Below, piece after piece: positions 1 through 64,000 of a stretch of 64,000 bases of DNA. The stretch comes from Mustelus asterias (Eukaryota). The notes beneath the pieces are model-generated. The model was not told where the DNA came from. It made no database searches and saw only the letters and a list, made by a program, of their open reading frames with translations. The stretch covers positions 24,304,001 through 24,368,000 of the forward strand of contig NC_135808.1 in NCBI RefSeq assembly GCF_964213995.1, in the 5' to 3' direction. Each line of letters begins with the position of its first letter. The stretch's first letter is position 1. Made by a program: the position numbers and the translations under genes.

Positions 1-839
1 ATTCCATGAATATAATATTGATCCCCAAACTTCCATCAACTGAAATTGCTAAGATTCCAAAAATACTCCAGTAGCAATAAACATGAGGGGAAGTGTGGAG
101 GGGAAAGAGCAGTGTCAGCGTTCATCAGAGTTCTCAAGGACAGGAGAGGGCAACGGTACCCATCGTCTGTCCTCCATCTCTGCTGATGCAACTCCCATCT
201 CCTCACATCGGATCAGAAAGCAGAATACATCTTCGGAAAAGACAAATCCACCAAATGCTCACATTTTCCTGTGTCAATAAACTACGGGCCAAAATCTTAC
301 CTGTGCACCAGCCGGTGGGTTTTTCCAGTCCTACCAGAGACAATGGTCACGTGTGCGTTTGGCAGCAATTGCGGGCCCCATCCCCACCCACGACGGGACA
401 CTAAACATCCGCCCTCAGGCAAATGGGGAGATTTAGGCAGGGAATTCCAAGTATTGGGGCCCACAAGGCTAAACCTACCAATTGTCAGAGGGGATTGAAT
501 AAAATTGCTTTCGACTTGCAGAGCCTTTCAAAATTTCCGACCGTCTGAAATTGGTTTATGTTGCAATTGACGGCACAGAAATGGGCAATTCAACTCGACA
601 CGTCCCTCAAGGCGGTGATGTTGAAGATGTTCTCCCACCCCTCTTCATTTCATCCTGTCAGCATATCTTCTTATTCATTTCTCTCTCATCAGTTTATCCA
701 ACTTACCCTTGAATGGAGATGAGATTTTGGAATCCAGCTCCCTCCCCAGTAGAGAATTCCATATTTTCATGCACCCATGATGTTCCCTAAAAATAACATA
801 GAGGTAACGACCAGATCAGCTAAAAGCATGTTTGAGGTG

Positions 840-1085
840 GTATTAATTGAGGTGAGTTATCAGCTGGGACACCAGGAAGAAATTCCCTCTGCTTCGCTCC
901 CAATCGTGTTCTCGCCCTTACATTCCCCCGCCAAGTTCTCCCTCCACCTGCTCATAACTCTCCATATCTTCCTTTCTCGCTCTCGTTCTCTCTCTCTGTC
1001 TCCATCCTCCGTGTAGAAGGCATTGGATCTTTCATGTTACCTTCAGGGAGCAGACAAGATCGCAGTTCAATGTCTAATGCTGAAC
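840..1085 (-). mobile_element. Degenerate DeuSINE (SacSINE1-like) fragment
   Basis: Decayed match to the shark Deu-SINE body (gggacaccaggaagaaattccctctgct...gcattggatctttcatgttacc...gcagacaag); recognised from memory of the consensus. Confidence 0.4.
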
Positions 1086-1730
1086 ATTTTCTCAAGTTTA
1101 GCTATCAACAACAAGCGCAAGGTGCTGTAACGTACCTGAATAATTATTGAACATGTTTCAGCACCAAGTCAGGAAATAAGATATTAGTGCAGTGACGGTG
1201 ATCAAATGCTTACTCAAAGTGGTTAGTTCGGAACAATATCCTGAAATGGGGAAGTGACGTGGAGGGGTATAACATGAGCATTGCTAACATGACAGCTGAG
1301 GCAACTAAAGACATGGTCGACAATGGTGGGGGGATTAAAAACAGGATGAGCAAAAAATCACAACTGGCGAAGCACTGCGGTCGGGAGAGGTGCTTGGGCT
1401 GGAGGAAGTTACGGAGACAGGCAGGAATGCATCTGGAGGAGGTTACAAGATGGAAAGGGACTGGAGGAGTATACAGAAATAGGGAGGTTTTTAAGAGATG
1501 GCGCAGTTGCACAGAACCAACAGATTGATGTGACATTGCCGGTACTTTTACCTGCGATCTGGGGTATTAATCAAATAATTATCTACCAAACTCAGCCCTG
1601 TCACTGTGGATGTAATTACACCGTAGGGTCACAGTGTTCTATAGCACAGGAGGAGGTCCATCGGCCCATCTGCGCTGCACTGGCTATCAAGCGCCCATCC
1701 CATTTTCCAGCACATGGTCCTTGGCCATGT

Positions 1731-4072
1731 ATAGAAATATAGAAACATAGAAAAACTACAGCACAAAACAGGCCCTTCGGCCCCACAAGTTGTGCCGAAC
1801 ATATCCCTACCTGTTAGGCCTACTTATAATCCTCCATCCTATTTAGTCCCATGTACTCATCCAGGAGCCTCTTAAAAGACCCTATTGAGTTTGCCTCCAC
1901 CACCACTGACGGCAGCCGATTCCACTCGCCCACCACCCTCTGTGTGAAAAACTTCCCCCGAATATTTCCCCTGTACCTACCCCCCAGCACCTTAAACCTG
2001 TGTCCTCTCGTAGCAGCCATTTCCACCCTGGGAAAAAGCCTCTGAGAGTCCACCCGATCGATGCCTCTCAACATCGTTTATACCTCTGTTAGGTCTCCTC
2101 TAATCCTCCATCTCTCCAAGGAGAAAAGACCGAGCTCCCTCAGCATTTCCTCATAAGGCATGCCACTCAATCCAGACAACATCCTTGCAAATCTCCTCTC
2201 CAACCTTTCAATCTTTTCCACATCCTTCCTGTAATGAGGCGACGAGAACTGAGCAAAGTACTCCAAGTGGGGTCTGACGAGGGTCTTATATAGCTGCATC
2301 ATTATCCCCGGACTCCTAAACTCAATCCCTCGATTGATAAAGGCCAGCACACCATACGTCTTCTTAACCACCTCCTCCACCTGCGGGGCCGATTTTAGAG
2401 GCCTGTGGACCCGGAGCCCAAGGTCCTTCGGATCCTCTACAGTACTCAGAGTCTTTCCCTTTATATTCTACTCCTTCATCCCATTTGACCTGCCAAAATG
2501 GACCACAACGCATATATCTGGGTTGAAGTCCACCTGCCACTTCTCCACCCAGTCTTGCATCCTATCTATGTCCCTCTGTAACTTCTGACATCCCTCCAGA
2601 CTATCCACAGCCCCATCAACCTTCGCGTCATCAGCAAACTTACCAACCCATCCCTCCACTTCCTCATCCAGGTCATTTATAAAAATGACAAACAGCAAGG
2701 GTCCCAGAACAGATCCCTGGGGCACACCACTGGTGACCGACCTCCAGTTAGAAAAAGACCCATCTATACACACTCTCTGCCTGCTTTGGGCAAGCCAGTT
2801 CTGGATCCACAGGGCAGCAGCCCCTTGGATCCCATGCCCTCTCACTTTTTCTAGAAGCCTTGCATGGGTGACCTTATGGAACGTCTTGCTAAAATCCATA
2901 TAAACCACATCTACCGCTTTCCCTTCGTCAATGTGTTGAGTCACATTTTCGAAGAACTCCACCAGGCTCGTAAGGCACGATCTGCCTTTGACAAAGCCAT
3001 GCTGAGTATTCTTGAGCATACTAAACCTCTCCAGATGCTCATAAATCTTGTCCCTCAGGATGTCCTCCATCAGCTTACCAACCACTGAGGTTAGACACAC
3101 CGGTCGGTAATTTCCTGGGCTATCCCTATTCCCCTTCTTGAAAATAGGAACCACATCCACAATCCTCCAATCCTCCGGCACCTCTCCCATCTCTATCGAC
3201 GACAAAAAGATCATCGCCAGAGGCTCTGCAATCTCTTCCCTCGTCTCCCACAGTAACCTGGGGTACATCCCATCCAGACCCGGCGACTTATCTATCTTGA
3301 TGCCATTCAAAGATTCCAGCACAACCTCTTTCTTAAAGTCCACATACTCAATCTTTTCAGTCCACCGCAAGCCCCCAGTACATCCACGCAGGTCCTTCTC
3401 CTCTGTGAAAACCGAGGCAAAATACTCATTAAGCACCTCTGCCATTTCTACTGGTTCCGTACAGATGTTCCCGCCTTCACCTTTTATAGGCCCTATTCCT
3501 TCATGTTTCATCCTTTTACTCTTCACATCTTTATAGAACGCCTTAGCGTTTTCCTTAATCCTACCTGCCAAGGCCTTCTCTAGTCCCCTTCTGGCTCTCC
3601 TAATTTCCTTCTTTAGTCCCTCCCTACAAGCCGTATACTCATCTAGATCCCTATCTTCACCAAGCTCTCTGAACCTTTTGTACGCTTTCTTTTTCTTCTC
3701 GACTCGGTCACGCACAGTTTTCGTGCACCATGGTTCCTTTAACCTACCACTCCTTCCTGTTTGCTCGGAACGTTGACCTGTAGAACTCTAGACAGACATT
3801 CCTTGAAAAACTGCCACCTCTTTTCAGTACATTTCCCCGAGAATACCTCCTTCCAATTTACTCCTCTAATTTGCTGCCTTATGTCTTCATATGTCCCCTT
3901 ACTCCATATAAACGCTTTCCTAGCTTGCCTGATACTCTCTTTTTCCAATGCAAGCATAAAGGAGATAGAGTTATGGTCGCTATCCCCAAGATGCTCTCTC
4001 ACTGAGAGATCTGACACCTGTTCAGGGTCATTGGTCAGTATCAGATCAAGTACAGCCTCTCCTCTTATAGGC
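1731..4072 (-). mobile_element. CR1/HER1-type LINE, 5'-truncated ORF2 (end of endonuclease + RT), with stops/frameshifts
   Basis: ORFs 3739-4092, 2468-3715, 2078-2380 and 1820-2074 carry CR1 motifs ([47 protein letters not shown]); short tandem 3' tail at about 1731-1752. Confidence 0.95.
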
Positions 4073-4743
4073 TTGCATGCTGTGGACTTCAAGTATTCAT
4101 CTCAATGTTATTAAATGTTGTGAGGGTTCTGTCCTCTGCCATGCATACAGGCTGTTACTTCCAATTTCCCACCAGCATCAGAGCAAAAAGAAAAGTCCAC
4201 AACTCCCCTCCCAGTCTCCCAGCCCTCACGTTTCAACTATGCCCTTTATTGATTGACCCCTCTACGAAGGGAAATGCACCACATGGAGTGCAGTAGTTCA
4301 CGAAGCACACCACTACCTTCTCAAGGGCAATTAGGGATGGGCAATATATGCTGCCAGCGACGCCTGCACCCCATGAACATATTTTAAAATTAGTTTCACT
4401 ACTTTATATGGACCACTGAACCGAGCTCAAAGCATTTCATATTGTACGGTGAGTCATATTAACACATAACTCCCTATCCGAAAGGTTTGAGTTTTGGCTT
4501 GCTTGCCTGACCATTTCTTCATGGTCCTTTTGGAAGCTTTGTGGCATTGCTGAGGGACAATGCAGGCACATGTGATCCGCTCCTTCAATCTAGATTAAAA
4601 TTCTCCAATGGGATATTTGTCCCGAGGTTCTAAACTCCTTGCATATTTTCAGAGCAGTTCTCGCCTCATGTGCATTGACGAACAAAAAAGGACTTAACTC
4701 CCAGGTGCAGGTGCATTCTGAGTGGCAAACAAATTAAGTCATG

Positions 4744-5050
4744 GTGGCACGGTGGCACAGTCTTTAGCACTGCTGCCTCACAATGCCAGGGACCCGGGTT
4801 AAATTCCAGTCCTGGGTGACTGTGTGCAGTTTGCAAATTCCCCCATATCTGCCTGGGTTTTCTTGGGGTGCTCCTATTTCCTCCCACATTCCAAGAAATT
4901 GCAGGTTATATGGGAAATGCACGGGAAATGCCTTGGGAAATGCACGGGTTTGAGGAGATGGGTCGAGTGGGCAGTGCATGGTGCACTTTCGGAGAGTCGG
5001 TGCAGACCAATGGGCTAAATAGCCTCCTTCTGCACTGTAGGGATTCTCTA
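4744..5050 (+). mobile_element. HE1-like tRNA-derived SINE
   Basis: Head ggtggcacggtggcacagt...gcactgctgcctcaca...gacccgggtt, V-domain body, tail gcctccttctgcactgtagggattct. Confidence 0.85.
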
Positions 5051-5054
5051 GTCC

Positions 5055-5295
5055 TATCTTGACAGTATGCCCTAGTCATGGTTTTACGAGCCTCGCGGTA
5101 TCCTTCCAGTGCTCCCTGAGCATGTGGGTGGTATGCTGAGGGTTTCACCTGCTTTATACCCAAACTATTAACTCCCTGAACAATGTCAGACATGAAGGTG
5201 GAACATTGAACAGACTGGACATCAATGGATAATACATATCGAGTGAAGAATTGGATCAACGTCCGCCAAAAAGTCTCAGTGTCCGTATCCAACAT
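5055..5295 (-). mobile_element. Gypsy-type integrase core fragment
   Basis: Translation FFTRY...QCSTFMS...LGIKQVKPSAYHPHAQGALE...KTMTRAYC matches the rve core (SAYHPQSQGALER). Confidence 0.75.
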
Positions 5296-5468
5296 TTTAA
5301 CTTACTTTGCTTTACCCTCTCAAGTTTGATATAAGCTTTGCCCGGACTATTTGCGGAGATTGCAAATTAGCAGTGGTTAGCAGAAATAGGCTTTGTTGCC
5401 ATCACACAATCCCTCAATTCAGAAAACAAGATAAACGATCTGATATAAATATCTTATAAATATCTTAT

Positions 5469-6411
5469 ATAAACGATCTGGAAGAAGGTGTAACTGGGGT
5501 GATCAGTAAGTTTGCGGACGACACAAAATTGGCAGGACTTGTAGATAGTGAGGAGTATTGTCAGAAGCTGCAGAAGGATATACATAGGCTGGAAATTTGG
5601 GCAAAGAAATGGCAGATGGAGTTCAATCCTGATCAATGCGAAGTGATGCATTTTGGTAGAAATAATGTAGGGAGGAGCTATACGATAAATGGCAGAACCA
5701 TAAAGGGTGTAGAAACACAGAGGGACCTGGGTGTGCAAGTCCACAGATCCTTGAAAGTGACGTCACTAGTGGAGAAGGTAGTGAATAATGCTTGCCTTTA
5801 TAGGACGGGGCATAGAGTATAAAAGTTGGGATCTGATGTTGCAGTTGTATAGAACATTGGTTCGGCCGCATTTGGAATACTGTGCCCAGTTCTGGTCGCC
5901 ACACTACCAGAAGGACGTGGAGGCTCTGGAGAGAGTACAAAGGAGGTTTACCAGGATGTTGCCTGGTATGGAGGGCTGAGTTATGAGGAGAGATTGGGTA
6001 AGCTGGGGTTGTTCTCCCTGGAAAGACGGAGGGTGAGGGGAGACTTAATAGAGGTGTATAAAATTATGAAAGGCAAAAAATAGGGTGAACGGTGGGAAGC
6101 TTTTCCCCAGGTCGGTGGTGACGTTCACGAGGGGTCACAGGTTCAAGGTGAAGGGGGGGGGGGGAGGTTTAACACAGATATCAGAAGGGCATATTTCACA
6201 CAGAGGGTGGTGGGGGCCTGGAATGTGCTGCCAGGCAAGGTGGTGGAGGCGGACACACTGGGAACGTTTAAGACTTAACTAGATAACCATATGAACGGAG
6301 TGGGAATGGAGGGATACAAAAGAATGGTCTAGTTTGGACCAGGGAGCGGCATGGGCTTGGAGGGCCGAAGGGCCTGTTCCTGTGCTGTATTGTTCTTTGT
6401 TCTTTGTTCTT
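5469..6411 (+). mobile_element. Young CR1 LINE 3' fragment
   Basis: [16 protein letters not shown] and LVRPHLEY motifs; (TGTTCTT)n tail; near-identical to the copies at 15860 and 24522. Confidence 0.93.
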
Positions 6412-6566
6412 AAGACATAAATAAGGATCTGCTGCAATCTGTTTTGGATAAGTAAAGTCCAGTTTGCTTTCTATCAGCTCACCTGCTAATAACCACTTTT
6501 CCAAAAGAAATGAAAGATATCTCTGGGTCCCTTTCCTCAAAATTAGGGAGGGCTTACATCAATGTT

Positions 6567-6880
6567 GGGCGGCACGGTGGCACAGTGGTCAGCACTGCTA
6601 CCTCACAGCTTCAGTGATCTGGGCTCAATTCCTGGCTTGGATCACTGCCTGTGTGGAGTTTGCATGGGTTTCCTCTGGATACTCCGGCTTCATCCCACAG
6701 TCCAAAGATATGTGGATTATGTGCATTGGCCATTCTAAATTGCCCTTTGTGTCTCAGGATGCATAGGTTAGAGGGATTAATGGGGTAAATATGTGTCGTT
6801 ACGGGGATAGGGTCGAGGTGGGATTGTTTTGGATGCCGAATGGCCTCCTTCTGCACTGTAGGGATTCTACGATTCTATGT
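6567..6880 (+). mobile_element. HE1-like SINE
   Basis: gggcggcacggtggcacagtgg head; gattctacgattcta tail. Confidence 0.85.
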
Positions 6881-7222
6881 AACAGTTCCCCACTCGTTCT
6901 TGGGTTAAAATTAGGACTCTCCCCATCAATATTTCCACTAGAGTCAATACCAGCCTTTCATTTTGTTTCCAGCTAAGTTAATGGTCACTTGTCGCTTTGC
7001 ACAAATTGCTGAATTCCGAACATGATGAAAATAACTGAAGATTTCCCCATTTATGTTCAACCAACTCTCCCACACGGATGGGGTGGGCTTTGAAGTGGGG
7101 ATGGGTGAGAGTGTGAGGGACACCGTCAATATTGAGGGGGACTGCAACAACACAAAGATTTAAATTGAGGAGTGGGAAACAATTGGAAGTTGAAGCCAGA
7201 CACCAATAAATGTGCGGTAGAA

Positions 7223-7378
7223 TATTTGGAATCACGAGCTTTCATCGTAGATTCATCGTCACTGATGAAGGAACAGCGCTCTGAAAGCTCGTGATTCCAA
7301 ATAAACTGTTGGGCTTTAAACAGGTATTGTGAGACTTCTTACTGTGACCACCTCATTCCAACGCCGACATCTCCACAT
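7223..7378 (+). mobile_element. Penelope-like pseudo-LTR fragment with degenerate hammerhead motif and short fold-back
   Basis: ctgatga-a-ggaac/gctct-gaaagctc at 7262-7290; 7223-7244 is the reverse complement of 7282-7303; same family as 8190, 31492 and 33140. Confidence 0.7.
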
Positions 7379-8189
7379 CGTGGAACACTTGGACAGGAAG
7401 AATAAGGAGTTCACTTATTACTTGGACGCTGCAAGTTTCTACAGTTCCGATACACAAATGAATCTTGGAGAACAAATGCATCAATCACTAAAAGTTGCAG
7501 CATCGTTTAACAAGGCCATAAAACAAGCAAAGCAAGCACGGGGCTTTGTTTGTCGAGGGAGAGAACCGAAAAGGAGGGGAGTTATGATCAGCCAGTATCA
7601 AAACCTGTTTCGACCACGTTTAAAGTGTTCAGAGTAGCGAGTACAAAGTGACAGACTACTGCGTGTAACTCTGGGTGTCATGTTATAAAGAGGGTGCCGA
7701 GGCCATGGATTGGGTGCAGAGAAAATTTCCAGAGATTAGCGCTGTGGATATCAGGAAAATGTTTGACAATTTGAGTTTCTTTTCTCTTGATAAAAGGCTG
7801 AATGATAACCTGACAGAGGTATTTAAAATAGCGAAATGTTCAAAGATTCTGCTTCCTGTCCCTGAATGTAATATTTATCCCAAGATTTCTCATCAACAAC
7901 ATTTAACCAGGAATCACCGTGGTTCTGAAAATACCCGCTGTGGCGGTGGGATGTTCAAGGGTAGATTCCGAGCGCCCCCTATCGGGACAATAGACAAACA
8001 GTGACCACGGTCTCGCTTCCACGCCCATTGGTTTGATCCTCAACTCAGGGAGACAAACACGAGTTGATAAAATTAATCATAAATTTTCAAGTGTTTACAA
8101 ATCTTTATTTCTGTGAATTGATTTTTTTATTGGATACATTTTATTGAGTCTTACATTTCCGGTTTGTTGGTCATTGCTCTCCCCCTCTC

Positions 8190-8291
8190 CCTCACATGAT
8201 GAAGAAGCAGTGCTCCAAAAGCTCGTGCTACAAACTACACCTGTTGGACTTTAACCTGGTGTTGTGAGACTTCTTATGCCGGCATCTCTAC
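8190..8291 (+). mobile_element. Penelope-like pseudo-LTR fragment, hammerhead core mutated
   Basis: cac-atgatga-a-gaagc-agt-gctcc-aaaagctc-gtg followed by the family tail cctgttggactttaacctggtgttgtgagacttctt. Confidence 0.65.
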
Positions 8292-8295
8292 CATG

Positions 8296-8881
8296 TGGAC
8301 ACTATAGTTATGAAAGCCCACCAATGCTTCTACCTTCTCAGAAGACTAAGGAAATTTGGAATGTCAGCCACGATTCTCACCAACTTTTACACATGCACAC
8401 AGAAAGCATTCTTTTCAGTTGTATCACAGCTTGGTATGACTCCTGCTCTGTCCAAGGCCACAAGAAACTATAAAAGGTCATGAATGTAGCCCAATCCATC
8501 ACGCAAACCAGCCTCCCCTCCATTGACAATGTCTACATTTCCCATTGCCCCGGCAAAACAGCCAACATAATTAAGGACCCCACACACCCCGCGCATTCTC
8601 TCTTCCACCTTCTTCCATTGGGAAAAAGATATAAAAGTCTGAGGTCACGTACCAACTGATTCAAGTCCAACTTCTGCCCTGCTGCTGTCAGACATTTGAA
8701 TGGACCTACCTCACATTAAGTTGATTTTTCTCTAAACCCTAGCTATGACTGTAACACTAGATTCTGCACTCCAGTTTCCTTCTCTATGAACGGTATGCTT
8801 TGTTTGTATAGCGTACAAGAAACAATACTTTTCACTGTAAACTAATACATGTGACAACAATAAATCAAATCAAGTCAAATC
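8296..8881 (+). mobile_element. Rex1/Babar-type LINE 3' fragment
   Basis: KAHQCFYLLRRLRKFGMS / ESILFSCITAWY; 3' tail aataaatcaaatcaagtcaaatc; same family as 20245 and 33972. Confidence 0.75.
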
Positions 8882-9299
8882 ACCATTGGTGGAGAGTTTT
8901 TGTGTCTGGACATATCCAGCCCGGTGCTGTTGTTGGGTGCCTGGGGTCCAGTAGGAGGGATCAGAACTGGCTCAGTACTGGATAGCCCCACCCTCACACA
9001 TGGCTGTCTGCTCAGGTAAACAGGGGCCACTCCCTGCTTGGTTTCCCATGGTAGCTGACATTGTTAACTGTTCTCTCTCCTAAGGCTCCCTCCCACACTC
9101 ATTCGATTCTATTTTCATCGCTCCCCCATCTTCACCAGCGACGCCATTAAGGCAAGCAAGCCCGGGATGAAATTGAGATTTAAAAATTATAAATCAGCCT
9201 CCTCTTTCCCGGGCGTGGCTTTGCACTGCAGGTTGTATCACGAGAGGCGAGAGATCGATGCGAGGGATGAGTCAGTAAGGATCGCCCCCTCAGGATAAA

Positions 9300-10790
9300 A
9301 TTAGCAGTCACATGGAAATCTGTGTGTTGGTCAGAAAGAGCGAACACTGATTTCTCTTGCGGAAATTGTGTTTCTTAAAGATCAAGCAGAAAGAGTGGAT
9401 GAGGGAAATGCTAGTCGTTTCGTTCATATGTAGTATACCACGTGGCACTTTCAAAAGGCATTAAATGCCGTCCCAAACAGCAGATTTACGAGAAAAATTA
9501 TAGCTCATGGAACAAAAGGGACAGGAGCAACGTGGATACAAAATAGGCTGAATACGAGGAAGCAGAGAGTAATAGTCAATGCACAGTTTCAGGATGGAGG
9601 AATGTTTGTATTGGTGTTCCCCAGGGGTCGGTGTTAGGATTCTTGGTACATTACTGATCCGGATATCAGTGTGCACCAAACAAATTGAAAGTTTACAGAT
9701 GAAACAAAACTTGGAAGTATTGTAAACTGTAAGTAAGACAATGGAGAACTTGAAAAAGACTTAGGCAAGTTGGTGCAGTGGGCAGATATGTGGCAGATGA
9801 AGTTCAATGTGGAGAAGTGTGAGGTGATGCACTTTGGTAGGAAGAACATGGAGGGACAATATAAAATAAATGATCTTTAGTAACGGGGGCATAGAACGGA
9901 AGAGCAGGGAGGATACACTGACCTTATACAAGACACAAGTAAGACCTCCGCTGGAGAATTGTGTACAGGTCTGAACTCCACATGATGGAAAGGGTGTGAA
10001 AGCATTCAGAGAGTGCAGATGTGGTTTACAACAATGGTACAAGGGATGAGAAACTTCAGTTATGAGAAGAGATTGGAGAGATTGGGACTGTTCTCCTTGG
10101 AGAGAAGGCTGAAAGGAGATTTGATTAAGAGGCACAGTGGTTAGCACTGCTGCCTCACGGTGCCAGGGACTGGGTTCAATTCCAGCCTCGGGTCACTGTA
10201 TGTGTGGAGTTTGCATATTCTCACCGTGTTTGCGTGGGTTTCCTCCCGTTGCTCCGGTTTCTTCCCACAGTCCAAGGATGTGCAGGTTAGGAGGATTGGC
10301 CATGATACATTGACCTTAGTGTCAGGGGATCAGCAGGGTAAATATCTGGGGTTACAGGAATAGGGTGGGATTGTGTTCGGTGCAGACTCAATGGGCTGAA
10401 TAACTATCTTCTGCTCTGTAGCGATTCTACGTTCAAAATCATGAAGGGAGCTGGTTCGATTAAATAGGGAGAAACTGTTCCTGCTCATAAAAGGCTCAAG
10501 AATGAGATAACACAGATTTAAAATGTTTTGCAAAATAAACTCATGTGATGTCGGAGAATATGTTGATACAACAAATGATTGTGGTCTGACATGCATTGCC
10601 TGGACATGTAGTTGAGGCAGGTTGAATCGATGCATTCAAAAAGTTGTTAGGTGATTATTTAAATAGAAACAACGTGCAGGGGTATCGGGTAAAGGCAGGG
10701 GAATGGCATTCAGTTAAGATGGTCACTTGGAGAGCCGGTGCAGACACAATGGGCTGAATGGCCTCCTTCTGCGCTGTGACAATTCTGTGA
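9300..10790 (+). mobile_element. Old degenerate CR1 LINE interrupted by an HE1 SINE (about 10130-10430)
   Basis: ggtgttccccaggggtcggtgttagga (GVPQGSVLG), tggcagatgaagttcaatgtggagaagtgtgaggtgatgcactttgg; SINE head at 10130. Confidence 0.8.
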
Positions 10791-11248
10791 TTCAGTGTGT
10801 CCAGAGTCACATGCAGTCCAAACCACGGAAGGACGGAAGATTTCCATCCCTAGGTGGTCATTATTGAACGAGATGTATTTTTCCAACAACCATTGATAAT
10901 TCCGAGGTCATTATTGCCGAGTCTAGCTTTTACTTCCAGGTTGATTTCAATTCCAACAGCAGCCATGATGGGATCTGAACCCAGGGCATGAGCCTGGGCT
11001 TCTAGATTACTGGTGTGAGTACATAAGCATTGCTACATCATCTCTCTCATTAAAATTTTATTTCTGATTACTCCTCTGTGAGGTTTTCGTACATTACTGG
11101 TGATAAATAACTAGTATGTCAGTTTCATATCCTCTTGTATAATCAGCACATTTCTATTAATCCACTCACTCCATCAGCTAAGCACATTGAATCAACGAAC
11201 TGGCTTCATAGTGGGATAGATACAATAATATTTCACAAACACCCTTTG

Positions 11249-11254
11249 TTTATT
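11249..11254 (-). terminator. Candidate polyadenylation signal (AATAAA) of the CHRM2-like gene
   Basis: tttatt on the + strand about 180 nt downstream of the stop codon; a second copy lies at 11057-11062. Confidence 0.35.
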
Positions 11255-11433
11255 ACAGACATTGCAAATTCAACGGATATAATGTAGCTATCCTTCCAGT
11301 GTTACATGTCATATATGTCTACTTGAACCATAATCCAACACAATGGACATATTAACTTCATACAGTTTGGATGTAAAATATGAAAGTCGCCCTCATGAAC
11401 ATCTGTAATGCGTTCATGAGGTTGTAGCTGCGA

Positions 11434-12843
11434 CTATCTTGTTGCACCAATGTTCTTGTACTGACACAGGAGGAGTTGCTTGAAGGTTTTCTTGAAGGTA
11501 GGATTACACAGTGCATAGCAGGCTGGGTTCACGGTACTGTTGAAATAAAAGATCCAATATCCAATAATCCAGACTGTGTTGGGGACACAGGTTGCACAGA
11601 AGGTGTCAATGAGAACCATGACATTGTATGGGGCCCAGGTGATGAAACAAGCCAGGAGAATAGCCAGGACGGTCCTCGTCACCTTCTTCTCTCGGGATAC
11701 AACTTCCTTCTTCGTAGCAGAGATATTGGCCATTGTAATGATCATATTGTCTTGTTTGGTCTCTCTATCATGCCCTCTCTTACTGCTGATACATGGCACC
11801 ATTCTTGCTGTGGTACCACAGTGGTCATTGTTATGAGATTTGCTAACTATCCTAAGGCAGGAGAGTTTGGTGTTACCCATCCGGAAACAGCTTTGTGTAG
11901 TAGAGATCTCTTGTATTGTCCCTTCCTGCTTCTGGTTTGATGGGACCACACTGGGGGAAGTTATCTCATTGTGAAGCTCCTTCTCTTCTTGGCCACAATT
12001 CGCAGTTATTATTTCTCCAGTTCTATTGTCACTTTGCATTTTGGCGTGTGGCAAACCATCAGGAGCATTTGATGGGCTGCTACTATTCCGTTCCATTACC
12101 TTTCCTTTCTCTCGACTGTGAGAAACGGTTCCCTCGCTCGATTCAGACACCTTTTTATCTTCCATTATTCGACTCTTGCTGGCTCGAGATATTTGCACGT
12201 ATAAAATCATCATGATGAACACAGGGAGATAGAAGGCAACTATAGCAGTGCCAAAAGTCACAGCTGGATTTGAAAAGAATTGCACATAACACTCACCTTC
12301 ACTAACTGTCCGCTCCCCTACAATGAACTGCCAGAAGAGAATGAGAGGCGCCCACAGGATAAAGGACAGCACCCAAACAGTTACGATCATCATCCCTGCC
12401 ACCTTCGTTGTCCTCCACACGGGGTAGCTGAGGGGTTTTGTCACGCAGAAGTAGCGGTCAAAACTGATAACCAGGAGGCTCATGGAAGAGGTATTACAGA
12501 CAACATAATCGAGAGCGAGCCACAAATCACATATCACTGGACCAAACGGCCAGTAGCCAATTAGAGTGTAGATGTTGTACAGATTCATCGAGAACACGCC
12601 AATAATCAAATCAGCACAGGCCAAGCTGAAAAGAAAGTAATTGTTAATAGTTTGTAAATGTCTGTTTACTTTGATCGAAACGATGACCAAAATGTTTCCA
12701 ATAATTGTCACCAAACTTAAAGCAGCTGTCACAGTTAAAATGAGGACAACTTCGAACGTTTTGTAAGGACTCCCTCTTTCGCTGAGAAACAGGTCTGCTG
12801 GGTTGTTGAGAGATTCATCTGTCCGTGTAGAGTTTGCCATCAT
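11434..12843 (-). CDS. CHRM2: Muscarinic acetylcholine receptor M2-like GPCR (469 aa, single coding exon)
   Basis: Intact ORF from MMANST; TM motifs [64 protein letters not shown]; C-terminus YKNIGATR as in M2; pyrimidine tract + AG acceptor at 12867-12868 just upstream of the ATG. Ortholog versus paralog status is not resolved. Confidence 0.93.
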
Positions 12844-14679
12844 TCCCCTCTGATGTGCAGTGAGCACTGAAGAAGCAGAAATGTAGAAACTAAAAGAGGA
12901 AATGATTAGGAAATAGATTTCAGATGTTTTGAAATTAAAAACCAACGGGCGTCTCATTGAATTCCTAACAGCAAGATAAAAACAACTACTGTTCTTAGAA
13001 ACCAGTATCTTTTGGGGGAGGGACTCTGTTTTAATGAGGAGGTATTTCACGGGTCATTTACTTAATTATGAAAGAATAGTGAATTACTTGTTCCAAACTG
13101 AATGAAGATGTTGATGAGCGTCATTGCAAACATTGCAACACGTCTGGGTGAATCTCCTTTGCGCTCTGCAAATATTCGGCTGAAAACTTTCATCCCTTAC
13201 GTTCATGTCTCAAGATCACAAACTCATGTAAACCCAAAATGTCCAGATCTACTCGTGAAGTGGTGTAAGAAGGAAAAGCTTTAGTGTTGCATACCACATA
13301 ATCTCTCACTCTTTGCTTCCGCTCTGCTCTGGAACTTCAACATTTCGACGCTCGGCTGTTTTTCTTTGCAGCCCCAAGGCACTGCTGGCTTAACTGGGTG
13401 CTGATTTAAAATTGCACCTCTTCCAGCCTCGAGATGATGCTACCAGATTTTTCTCGGACACCCACCTCAAAGAGGTCCTACTTAGCCACTCCCCAACACA
13501 GCACTCAACATCTCTCCTTAAGTATGCTCTTCCCCCCATAAGATCCATGTTCTGCAGCCCTTCTTTGAATGATATATTCCCAGAATATAAAATCTTTCAT
13601 GTTATCTCTACTGCTCCATCTGCAGGTCAAATAAAACATAATAACATTGCCTTGCTTGATTGTGAAACCTTTGCAAGCTGCAAGCATTTTTTCTTCTTCC
13701 CTTTGAAATTTACATCTAAAAATCCAAACCCTTGTTTATCTCCAAATGCAAATTTTTACCCATGGCTTATTTACTTTCGAAAATCAACGTGCCATGCTTA
13801 CTTAATATGCATTGCTTTGATGTCTCAAACTTTATTCACCATGACTACTCAGCATAACTAAATTATGTCCACACATTTATACACAATCCTGTTTCTCAAA
13901 ATAACACAATGAACCCCAAAATTATTAAATACAATACCATCTCTCGTCACACTTACAAAGGGGCATGATCAGTTGGTTTGCAGAAATGAACTCAATCTTG
14001 AACTCAAGGAAGCCTGGTTAAACTGGCTGCTTTTAAAACAAATACATTTGGGATGGGAAAAGGATTCCGCAACGGAAGGGAATCCTTTTGAAATAATGTT
14101 GTTGAGAGTAACCAAGGGTTGAATAAAAGGAACCAATTCATCCTTCCTCAGCCATGAGAATTTTGGTGATATCACTTCCAGAATTTAACTATATTGTGGC
14201 TCATGCCAAGATAGTTCTCACAGACAGAGTGTACCGAATTTGGGAACATCACCCTGGAATGCGTCATAACATAGCATGTCCCAGCATAAAAGCTCTACTC
14301 AAGTCTCCTCTGATATTTCCTCATCTTATTTTTCCCTCTATTCACTTCATATCTTGTCCAGCTTCCGATCTGGACAATTTGTTTTAAGTACTCCCTGTAG
14401 TAGCGAGTCCCACATTCTCACCCCCCTTTGGGTAAAGAAGTATCTTCTGAATACCCCATTGGCTTTCTTGGTGTCTACCTTATTTTTTGGGCTGCTGCAT
14501 CTGATCCTCCTCACAAAAGAAATCTACAATATGAAAACATGTCAGAATTTTAAATGCGTCTATTAGGTTGGACTTCAGCCTCACAATTCTTTTCTGCTTT
14601 GTATCGCAAAACATTTCTAGTCTCATCTTTGCAAATCTTCCCCACATCCACTCCAAAGCCTCTAGCTTATTGTTCTATA

Positions 14680-14947
14680 TGAATTGAGGAGGAACTTCTT
14701 CTCCCAGAGGGTGGTGAATCTCTGGAATTCTCTGCCCACTGAGGTGGTGGAGGCTACCTCGCTGAATATGTTTAAAGCGCGGATGGATGGATTCCTGATC
14801 GGTAAGGGAATTAAGGGTTATGGGGATCAGGCGGGTAAGTGGTACTGATCCACGTCAGATCAGCCATGATCTTATTGAATGGCGGGGCAGGCTCGAGGGG
14901 CTAGATGGCCTACTCCTGCTCCTATTTCTTATGTTCTTATGTTCTTA
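14680..14947 (+). mobile_element. CR1 LINE 3' tail
   Basis: gaggaggaacttcttctcccagagggtggtgaatctctgg...cctactcctgctcctatttcttatgttcttatg. Confidence 0.8.
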
Positions 14948-15859
14948 TATCTTCAACAGGACTATACGCAGCATTCTATGTATTTTTGCATACTTACAAG
15001 TTAGCGTGCACTCCTCACATTTCAAGTCAACTCTCCTGGAAATAAATACGAATGCTTGGTTTGCTTTTGTCCCCCTCAATGCTAATATGCAATGCAACTT
15101 TCAGCAACTGATGCCTTTGATATTCTTTGTTCCTCTACCCCCACTGAGACTTGCATTCTAAAGTAATAAGTGCTCTCCTTATTCTCCCTGCCAGAAAGGT
15201 ACTCGCTGACATTTCTACTGTTGAGCTTCAGTTGCCAATTATTTTCCCATTCTGCAAGTTTATTTCTTTTCTCCTGTATTTTGTCACAACTCTAAATATT
15301 GACTATTTCTACCCCTCAATGTGGTGTTCTACAGGGGGGCTGGGATGAGATGGTGGTGCTGTTGGTGTTAAGGGCCAGGGACATGAGTGGTAGAAGAGTT
15401 TGTTGAACATAAAATGAGGTGGAATTCAGTATAGATCATGTAAATTCCTTCGTTCTCCTCGTCACTTAATGAATTTAATTATTTGAGTAAAGGGATATTT
15501 GACTTTGTTCTTCACTTGCTCTCTGAAATTCATCTGAGTCATGGCATAAATACAAATGTTTGTGCTGCAACTCAGGAGCTGCAGCATAAAACCTATTTCC
15601 CATACAATATCAAACATCAGTGCAGGTTTATGATCTGGAAACCATTCCAACCCATGTGGAATACACCACATATGTGGACCATAATAGGATGAAATTCCCA
15701 GAGACAACAAATAGTACCATGACAAATTTCCTTTAACTCTCCATCTCTGAAACTCTGGGACTCTCCCCATGGTAGGAAGCCTGGAGTATCCTGCAAGTTC
15801 TTCTGGTCAACAAAATATGTCCAACAGTGAAAGCATAGAGCAGCAGAATCAGAAGCAGA

Positions 15860-16707
15860 GTCAGAAGCTACAGAAGGATATAGATAGGCTGGAAATTTGG
15901 GCAAAGAAATGGCAGATGGAGTTCAATCCTGATGAATGCGAAGTGATGCATTTTGGTAGGAACAATGTAGGGAGGAGCTATACGATAAATGGCAGAACCA
16001 TAAAGAGTGTAGATACACAGAGGGACCTGGGTGTGCAAGTCCACAGATCCTTGAAAGTGACGTCACTGGTGGAGAAGGTGGTGAAGAAGGCATATGGCAT
16101 GCTTGCCTTTATAGGACGGGGCATAGAGTATAAAAGTTGGGGTCTGATGTTGCAGATGTATAGAACGTTGGTTCGGCCGCATTTGGAATATTGCGTCCAG
16201 TTCTGGTCGCCACATTACCAGAAGGACGTGGAGGCTTTGGGGAGAGTACAGAGGAGGTTTACCAGGATGTTGCTTGGTATGGAGGGGCTTAGTTATGAGG
16301 AGAGATTGGGTAAACTGGGGTTGTTCTCCCTGGAAAGACGGAGGATGAGGGGAGACTTAATAGAGGTGTATAAAATTATGAAAGGCATAGATAGGGTGAA
16401 CGGTGGGAAGCTTTTCCCCAGGTCAGTGGTGACGTTTACGAGGGGTCATAGATTCAAGGTGAAGGGGGGGAAGGTTAACACAGATATCAGAAGGACATAT
16501 TTTACACAGAGGGTGGTGGGAGCCTGGAATGCGCTGCCAGGCAAGGTGGTGGAGGCGGACACACTGGGAACGTTTAAGACTTATCTAGATAGCCATATGA
16601 ACAGAGTGGGAATGGAGGGATACAAAAGAATGGTCTAGTTTGGACCAGGGAGTTGCACGGGCTTGGAGGGCCGAAGGGCCTGTTCCTGTGCTGTATTGTT
16701 CTTTGTT
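15860..16707 (+). mobile_element. Young CR1 LINE 3' fragment inserted into TM5 of the GPCR pseudogene
   Basis: Open RT C-terminal frame (QKLQKDIDRL...LVRPHLEY...RGDLIEVYK) to 16638; tail tgttctttgtt; host sequence resumes at 16708. Confidence 0.93.
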
Positions 16708-19279
16708 AAATGGAACCACAGGGGTGAGAATGCAGTTCAAGAGCATAATTGTGAACAAGACTGGTGATTCCAGAACACGTCTTTGTACAGAATAAAGGCA
16801 ACGGATGTTCCACAGCTGATTCTTATCCGTTAGCATAAAATACCCCACATAGTATCCTTTAAACAGCTCAGCACTGTCACTGTTCGCAGAGTTGTAGCCG
16901 CAGTTTTCACAGTAACATATTTAAATTTCAGTCTCTTGCAAAAGATGACCACAAATCTATCAAGGGTGAAAGTGGTGGTGAACCAGACAGAACTGTCTGT
17001 GGCTGCATAAAGCAGAAGTTGTGAAGGTTGCACGTCGGGATGGAGTACACAGAAATGAAATGTTTCCTGAAAACAATAGGAACGTGCCTCGGCACCAGGT
17101 TGACAATAACAAGCAGTAGATCTGCCACTGCCATGGCCACCAGATAGCTTGTAACACATCTGGAGAGATTGCACTTTCCCCAAGAAAGGATCACAATTGT
17201 CACTACGTGAGGAAGAGATATAAACAGGGAAAATATATATCAGACTGGGAGCAGAATTACCAGTTTCACTAATTAATGGTTGACATAAAAAATGTGTGAC
17301 TGTGTCCAGTGATCTTTTGATTTATTTTATTCTTTCAGTGGATATGGGTGACACTGGCTTGGCCAGCATTTGTTGTCCATTCTAATTTCCCCTGAACTGA
17401 GTGGTTTGCTCGGCCATTGCACAGAGCTGTTCGGAGTCAACCACATTGTTGTGGGTCTGGAATCACACACAGGCCAGGCCAGGTGAGGATCATTGAATCA
17501 CTACAGCACAGGAGGAGGTCATTTAGCCCATCCTGTCTGCACAAGCTTTCCAAAGGAACCAAAGGGGGATAGCAGATTCAGTTACCTAAAGAACATAAAA
17601 GAAACAGATGGTTTTCTGCAATCAATGACAATTATCATGCTGACCATTACTGAGACTAATTTACATCAGACTTTTGAATGGGCCTATCTTACGTTGAGCT
17701 TTCTCTACACCCCAGCTATGTCTGTAACACCATATTCCACACCCTTTCCTTTCCCCTTTTGTACACTATGAATGGTATGCTTTGTCTGTATAGCACAATA
17801 AACAATACTTTTCACTGTATCATTATGTACGTGACAGTGATAAATCAAATACTGGAGATGTTTGTCAATTGACTTTCACGAATTCTGAAAGTGAGATTTG
17901 AACCTATTCCCTCAGGCCATTAGCCTGGCCTCTGTGCTTCCAGGCCACTGGCATTATCACTGCACTACCACCACTACAAGTGTTTTACTATTTGGTGGGG
18001 TTTTTTTCTAGTCCAAATGACCTATGCTTTCCCTGTGATATGGCATGAATGCACCTCCACATATGATCAGATGAGACATTCCTTAACATTTCACACGAGT
18101 GAAAACGGCAAGTTTTCATCAGAGAACCATATCATGCTGATGCGGCTGCACGAGTTAACCAGACAAAAGACAACATCCAAACACTCACTGATCATCTGCC
18201 CCATGCTTGTGTCATCATGATCTCGTTCACCTTTGGTTCCAACAAGACTATGTTTTAGTACAATTTTCAGGATGTGGATGCCATAGGAAACACCAGCATT
18301 TATTGCCCAATAGTAATTATTGTTAGGGTGTTATGAACAAGGCCTTGTGCATCATCCTTTCCTCAGACTTAACAACACAACACTGGAAGAAGACAGAAAG
18401 TTTTGCTCCCTTCGATGCCTGATGCCAAACAACCTGTCTCTTGTTAAGGTGTTCAACACAGGTATTTATGAGGAACACACACATTGTTTGACTTTAAAAA
18501 TAGACATGCAAAGACCACAAACTGACCCATTGACCAAGGTGGTTATTAACAAGGTTTAAATCCTGTCCTGAACACATCACTGTTTTGCTACGAAGTCTGG
18601 GTGTCTGCCAAGAACTCTCAATAATCTCTGACTTTAATGACAACAAGACATCTTTGGCATTCCATGGAAAGACAAAGACATCTATCAGTCCTTTTTGGGG
18701 GCTCTAATCAAGTGGCAGAACATTCATTGGCTTGGCATGTGCATAGGGTTGAAAATGGCGGTATCACCAAGGATATGATGTACAATGAGGTATCTGTTGC
18801 CACAAGAAGAAAAGTACAGTGGATGATCACATCTGTCCTGGCCAAAGATGAGGTTTGCACTCTCATTATTAATGGCAGGTGGAAGGATGGGGCATGAAGT
18901 CAATATTGTGCTGCATTTGTGGCCACCATATCTACTGGAGAGAGTGAGCACCAACCGATGGAAGCAATCATTAAACGGAAATTAATATTTGGTACGAAGC
19001 AAACGATGTGTAATCACACTTTCTGAAAGAACACATGAAGGTTTGTGCAGACCTATCGTATCACAATGGAAAGAACTGAGCGATGAAGCAAGTCCTAAAG
19101 ATGACAAGAAACATTTGCAGTGAATGAGAGAGGAATGTGGTAGAAGGATACCTGTGAGGCTGGCTGAGAGATTCCCTCATCTCTGACAGGCAGCAGCGAA
19201 TCCAATGCTTCAGGACAATAACAGGAAGAGGGTCCACTGAAAATCATTGGGACTTTTTGTTTTGCAAAGAAATTCACTC

Positions 19280-19622
19280 AGAATCATAGAATCACAGAAT
19301 CCCTACAGTGCAGAATGAAGCCATTCGGCCCATCCCATCTGCACTGACAACAATCCCACCCAGGCATTATTCCCATAATGCCACATAATTACCTTGCTAC
19401 CCCGCCCCCCCCCCTTCCCACCCTCAACACTAGGATCAATTTAGCATGGCCAATCCGCCTAACCTGCACATCTTTGGACCATGGGAGGAAACCAGAGCAT
19501 CCAGAGGAAACATACGCAGACATGGGGAGACCGTGCAAACTCCACACTGACAGAGGCCCGAGTTGAACCCGGGTCCCTGGCGCTGTGAGGCAGCAGTGCC
19601 AACCGCTGTGCCACCGTGCCGC
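19280..19622 (-). mobile_element. HE1-like SINE in the GPCR pseudogene intron
   Basis: Reverse-complement head gcggcacggtggcacagcggttggcactgctgcctcacagcgccagggacccgggttc. Confidence 0.85.
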
Positions 19623-20244
19623 TGGATATTGTTACTCTTGTTACAATATCAACACTTCGAAGCAAAGGGGGAGAAAAGGTAAGGAAAAGGGGGATAAAGT
19701 AGGGGGAAAGACTGGAGGGGGGAAGAAAAATCAAGAAATACGAAGAAACATAATGAATGGCTGGATGTGAAGACTTACCAGGAACAACAATGGCAGCAAG
19801 TAGAGGGTAGTAAATCTTTTCTAAGTCAATGATGAAACAATACACCATCCACTGGTCCATTTCAGTAGAAACACTGATCCCTGTTAGTGTCGGAGGTGCT
19901 GCTCCAGCTGACAATAAGAGACATAGCAAGTTGAGAGCAGCGTCTTATTAACAGAAAAGAGAATCTCTCCAGTGATGCAATCAGTTCCACTGAGACTGCC
20001 ATTAATTACAATACTGAACAAACAAGTTCAGTTAACCGATTTCAGTCTGACACTTATTATCACAGCAAATATTTTGTGAATGGTCCATATGTATAATGCT
20101 TTGAAACATCCAACACTTTCTCAGGTTGAACACAAACCAGAACAATTTTCCAACTTTTTCGGCAGTCACTACAAGACAGTTTTGTCTTGTGAGAGAAAGG
20201 TTTGCTCCTTTGTGTTGAATTCTGTGTTGATCATCGCCTGTTGT

Positions 20245-20797
20245 ATTTGATTTGGTTTGATTTGATTTGATTTATTATTGTCACATGTATTAACATACAG
20301 TGAAAATGATTGTTTCTTGTGTGCTGTACAGATGAAACATATCGTTCATAGAGAAGGAAATGACAGAGTGCAGAATATAGTGTAACAGTCATAGCTCGGG
20401 TGTAGAGAAAGATCAACTTAATGCAAGGTAAATCCATTCAAAAGTCTGCCAGCAGCAGGGAAGAAGCTGTTCTTGAGTCAGTTGGTACGTGACCTCAGAC
20501 TTTCGTAGCTTTTTCCCAATGGAAGAAGGTGGAAGGGAGAATGTCCAGGGTGCAAGGGGTCCTCAATTATGCTTTGCCGAGGCAGTGGGAAGTATAGACA
20601 GAGTCAATGGATGGGAGGCTGGTTTGCGTGATGGATTGGGCTACATTCACGACCTTTTGTAGTTCCTTGCATTCTTGGGCAGAGCAGGAACCATACCAGC
20701 TGTGATACAACCAGAAAGAATGCTTTCTATGGTGCATCTGTCCAAGTTGGTGAGAGTCGTAGCTGACATGCCAATTTTCCTTAGTCTTCTGAGAAAG
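20245..20797 (-). mobile_element. Rex1/Babar-type LINE 3' fragment
   Basis: Reverse complement of the 8296-8881 family, with a (TTTGA)n tail. Confidence 0.75.
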
Positions 20798-20849
20798 GAT
20801 GGTTTCATGGTCCCGATCTAGTGTATTTGTTGCAGGTGATCATGCAATA

Positions 20850-21330
20850 TTCGCTGAGCTCTGCATTGACTGAGTCTTCCCATTGGTCAGATTAACTTTC
20901 TATTTTGCTTGACCTCTTCCTTTACCCTCCAGACAGATAGCCTTCAGAGGTCACGACCATTGGTGATTGATGCATTTGTCACTGTTGCTGTTTTGGCATT
21001 TTCTGTATCATCCCCTGGCTAGTTATACAGAGAGGATGTCTTTGCGTAACATGGTCAAAATTCATCCAATAAACATGGCTATGCCAACACGTGTCATTGA
21101 TTTAGGGTATGCTGATGGAATTTGCACACTCCGGGACCTCGGAGTTGGCAACCTTGCCTTGCCAAGAGATGCTGAGGATATGCCTGAGAGAGTTACGGTC
21201 GAAATGGTCCAGCATTTTGTCCTGCTCAGCACATGTTGTCCAAGCATCATCATTGTATAGGAGGGCACTGAAGACACAGGGTTGGTAGACTTGCAGTTTG
21301 GTGTTCAACATGGAGGAGTCCTGATTCATC
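20850..21330 (-). mobile_element. Degenerate RTE-type LINE fragment
   Basis: LNTKLQVYQPCVFSALLY...WT...LRHILSISWQGKVANSEV resembles the RTE ORF C-terminus. Confidence 0.65.
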
Positions 21331-22554
21331 AGCTGGCGGGGTGGCAGAGGGTATGTGGTAATCACCTGGAGTTACCTTGTCCATGTTTTACCTGATGCCT
21401 TGTGATTTCTTGGGGTCCAAGGTAACTCACTCCATCACTGTGTACCATTGTGCCACCACCTCTGCTGGGTCGGTCATGTCGGTGGGACAGGGCATACCCA
21501 GAAATGGTGATGGTGATGCCTGGGACATAATCGTTAACGTATAATTCTCTGAGTATGAATGTGTCAAGCTGTTGCCTACTAATGAGACAGTTTTCCCAAT
21601 TTTGGAACTGGCCCCGAGATGTTAGTAAGGGGAACTCTGTAGGGTCAATAGGTTTGGGTTTGACGTTGTCATTTCCTTTGTTTCATTCCATTTTCTTGAC
21701 TTTAGCTTACCTTTTTAGAGGGCATTTCTGTAGGTGTGGAGTCCCATGAAGACCAAACCAAGAAGGGATTGCAGATTTTCTTCCCTAAAGGACATTAATG
21801 AACCAGATTTTTTTTTGCGATGATTGATTCATAGTCATCATTCGACTTTTAACTCCAGTTTATTTTTGATGAATACAAATTTCACCATCTGTCAAACTGC
21901 AATTGGAATTTGGATCCCCAGAGCATTACCTCGGGTCTCTGGTTTACTAATGCAGTGACAATGCCACTATGTCTCCACCTTGCCTTGTGGAGCTTCAATA
22001 TATGAAGCTATCAACATCTTCCAGCTTCACATTGTTCATGCCAATAGATAGTGATGCAGCTACTACCTGGACTATGCAATTTGTCTTCGTGATGCTGATG
22101 GTCAAATGATCCCTTCACAGGTGTGACGTAACCTACTCTTTTGCCTCTGAAGTGGTTCCTCGTGTGGAATGCTGGTTCAGTTGCGTTATTAGCGTAGAAC
22201 AACTCTCTGAGGATCTGCTGCAATTTAGAATTGTACCTCAGTGGACAAGGCTGACCAGCTCTCCATCTGCTCTGCTGTGTAAGTATCCAACCTTCATTGA
22301 TGAGCTGAAGTTCTGTCATCTCATGCCATCGCTCAGCATCCCAGCCATTGCTCCACAGAATCACAGAATTGGCAAGGTGCAGAAGGAGGTCATTCAACCT
22401 CTTTTGTTTGCACCAGCTGTCCAGGGGATAGGAATTCTGCAGCAATTAACTCACTTTCTGATTTCCCAAACATGTTTACCATCCGCCAGGCAAAAATTAA
22501 TGCAATATTGTAAATCAGACATCAGCTCAGGCAACTCTCAGAGGGAAGGTATTG

Positions 22555-22780
22555 CAGGGAGAATCTGTCACTGGAATTCAACTGAGTGTGGGTCACGAAC
22601 CAAAGTGGGACACCTGACTCCAGTAATCGTGTATTACTGGAAGTATCTGCTGCTGTAGAATTTTACTGAGTGTGGGTCACTAACTGGAGTGAAATACCTG
22701 AACCCAGTGACCATGTATTACTAAGAGGATCTGTCGCTGTAGAATTGTACCAAGTTTGGGTCACTAACTGCAGTGAAATG
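22555..22780. repeat. Degenerate 84-bp tandem repeat, about 3 copies
   Basis: actgagtgtgggtcac-like anchors at 22581, 22665 and 22749. Confidence 0.7.
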
Positions 22781-23887
22781 CGTTGGTTCTATTTTGGAGT
22801 CCCTGTTTTAGGTGACTGATCTCTCAATCCATGGAACTTTCCCAGCACTTTATGATTGTAAGGCTGGAACAGGAGGGGTGATCTGACTCCTCTCTTCACC
22901 CCACTCCTGTGTGGGTTATACCAGTGTTTGAATTTAAAATTGAGCTGATATTCCCAATTTAATAATATTGTGTAGCTCACGGTAAAAATAACACCAGCCA
23001 GTTTCCTTACTTTAACAAGTAAATGAATTAGTTTTATCACCAAAACTCACTCGGATGAAAATGCAGAAAGGATGAGCAAAATATTTAAAATGTACAAATA
23101 TTGAAGGTGAACTTGGGGCTGGGTACTTCCTGTTTTGTTTAGTATGGCCGGACATGTTTGTGCTTGAACTTTCAACAGAGCTGAAAGCCCTGAGGTTATT
23201 ATGGTAAAGTTGCAGAGGGTGCAGACATGCTGCAGTAATGAGGACATCATCCAGTTTTATCACTACTTTGGAACACTCTGCAATAAACATTCCACCATCT
23301 ACTGGAAATTTGCACAGCCGATGAGGAGCCAAAGTGTAAATGTGCGTACTGGCATCACCCTTTGTGAGTGTTGATAGTAATCGTTCTCGCAGGATCTTCA
23401 CCCAACTCCAGCTTCTGGTAACTGTGACTGAGATCTAACATGATGCACTTAAAGTCCCCTGCCGATTTTGCATCCTGGTCTTCAATTCTCAAAATATGGT
23501 ATCTATCTGTCTGAGCTCCTCAATTTACAGTTAATTTATAATCCCCACGGATCATTAGAGTGTGATCTAGCTTCAAAATAGGATCTATGGGTGCAGCCGA
23601 TTCGGAGAATTCTACAGGCTTGATGAAAACTCAAGTTTTTCAATCTTCTTAACTCCATTTCTAGCTTATGATGGAGTGCATAAGGCACTGGGCGGGCTTG
23701 AAAGAATTTAAGAATTGCCTTGGGGTTCAAATAAATTTTGGCTTCAGCCCCTTTCATTTGCCCCAGTGCTTTCTGGAAAAACTCAGATTATCTGCATAAT
23801 AACTCTTCAAAGCCTCCATCCTGAATATTTAATACGTCCAGCCAGTCTAATTTTATTTGTTTCAACCACTCTTGACCCAGGAGACCA

Positions 23888-24498
23888 GGGTGGCAATCTT
23901 ACCTCCTCACCGTGCTGGCCGATGCGCGAGGTGAACCAGTAAGATCGGAGAGAGCTGAGAAATCATGTTTGAGCTCTCCCAATCTTAGCAACACCAGATA
24001 TCTGGCCTGATCACCCTCAAAGGTGCAAGGCTGAATATTTTATTTAAATTCATGTAAAAGAAATTTTAAATAGAATCAGTGAGCCTGGGACACTATCTTG
24101 CTGGCTCGCTTGCCTCTTTGGTCTCGCTGGGGAAGGTTCCGTCCGGCGAGGATCACATATGGTCCCCCATTAATGGGGCGGGGGTCTCACAATCGGCTGT
24201 GGGGCCCCATGGTGGGCAGATGGCAGGTTCAGGCCACGGAGGCCGACTATAGCAGCAGAGGCACTGACAGAGCACAGAAACCTGCACGCGCACTATGGCG
24301 CCCTCAATTGTTGCTATCAATTGGTTTCCAGGCGATTTAGGCCCTGCCCACTCCCCCTACTGGCAAATTTCAAGTTTGTCAAGATTTGTTTGCCAGAGTG
24401 TGATAAAATTTGACTTTTATGCCCCCCAAATAATGGTGCGAATTTCTCCCATTTTCAAGCTTATTTGGCACTTCAAATGTTTTTGGTAAGATTGGTCC
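23888..24498. mobile_element. Non-autonomous DNA element (MITE-like)
   Basis: Imperfect TIRs gggtggcaatcttacc / ggtaagattggtccc; it interrupts the Gypsy protease-end motif. Confidence 0.5.
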
Positions 24499-24521
24499 CA
24501 AGGTCTGTGACTCTCAATCAT

Positions 24522-25725
24522 TAGAACAAAGAACAAAGAACAATACAGCACGGGAACAGGCCCTTCGGCCCTCCAAGCCCCTGCCGCTCGCTGGTCCAAA
24601 CTAGACCATTCTTTTGTATCCCTCCATTCCCCCTCCATTCATATGGCTATCGAGATAAGTCTTAAACGTTCACAGTGTGGCCGCCTCCACCACCTTGCTT
24701 GGCAGCGCATTCCAGGCCCCCACCACCCTCTGTGTAAAATATGTCCTTCTGATATCTGTGTTAAACCTCCCCCCTTCACCTTGAACCTATGACCCCTCGT
24801 GAACGTCACCACCGACCTGGGGAAAAGCTTCCCACTGTTCACCCGATCTATGCCTTTCATAATTTTATACACCTCTATTAAGTCTCCCCTCGTCCTCCGT
24901 CTTTCCAGGGAGAACAACCCCAGTTTACCCAATCTCTCCTCATAACTAAGCCCCTCCATACCAGGCAACATCCTGGTAAACTTCCTCTGCACTCTCTCCA
25001 AAGCCTCCATGTCTTTCTGGTAGTGTGGCGACCAGAACTGGGCGCAGTATTCCAAATGCGGCCGAACCAACGTTCTATACATCTGCAACATCAGACCCCA
25101 ACTTTTATACTCTATGCCCCGTCCTATAAAGGCAAGCATGCCATATGCCTTCTTCACCACATTCTCCACCTGTGACGTCACCTTCAAGGATCTGTGGACT
25201 TGCACACCCAGGTCCCTCTGCGTATCTACACCCTTTATGGTTCTGCCATTTATCGTATAGCTCCTCCCTACATTATTTCTACCAAAATGCATCACTTCGC
25301 ATTCATCAGGATTGAACTCCATCTGCCATTTCTTTGCCCAAATTTCCAGCCTACCTATATCCTTCTGTAGCCTCTGACAATGCTCCTCACTATCTGCAAG
25401 TCCTGCCAATTTTGTGTCGTCCGCAAACTTGCTGATCACCTTCTTCCAGATCGTTTATATAAATCACAAACAGCAGAGGTCCCAATACAGAGCCCTGCGG
25501 AACACCACGAGTCACAGGCCTTCAGCCGGAAAAAGACCCTTCCACTACCACCCTCTGTCTTCTGTGACCAAGCCAGTTCTCCACCCATCTAGCCACCTCC
25601 CCCTTTTTCCCATGAGATCCAACCTTTTTCACCAGCCTACCATGAGGGACTTTGTCAAACGCTTTACTAAAGTCCATCTAGACGACATCCACGGCCCTTC
25701 CCTCGTCAACCATTTTTGTCACTGA
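24522..25725 (-). mobile_element. Young CR1 LINE 3' fragment with internal deletions
   Basis: 266-aa ORF 24639-25439 ISKFADDTK...LVRPHLEY; tail agaacaaagaacaaagaa. Confidence 0.93.
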
Positions 25726-26849
25726 CTAGAACAGGTAATTGTGCAGTTTGGTTCTTGTAGGATACCATTAGTGTAACTGACCCTACCATCTTCAACATCT
25801 TTCCTGTGTACGTCAACAAAATTGGTTCTGAATTATTCAACCTCAAGTGTTGCAGACCTTCTGGAGGCATCTGAATGCTTGTTCCCCTATGACTGTGTCC
25901 CCAACTTCTGCACCAACCTCCATTTTAAGAGCTCTGCTATTGACTGTCAAGACTACTTCAATAGATGGCACTGATGGAGTTGGACCGGGTTTCAAGTATA
26001 AATTGTGGATCCCTTGTTGGGCTGCTCAGCCAGTTGCTTTAACAGTATTAAAATACCTGTTTTTTATTTTTTTGTGTGTGCTTTCTGTCCTGCCTGTTTC
26101 ATTGTGCATCATGCCTGTAAATGATCCTTCCTCTTACAACAGAAACATACTCGTTTCTGCACTGGCAAGTTTCCTGGGAGTGCTCTCCCCACACCAAAAG
26201 CAGATTTCCACTCCGTGTGCTGTACTACCCCTCACTGCTGTATCCTCATTCGAGCTGTTTCTCACAACAACCATTTCCCACCACAAATGGTTCACTTCGC
26301 TGGGCATGCCTTGTTGTCCACTTACACCTTGCTCAGCACATTCTGTCACCTGGACCATCTCTACGGTTTTCTCCAAAAAGATTTTAGTCTCAGCGATCAG
26401 CTTCATTTTTTATCATTGTGATAAGCAGCCACTTAACATCTCCTCCAAAGCTGGGCCAAATTTGCAGTGCTCTGCTAATCCTTTTAATCCAGCTATGAAC
26501 CCAGAGACAGTCTCCACGGCTCCTTCACAGCAGAATGAAAATTATACCTCGAATCATGATGGAAGGTCAAAGGTTAAAGTTATCTTTGACCAATTCCACC
26601 CTCTGGTCAAAAGATTTTGTCCGGAATTCTCTGACCTCACCCACAGCTGGGATTCTACGGTCCCACTGCAGTGAACGGAGGATTTGGCTGTGTGCCAAAT
26701 TCTCCATTCACAGTAGCAGCGGTGCATGAATGGCCGGAGAATTCTGTCTGTTCTGGAGCATCAGGCAATGTTAAACTCCTCACAAGACTGTAAGTTTGCC
26801 ACAGAATGTGATCAGTATCACCTTTCATTTTCCTCTGCTATAATCTCGT

Positions 26850-27155
26850 TAGAATAGAATTCCTACACTGCAGAAGGAGGCCATTCAGCCCATCGAGCCT
26901 GTATGAACAACAATCCCACCAATGCCTTATCCCCACGTATATACCGTTAGGCCCCCTAACTCTTATCTGCAAGCGAGCATGTCTAATCCACCTAACCCGC
27001 ATATGTTTGCAGTATGGGAGGAAACCGAAGCACCCAAAGAAAACCCATGCACACATGGGGAGAATGTGCAAACTCCACACAGTCAGCCGAGGCCAGAAAT
27101 GAACCCGGGTCCCTGGCGCTGAGAGACAGAAATGCTAACCATTGTGCCACTGTAC
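26850..27155 (-). mobile_element. HE1-like SINE
   Basis: Reverse-complement tRNA-like head and V-domain body. Confidence 0.8.
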
Positions 27156-27639
27156 GTCCATTAGCTACAAAAGAACAAATGCAATCTTTCGACTTATTGC
27201 CCCCAACGTTCCACCTCTGGGTCAAGCGGCTCATCTTTTCCTATTAACGGCATTATTAGGACATCTCTACCTGTTTCTTCTTGGCTTCGATGATCATGTT
27301 CATCCTGCTCTAAGTGTGCACTATTATCTCCCAATGACTGACATAATTCTTCCTCATCGCCAGTGTAATAAATTTGAAGATGGCTCATGGTGGCTACAAG
27401 GAACAGTTTATTAATTAATATAATATATACATACAAGATAACAGAACTAATAAACAAGTCTTCTCTTTTCTCCTTAAGGCTCCAAATGAGGTTCCTCCCC
27501 CATTGGCTCAGCTTCCCAGGTAGCCTCTCCATAGGGTCCAGCTATTCACGTGACCTGCAAATTATCGCCACTTCAAAGGGGCCATGTTACCACACAAACA
27601 CTCAGGTCCTCATGAACTTCATCCTACAGCCGTAAAAGT

Positions 27640-28900
27640 CAATGTATTGCTTTAAATTTTCCAAAATTCCCTTTGGTTCAGAGAAGCTTCCAGTGGATGG
27701 AAAAATATTCATTCAAAAGGGAAGGAGACAACAAGTAGGAAAGTACAGTAAAGTTAAACATATATCATGGAGAAAATATTATAAGTTATTATTAAAGATA
27801 TTATAACAGTGTGCTTGGAAAAATTCAGGGTAATCAGGCAAAGTCAGTGTGGTTTTGTGCAAGGGATATCATCTTTAAACAATCAATATGAGTTCTTTAT
27901 GCAGATATCATATGTTGTGGATAATGGGGAACTTATGCACTGTATTTAGATTTCCAGAAGACTAAGGTGCCACACCAAAGGTTGTTGCATAACATAAAAG
28001 CTCATGGTGCAGGGTGTAAAATATTGGCAGGAATAAAAGATTGGCTCGTTAACAGCAAACAGAGGGTAGCCATAAATGTGTCTTTTTTCTGGTTGGTGGG
28101 ATGGAACAAGTGGTATGTCAATGGAATCAGTGCAAGGGCAACTTATATAAATGAATTGGATGAAAAGACCAAGATTGTGGTTGCTAAATTTGCTGATGGC
28201 ACAAAGATCGGTAGGAAAGTAAGTCGTGAAGTGGACATAAGAAGGCCGCAAGGTTAAATGAGTGAGCAAAAGTCTTGCAAAGGGTGTATAATATGGTGAT
28301 ATGTGAATTGTCCATGTTGGTAGGAAGAATAAAGAAGAGAAAAATATCTAAATGGTGAGAGCTTGCAGATCTCTGAGATGTAGAGGGATCTGGGTGGCCT
28401 TACTCAAAGAGGGACATACTTGCAATGAGGGCAGTTCAGAGAAGGTTCACAAGACTGATTTCTAGGATGCAGGGGTTTGTCCTAAGGAAGTGTTGACCTA
28501 GTTGGGTGTATAGTTACTGGAGTTTAGAAGAATGTGTGGTGATTTTGTCAAACCATGCAAGATATCAAAGAAGTTGTCAGGATGGACGCTGAAAGGATGT
28601 TTCCCCTCATGGGGGAATCTGTAACTAGGGGCAGAGTTCAACAAGAATGGATCTCCCATTTAAGATGTGAAGGAGAAGGAACTTCATCTCCAGGAGGATC
28701 AGTGCTTGGAATTCTTTTACCCAGAAGCTGGACCATTATGTTTATCCAAGTTTGAATCAGATTTTTGATTGTCAGTGTTATGGGGAGGCAGTCAGAAAAG
28801 TGGAGTGAAGACCACAAAAGATTAGACGTGATCTTGTTGAATGGCAAAGCAGGTTGGAGAGGCCAGATGGCCGACTCTTGCACCTAGTTCTTATGATCTT
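27640..28900 (+). mobile_element. Old degenerate CR1 LINE
   Basis: VPHQRLLHNIKAHG, AKFADGTKIG; 3' end ggccgactcttgcacctagttcttatg. Confidence 0.75.
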
Positions 28901-29839
28901 GTTTATGACAACTTTAATTTTCAGTAATCCAATGTCGTTAATGTAGCGAAATATTAGAAGATGCAGTACTCAAGGGAACATAATATCAGCGAACAAAGAC
29001 CTGGTTGAAGAGCAAGGTTTTAAGAGAGATCTTAAAGGAGAAGAGAGGTGGAGAGGTTTACAGAGGGAATTTCATGATTGTAGCCCAGGAAGCTGAAGAT
29101 GCAAACCAGATCTATCCCTTTTCAGAGGTGTCTAAAAAAAAATTCCATGTTTAAAACGTCAAGTTCTAAAGTCTTTCACAGAGAATTTCCAGCAACAGGC
29201 CATTCACCCCAACTGGTCTTCCTCCCACCTCCCCCTTGACCTCATCCCATCATATATCCTTCAGAATATCCATCTATTCCTTGATTCCGCACCCATCTCT
29301 TCAGTTTTCCTTTGACTAGATCCATGATATTAGACTCAACCGTTCCCTGTGGCCATGAGTTACACCTCCTCGTGTGCAGAGCACGATCCCTCAAACATCA
29401 AAGAGTTAATGACCGGATAAGTTTCTTTTCAGGTGGTGCAGCCTGAGGGATGAATAGTGACCCAGGATCCGAGGATATCGCCCCTTTATACTTTATCCAA
29501 TAATAGCTATGGGAGTTTTCAGTCCACTGGAGAGAGTGGGTGAGTGGGAAGGTTCTAATGATCCATTTTGGAACATGTTTGAGTCAAGAAATTAACAACT
29601 TGATTCAATGAGTGATGGTAAAACAAATTTCTACACCAAGGACATCTGGAGATATTTCAGACCAGTGATCAAAAGCTTTGTCTAATAGACGTATTTAAAT
29701 CAAAGGATGGAGGAAAATGCTCGAGAGGGTTGAAGGAGCGAATTCAAAGCTAAGGGCCCAGCCAGCTGAAGGCACGGCTGCCAACAGAGAGATTCCATCT
29801 GGGATGTTCAAGAGGCCAGAATTAAAGCAGACCAGAGAT

Positions 29840-30215
29840 CTTGGAGAGATGTAGGAAATGGAGGAGGTTACAGAGGTAGAGAGGGACGTACAAACTGGAG
29901 AAGGTTACAAAGATAGAGAAGTTGTCGGGTCTCGAGCAGGTTACAATAATAGGGAAGGTGTAGGGGCTGGAGGAGGTTACAGAGGTAAGGAAGTTGTGGG
30001 GTCTGGAGGAAGTTACAAAGATAGGGCGGGTATAGGAGCAGAAGGACGTTACAGAGATAGAGGGGTGTAGCTGCTGGTGGAGACCACAGAGATAGGGAGG
30101 AATGTGGGGATGGAGGGTTTTACAGGGGTAGGGATATAACGATGGAGAATGTTACAGAGATAGTGAGGGATGTAGTGATGGAGGTGGTTGCAGGGAGAGG
30201 GAGGGATGGAGGGCT
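29840..30215 (+). repeat. Degenerate purine-rich tandem repeat (about 36-bp GGAGGAGGTTACAGAGATAGGG-type units)
   Basis: Recurrent ggttacagag/ggttacaaag motifs; a related stretch lies at 1390-1500. Confidence 0.6.
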
Positions 30216-31491
30216 TGAACTACTGCTGTCCGTGTGCTGAACTTACACACACATTACTGTCAGGGGCACGGAGTTCCTACGAAACAATCTATACGGTGAA
30301 CAAATTTTCAGAAAGAAGGCAAATATTTATTCAGGCTCTTTCACCATCCCTGGTGAGTTTAGTACCCATTACACCCACCACAATACTACCTCCATGCAAC
30401 TAAAGTTAAAGTTAATTTATTAGTCACAAGTGGCCATTATCAACTACTCATTCTATCACAATGACCTCACACACTCACACTGGAGTCAGTGGGTGACTGA
30501 AGTGTGAACTAAAAGGTCATGTGATTGAAACTGGGTCTGCATCCTTCTTACATCAGAATCCAGCAGATCCATCAGAACAATTGTCAGTCAGTCTGAGAAC
30601 CAGACTCTGAAAGTAGCTGAAAATCATCAAGCAGCTAACTAGCTCCAGTTTCGAAGTTCAGCTGAGAACCAACCACCTAGATGTTCAACTACAAAAAATC
30701 TTTCAACCTGCTCTTCAGCCTGTACTTTACAAGACACGCACTTCAACTTCAAATCAGATAATCTCTTCAAGAAGTCATTGGTCTGCCACGTGTGAGCGAC
30801 CAAAATCCTAAATCAGAGACTGAATTAACTGGAATTTGGAAAAGTAAACCATTTATCTGTATCCAGTCTTTGTGTGTGAAGTTGCATGTGTCAGACCAAG
30901 TGTACGACATTGCAATAATTCAGCGTAGATACACAAGAACATATAAACTTCTTTATTTTAAGCTCACAGACATTTGCTGCTCAACAATTAAATTCAGAGA
31001 CACATTCCAAGGGTAAGAAAATACACACTTCTGTTTATACAAAAATACACTGACTGCAGGCAGGAAGAAAACAAATGCATTGCGTCCGTGGCACCTTTAA
31101 ATGTATGTATAAATATATTATATATATGTAAAATTTATATCTATAAATTCCTGTTCTGAAGAACAGGAATTTATAAACATATATAGAAAAAAAATTACTC
31201 TGCCCAAATAGCACTCACAATAGTGCAAACAATTCCCCAGCCTCATTATGCTGACGCCAATCCTCAGTCTCACATTAACTCCTCTCCATTTCCCCCTCTC
31301 CATTCTCACCTGATCCATCCGTTAGGAGAAACATTTGGAGGAAACTCTTTTTCAAAGAAAGGGGATCTTCTCAACTCACTCCTTCTGTCTTTCCCTGTTT
31401 ACACTGAGCCTCAATCTGATTGGACACAAAATAGGACTGAACCAATCAGAATAAAGAGATTCAGTGAGTCATCAGTCTCTGGCAGAATAGA

Positions 31492-31645
31492 CACAGTAAG
31501 AAGTCTCACAACACCAGGTTCAGGTCATCTGACGAAGGAGCAGCGCTCCGAAAGCTTATGGTATTTGCCACCAAATAAACCTGTTGGACTTTAACCTGGT
31601 TTTGTGAGACTTCTTACTGTGCTTACCCCAGTCCAACGCCGGCAT
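31492..31645 (+). mobile_element. Penelope-like fold-back element
   Basis: 31492-31520 is the reverse complement of about 31593-31621; contains an intact hammerhead motif. Confidence 0.75.
31526..31560 (+). ncRNA. Minimal type I hammerhead ribozyme motif
   Basis: CAU-CUGACGA-A-GGAGC(AGC)GCUCC-GAA-AGCU-U-AUG: stem I, core, stem II and palindromic stem III. Confidence 0.7.
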
Positions 31646-33230
31646 GGTGAGTAACGGCCTCAACATGAGAATTGTCCAATCAGGTAAATACAGCTGCTGA
31701 CATCATCAGTTGCCGGGTAGAATCAGCTGAAAGGAGTTTGATACAGTGACAGAGGGAAGGACATGAAGAACAGCAGCAGGTCTGAGCGAACCATTCAGTG
31801 AGATCACTGCTGATCTGGACCCCAGTTTCTGACTATAAACCATATCCTCAGATATCATTACCCAATAAAAATTTCCAATTATCCAGATATTCAATTTTTC
31901 TTGTGGAGAGCCTGGATGTGGATTCCACACTGCTGAATCATTTTAACATTATAAACAGATCGATCAGATCTCCCCTCAACATTCTAAACTCGAGGGAATA
32001 AAAACCAAGTTCACACAAACTCATTTTTACTGTGATCTCATTCTGGTGATCAACACTGCACCCCCTCCAAGACCAATCTCCCCTTCCTGAGGTGCGGTGT
32101 CCAGAACTGAAGACGGTGACTCCAGACAGGGTCTGAAGAAAGTCTCTGTAAAACTGAAGCTTCACTTCTATCACTTTGCATACCAGCCCCCTCCAGATAA
32201 AGTTCGATATTCCATTCGACAGACTGGTGAAATGGGCTGACAGACTGCAGGTAAAATACAATCCAGAGAAGTATTTTAAGTGATGCAGTTTGAAAGGAAG
32301 AATGTAAACAAAGAAACATATAAATGAGAGGCAGGAGTAGGCCATTCAGCCTTTGGAGCCTGTTCCGCCATTAACTTTGATGATGGCTGATCATCGAATT
32401 CAATATCCTGATTTCCCCCCTCCCCCCCCCCCCCCCCCCCCATATCCCTTCATCCCTTTAGCCCCTGGAGCTATGTCTAATTTATTCTTTGAATCAGACA
32501 ACATGTTCGCCTCAACTGCATCCTGTGGTACTGAATTCGCACTGCTGGAACAGGTAATCTAAACGGAATAGTACAGTTTTAAAGGGGTTGCAGGAACAGA
32601 GAGACCTGAGTGAGTATGAGGGTGGCAGGAAGGTGTGATGAGATTGTGAAAGAAGCATAGACTGTTAACGAAACCCATTGCTTTATAAATAGAGGCACAG
32701 AGTACAAAGCAAGGAGATTGTGCTGAACATTTATCAAACATTGGTTAGATCCCCACTGGAGCATTATGTCTATTTCTGGTCGCAATATTTCAGGAAGGAT
32801 GTTGAGGCCTTAGAGAGGGTGCAGAGGAAATTTTTTGAAATATTATTGGAGCTGAGGTACTTCTGACTGACAATTAGACCATAAGATCATAAGACATATG
32901 AGCAGAATTAGGCCACTCGGCCCATTGAGTTTGCTCCGCCATTCAATCATGGCTGATATTTTTCTCATCCCCATTCTCCTGCCTTTTTCCCCATAACTCC
33001 TGATCCCCTTATTAATCAAGAACCTATCTATCTGTCTTAAAGACGCACAATGACCAATGGCACAATTCAATGTGATGGGAAAATCATATCTTTCATAAAA
33101 CATGGAAGGACATTGCATTATCTGGGTAACAGATGCTGATGTGGAGATGCCGGCGTTGGACTGGGGTGAACATGGGAAGAAGTCTCACAACACCAGGTTA
33201 AAGTCCAACAGGTTTATTTGGTAGCAAATA

Positions 33231-33267
33231 CCATAAGCTTTCGGAGCACTGCTCCTTCGTCAGATGG
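33231..33267 (-). ncRNA. Minimal type I hammerhead ribozyme motif (left arm)
   Basis: Minus strand reads CCAU-CUGACGA-A-GGAGC(AGU)GCUCC-GAA-AGCU-U-AUGG. Confidence 0.72.
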
Positions 33268-33346
33268 AGTGGAAATGTGCTCTCAAACAGTGCAAACAGG
33301 CAACTTGATTTTGTCTGTTTGCACTGTTTGAGAGCACATTTCCACT

Positions 33347-33383
33347 CCATCTGATGAAGGAGCAGTCCTCCGAAAGCTTATGG
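33347..33383 (+). ncRNA. Minimal type I hammerhead ribozyme motif (right arm)
   Basis: CCAU-CUGAUGA-A-GGAG(CAGUC)CUCC-GAA-AGCU-U-AUGG. Confidence 0.7.
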
Positions 33384-33621
33384 TATTTGCTACCAAATAA
33401 ACCTGTTGGACTTTAACCTGGTGTTGTGAGACTTCTTACCATGTAACAGATGCTGACCAGGAGTTTTCTATAAAGAGGGTTATAAATTCTCCTTGGACTG
33501 GGAGCCAACCTGCCTTAACCTGGCCTGTATGGTACTTGTGGAAGAGTTGTTTGTTTGTTTTGAACTGGAATCACTTTAATTGATGGGGAGTAATACTGAA
33601 AAGCAAAGGCTAGTGATATTT

Positions 33622-33707
33622 CGGCACATTTCGGCACATTTTGGCACATTTCGGCACAACATCGTGGGCCGAAGGGCCTGTTCTGTGCTGTACTGTTCTA
33701 TGTTCTA
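33622..33707 (+). mobile_element. Very short CR1 tail insertion with 8-bp TSD
   Basis: tgatattt at 33614-33621 and 33708-33715; tail gggccgaagggcctgttctgtgctgtactgttctatgttcta. Confidence 0.65.
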
Positions 33708-33971
33708 TGATATTTGGAAATCACATGGCAGGGACAAACTTTAAGTTTTGAACCTGCTGGTTTGAGCAATAAGTTGGGAAATGAAGATGCCCTGACCTGA
33801 TTCTCTCTCTGCCTTGCCTCAAGTTGTGTCTGGTTCACAACCAGCTACCAGAGAATCCTCATCTGAGTGTAACCTGTCTGTATTTTGGACCTGCAAAGTT
33901 GAAACAGGAAGAATTGGCCCAGCTCCATATTCTCCTCCACACCAAAGCTCTGTTGATGTGAAACTTTGAAT

Positions 33972-36470
33972 TGATTTGATTTTTGGTTTGATTTATTATC
34001 GTCACATGTATTAGCATACAGTGAAAAGTATTGGTCCTTGCGCGCTATACAGACAAAGCATACCGTTCATAGAGAGGGAAAGGAGAGAGTGCAGAAGGTA
34101 GAGTTACAGTCATAGCTGGGGGTAGAGAAAGATCAATTTAATGCAAGGTAGGTCCATTCAAAAATCTGATGGCAGCAGGGAAGAAGCTGTTCTTGAGTCG
34201 GTTGGTACGTTATCTTAGGCTTTGTATCTTTTTCCCGACAGAAGAAGATGGAAGAGAGAATGTCCAGGGTGCATGGGGTCCTTAATTGTGCTGGCTGCTT
34301 TGCCAAGGCAGTGGAAAGTGTACACACAGTCAATAGATGGGAGGCTGGTTTGCGTGAAGGATTGGGCAACATTCATGACCTTTTGTAGTTTCTTGTAGTC
34401 TTGGGCAAAGCAGGAGCCATACCAAGCTGTGATACAAACAAAGAATGTTTTCTATGGTGCATCTGTAAAAGTGGGTGAGAGTCATAGCTGACATGCCAAA
34501 TTTCCTTATTCTTCTGAGAAAGTAGAGGCATTGGTGGGCTTTCTTAACTATAGTGTCGGCATGGGGGAACCACGACAGGTTATTGGTGATCCAGACACCA
34601 AAACACTTGAAGTTCTCGACCCTTTCTACTTTGTCCCCATTGATGTAGACAGGGTATGTTCTCCTCTACGCTTCCTGAAGTCGATGACATTCTGCTTTGT
34701 TTTGTTGACATTGAGGGAGAGATTATTGTCGCTGCACCAATTCACCAGATTCTCCATCTCATTCCTGACCTCTGTCTCATCATTGTTTGAGATCTGACCC
34801 ACTACGGTGGTACCGTCAGCAAACTTGAAAATTGAGTTGAAGGGGAATTTGGCCACACAGTCATAGGTGTATAAGGAGTATGGTAGGGGGCTGAGAACAC
34901 AGCCTTGTGGGGCACCAGAGGAGGTGCTGTTGCCTATCCTTACTGATTGTGGTCTGTGGGTTAAGAAGTTCAGGATCCAGTCGCAGAGGGAGGAGCCGAG
35001 GCCCAGGCCACGGAGTTGGGAGATGAGTTTCATCAAAATAATGGTGTTGAAGGCTGAGCTAAGGGCAATAAATAGGAGTCTGATATAGGTGTCTTTGTTA
35101 TCTAGGTGTTCAAGGGTTGAATGCAGGGCCAGGAAGATGGGGTCTGCTGCGGACCTGTTGCGCGGTAGGTGATCTTAGTGGATCCAGGCAGTCCGGGAGG
35201 CTGGAATTGATTTGTGCCATGACTAGCCTTTGAAATCACTTCATAATGATGGATATCAGAGTCACCGGACAATGGTCATTAAGCCACGCTGCTTGGCTTT
35301 TCTTTAGTACTGGGGTGATGGTCGCCTACTTGAAGCAGAGAGGGACCTCAGATTGTTGTAAAGGGAGGTTGACGATGTCTGTGTATACCCCCGCCAGCTG
35401 ATCTGCGCAAGATCTGAGTACTTGTTCAGGTACTCCATCCGGGCCAGTCACTTTCCATGGGCTAGCTTTGAGAAAGCTCCTCTGACATCTGCAATGCTGA
35501 CCTCAGATTCAGGTTCATCCAATGCTTCCAGGGTGGAGGGCATTCTCTCGCTGACCTCTTGCTCAAAGGATGCATTGAGCTCATCGGGGAGGGGTGCTTT
35601 GGAGCTGGTGATTTTACATGTCTTCATCTTGTAGCCTGCTATGTCTCGTAGACATTGCCGTAGTCGGCGGGAGTCAGTGTGGCTCGCCTGGTACTCTAGC
35701 TTGGTCCGGTACTGGCTTTTTGCATCTTTGACGGATCTCCGAAGATCATATCTGGCTTTCCTGTACAGGTCAGAGTCACCTGACTCGAACGCCTCGGACC
35801 TAGATTCAGCAAGTAGTGGATATATCTTTTCATCCATGGTTTCCGGTTGGGAAATACATGGATTTGGCTCTTTGGCACACAGTCTTCTACACACTTACTA
35901 ATGAAGTCAGTTACTGTAGTGGCGCACCTGTTCAGGCTGGTTGCAGAGTTTTTAAATACTGACCAGTCCACTGACTCCAAGCAGCCCCGCAGGAGATTAT
36001 CCGATTCCTCAGACCAACATTGCACAACTTTCTTTGATGGATTCTCCCGCTTCACTTTTTCCTTTTAAGCTGAGAGCAGGAGCACAGCCTTGTGGTCTGA
36101 TTTGCCAAAGTGTGGGTGGGCGATAGAGCAGGAGGCATGTTTGATATTTGTGAAGCAATGGTAGAGGATGTTTGGGCTTCTGGTGCAACAGGAGATGTGT
36201 TGGTGGTATCTTGGGGGTACGCTCTTGAGCTTGGCCTGATTGAAGTCCCCAGCCATGGTGAACAAGGCCTCTGGACGTTTCGTCTCAAGGCTATTTGCAG
36301 TGGTGTATGTTTCGTCCAGCGAGGTCTTCATGTCCGCATGGGGTGGAATGTAAATTGCTGTCAGGATAACAGAGGTGAACTCCCACGGAAGGTAGTAGCG
36401 GTGGTATTTTAGCGTTAGGTATTCTAGGTCCGGGGAGCCAAAACTCGCCAGTCGTCCATGAGTCTTCGCA
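33972..36470 (-). mobile_element. Rex1/Babar-type LINE, degenerate ORF (APE endonuclease + RT)
   Basis: [57 protein letters not shown]; (TTTGA)n-type tail. Confidence 0.85.
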
Positions 36471-37599
36471 TGAGGGAAAACCACCTCGACTGCATTGAAC
36501 CCCTTCAAACTTTATCCTTTATTTTAAAAAGCCTATTCTCTAAAGCGCATCACTGCATTGACACCCTGCTCAGGAGTTGGGGGTAACATTTTTACATGAA
36601 GAAGGGATTGGTTAACGGACAGAAAACAGAGAGTAGACATAAATGCAGTATTTTCGAGTTGGCCGGCTGTGAATAGTGGAGTGTCACCAGGATCAGTGCT
36701 GGGACTTCTGCCATTTACAATGTTCATTCATGACGCAGACCAAGAGGCCGAGTGTAAATTTGCAACAGTTACAAAGCTGGGTGGAAATGGACACTGTGGA
36801 GAACATAGAGAAGCTGCAAAGAGATGTGGACACCTTCAGCGAATGGGCTGCAAGGTGGCAGATGGAGTGTAACATGGGTCAGTGTGGGGTTACACGGTGT
36901 CTCAACACAATATGGCCTTCCGCACATTCACAATGGTCCATACAGATATCGCTCTCCTGAAACCAACCTGCCAGATATGAAGCAAGTCCATCCTTCAGTA
37001 ACAGCATCCCACTTTGTTATATTGTACAAGGGAGAAATAAAAAGAGGGCAGAGTGGGAGACAGAGTCGGAGTGAACTGTGGTTCTGAGACACAGATGGTC
37101 AAAACCAAGTATTGGTTCCAGGAAACCTTGTAAAGTCTGTTCCTTACCTAGAAAACGTCCATCAAAGAGACAGAAGATGTGGTCTCATCTTTTAGTGATA
37201 TTATATCAGAGACAGGCACAATATTAATCTCACACTCATCCTCGTTTACCTGTTGTAGTCTCTGCAGGTTTCAGACAGAAATGCTTTGTGAAATAAATGA
37301 TTTTGTGCAAGGGTATTTCTGAGACCAGGACACATTTATTTACTTATTAATTCAGATGGAATGAATTCAGACAGTTTTGTCTGTGGACCCAGTGAATACA
37401 CATTGCACAATGACTGTGTCTTGGAGGTGAAATGTGGCTTCCTGTTTCACATGGTGTGAAAGCACTAGAATTGCTTGTATGTGGTCAAGAACAGAGCTTT
37501 GGCAGGTATTCAACTTTGACAGCAAAGATAGAAACATAGAACACTTCTTTAAAAATGAGAGGTTTGTGTGCACTCTACAAGGAACAAAAAAATCCATGA

Positions 37600-37918
37600 G
37601 GTAGAATCATAGAATCCCAACGGTGCAGAAGAAGGCCATTTGGCCCATCAAATCTGCACCCAACTCTCCAGCAGAGCATCTTACACAGGCCCTATTCCCG
37701 TAACCCAGCTAATCCCCCCCAACCTAAACATCTTCGGAAACTAAGCGGCAATGTAGCATAGCGAATAAACCTAACATGTGTGGGGAAACCGGAGATCCCA
37801 GACAAAACCGACGGCAGCACAGGGAGAACATGGAAATTCCATATGGACAGTCACCCAAAGCCGGAATTGAAACCAGATCCATGGCGCTGTGAGGCAGCAA
37901 TACTAACCACTGTACCAC
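37600..37918 (-). mobile_element. HE1-like SINE
   Basis: Reverse-complement head gtggtacagtggttagtattgctgcctcacagcgccatgg. Confidence 0.75.
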
Positions 37919-38717
37919 GTGACTTTCCTTCAGAAATCAGTCAGGAAAACAAATGGTAACTTGATCTTTATCGCAAAGGGATTAGAGAACAGTACGAAGA
38001 ATTTTTGCGACAAAAGTAAAGACCGTTGCTGAAACTACAATTCTGTGTAGAGCTTTCCTGGCATTTGTACAGAGAACGTTTAATCAGCTGATTCTTGGAA
38101 TGATTGGGATTTTTTTTATGAGGAAAGGTTGAGCAGATTGGAGATTTATTCAATGGAATTTAGAAAAATGAGAGGTAATCTCACTGAGATAGGTTAGACT
38201 CTGACAGGGCTTGATAGTGTAGATACTGAAAGATTATTTCTGCTGGTCAGGAATAAAACATGAGGGCACAGCCTCAGGATATGAGGTGAATCATTAAAGA
38301 TGAGGAGAAATTTCTTAACTCAAAGGGTTGAGAATCTGTGGGAATCTCTACACCAGAGAATTGTGGATGCTTCATTACTGAAGATATTGACAGATTTGTG
38401 GTGTCTCAGGGAATGGAGGTGGACAGAGAGTAGGCCTGAAATTAGGACTGGAGGACTGGAGATGAGACAAAAGATCAGCTATGATTGTGTTGAATGATGG
38501 GACAGATACACCAGGTTGAACATTCTATTCCTGCTGTTACCCCTAATGGTCTCAACTGACTAAGGGTTAATATCTAACGCTGGCAGGCCCTCCTCATACC
38601 CCATCACCCACAGAACTCGCTGCACGCAGAGGGACCCGCACTATCCATCCAAAATATTGTTCTTTGCTTCACCAGGCTGGGACGGGAAATCTGTGAGACA
38701 CATTTTTTCAAGAAAAT

Positions 38718-39898
38718 GTCTCTCAGTGTGTGAGCTGTGTCCTCTCTGATACTGTCCCTCTCAGTGTGTGAGCTGTGTCCTCTGTGATACTGTCCCTCTC
38801 AGTGTGTGACCGATGTGCTGTACTGATCCTGTCCCTCTCAGTGTGTGAGCTGTGTCCTGTACCGATACTGTCCCTCTCAGTGTGTGAGCTGTGTCCTGTA
38901 CTGATACTGTCCCTCTCAGTCTGTGAGCTGTGTCCTGTACTGATACTGTCCCTCTCAGTCTGTGAGCTGTGTCCTGTATTGATACTGTCCCTCTCAGTCT
39001 GTGAGCTGTGTCCTGTACTGATACTGTCCCTCTGTGTGTGAGCTGTGTCCTGTACTGATACTGTCCCTCTCAGTCTGTGAGCTGTGTCCTGTATTAATAC
39101 TGTCCCTCTCAGTGTGTGAGCTGTGTTCTGTATTAATACTGTCCCTCTCAGTGTGTGAGCTGTGTTCTGTACTGATACTGTCCCTCTCAGTATGTGAGCT
39201 GTGTCCTGTACTGATACTGTCCCTCTCAGTGTGTGAGCTGTGTTCTGTACTGATACTGTCCCTCTCAGTGTGTGGGCTGTGTCCTGTACTGATACTGTCC
39301 CTCTCAGTATGTGAGCTGTGTCCTGTACTGATACTGTCCCTCTCAGTATGTGAGCTGTGTCCTGTACTGATACTGTCCCTCTGTGTGTGAGCTGTGTCCT
39401 GTATTGATACTGTCCCTCTCAGTCTGTGAGCTGTGTCCTGTACTGATACTGTCCCTCTCAGTATGTGAGCTGTGTCCTGTACTGATACTGTCCCTCTGTG
39501 TGTGAGCTGTGTCCTGTACTGATACTGTCCCTCTCAGTCTGTGAGCTGTGTCCTGTATTAATACTGTCCCTCTCAGTGTGTGAGCTGTGTTCTGTACTGA
39601 TACTGTCCCTCTCAGTGTGTGGGCTGTGTCCTGTACTGATACTGTCCCTCTCAGTATGTGAGCTGTGTCCTGTACTGATACTGTCCCTCTCAGTATGTGA
39701 GCTGTGTCCTGTACTGATACTGTCCCTCTGTGTGTGAGCTGTGTCCTGTATTGATACTGTCCCTCTCAGTCTGTGAGCTGTGTCCTGTACTGATACTGTC
39801 CCTCTCAGTCTGTGAGCTGTGTCCTGTACTGATACTGTCCCTCTCAGTGTGTGAGCTGTGTCCTGTACTGATACTGTCCCTCTCAGTCTGTGAGCTGT
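38718..39898. repeat. 39-bp minisatellite, about 30 copies (CTGTGTCCTGTACTGATACTGTCCCTCTCAGTGTGTGAG)
   Basis: Tandem array visible directly; 13-aa periodicity in the ORF track; occasional 35-bp variant units. Confidence 0.97.
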
Positions 39899-41049
39899 TT
39901 GCTGAAATTATTTCATGCTCCTTTTAATTTACATATGCTCATATTAATTGGACACAAAATACCATTGAAGCAATCAGGATAAAAACAGATCTTAGCTCGT
40001 CGAGACCCATTTGAGAAAGTTACTGTCTTTAGTCAGGAATGAATCAATTTGAAAAAGTGGAGAGTTGATCGGGCAGAGTTAAATTGAAAGTTAAAATGGT
40101 GCACAAAGTAACAGTATTTGGAGATTTGATGCTTGGATCAGAGTCGGGAAATTGGAATGTTTGGGAGAAAGTCGACAGGAAGGAACAAATAGTGAGAGAT
40201 CACGGAGATTTGAGACCAAAGATTAGATTATTGAATCAGGATGAAGAAATGGATCTCGCTGCTTTTCAGAAATGGGCTGTTGATGTCTGGTTGGTGGAAT
40301 ATCAGAAGCAGGTTAGAAAAAAGCAATTAAAGAAACTCACAGTAAAGTTTAAAATACTGTGTGAACAACCAAGTTGTTTATGTTCAGAGATATTCTGATT
40401 TGTAAACAAACAACTGTTCCTTTTACATTATGAATATCTCTCCGTTCTGCACACGGATCTAAAGGATGTGAAGCAGTCTGTGTCTGTGTGGGTGACACGG
40501 TGGCACAGTGGTTAGTGCTGCTGCCTCACAGTGCCAGCGACCCGGATTCAATTCTGACCTTGGCTGACTGCTGGATTGGAGTTTGCATAAAATGCTCTCA
40601 CAGAGAGTCAGCATGGATGTGAAGGGCTGAATGGCCTCCTTCTGCACTTTCGGAAATCTTTGGGGTGCAAGAAGTGAACAAAATTTAGGCTTAGGTTGAG
40701 AAGTGAAAAATTACATTCACACCCACAAGTGCCAGGCAATGGCCATCTCTGACAAGAGAGAATCTAACCATCTTTCCTTGACTTTTGGAATCACAGATGT
40801 TTTATGGTGAAAAGGAGGCCATTTTGCCCATCGTGTTTGCACTGGCTCTGCAAACGAGCATTGTGGCTGAGCGCCTTTTAAACATTCAATTATCTGTGAT
40901 TCAATGGCATTACTATCACTGAATCCCCCACTATGAACATCCTGGGGATTACCATTGTCCAGAAACTGACCTGGACCAGCCACAGAAACACTGTAGCTGC
41001 AAGAGTGGGTCAGAGGCTGGGAATTTTGTGGAGAGTTTAAATTTTAAGA

Positions 41050-41340
41050 TTATTATTTGTGTCACAAGTATTCTTGCATCAACACTGCAATGAAGTAACT
41101 GTGAAAATCCCCTTGTCGCCACACTCCGGCACCTGTTCGGGTACACGAGGGGGAATATAGCATGGGCACTGCACGTAACCAGCATGATTTTCAGACTGTG
41201 GGAGGAAATCGGAGCTCTGGTAGGAAATGAACGCAGACACGGGAGAACATACAGACTCCTCACAGACAGTAACCCAAGCAAGGAATGGAACTCAGTCCCT
41301 GACTCTGTGAGGCAGCAGTGCGAACCACTGTACCACCAGC
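41050..41340 (-). mobile_element. tRNA-derived SINE, HE1-related head with an alternative tail
   Basis: Same head as HE1; tail gggattttcacagttacttcattgcagtgttg; a second copy lies at 43165-43460. Confidence 0.7.
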
Positions 41341-41583
41341 CCCAGTAACATCTCTTGGGTAAGATGCTCTTTGGGAGAGTTGGTGCAGTGGTGCAGACTC
41401 GATGGGCCGAATGGCCTCTTTCTGCGCTGTCGGGAGTCTCTAGTTAAACTCTGGTTGAGTTGTGTTGAGACATTCAATAAAGAGAGACCGGGGCGTGGTT
41501 GTTGATGTTCTGTGAATTCCTGTTGAAGTTGGAAGATTCTGGGTGAACTGAGGCAGTTTGATGCTGTTGTCGGATTGGAACCG

Positions 41584-41924
41584 AAACGCGCCATTTACCG
41601 GTCCAGGCAGCGGGCGATCGAGGGGGCCGTCCATCCTGACTGTCTTCCCCTCTACCGCGGCTACGTTCGCGGCCAGGTGTCCCTGGAGAGGGAGCATGCG
41701 GTGTCCACGGGTGAGGTTGACGCTTTCCGCGCCCGCTGGGCACCGCAGGGGTTGGGGTGCATTATTGACCCTAATAATCACATTTTAATTTGATGTTTTT
41801 AAGTTTCCTTTGTATTTTGATTTCTGTTCGGGCTGTTCCCCCTCCTTTTTGGGGAGCTGCCCCTTTTACTTTGTCCTGATTTAATCTGAGTTTGTTTACT
41901 TGGTTTGGTTTGACCTAAAAAGAG
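41584..41924 (+). mobile_element. Tx1-like (L1 clade) non-LTR retrotransposon 3' fragment with 15-bp TSD
   Basis: ORF2 C-terminus AIYRSRQRAIEG...LYRGYVRGQVSLEREHAVSTGEVDAFRARWAP; T-rich 3' UTR; gtcggattggaaccg at 41569-41583 and 41925-41939. Confidence 0.75.
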
Positions 41925-43164
41925 GTCGGATTGGAACCGCGGGGAGACAGACCTGGGGCAATGCCATTGGGATGATGGAAAATGAGCTGCTGGATTGATT
42001 GTTGTCGGAAAGAGAGAAAGTTAAAATAAGTTTCAAATCAAAACCGTGACTGAAGCGGATCCTCGGCTTCCGGGTGGGAAAATTAAACAGAGAAATTCCA
42101 GTGAAATAGAAATTAGAGTGAGTGAAAGGAAATTCAGATTGTGTCCCCAGAATTGAGAAAATAAAACAAGTTTTACTTTTTAAGTTGAAAAAGTTTGTAA
42201 AAGTTTTGGAATTGAAACACACTCCGCCCTCTGTTTCAATGTAACAATCTTCAATATTTCCTTTTCTGTTATTTGTGAAACGTGGTCTTCCCTTAATTTC
42301 AATAACACATTCGTGAAGAAAGAAGATGTGATGGAATTTATTTTATCCCCTGATAAAAGGCACGTTTTTAATGTTGAAAAGATCCACAGTGAAACTTGAA
42401 GTGATGTGAGAAAGAATTGTGTGTTCAGATGTGAGTGTGTAAACTCTAACGTGTTTTCCTGAAAATGGTGAGGTCTAAAGGGGGAGAACAGTTTTAAGTT
42501 TTGGAACTGGAAACTTGTTACCGGCTCCCATGAAACTCTGTTGAAACGGGTGAAACATGTGGGATTTCTAATCCAGATACAAATCCACATCTGTCAGAGT
42601 GGGGTCGTTTTTTTAGGTTTGAAGGTTTAATTTTGAATTGAGGAGCTGAATTTAAGGTGATTGTTGATGGATTATTCTTGTGTTTAAAATATTCAGAAAA
42701 ACAACCCTGGGGAACAATTGAGACTTTATCTTCTAATCCATTTTGCTCTCAGGTTTTATTGAAAAGTAGTCAGTTTGAAATGGTGAATCCACAAGACTTG
42801 AAGAAATATCTTTGTTCTGCTGAAACCGCCATTACTCTGAGAACATTGTAACCCAGTCTCTTTCTGAAATCGTGGTGACAGTGAATTTCTTCCCCAAACG
42901 AGTTTTAATTTGGAGTGGACCCATTTAGCTCCGAGCAGGATGAGCCTTTTGTGTTGGTTTTATAAACACACACACACACACGCAGGTGACAATTGCGTTC
43001 AGTACTGAAAAGTGTAACAATATTTCCAGCAGCTACAAGAATTTGGAAACATATTTGCAGACACCGATTTGACACAAAGGCTCTGATATTTCAAAGATGT
43101 TTGTTATTTCCCGAGAAAGTGCTTGGGAATGGGAGATCTTGACGGAAACACACTTACCAATGAA

Positions 43165-43460
43165 GTTTATTTATTAGTGTAACAAGTAGGCTTACATTAA
43201 CACTGCAATGAAGTTACTGTGAAAATCCTCTTGTCGCCACACTCCAGCGCCTGTTCGCGTACACTGAAGAAGAATTTAGCCTGGCCAATGCATCTAACCA
43301 GCACATCTTTTGGACTGTGGGAGGAAACCGGCGCACCCAGAGGAAACCCACGCAGGCACGGGGAGAACGCACAGATTCCGCACAGACAGTGACCCAAGCC
43401 GGGAATCGAACCCGGGTAACTGGCACTGTGAGGCAGCAGTGCTGTTCACCATGCTACCCC
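43165..43460 (-). mobile_element. tRNA-derived SINE, HE1-related head with an alternative tail
   Basis: Reverse-complement V-domain body; tail cctacttgttacactaataaataaact. Confidence 0.75.
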
Positions 43461-44752
43461 ATACACTCATTTAAAGAAACATGAAGAGACAACAGAAGAA
43501 ATTGGAATTCATGAATTTAATACATGTGAATGAATACTTTAAAATGCTCAAGGAGAAATTTGCTGGGAATTAAAATACACGTTAGCTCCTTTCTATGAAT
43601 GTTAAGAAATAAACTATACATGGGGCTATCTGAAATTGAGATGATTTGGAAAATATCAGTTTCACATAGTCTTCTGCTGAAGTAATGAGATGTTACCCGA
43701 GTTAAGGAGCTAACATGTTAGTGCCAGGAATCAAATTCAATGTCAATGTCAAAAAAGAAAATGTTATATTGGACTGTCAGTAATCTCCAGGGCTCACGGA
43801 TGGGATCAGATGGAAACTAATGGGGTGTTTGTCTGAGAAAAATGATTGAGAGTCAGTGTTAGGAAACATACACACAACACACACACCACCAACTTCGGAT
43901 AAATCGTCATGGGTGTAATTTGGTACTGATATATATTTTAGAGAAAGGAAAATCTAGATTAAACTGTTAATTTGCTAACTTACGCTTGGTGGTGTCTTTG
44001 CCCTTGATTTCTTTAAAATGACAGTTGATAGGCTGGCCATTACCAAAGGCCCTGGGACTGTGCATTGGGGTGGAAGCAAAGACTCCACAAGAGGTCCCCT
44101 AACTCCCCCTCCTCCACCTCCCCGCCATGTCTAGAAATGATGTTCGGATACTAATGCAAGTGTGATTGGATGTGTCATTCTGTTATGTGTGAAGTTAGAA
44201 ATGCATGATCAGTGAGGTGAGGCTTCAGTCTGAGTCGGACAGTAAATTTGGGAATGTGGGTCCAAGTGGAAATTCAACTCATAGATCTTTTACACGTTCA
44301 AATGTAGAGTAAATGCCAGATTCTGACCTAAACCAGCAGCCTTTAAGTAAATTAAATCTGGTTGGTTAATTACCAATGCCCAGGGAGCTCATATTCAATG
44401 AGTCCTACTGGGAAGTCAATGACTGATTCCCCATGCAAGTCATGGGGATGATCACACAATAAAGTGGCCCTTTTACAGGTATATCTCAAATATCTCTCTC
44501 TTTGACTGTGGAAGTCAGCCAAGTCAACAAGGAATGCAGCTCAATAGAAAACTGGGAAATTCGCCACTGAACAATGGAATACTGGATTCACAAAATCAAC
44601 TATTCACCTGCTGATGTCAACTCTACTTGGAGCTCGAATCGCAACAGTTGTACAGTGCAATCAAACTCAACTCAGAGCTATTGCTTAACGGGCCAGACCA
44701 TTCCTCCGAGCGGACGGCACAGGGCCACATCCACAGGCTGCTCTGAGTTCAA

Positions 44753-47218
44753 CATGCATTTACCCTAGGTAGTCCCCCTGACACTAAGGGGCAATTTTAG
44801 CATTGCCAGTCCACCTAACCCGCATATCTTTGGACTGTGGGAGGAAACTGGAGCACCCAGAGGAAACCAACACAGACACGGGGAGAATGTGCAAACTCCA
44901 CACAGACAGTGTCCCAAGCTGGGAATTGAACCCAGGTCCCTGGCTCTGTGAGGCAGCAGTGCTCACCATTGCGCCACCCATGTCTTGAAATGTTCTCCAC
45001 TGCAGTGGTGTTACCCTACCCCAGCAATATTAGTTTTGTATTGAAGGTTTCACAGAGGCAGGAAGTGAAAGACATTGGAGCAAAGTTACAGATTGCAGAA
45101 ACAAGTGACTGAGTTTGCAGTGAACGAGACAGGTTCCTCGAGTTTGTGCAGGATGATAGGGCAGATCAGAATAGCTTTAAATGTGCAGCTCCAGATAGAG
45201 GAATTCCTGACAAACCATTACCACAGTTCCATTTACAGAGTCACAAATATGGAACTTGAATCAGTTGGTCGCTGTCAGCTCAATGACAGCAGATCTTCCC
45301 TCATTCTCTTGTCCACTGCTGTTCTCAGGGACTGCTACCTCTGGATTACACTGCCTGGCCCGCACTGGGGATGAGAAAGAAATACATCACTTTAGAGTGA
45401 GGCAAACCCAGCAGAGCTGGAGCACCCCCAACAAAACCCATCAGATCCACCCAACTCCCACATTGGGTGCTGGACACAGCATCTTAATTGGCCAGCTCTA
45501 TAAACAACTACCCAGCAGACACTCCTTCTGCTGGATCTTAATCAGCTCCCCCAACAGTGTGCTGAGCCCAAGGCAGCTCTGTCAAAGAGGATGCCGCAGT
45601 GGAACCACCTGGTGACAAGCTGCAGTGATGCAGCTGAAGTGGGTAGATGAACATTGCACGCCCTCCACCTAGATCCTGCTGGGTCATTTCCAAAGACATT
45701 TAAGAGACAACCACATTGCTGTGGGTCTGGAGTCACATGCAGGCCAGACCAGGTAAGGATGGCAGATTTCCTTCCCTCAACGACAGCAGTGAACAAGATG
45801 GGTTTTTACAACAATTAACAATGGTTTCAGGGTCATCATTAGACTTTTAATTCCAGATTTTATTTTTTCTTGAGTTCAAATTCCACCCTCTGTCTTGGTG
45901 GGATTCAAATCTAAGTTCCCAGAAATGTATCCTGTGTCTCTGGATTACTAGTCCAGTTGCAATCCCTCTACACTGCTGGCAGCCCAAATTCCACATGGAA
46001 CTACCGGACATGTGTCACACACCTGTGTGGTGGGTTATCAAAATCAGGAATTACAGCTTGGGGAGGTGGAACTGGACAAGACCGCGAAGATTACTTACTG
46101 TCACCTTCATGCATCTTCCAGGTTTTAATCTGGAATGAGAGGCTGCAATTATACAAGAACATTGTGATCCAGTTAAAGAGATGTGCAAAGTACTCATTTA
46201 ACCTTAACTGATAATCCCTGGGTGGGAACATTTTTCTAAAATCCATCTACACACATCCACCACATTTTCCCATCATCATGTCTGTTACCATCTCAAAGAA
46301 TACTCGGACGTTTGACAAGCACCATCTTCCCTTTTGAAATCTGTTCTTGCTGCTAATTTATTGTTACTAATTCCTCTTGATGTGCATTTCTGGTCATTTC
46401 TTCTCAAATTCATAGAATCCTACAGTGCAGAAGGAGGCCATTCAGCCCATCGTGTTTGCACTGACCACAATCCCACCCAGACCCCTCTCACCGCAACCCA
46501 TGCATTTACCCCAGCTAGTCCCCCTGACACTAAGGGGCAATATTAGCATTGCCAATCCACCTAACCCACACATCTTTGGACTGTGGGAGGAAAGTGGAGC
46601 ACCCGGAGGACACCCGCGCAGACATGGGGAGAATGTGCAAACTCCACACAGAAAGTGACCCAAGCTGGGAATTGAATCCAGGTCCCTGGCGCTGTGAAGC
46701 AGCGGTGCTAACCACTGTGCCACCGTGACACCCATGTCTTGAAATATTCTCCACTGCAGTGGTGTTACCCTACCCCAGTAATATTAGTTTTGTATTGAAG
46801 ACTTTGCAGAGGCAGGAAGTGAAAATAAATCATTTATTGCAGACATTGCAGCAAAGTTACAGATTGCAGTTTGCAGTGAACGAGACAAGTTCCTAGAATT
46901 TGTGCAGGATGATAGGGCAGATCAGAATAGCTTAAGAAGTGCAGCTCCAAATCGGGGAATTCCTGACAAACCATGACCACAGTTCCATTTACAGAGTTAC
47001 AAATTTGGAACTTGAATCAGTTAGTCACTGTCAGCTGGATGACATCACATCTTCCCTCATTCTCTTGTCCACTGCTGTTCTCAGGGACTGGTACCTCTGG
47101 ATTCACTGCCTGGCCCGCACTGGGGATGAGAAAGAAATACATCACTTTAGAGTGAGGCAAACCCAGCAGAGCTGGAGCACCCCCAACAAAACCCATCAGA
47201 TCCACCCAACTCCCACAT
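44753..47218. repeat. Local direct duplication of about 710 bp (copy A 44753-45463, copy B 46499-47218)
   Basis: Both copies share an HE1 SINE, the same SINE/flank junction (cacccatgtcttgaaat) and about 480 bp of non-repeat sequence. Confidence 0.9.
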
Positions 47219-48014
47219 ATACCAACAGCAAAGTCCATCAGATGCCTCACGCCTAATAATGCAGAAACCTGGAAATAGTACAGAGAGTGTCGGGGTGAAA
47301 TTAAAAAGGAAATCAGAAAAGTAAAGAGAGGGCATGAAAAATGCTGCCAAGACAATATCAAAGAACCTCCAAAGATGTTGTATAAGTACATGAAGAGAAA
47401 AGGATAAGGAAAGGGGTGAACTTTTTGGAGACCAATAAGATAACCTGTGTGAGAGGGTGGAGAATGTGGTGAGGTTGTGAATAAATACATTGCCACTGTC
47501 TTTGGGAAACGGAGCAATGCTGACATTGCAGTTAAGGGAGAAAGGTGTGAATTACTGCATCAGATAAACATTGTAAGAGAGGATGTATTCAGGGATCTTA
47601 CAAGTTTGAGAGGAGATAAATCACCAGATTGAAAGAAGCAAAGGAGGGAATTGCAGAGGCTCCGATCATCAGAATCATTCCTCTCGGGCTACAGGAGAGT
47701 GAATGGAGATGAAAGGACTGACAGCATTACACCATGGATTGAAAAGGGAAGAAGGGGCAATCTGAGTAATTATACACCAGTTAGTTTAACTTCGGTGGTG
47801 GGAAAATTATTGGAATTAATAATTCCAATGTGATGAAGTATAAACCTTCATTTAGAAAGGCACAGATTAATCAAGAGACGTTAGCGTGGATTTAAGGTGA
47901 GCTCATCGCGGGCGAAATGGATTGAAAATATGGAAGAAGTGAGAAGGAGGCTTGATGAGCTCAAACCCATCAGACCCCTAAACGCCAGCACAATTAATCC
48001 GAGCAACAAACACG

Positions 48015-49185
48015 AGACCCTCACTCCCGCACTCATCCAAACCCCTCACTCCCACACTGACCCCAGTCCCCCACTCCCACACTGACCCCAGTCCCCCACT
48101 CCCACACTGACCCCAGTCCCCCACTCCCACACTGACCCCAGTCCCCCACTCCCACACTGACCCCAGTCCCCCACTCCCACACTGACCCCATGTCCCCCAC
48201 TCCCACACTGACCCCATGTCCCCCACTCCCACACTGACCCCATGTCCCCCACTCCCACACTGACCCCAGTCCCCCACTCCCACACTGACCCCAGTCCCCC
48301 ACTCCCACACTGACCCCAGTCCCCCACTCCCACACTGACCCCAGTCCCCCACTCCCACACTGACCCCATGTCCCCCACTCCCACACTGACCCCATGTCCC
48401 CCACTCCCACACTGACCCCATGTCCCCCACTCCCACACTGACCCCAGTCCCCCACTCCCACACTGACCCCAGTCCCCCACTCCCACACTGCCCCGAGCCT
48501 CCCACTCCCACACTGACCCGAGCCTCCCACTCCCACACTGACCCGAGCCCCTCACTCCCACACTGACCCGAGCCCCTCACTCCCACACTGACCCAAGCCC
48601 CCCACTCGCACACTGACCCGAGCCCCTCACTCCCACACTGACCCGAGCCCCCTCACTCCCACACTGAGCCGAGTCCCCCACTCCCACACTGACCCGAGCT
48701 CCTCACTCCCACACTGACCCGAGCCCCCTCACTCCCACACTGACCCGAGTCCCCCACTCCCACACTGACCCGAGTCCCCCACTCCTACACTGACCCGAGC
48801 CTCCCACTCCCACACTGACCCGAGCCCCTCAGTCCCACACTGACCCGAGCCCCTCACTCCCACACTGACCTGAGCCCCCCACTCCCACACTGACCCAAGC
48901 CCCTCACTCCCACACTGACCCCAGCCCCTCACTCCCACACTGACCCGAGCCCCTCACTCCCACACTGACCCCAGCCCCTCACTCCCACACTGACCCGAGC
49001 CCCCCACTCCCACACTGACCCAAGCCCCTCACTCCCACACTGACCCCAGCCCCTCACTCCCACACTGACCCGAGTCCCTCACTCCCACACTGACCCGAGT
49101 CCCCCGCTCCCACACTGACCCGAGTCCCCCACTCCCACGCTGACCCAATCCCCCCACTCCCAAACTGACCCAATCCCCTCACTCC
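48015..49185. repeat. 25-bp C-rich minisatellite (CCCACACTGACCCCAGTCCCCCACT and variants)
   Basis: Tandem array visible directly; a shorter sister array lies at about 50475-50705. Confidence 0.97.
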
Positions 49186-49434
49186 TGCAGTGATCTGGGA
49201 CCCTCACTGATGCCCTCAACTCTTCATCCAACATGAGACCCCAGAATTCTCAAACTCTCCCCCTTTATCATGAGCCCTTCACCCTTCCTATCCCAACCCT
49301 GGGGCTCTCCCACCCACTCTGTGACCTCCTCCACACCAACCTGTGACCCACAGCCTGAGCCACCCCCACCCTGGAATACTCTCCCACAATCCCTCCCCCC
49401 AGTGAGGAGCTGCTCTTTTCCCTCCAATTCCTAC

Positions 49435-49539
49435 CTTTCTTGTTGTAGATGACGACAGCCACAATGATGAGAGCGATGAGCACGAGGACCCCGACCACAA
49501 TCCCGACAGTAACAGCAACCTGGGAGCGAGACTTTGGTT
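49435..49539 (-). CDS. MHC class I connecting-peptide/transmembrane exon
   Basis: ctctctaacag| (E)PKSRSQVAVTVGIVVGVLVLIALIIVAVVIYNKK G|gtagga. Confidence 0.82.
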
Positions 49540-52500
49540 CTGTTAGAGAGAGAGAATCAGAGAGACTGAGTGAATCAGGGAGCGGGAAAAGTGAGAATCA
49601 GAGAGAGAGAATGTGAGAAGGTGGGAGAGAATGAAAGAGGCCAAAAAGGGAGGGAGAGAGAGAGAATCAGAACGAGAGAGAAATCAGAGAGAGAGACAAA
49701 ATGAAAGAGAGTGAGTCAGAGAGAGGGAGAGAATCAGGAAACATAATGTAAAAATTAGCCAATCAGCCCATCCAGTTGATGCTGGTATTTATGTTCCACT
49801 TGAGCCTCCTCCCATCTTCCCACAACTGATTCGACCATTTTAACTCTATTCCCTTCTCTTTTGCTTGTCTATTTTCCTCTTAATCTACTGTTCAGTTCAG
49901 CCACTCCCTGCAGTAGCGAGCTCCACATTCTCTTCATTCTTTGGTAAAGAGATCTCTCCTGAATTTCCCATTGCGTTTCTTGGTGACTATCCCGCATTGA
50001 TGGCCTCCAGTTTTGTCCTTCCCACAAGAGCAAACATCCTTTCTGTTTCCAGTCTATAAAAACCTTGCATAATTTTCAAGACCTCGATTAGGTCAACCGT
50101 CAGCCTTCTGTTTTCCTCAGAGCAGAGACCCAGTCAATCCTTCACTGAGATGTCCACCCACTCATTCCTGGAATCATCTCTGTAAATCATCTCTACACTC
50201 TCTCCCCTGAATCTATATCCTTTGAATGAAATGGTGACTGGAACTTCACACGTGCTAAATGTCCTATAATGAAGGCTGATACAGGTTTAGCAATAACATC
50301 CCTGCTTTACAATTCTATCCCTCAAGAAATAAAACCTGGTTTTCCATTTATTTTGTTTATGGCCTTGTCTAACCTGTTACTGATTGGAGTATTTGTACAC
50401 CCAGATCCCTTGATGAGCTCAAACCCATCAGACCCCTAAACACCAGCACAATTCATCCGAGCAACAAACACGAGACCCTCACTCCCGCACTCATCCAAAC
50501 CCCTCACTTCCACACTGACCCCAGTCCCTCACTCCCACACTAACCCAAACCCCCCACTCCCACACTGACCCGAGCCCCCCACTCCCACACTGACCCGAGC
50601 CCCCCACTCCCACACTGACCCGAGCCCCTCACTCCCACACTGACCCCAGTCCCCCACTCCCACACTGACCCCAGTCCCTCACTCCCACACTGACCCGAGC
50701 CCCCCATACACAGGTTAGACAAGTTCCTCAACTCCATCCACACCGGCACCTTCCAGGTAATAAGTGACCTCCCGATACATCTTTAACAGAAAACGACCTC
50801 ACGTTTATCTGTGCTGAACTCCATTCACCAATTATTTGCTCATTCTACAAGTTTATGAATGTCCTATTAATTTATTGCAGTTCTCCTCAATATTGACTAA
50901 TTCATCACAATTTGATGTCCTCTGCAAATTGAGAAATGGGGCGGAATTGTACGGCTAGCGTGAAAACGGGAAAGTACCTACCATTTCTTTGGGCGAGTTT
51001 TCACTCCCAATCTTACAGACGTTGACATTGACAATATGGGCGAGACTGATTCTGGCCACAAGAGGCAGTGGGTGGGGCATAACCCGCCAGACAGCCTGCA
51101 GCTCAGATCGGAGCCACAAACTGCACATGCGCAGAAAAGGCTAAAAAAACAGCAGTTCCCCTGCCACAACTCTCCCCTCCTCCCCTCCACCCTTCCCCGA
51201 GCCAGATACAGCTTCCCCCTCGCCGCCACGGACATTGGGGACTCTGCCCAATTTTCCGACTGCCTTACCCTCCTTACAGGACCTCCTTGCACATGATCCC
51301 CTCATCACCCCCTGCCCCTAATTGCCAAGTAACATGACCCTCTCCTCTGCCCCCCTATCATGACAGAGGCAGCAGCGCTAACCGCTGTGCCTAATGACCA
51401 AATCCGGGCTGCTGGAGATGCAACAACTGAGCCAGGGAATGCAGGAAGGGCTGACAGCAACACTGGGCCAACTGTGAGGCTGTTGGGAGGAGTCCCAAAG
51501 CTTTCAGGTGGGCCAGCTATTGCCTGTCTTGCGTGGTTCCCAAGACAACACTGAAGCTCGCTTGTTACATTGTGATGAATACACAAAAATGCAAATTGAC
51601 CCACTTTCATCCATTCTCTTTTGGTCAGGTAGGAATGGATGGGAAAAGGGGCACCATTCCCACCAGTCAACTCACTCCCCAATTTAATACATCTTCATGC
51701 TGAAAAATGGGTACTGAGGTCGTAAAATTCCACCCATGGTGTTCTTGGTTCCAATAACCAAATCATTGAGTGTAAATTGTGAACAGCGGTGATCCCAGCA
51801 CTGATCCTTGTGGAACATCATTTCCCACTGTCTGTAACTCTGAATAACACCCTTTACTCGCACTCTCTGGCTTTCTGTCTCAAAGTCAGTGAGCAATCCA
51901 TTCTGTCACTTTTCCCCAACTCCACATTCTCTGACCTTATCCATTAGTCTATCACCAGTCACCTTATCTATTACATTCAAACAATCATATTAAATTATAT
52001 CTACTACATTATCATCACCTGTTACATCCTCAAAAAATCCACTAAGTGGAGTAAAACAAGACTCTCCATTTTAAAATCCATGCTGACTATTCATTATTGT
52101 AATAACTCAGGAAGCCGACTGGAAAGGAACAATGTTTTATTTGTCAAAGTAAAATTAAAACACAACCCTGTGGTACGTGTACACGAGTTCCATTTGGATG
52201 ATAGAATACCGGACCCGCTCAGGGGACCGCCTTATCAAGGGCTCTGGATAAGAGTTCCGCCTGGTTAGGCAATTGTCCATCACCCGGGCACTCGTATCCC
52301 ATGAGTCTTACTGGGAGGTCAACCAGGGATTCCCTTTGTAGGTGCTCGGGGTTATCACATCCCTCCCACTCCATGCCCGAGGGCTCTCCCTCACTCCTGA
52401 GATATCAAGAACATCTTCATCCTTTGACCAACGGCTTTCTTTCCATTGCATCCTCCACCTGGTCAGGAGAGGTCCATCGAGTCGGCGACCGTCTCTTTCT

Positions 52501-55500
52501 TGATGACCGCCGAAGTGTCACTGCAGGTGGCTCACTCTCCACAACAACCTCTGGCTGAGATTCCGCTGCCTCCATTTCCATTTCTAAGGCCGAGTCCTCC
52601 CCAGCTGTTTTGAAGCCAAGCGTTGGTTGAGTTCCTTTGCTGCCAGTCGATGTGCACGTTTGATGTGCTAGTTGCTTCTGTCGAACATTTTGGACGGCGT
52701 CAGAGGGTCAATATGTTTCCTTACTATCTTGTCTTCAGTTTTTACAGTGTATAACACTGGACCGATCCTTGAGGGGGGAACCCGTGGTGTCCATTGGGTG
52801 CTATCTCCAAAGTTTTGCACGTGGACGGTGTCTCCTGGATTAAAATTCCAATCAGGCGAATGTCCCCCCTTGACCCATATTTTGTGCTTTTTGTTTCTCC
52901 TCAATTTTTACACTTAGATTCAGGAAAGTGAGGCTCAGCCTGATCCTGCAGGCGTGTGCCCATCAGGAATTCTGCTGGGGCTAAACCCGTCATTATGTGC
53001 AGGGTTGCCCTGTAGTTAAAATGAACTGTACCAACTGCCCAAGGAGCCCTGAGTTTGTTTTTTTCATGCTGCTTTTGAACACTTATTTGAACTCCTTTTG
53101 AACCCAAAGATGTGCGGGTTAGGTTGACTGGCCATGCTAAAATTGCCCCTTAGTGTCCTGAGATGCGTAGGTTAGAGGGATTAGTGGGTAAATGTGTAGG
53201 GATATGGGGGTAGGGCCTGGGTGGGATTGTGGTCAGTGCAGACCCGATGAGCCAGATGGCCTCTTTCTGCATTGTAGGGTTTCTAAGATTCTATGATTCT
53301 ACTTGGACTGCTCGCCCTGTGAAGCCATTCAATGAGAGGTGATATGGGGCTGTGCAGACATGTCTTACTCCATTTGTGGTCATGAATGTTTTGAACTCTT
53401 CACTGGTAAACGGGTCCCATTGCCTGTTACGAGGACCTCTGGTATCTCATGCGCACTGAAAGACTGCCCGAGCTTTTCTATGGTGTAATATGAAGTGGTA
53501 AAAGCCACCCGGTGTAGACCAATCTACTTCGGGTGGGCATCAATCAATATCAGAAACATTGAGCCCATAAATGGCCCCGCACAATCCAAGGACTTCCCGG
53601 CCATTCCCAGGGGAACAGAGAGGCTACTGGTGGGGCCCCCTGGTTATCCTGGCAAGCTTTGCATGTTTGAACCAGTTCCTCTGTGTCCCCATCTGTACCA
53701 GGCCGTCAAACATAGTTTCCAGCTCACATTTTCATCATTCGACATTGTATTTGTCAAAGTAAAAGTTAAAACACAACTTTGTGGTACATGGACATGAGTC
53801 CCATCCAGGATGATAGAACACCGGACCCGCTCAAGGGATTGACTTATCAAGGGCTCTGGATACGAGTTCCACCTGGTTAGGCAATTGCCTATCGCCACTG
53901 GAACTCAGATTCCCATGAGTCTGACTGGGGGGTCAATCAGGGATTCCCCTTGTAGGTGCTGGGGGTTATCACAACTATCATATTTTTTTGCTTTCATAGA
54001 ATCTACGGCACAGAGGCAGGCCCTTTGGCCCAAACTGGTCCGAGCCGATCAAAATACCCATCTAACTTAACTCCATTTGCCTGTATTTGGCCCATATCCC
54101 CCTAAACCTTTCAGATCCATGTATCTGTCCAAATGCCTTTTAAATGTTGTCAATGTCCCTGCTTCAACCACTTCCTCCGGCAGCTCTTTGCACATATGTA
54201 CCACTCTCTGTATAAAACAGTTGCTCCTCAGGTTTCCATTAATTCTTTCCCCCCTTAACATAAACCTATGCCCTCGAGTTCTCGATTCCCCAACCGTGCG
54301 AAAAAGACTGCATTCACCCTATCCATGTCCCTCATGATCATATTATATACCTCTATAAGATCACCCCTTAGTCTCCTACACTCCAAAGGCAAAAAGTCCT
54401 AGCATGTCCAATCTCTCCCTACAACACAGTCCCTTCAGTTCTGGCAACATCCTTGTAAATCTCTTCTGTACTCTTTCGAGTTTAATAACATATTTCCTGT
54501 AGCAGGGCGACCAAAACTGAACACAATACTCCAGGTGCGGCCTCACCAACGTCCTGTGCAACTGCAACATAACTTCCCAACTTCTATACTCAGTGACTTG
54601 ACTGAAGGCCAGCGTGCCAAAAGGCTTCTTCACTGCCCTATCTACCTGTGACTCCACTTTCAGAGAACTGTGCACCTAAACTCCAAGATCCCTCAATTCC
54701 ACGAAACTCCCTAAGGTCCTCCAATTCACCGTTAAAGTCTGAGCTTGATTTGACTTTCCAAAATGCAACAGCTCACACTCATCTGTGTTGAACTCCATTT
54801 GCCATTTCTCAGCCCATTTCTCCAGCTGATCAAGATCCTGCTGCAATTTTTGACAACCTTCCTCACTGCCTAAAATACCACCTACTTTAGTGTCTTCTGC
54901 AAACTTACTGATCATGCCTTGTACATTCTCATCCAAATTTTTGATAATAGATAACAAACAGCAATGGGCCCAGCACCGACCACTGGGGCATACACTAGTC
55001 ACAGGCCTCCAGTCCGACAAGCCCCCGACAATCTCCTTCCTATCATCACGACAATTATATCAGCAATTTGCCAGCTCTCCCTGGATTCCATGTGATCTCA
55101 CCTTCCAGAGCAGCCTGCCATATGGAAATTTATCAAAGGCCTCACTGAAGTCCATATAGACTTTCTAGATTTTCATGAATTCTCTCCAATAGTCAGAGTT
55201 CCAGTATTTTTCTGAACATTGATCCGAAGTTGACTGAAGTAAACATCCAGAATACACTGGCCCTGTCACACTGTAATATCCCAGGATACACTAGGCCCTG
55301 TCATACAGTAATATCCCAGGATACACTGGCCCTGTCATATTGTAATGTCCCAGGATACACTGGCCCTGTAATACTGTAATATCCCAAGATACACTGGCCC
55401 TGTCATATTGTAATGTCCCAGGATACACTGGCCCTGTAATACTGTAATATCCCAAGATACACTGGCCCTGTCATACTGTAATATCCCAGGATACACTGGC

Positions 55501-58500
55501 CCTGTCATACTGTAATATCCCAGGATACACTGGCCCTATCATACTGTAATATCCCAGGATACACTGGCCTGACACACAGTAATATCTCATGATCCACAGG
55601 CGCCCTTTCCGACCATAATATTCAACAATGCAATGGGTCCTGCACTTCCTGTTATTTGCCACAATGCACCGGGCCCTGTCATGCTATAATGTCGCAGGAA
55701 ACACTGGGGCAGATTGCACAGTAAAACCCCAGGACACACAATCACTTTCCTTTAATGGTGACACCATAATTATGTAATGCATTGAAGATTAATATTTATT
55801 TCCTTCTTGCTCTATACAGGCCTCAGGCTGTTCTGGGTTGACAGCTCAGCACTGACTCTCACTCCTGTGATCCTGGTCTGAGGCTGGGTCCTCTCGAACA
55901 GTGAGAAACAGTCTTACCGTAAATCACCACCAGTGTCTCATTCATCCCGCTGTGTTCCACCCGACAGGAATACTCGGCCTGGTCCTCTGGATCAAACTCT
56001 ACCCATTTCCGGATCTGGTAGGTGCTGTCATGATTGGGTAAGATCCCAGTGGACAGAGTCTCATCAATCACCACTTCATCTCTCCACAGATTCACCTCGA
56101 TGGCCTGAGGGTAAAACCCGGTAATGGCGCAGGACAGCCGGTTAGAATCACCCAGACGGGTAAAGGACACGACGGGGGCAACTGAGAGAGAAAGAAAGAG
56201 GAGTCAGTACAGGAACCTTGAGATAGAGAGTCCCGGCATCACCCCCTTCACCGACTCTCACTCCCCCCCTCACTCACCGACTCTCACTCCCCCACGCTCA
56301 CTCACCCACTCTCACTCACCCACTCTCACTCACCCACTCTCACTCACCCTCCCTCCCTCCCTCCCTCACTCACTCTAAGTCCCCTGTGTCAGAACTCTGT
56401 CTTTCAGGAATGTATTTGCATTTCTTCTAAAGGGACTGTTTTATGTGTCAACTCTGATTACTGCAGCAGCCCACATGCTGATCATTGTTACGAAGTGGAA
56501 GTTGATCTCCTCTCTGAGAACTGATACTCAGCCACTTAAAGAGCATTACGTCCCTTCATAATCTGTTAAAGTGTGTGTGAGAAGGGTTAATATCTGCTCT
56601 TCAGCAACTTTTAATGATCACATCAAAATAACTACCTGAGATTCCCTTTGTAAAGCACAAGTAACACTTTATTTATCTAACTAACAGCAATCAGGTTAAC
56701 TAAACAATTAACAAACCGAATAAAGCACGATTCCAATGGAATGCTGTTTAGATAAATCCAATTCCCATTTTTTACAAAACAATTTGAATTTCTCGTCACT
56801 CTCAAAATTTTAACCAGTTTTGTCATCTTCCGGAATGCTCTGTCTTTATCTTCTGTTTCCTGTATCTTCCGTTTGTACCTTTATGCTTGAGATGAGGCTT
56901 TCTTTTAAGACATAAATGTGGCTGTTACTCTGTTAGAGACAGTTGCTGTCTGTCTCTCTCTCTCAAGCTGTAAACTGTGGCAGATGCATTTGCTGGCAGA
57001 GGCGGGAGTGTGGCTTTTATACTCCGGATGACATATCAAAAATCCCCACAATAGGATTGGTTTACCACTAGTTATCAAAACATCAAATTCAAATCTGAGA
57101 GGCTGCTGCTATTCAAATGCCTAATTTAAACTGATTGGTTAAAGTTACTGCCCAGGCTCATGATACAATGTACAGTGTACAGCATGCACCGACTACTCTT
57201 CAGTACAGAAAAAAAACTACCTTTTTTTAAAACAGACCATGCAATGCGTTCTGCTCCCAGCATTTTTACAATTGTTTTATAATTTTAAAAACACTAACTG
57301 CACAATATAATGCAGAAGAATAATTGCTCCTAATTATTGGGGTGTTTGTTTTAATCTGAGCTAATGCAGTTTGTGAAATGTTGTGGTTTTCTCCTGGTGT
57401 TTCAGAGTCGGGTGTAATTAGGTTGATTGGCAAGAAGGAAATCATGTCAATGGGAGCAGTTTGGGTTACAGAGGGACAGGCAGGCAGTTGCTGTTTCAAT
57501 TTCAAAAAGGAAGGAGCAGCTCTTTCTCTCTCCCTTTCTCTGTCTGGAAATTGCAGTCTGGGAGCTGATAGAAAATAAGTATCTCCCTCCAGCGTTCTGC
57601 AAAATGCACTCGGTGTTTTCTATCTTTTTCTCTATCTGTCACGCGTCACTCAATGACTCAGTCCCCCTCACCCACTGATTCCCACCCCCCTCTCACTCAC
57701 CCACCGATTCCCACTCACTCCCACCTCACCCACTGATTCCCACTCACTCCCCCCTCACTCACCCTGACCCACTGATTCCCGCTCCCTCCTCACTCACCGA
57801 CTCTCGCTCCCTCCTCACTCACCAACTCTCGCTCCCCCCTCACTCACCCACTCTCGCTCCCCCCTCACTCACCCACTCTCTCTCCCCCCTCACTCACCCA
57901 CTCTCGTTCCCCCCTCACTCACCCACTCTCGCTCCCCCCTCACTCACCCACTCTCGCTCCCCCCTCACTCACCGACTCTCACTCCCACCTCACTCCCCGA
58001 CTCTCACTCCCACCTCACTCCCCGACTCTCGCTCCCCCCTCACTCACCGGCTGTCAGTTCACTCTGTCCGAACTCGAGGAATTTCCTCAGCCACTCAATA
58101 CAGTCCACCTCCAGTAATTGTTTCCATTGCTCATTGTAGGCAGCGTCCCTGTCAAAATTGTTTTTGATGCTCTCTCCCCAGGGCACTGCGGTCACCCACA
58201 CCATGTGATCCTTGTCGAAGCTGAGAAGATCCTGTCCATTCCACCCAAACTGGGTGAATCCACTCGTGGTCCCATCATCCCTCAGGTTGCAGCCAAACAT
58301 CACCTGGAGGACATGGATGCCTGTGGATAACAAACAGCCAATTAGAGTCAGTCCCAATGTGAGATCCCACCCCCACAGCCAATCCAAGCTAGTTCCACTC
58401 AGAAGCCAGACCCACTCTATCAAGAGCCAATCAAATCAAGCGAGGCACCTCCCACCACATAGAAAGCCAATCAGCGGCAGTTACACTAAGTGGATCTCAT

Positions 58501-58945
58501 GTCCTCCACACACAGCCAATCCGAGCCAGTCTCTCTTGGATACATTCCCTCCACTCATTGATCGCCAATCAAATTTGCTGTCACATATCCAATCGTAGCC
58601 AATCAGCCTCTGGCTCCCAGTTCCTGATCCATTCTTGGTTTCTTCCCACCTGCACCCACGAGTGGTGGGAAAGTGAGGACTCACTTCCTGTCTGCTGGGA
58701 CAGAGAAATGAAGTCCGGAATAAACACTTTGAAACTCATCCCCAGCCCTTGTGAGAGAATCTTCTTCTGTTCCCAAGCCTCATGTCCGTCACACTCCACC
58801 ATCCACTGCTCCCGGGGGATCAGCTCCTTCCGATCGCTGTCGTACACAACAACCTGGAGATCATCCACATAACCGACAAGCACAAACTCCGGGAAACCCG
58901 GGATTGGAGTCATTCCCGTGGCGAAAATCCGGAAAGAGTGAGAAC
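49435..58945 (-). CDS. Non-classical MHC class I heavy chain (partial model: alpha1 58685-58945, alpha2 58048-58320, alpha3 55918-56181, TM 49435-49539)
   Basis: Four phase-1 exons of 261, 273, 264 and 105 nt with GT-AG sites splice in frame without stops; class I motifs GSHS, FPEFV.VGYVDD, YDSD, H.LQ.M.GC, GQD, CIEWL.K.L..G, C..TGFYP..I, PNHD.TYQ, YSCRVEHSG, hydrophobic TM. Confidence 0.9.
50939..51735. mobile_element. PIF/Harbinger-like MITE inserted in a CR1 fragment
   Basis: TIRs GGGCGGAATTGTACG / CGTAAAATTCCACCC (13/15 match); 3-bp TSD ATG at 50936-50938 and 51736-51738; CR1 sequence continues across the site. Confidence 0.7.
52098..53973 (-). mobile_element. Internally deleted Gypsy LTR retrotransposon (LTRs 52098-52359 and about 53748-53973; integrase relic; nested HE1 fragment about 53104-53300)
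   Basis: Two direct repeats ending ggggttatcaca; purine tract GGAGTGGGAGGGA next to the 3' LTR; integrase motifs TGLAPAEFLMG, FNPGDTVHVQNF, GPVLYTV. Confidence 0.8.
53995..55160 (-). mobile_element. CR1 LINE 3' fragment
   Basis: [33 protein letters not shown]. Confidence 0.88.
55246..55590. repeat. 34-bp minisatellite, about 10 copies (CCCAGGATACACTGGCCCTGTCATACTGTAATAT)
   Basis: Tandem array visible directly, e.g. unit starts at 55315 and 55349. Confidence 0.93.
55918..56181 (-). CDS. MHC class I alpha3 (C1-set Ig) exon
   Basis: ctctctcag| (V)APVVSFTRLGDSNRLSCAITGFYPQAIEVNLWRD...PNHDSTYQIRKWVEF...YSCRVEHSGMNETLVVIY G|gtaaga. Confidence 0.92.
57660..58047. repeat. About 24-bp CT-rich minisatellite (CTCACTCACCCACTCTCGCTCCCC) directly after the alpha2 donor
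   Basis: Tandem units visible; a related stretch lies at 56245-56375 before the alpha3 acceptor. Confidence 0.85.
58048..58320 (-). CDS. MHC class I alpha2 exon
   Basis: atccacag| (S)IHVLQVMFGCNLRDDG...GWNGQDLLSFDKDHMVWV...LEVDCIEWLRKFLEFGQSELTA G|gtgagt; the C101-C164 pair is retained. Confidence 0.92.
58685..58945 (-). CDS. MHC class I alpha1 exon
   Basis: tgtttttcag| (G)SHSFRIFATGMTPIPGFPEFVLVGYVDDLQVVVYDSDRKELIPREQWM...SLSQQTG A|gtgagt. Confidence 0.92.
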
Positions 58946-59021
58946 CTGAAAAACAGAGAGAGATCAAGGTATGAACACAAAACACCAGCATCCACTGTTG
59001 GGCACCAGATTAGAAACTCCA

Positions 59022-61500
59022 TGTTATGAATTTAGACCAGACCCCAACTCTCTTTTTTGACTTTGACATTCGTGTGAGGATAAAGTGTTTCACTCGAGGT
59101 GTCATTCCAATGACCCACTAGGAAGCTTTTGTCAAAACAAACTTTATTTAACAGTACAGTTTAACTATAACAAAAAGAAATAGCCTCAACTTTTACCAAC
59201 TGAAATTCTTACATGTGACAAGATACAACTCTTAACTGCTGGATTATTTTGAATTGTTCCAATTTAAGCAATATTCCTCATAGACATAAACACCTCCTCA
59301 AAATCAGTCAGCAAACAGCCTTACATGTGGGTATCTGAGCTGGGTATCTCCAGCCTCCAAAACACCTCTGGAGAGAGCTATTTTCTAGAAGGTCCCAAAC
59401 TACAGTCTTTAGAGAAAGAGAGAGAGAATAATGCTTCTGGCAGATCCAGGCAGACAACTGCCTGCTTGTCTTCCTGTGAGCTTAGCTCTTCCCATCAGCA
59501 TATGACTTCCTCTTGTCAATCAACCGAATTAAACCTTACTCTGAAACCCCAGGGACAACCCCAAAAAATAAACAAAACAGCTCAGATAAAAGCAAAAAAA
59601 AACATTATCTGGGATAAATTATGCTTCTGCACTCTCAGCATGTGGGCTGCCGTTTGTGGGCAAATCGGCACTGTAATCAGAGCTGAAGTTGAAAACAATC
59701 CCTTCACAAGAAACGTGATATAGATACATTTCTTAAAGGCACAGTATCCTCACACCTCCCCCTTAAAAAACAGCAATAAAAAATGGCTTCATTTTTCAAA
59801 ACTTCAAGTTTCACACGATTAGTACTACATATATATATATATAAAATATACACATTCTAGTAAATCTATGCATGCAAGTATAATAGTTCTATTCTCCAGT
59901 ACAGTCATTCTCTTCCAACATTGAATATTCCTTCCTCTTTCATGAAATTGTTGATGAAGCATCAGCAATCACATTCTCACTTTCTGCCACATTGTAATTC
60001 TCATATAAAATGGCTGTAATAATAAACTCCATCTAAAGAGCCTTTCACTTTGATCTCTAAATTTCTCCAGAGACGTCAATGGATTATGATCAGTGTAAAT
60101 AACTGTCTCAGATGAATTGCTGACAACAGAAACGTTAAAATGTTGCAATGCCAACACCAAACTCAATGTTTCTTTTCTCAATGGTTGAATCTCTTTTGAT
60201 GGTTATTTAGTTTTCCAGAAAAAAGTACCCAATTGGTCTTTATATCCTTTTGTCATCTTCTTGTAATAGAACAGCTACATCACTCGCATCAATGGCCATG
60301 TTGAATGGTTTTGCATAATTTGTTCTTGCCAACACAGGTGCAGTGGTTAACACGTTATTCAGGCTGCCAAATGCCCTCTGACATTCACCGTCCACTGAAA
60401 TTTTGCATGTTTTTTCAGCAAGTCAGTCAGTGCAGCAACCATAATGCAAATGTTTGGCACAAAATTCCGATAAAAACCATCCAGGTCCAAGAATGCAGTA
60501 CTTCACTTTTCACCGGCAGTATTGGGCACTCCCCAATAACCTTTGTTTTCACCGACCGTAGGGCCTTCCATCCATGTCTAATTGTATGGACGATGAATGT
60601 GACTTTGGCTTTTGTAAACTCGTTCTTAGCCAAGTTTACCACCAAGCCTGCATCCTGAAGCCAATTGAACAATTCCGCTCGGTGCTCCAAATGTTACTTC
60701 CACGTCTGACTGAAAACCACCGGATTCTTTATGTACACAGCACAATTAGGTAGTCCAGAAATGACCTTATTAGTTAATGTTTGAAATGTGGCTCATGCAT
60801 TTTTCATTTCAAATGGCATGATTTTAAACTGGTATTGACCAATTTTTGTCATGAAAGCCAAAATCTCCTTTGCCCTTTCGGATAAAGGTACCCGCCAGTA
60901 TCCTTTTAGTAAGTCAAGTTTGGAAATAAAAGTCACTTGTCCCACCTTCTGAATGCAGTCTCCCAAGAAAGGAATGGGATATGAATCTTATTTTGTAACT
61001 GCATTAACTTTCCTATAGTCCACACAGAATTGTTGGGTGTCATCTCATTTTGGAACCATCACTACGGGTGAGCTGCACTCGCTCCAACTCACTTCAATGA
61101 TGTAATTTTTAAATATGCTTTCAATCTCCTTTTGAACCTATGCCAACTTTAGAGGGTTAAGCCTGTACAGATATTGCTTAATTGGAACAGCATTTCTTAC
61201 ATCTACGTTGTGCATAATTATTTTAGTCCTTCCCAGTTTATTCCCACATATCTCTCCATGTGGTTGTAATAACTCTTTCAGGCCATTTTGATTTTCCTCC
61301 AGAAGGTAACTCAATCGTTTATTTCAATTTCCAATTACTTCCACATTATCCAATCTAATTTGAATAATGTCAAATGCAGGATCATCTGGACTTATTTCTT
61401 CACTCTGCTTTGTCATAACTAATGCATCCTCCTTCTGCTTTCCTTCCCGATCAAAATATTGCTTGAGTATATTCTCAGGAAACACTCTGAGATTTCCTTC
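59022..61500 (-). mobile_element. Gmr1-like Gypsy retrotransposon relic (3' LTR 59022-59754, PPT, RNase H, RT, integrase C-terminus)
   Basis: TG...CA-bounded 733-bp LTR; PPT ttttaagggggagg at 59755-59768; RNase H KETLSLVLALQHF...IYTDHNPL...RWSLLLQ; RT SKLDLLKGYW and MPF motifs; NILKQYFDRE at about 61445-61472. Confidence 0.8.
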
Positions 61501-61519
61501 TACCCAACGTTCTTGTCAA

Positions 61520-64000
61520 ATAATTCTTCACAGGGACTATCAAGCAGCACCTGCTTAATGATAACCTGCTCAGTGACGCCCAGTTTGGGTTTCACCAGGG
61601 TCACTCAGCTCCTGACCTCATTACAGCCTTGGTTCAAACAGGGACAAAAGAGCTGAATTCCAGATGTGAGGTGAGAGTGACAGCCCTTGATATCAAGGCC
61701 ATATTCGGCCAAGTGTGGCATCAAGGAGCTCGAGCAAAACTGAAATCAATGGGTATCAGGTGGCAAACTCTACGCTGGTTGGAGTCATACCTGGCACATA
61801 GGAATGTGATTGTGGAGGGTCAGTCATCTCAGCTCCAGGACATCTGTGCAGGAATGGACAATGGGGAACCTGTGGATGTGGTGTATCTGGATTTCCAGAA
61901 GGCATTTGACAAGGTGACCCACCAAAGACTGCTACACAAGATAAAGGTGCACGGTATTACAGGTAATGTCCTAGCATAGATATAGGATTGGTTAACTAAC
62001 AGAAAGCAAAGAGTGGGGGAAAATGGGTGTTTTTCTGGTTGTCGATCAGTGATTAGTGGTGTGCCTCATGGATCAGTGTTGGGACCACAATTGTTTACAA
62101 TTTACAGAGATAATTTGGAGTTGGGGACTAAGTGTAGTGTGTCAAAATTCACAGATGACACTAAGATGAGTGGCAGAGCAAAGTGTGCAGAGGACGCTGA
62201 AAGTCTGCAAAGGGATATAGATAGGCGAAGTGAGTGGGCGAGGGTCTGGCAGCTGGAAGACAATGTTGATAAATGTGAGGTCATCCATTTTGGTAGGAAT
62301 AACAGCAAAATGGACTATTATTTAAATGGTAAAAAATTGCAGCATGCTGCTGTGCAGAGGGACCTGGGTATCCTTGTGCAGAATTTCAAGGAGTTGGTTT
62401 GCAGGTGGAGCAGGTAATTAATAAGGCAAATGGAATTTTGTCCTTTATTGCTGGAGGGATGGAGTTGAAAAATAGCGAGGTTATGTTGTAGCTGTATAAG
62501 GTGCTGGTGAGGCCACACCTGGAGTACTGTGTACAGTTTTGGTCTCCTTACTTGAGAAAGGATATACTGGCACGGGAGGGGTTGCAGAGGAGATTCACTA
62601 GGGTTGATTCCAGAGTTGAGAGGGTTGGCTTTTGAGCAGAGACTGAGTAGACTGGGGCTATACTCATTGGAATTCAGAAGAATGAGGGGAGATCTTATGG
62701 AAACATACAAGATTATGAAGGGAATAGATAAGATAGAAGCAGGGAAGTTTTTTCCATTGGCTGGTGAAATTAAAACGAGGGGGCATGGCCTCAAAATAAG
62801 GGGAAGCAGATTTAGGACTGAATTGAGGAGGAACTTCTTCACACAATGGGTTTGAATCTGTGGAATTCCCTGCCCAGTTGAGGCTACCTCATTGAATGTT
62901 TTTAAGGCAAGGATAAATAAGTTTTTGAACAGTAAAGGAATTAAGGGTTATGGTGAGCAGGCGGCTAAGTGGAGGTGAGTCCATGAGAAGATCACCCATG
63001 ATCTTATTGAATGGCAGAGCAGGCTCGAGGGGCCAGATGCCTACTCCTGCTCCTGGTTCTTATGTTCTTATGAATCCCTTAGGGTAGTGTCGTCAGCCCA
63101 ACCATCTTCAACTGCTTCATCAATGATCTTCCCCCCATCATAAGGTCGGAAGTGGGGATGTTTGCTGATGATTCCACAATTTTCAGCACCACTCATGACT
63201 CCACATATACTGAAACAGTCCATGTTCAAATGCAACAAGATCTAGATAATATCCAAGCTTGGGCTGACAAGTGGCAAGTAACATTCGAGCAACACAAATG
63301 CCAGGCAATGATCATCATGAATACGAGACACTCTAACAACCACCCCTTGACATTCAATGGTGTTACCATTACTGAATCCCCCACTGTCAACATCCTTGGG
63401 GTTACTCTTGACCAGAAACTCAACTGGACTCGCCACATAAACACAAGAGCCGGTGAGAGGCTGGGAATACTGTGACGAGTAACTCACCTCTTGATTCCTC
63501 AAAGTCTGTCCGCCATCTACAAGGCAGAAATCAGGAGTATGATGGAATACTCCCCACTTGCCTGGATGGGATGAGGTCCAGCAAGACTCAAGAAGCTTGA
63601 CACCATCCTGGACAGAGCAGCCCGCTTGATTCGTACCATATCCACAAACATCCACTCCCTCCACCACTGACGCTCAATAGCAATAGTGTGTACTATCTAC
63701 AAGATGCACTGTAACAATTCACCAAATATTCTTGACAGCACCTTCCAAACCCACAACCACTTCCATCTCGAAGGACAAGGGCAGCAGATACATGGGAACA
63801 CCACCACCTGCAGGTTCCCCTCCAAGCTACTCACCATGGTGACTTGGAAATGTATCGCCATTCCTTCACAGTCGCTGCGTCAAAATCCTGGAATTGCTTC
63901 CCTAATGGCATTGTGGGTCAACCTACAGCACATAGACTGCAGCGATTCAAGAAGGCAGCTCACTATCACCTTCTCAAGGGCAACTAGGTATGGGCAATAA
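61520..64000 (+). mobile_element. L2/CR1-group LINE RT fragment (61520-61852 and 63073-64000) interrupted by a CR1
   Basis: QFGF, ALDIKAIF, LRWLESYL; resumes with gggtagtgtcgtcagccc, MFADDSTIF, WADKWQVTF. Confidence 0.8.
61853..63072 (+). mobile_element. CR1 LINE 3' fragment nested in the L2-like element
   Basis: VDVVYLDFQKAFDKV, GVPHGSVLGPQLF, KFTDDTK; tail cctactcctgctcctggttcttatgttcttatg. Confidence 0.9.

Follow-up and report, generated by a model that had tools for sequence, protein, structure and literature searches.

The functions of the shark class Ib lineages have been described as unknown (PMC10751288). Two of them, UFA and UGA, are ancient and occur in one or a few copies (PMC12562908). 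Shark UBA (nurse shark AAC60347/O19479; horn shark O19480) occurs as a cluster of many copies, separate from the other class Ib genes, and its members have mostly lost the peptide anchors Y59, T143 and K146. The teleost L lineage and Xenopus class Ib molecules with hydrophobic pockets have been proposed as lipid binders (PMC4364491; PMC12562908). In birds, chicken MHC-Y YF1*7.1 has a hydrophobic groove on a scaffold of classical type, and it binds non-peptide ligands (PMC2998441) as well as N-myristoylated peptides (PMC12212280).

We analyzed a 64,000-nt stretch of Mustelus asterias DNA (the window; NC_135808.1, positions 24,304,001 to 24,368,000). The first-pass annotation of the window had proposed an apparently functional, β2-microglobulin (β2m)-associated molecule with all eight peptide-terminus anchors replaced, as a candidate presenter of lipids or small molecules. 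By its sequence, this focal gene is a non-classical MHC class I gene of the described shark UBA lineage, with which it shares the clade, the α1 and α3 signature, the multicopy setting and the three anchor losses mentioned above. It belongs to a six-copy subfamily with three groove versions, four of the copies being near-identical. We lean, if narrowly, toward reading the subfamily as young and as binding hydrophobic ligands, independently of peptides, on a peptide-type scaffold, YF1-like and unrelated to CD1, UFA, and UGA.

Gene Structure and Fold

The focal gene lies on the minus strand, with leader, α1, α2, α3, and transmembrane (TM) exons all intact:

G000:C8:24372042-24371979, outside the window: leader exon, 64 nt, ATG to GT
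58946..64000, minus strand: part of the leader intron inside the window (full intron 9,033 nt)
58685..58945, minus strand: α1 exon, 261 nt, with I7, A59, L84, a hydrophobic helix and an additional Cys
58048..58320, minus strand: α2 exon, 273 nt, with L123, I143, N146, F147, L159, F171; C101 and C164 retained
55918..56181, minus strand: α3 exon, 264 nt, UBA-type C1-set Ig domain, both Cys retained, one N-glycan sequon
49435..49539, minus strand: connecting peptide and TM exon, 105 nt, GT donor retained
47958..48926, no strand assigned: place where a deletion of ∼2.9 kb, common to the copies, took out the proximal 3' UTR and the two exons of the cytoplasmic tail
46833..47119, minus strand: candidate replacement last exon, predicted, in retained 3' DNA

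The α1 and α2 exons are intact and in frame, as first annotated; they are bounded by AG/GT, are free of stops and have phase 1-1. A leader exon, whose absence had been named as counting against function, was found 9.0 kb upstream of α1, and the leader intron is 96-97% identical to those of the sister copies. The tail exons and an X2/Y-like promoter module are absent in all six subfamily copies, whereas the majority of the ordinary UBAs examined retain the module. The focal gene still has its leader and splice sites, a single Y-like box upstream and an AATAAA downstream. At the tail-exon deletion site there is a 25-bp tandem repeat (48042-49185). The NCBI model of the focal gene (P0002), which is without the leader exon and strand 1, terminates in the candidate last exon with five codons and a stop (AATAAA at 46838), and the tail that it predicts has no Tyr past the membrane boundary. 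Features that were absent from the first-pass annotation are N86>Q, D119>N, the additional α1 Cys and the lost tail exons and promoter module.

Because P0002 is without strand 1, AlphaFold2 was run on the sister-copy model P0003 in its place (mean pLDDT 86.5). A Foldseek search with this model ranked 6LUP (shark UAA) first, with MR1 making up most of the further hits, at rmsd 4-5 Å. The predicted structure confirms the class I fold and is silent on the groove. MR1 chains rank high in both sequence and fold searches, but 6LUP is far closer. K43 of MR1 serves to bind Schiff-base ligands, and the focal gene has Leu45 at the aligned position.

In a spliced run, X1 (organism coded differently; its status as RNA is a guess), contigs were closer to the subfamily than any ordinary paralogue (11 vs. 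at least 26 differences, and 7 vs. at least 13). The α2 contig has an altered C164 codon, which would encode Phe. The α3-TM splice in X1 is non-specific to the subfamily, since UBA genes differ very little in α3 and TM.

Peptide Anchors and Groove Hydrophobicity

Residues were numbered against nurse shark UAA (PDB 6LUP) and, by eye, against the HLA-A2 rows in supplementary file 10 of PMC10751288. The focal gene carries I7, A59, L84, I143, N146, F147, L159, and F171, so that none of the eight peptide anchors is kept, and it also has L123; all nine residues agree with the first-pass annotation. The fold residues reported there as retained (H3, H93, Q96, C101, C164, G120, and D122) are all present, as is D29. 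To count the anchor loss as eight of eight is nevertheless an overstatement, because Y59 is kept in 0/63 other UBA rows and T143 and K146 are mostly lost there too. By contrast, ordinary UBAs mostly keep Y7 (53/57 rows), R84 (50/63), Y159 (51/62), Y171 (57/63), and N86 (62/63). Judged from these alignments, three of the losses (Y59, T143, and K146) are general UBA traits, and the special part is the five other anchors plus N86. The N86 glycosylation site, a feature of classical UAA, is gone from the focal gene through N86>Q, and all six copies read Q86-Q87-T88. Classical class Ia genes are further marked by high allelic polymorphism and ubiquitous expression; the analysis here covered a single assembly.

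At the positions that we take to be β2m-contact and fold residues, the focal copy equals the UBA reference except for D119N; H3, F8, T10, Y27, Q32, R48, W60, Q96, Q115, G120, D122, and the four core Cys are kept. The four near-identical sister copies carry F8S, Q32R, R48Q, W51R, and Q115R, with β2m-contact positions changed. Pairing of the focal heavy chain with β2m is likely from these residues, in line with the original proposal; the lipid binding proposed along with it we still infer.

Hydrophobicity was scored at 37 positions that we take to form the groove, assigned by HLA-A2 numbering rather than from a structural model. Among 92 class I rows, the Kyte-Doolittle groove mean was 1.62-1.88 in the six copies, 1.42 and 1.41 in the next two rows and ≤1.04 in the remaining 84. 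The six subfamily grooves are therefore the six most hydrophobic, which bears out the hydrophobic groove first described, whereas ordinary UBAs mostly stay below 1.05. Hydrophobic residues occupy 28/37 groove positions in the focal gene, and the remaining charges are K63, D80, and D163. F74, F77, F81, F99, F116, F147, W156, W167, and F171 line the cleft, W133 is retained together with W167, and the mean groove side-chain volume is 162 (155-169 in rows with all eight anchors). Non-groove hydropathy is ordinary in the subfamily. The α1+α2 GRAVY of the focal gene, -0.22, is the highest among 86 rows and falls within the human CD1 range of -0.056 to -0.448 (HLA-A2, -0.902; PMC4364491).

When random mutation was simulated with five ordinary paralogues as starting points, the hydropathy of the focal copy was attained in 0, 0, 0, 4, and 8 of 4000 runs. 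Since the groove set is an outlier among the 92 rows and random mutation fails to reproduce the shift, the change in the groove is more than chance. Retention of hydrophobicity among the copies was not significantly above random (341-452 of 4000 runs).

Lineage and Genomic Setting

In a quick α1+α2 tree of 76 unique rows, 54 of them in the UBA clade, the focal gene was nested in that clade with the nurse shark UBA reference (SH-aLRT 99), and support for the subfamily was 100. P0031 matches, by eye, the UBA query of PMC10751288. Descent from CD1-like lineages was rejected, the focal gene sitting inside UBA (CD1, UFA, and UGA were compared by eye, outside the trees). The suggested independent derivation holds insofar as the gene is separate from CD1, UFA, and UGA, but its shark lineage is an already described one. 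Zebra shark UBA P0016 shows a separate, similar hydrophobic shift: with groups named from the groove hydropathy survey ahead of the trees, a single origin with the subfamily was rejected on non-groove columns (p-AU 0.011). For horn shark P0040, which is on a long branch, a single origin was not rejected (p-AU 0.32). Protein searches found no subfamily members outside Mustelus, which is weak evidence.

The UBA cluster that holds the focal gene comprises about 55 loci, and 56 of 81 α2 matches fall at 21.6-24.75 Mb of contig C8. Divergent class I genes are found at 31-33.6 Mb and UAA-like genes at 28, 35, and 41.6-43.4 Mb. The class I arrangement in M. asterias is as in PMC10751288, the multicopy UBA cluster being separate from both the class Ia region and the UDA/UEA cluster. 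Thioester-domain genes, not typed as C4, lie at 21.03-21.05 and 20.26-20.29 Mb; in the shark UBA lineage as described, c4 and rxrb flank the cluster. The α1/α2 frames are broken in 8/56 class I loci examined, and 6 more were unparsed.

Selection on Groove and Framework

Under a codon model, groove ω was 2.37 on the stem (p=0.022) and 6.32 in the crown among copies (p=3e-7), with a background UBA groove ω of 1.36. Framework ω was 0.51 on the stem (p=0.07) and 0.95 among copies, indistinguishable from 1 (p=0.91). Between copies, pN was 0.16-0.25 in the groove vs. 0.02-0.04 in two long flanking introns. Variable sites numbered 20/37 in the groove vs. 18/140 elsewhere (p=5.5e-7), and each of 20000 random site sets held at most 16. 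On the branch leading to the focal copy there are 12 groove replacements vs. 1.7 expected; its non-groove replacements are 7 vs. 12.2 expected (p=0.08), and those of the other two lineages 11 vs. 6.1 and 15 vs. 10.6. The dN/dS comparison that had been suggested as a check gives groove-specific positive selection, which adds support to the first-pass reading. The frame and leader are intact, but the label of apparently functional loses weight: among copies the non-groove sites evolve near-neutrally, the tail exons and promoter module are deleted, and no transcript from the focal copy was seen. Stop-free reading frames are expected with a probability of 0.20 under neutrality and so are weak evidence for function.

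Gene conversion from ordinary paralogues was rejected as the source of the groove change, most new groove codons being present in 0/31 examined paralogues; unsampled haplotypes are possible donors. The deletions predate the crown, because they are common to all six copies. Selection acted after them, since the crown groove ω and the groove replacements on the focal branch exceed expectation.

Discussion

The ligand is likely to be a lipid, lipopeptide or similar hydrophobic molecule, held for display. I7, A59, L159, and F171 may convert the A pocket into an apolar acyl-chain cavity, and L84, I143, F147, L123, L95, and F116 may do the same for the F pocket; K63, D80, and D163 would lie along the rims, close to the ligand head group. 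The missing N86 glycan would fit release from the calreticulin/tapasin peptide-loading route. Without the Tyr-bearing tail, loading would probably take place in the secretory pathway rather than through CD1-style endosomal recycling, and loss of the X2/Y-like module may mean restricted or low expression. Groove diversification among the copies suggests that ligands or receptors have been changing.

The same deletions could instead mark a former hydrophobic-ligand specialist, its groove selected earlier, that is now silenced or decaying. Promoter and tail are deleted in 6/6 copies, the crown framework ω is 0.95, β2m-contact positions are altered in four copies, some of the class I loci examined have broken frames, and the X1 contig has an altered C164 codon. 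However, the shared deletions are older than a crown in which groove ω is 6.3, the focal branch has an excess of groove replacements, and leader, splice sites, Y-like box and AATAAA are still present; we consider silencing unlikely, though the likeliest of the rival readings. Somewhat less probable still is a molecule that has remained a peptide binder, of the kind represented by H2-M3-like or signal-peptide-like binding, in which burial of side chains from hydrophobic or N-terminally modified peptides replaces the terminal hydrogen bonds. A diversifying groove is typical of peptide binders (background UBA groove ω is itself above 1), W167 and W133 are retained and the mean side-chain volume is ordinary, but N86 and every one of the eight terminal anchors have been lost. 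The N-myristoylated peptide ligands of YF1 (PMC12212280) blur this boundary.

The many large aromatics along the cleft and the remodeled tail and promoter would also suit a collapsed, ligand-free groove with Phe, Leu, and Ile packed together, the molecule serving to mark stress or self, or to partner a receptor. HFE and FcRn are the comparison here. We regard this as improbable, for selection is focused on inward-facing positions, where a packed core should be conserved, and the side-chain volume lies inside the range of the eight-anchor rows.

For the favored peptide-independent binder, YF1*7.1 is the best model of how it would work, as it also belongs to an expanded family with groove residues variable between alleles. 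It differs in its separate bird origin and in that its ligand, structure and groove volume (∼1,030 Å3) are known, whereas the focal gene is described from sequence. CD1, UFA, and UGA share apolar anchor replacements with the focal gene: by eye, L159 is found in human CD1, chicken CD1, and nurse shark UFA, and L7 and F171 in chicken CD1. A deep cavity with bound lipid is characteristic of the CD1 group. Most CD1 molecules have a tyrosine sorting motif in the tail, which is absent here with the deleted tail exons. UFA and UGA belong to the other class Ib cluster (by eye, a gene at C8 31.15 Mb is UGA-like), whereas the focal gene, ∼50% identical to UAA, is young, multicopy and diversifying. The teleost L lineage and Xenopus class Ib are likewise anchor-less and non-classical with high α1α2 hydrophobicity, but they belong to other taxa and lineages and were likened by description, outside the trees.

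What is new is that the six-copy subfamily also lacks the N86 glycan, both tail exons and the X2/Y-like module, and that its groove is positively selected. Even if the gene were silent, it would still document clearly that selection for a hydrophobic groove came first and loss afterward. Arguments on how peptide presenters gave rise to lipid presenters usually start from endpoints of great age, CD1 among them. In the present case, ordinary UBAs, a derived subfamily and three diverging groove versions (2-4% intron divergence between versions) lie together in one cluster. The steps can be ordered and tested. Tentatively, and at less than even confidence, we suggest that presenters of lipids or lipopeptides arise repeatedly within the UBA cluster on a scaffold of peptide type, in the houndshark, separately in the zebra shark and perhaps in the horn shark. 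The subfamily would then be caught mid-change, having shed anchors, loading-complex glycan, tail and promoter module together while its hydrophobic groove diversifies under selection like a classical peptide groove. Sharks belong to the oldest lineage that has adaptive immunity, and a hydrophobic groove diversified by selection there would be a parallel to chicken MHC-Y.

Gene structure and lineage

The first-pass annotation had described intact α1 and α2 exons. Both are real: they lie on the minus strand with AG/GT ends, and the reading frame is continuous across the joins. The following exons of the studied class I gene, all with AG/GT ends and in-frame joins, fall in the window:

58945–58685, minus, α1 exon
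58320–58048, minus, α2 exon
56181–55918, minus, α3 exon
49539–49435, minus, TM exon

A 64-nt leader exon was also found, 9,033 nt upstream of α1 and beyond the window. The NCBI model of the gene (P0002) begins within α1 and carries no leader.

A total of 81 α2 matches were found in the genome, 56 of them at 21.6–24.75 Mb of contig NC_135808.1 (C8), where two are a single broken gene; the window itself is C8:24304001–24368000. By eye, α1, α2 and α3 of the studied gene all match the UBA query from nurse shark in PMC10751288. In a quick tree (76 unique rows out of 92, one short row dropped) it falls within a 54-row clade that includes the nurse shark UBA reference (SH-aLRT 99). A separate UBA-only cluster flanked by c4 is described in PMC10751288; thioester-domain genes lie near our cluster at 21.0 and 20.3 Mb. 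The gene therefore belongs to the already known UBA lineage.

Five near copies lie at 21.88, 22.65, 23.06, 23.47 and 24.67 Mb; all but the first have an identical α1α2 protein. The resulting six-copy subfamily is a clade with support 100 and a long stem in the quick tree. NCBI's subfamily models (P0001, P0002 and P0003) conflict at both ends, being fused to a neighbour, leaderless or provided with another first exon; despite this, a normal leader was found in 6/6 copies. UBA gene blocks recur about every 0.4 Mb at 22.6–24.7 Mb, and introns differ by 0.1–1.1% in the compared pair of identical-α1α2 copies. By sequence comparison the blocks are a very recent segmental duplication, and the assembly may contribute to their repetition.

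Anchors and groove hydrophobicity

Replacement of all eight peptide-terminus anchors (positions 7, 59, 84, 143, 146, 147, 159 and 171), the central claim of the first-pass annotation, was borne out against 6LUP and, by eye, the HLA-A2 rows of PMC10751288 (supplementary file 10). The anchors and the N86 glycan site are defined in PMC4364491. Our residue table holds 92 rows, from 40 of the 56 own-genome loci and 52 database proteins; the other 16 loci were broken (8), unparsed (6) or mis-spliced by the script (2). Presumed class I conventions supplied the set of 37 groove positions, the β2m contacts and the HLA-style loop numbering. In the rest of the UBA clade (63 rows, counting near-duplicates), retention is 0/63 for Y59, 10/63 for T143, 13/63 for K146 and 35/62 for W147, in contrast to 53/57 for Y7, 50/63 for R84, 51/62 for Y159, 57/63 for Y171 and 62/63 for N86. 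The six subfamily copies retain 0 or 1 of the eight anchors and have I7, L84, Q86, L95 and L159 in common.

Groove hydropathy is 1.62–1.88 across the six copies, next highest in horn shark P0040 (1.42) and zebra shark P0016 (1.41), and at most 1.04 in the remaining 84 rows; the non-groove hydropathy of the subfamily is ordinary. The α1+α2 GRAVY of the studied gene (−0.22) ranks first of 86 rows (median −0.61). In PMC4364491, whose domain limits may differ from ours, HLA-A2 stands at −0.902 and human CD1 at −0.056 to −0.448. Random changes were simulated from five ordinary paralogues, with the groove-change count matched to that observed; in 15 tests of 4000 runs each, the observed hydropathy was reached only 0–8 times per test.

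Topology tests (34 rows) rejected P0016 (L84, N146, L147, F159) as sister of the subfamily on non-groove columns (p-AU 0.011); P0040 (I7, L84, N146, without N86) as sister gave p-AU 0.32. Since P0016 is rejected, the hydrophobic UBA groove is likely to have arisen at least twice. P0040 and sawfish P0048 are UBA-type, have I7 and keep only 2/8 anchors, and are candidates by sequence for further hydrophobic offshoots.

Selection on the groove

Among the three distinct subfamily versions, pN is 0.16–0.25 in the groove and 0.03–0.05 in the α1α2 framework; the two long introns diverge by 0.02–0.04 and the α2–α3 intron by up to 0.05–0.11. Amino acids vary at 20/37 groove sites vs. 18/140 others (p = 5.5e-7). 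A codon model of 16 sequences, which ignores recombination (intron distances are somewhat mosaic), gave groove ω of 1.36 for the background, 2.37 for the stem (p = 0.022) and 6.32 for the crown (p = 3e-7). The corresponding framework values were 0.46, 0.51 (p = 0.07) and 0.95 (p = 0.91). The studied gene's branch carries 12 groove replacements vs. 1.7 expected and 7 non-groove replacements vs. 12.2 expected, and most of the new groove codons occur in none of 31 ordinary paralogues.

Shared deletions and expression

A TGACTCA...CTGATTGG module, which we take to be X2/Y, stands ∼150 nt before the ATG in 17/22 ordinary paralogues (an 18th by alignment; the other four gave no match), and all six subfamily copies have lost it by deletion. 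All six promoters also have CTAAT in place of CCAAT (for the role of SXY modules, see PMC7573153). Both tail exons of an ordinary neighbour are absent downstream of the TM exon in 6/6 copies; in the four near-identical copies the TM exon ends at a GC donor, and an early stop follows. Being common to all six copies, the tail-exon and promoter-module deletions are older than the groove selection in the crown.

An α3–TM joint with intron ends was present in run X1 (organism A, presumed to be RNA) and absent from three other runs. Two X1 contigs differ from the studied gene at 11/141 and 7/130 nt, and from ordinary paralogues at no fewer than 26 and 13 positions. One contig carries the F156 codon seen in the four-copy version, along with an altered C164 codon. 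These sequences hint that a relative has the subfamily and transcribes it; they do not show expression of the studied copy.

Other genes and elements

The next UBA gene upstream (L063, C8:24390268–24391125) is broken, with an α1 exon 1 nt short, and its surroundings yielded no match to the first tail exon. Loci L091/L092 with proteins P0038 and P0044 form a distinct UBA subgroup (T143, W146, α2 one codon longer; support 99) spanning houndshark, zebra shark and epaulette shark; its sequences mark it as an old conserved sub-lineage. L087, L088, L089, L090 and L096 are the following further class I loci on C8 (-like labels by eye vs. PMC10751288 rows):

27.97 Mb, UAA-like locus, S143 and S167
31.15 Mb, UGA-like gene
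35.07 Mb, UAA-2-like locus, 8/8 anchors
41.59 Mb, class I gene scored broken by the exon parser
42.40 Mb, UAA-like locus, E59

The UBA cluster also holds an intact muscarinic M2/M4-like receptor ORF without introns (469 aa counted from the first plausible Met). It has 16 matches at E ≤ 1e-70, 13 of them on C8 at 21.28–25.33 Mb, within the cluster and on both its sides; one 99% identical copy, inverted, sits next to the sister MHC copy at 21.93 Mb. Other window elements:

2468–3787 and 34626–35174, minus, reverse-transcriptase ORF remnants of retroelements
11434–13053, minus, the muscarinic receptor ORF
38720–39898, 39-bp tandem repeat
48042–49185 and 57780–58048, 25-bp tandem repeats
55247–55586, 34-bp tandem repeat

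Ligand and rival explanations

Selection falls on inward-facing residues, which speaks for a bound ligand; the loss of all terminal hydrogen-bond residues speaks against a conventional peptide. On sequence grounds we lean towards a working hydrophobic-ligand binder. As class I molecules work, acyl chains would fill the apolar A and F pockets, with the charges K63, D80 and D163 found in the groove analysis probably placed at the rims. Loading would bypass the peptide-loading complex, which depends on the glycan, endosomal cycling driven by tyrosine would be absent, and expression would be restricted. The nearest working parallel would be chicken YF1*7.1, with a classical scaffold and hydrophobic groove (PMC2998441), whose ligands are N-myristoylated peptides (PMC12212280).

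We consider it unlikely that the gene is a decaying former binder of such ligands. Several results do, however, count against the working-binder reading, the tail-exon and promoter-module deletions among them. Neither the codon model nor the replacement counts detected constraint on non-groove sites among the copies. Hydrophobicity was retained within the crown no better than at random (341–452 of 4000 simulation runs), with 7/16, 8/17 and 5/11 differences hydrophobic on both sides, and staying stop-free has a probability of 0.20 under neutrality. F8S, Q32R, R48Q, W51R and Q115R occur in the four near-identical copies, and the studied gene is unchanged there. A hydrophobic peptide as ligand seems less likely still than decay, and least probable is a closed groove. 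Modelled with AlphaFold, sister copy P0003 adopts a class I fold, closest to 6LUP, a result with no bearing on the ligand.

Assignment of the studied gene to CD1, UFA or UGA (compared by eye) or to MR1 was rejected. UFA and UGA are called CD1-like on personal communication in PMC12562908, and a UGA structure is released (9CH4); lipid-binding class I in sharks is already known and not new. The literature searched yielded no account of a hydrophobic UBA subfamily, although Almeida 2020/2021, the Almeida thesis, Bartl 1997 or their supplements may cover it. The hydrophobic groove of the working binder that we favor is a real, selected feature of its subfamily, which is a new form inside the known UBA lineage.
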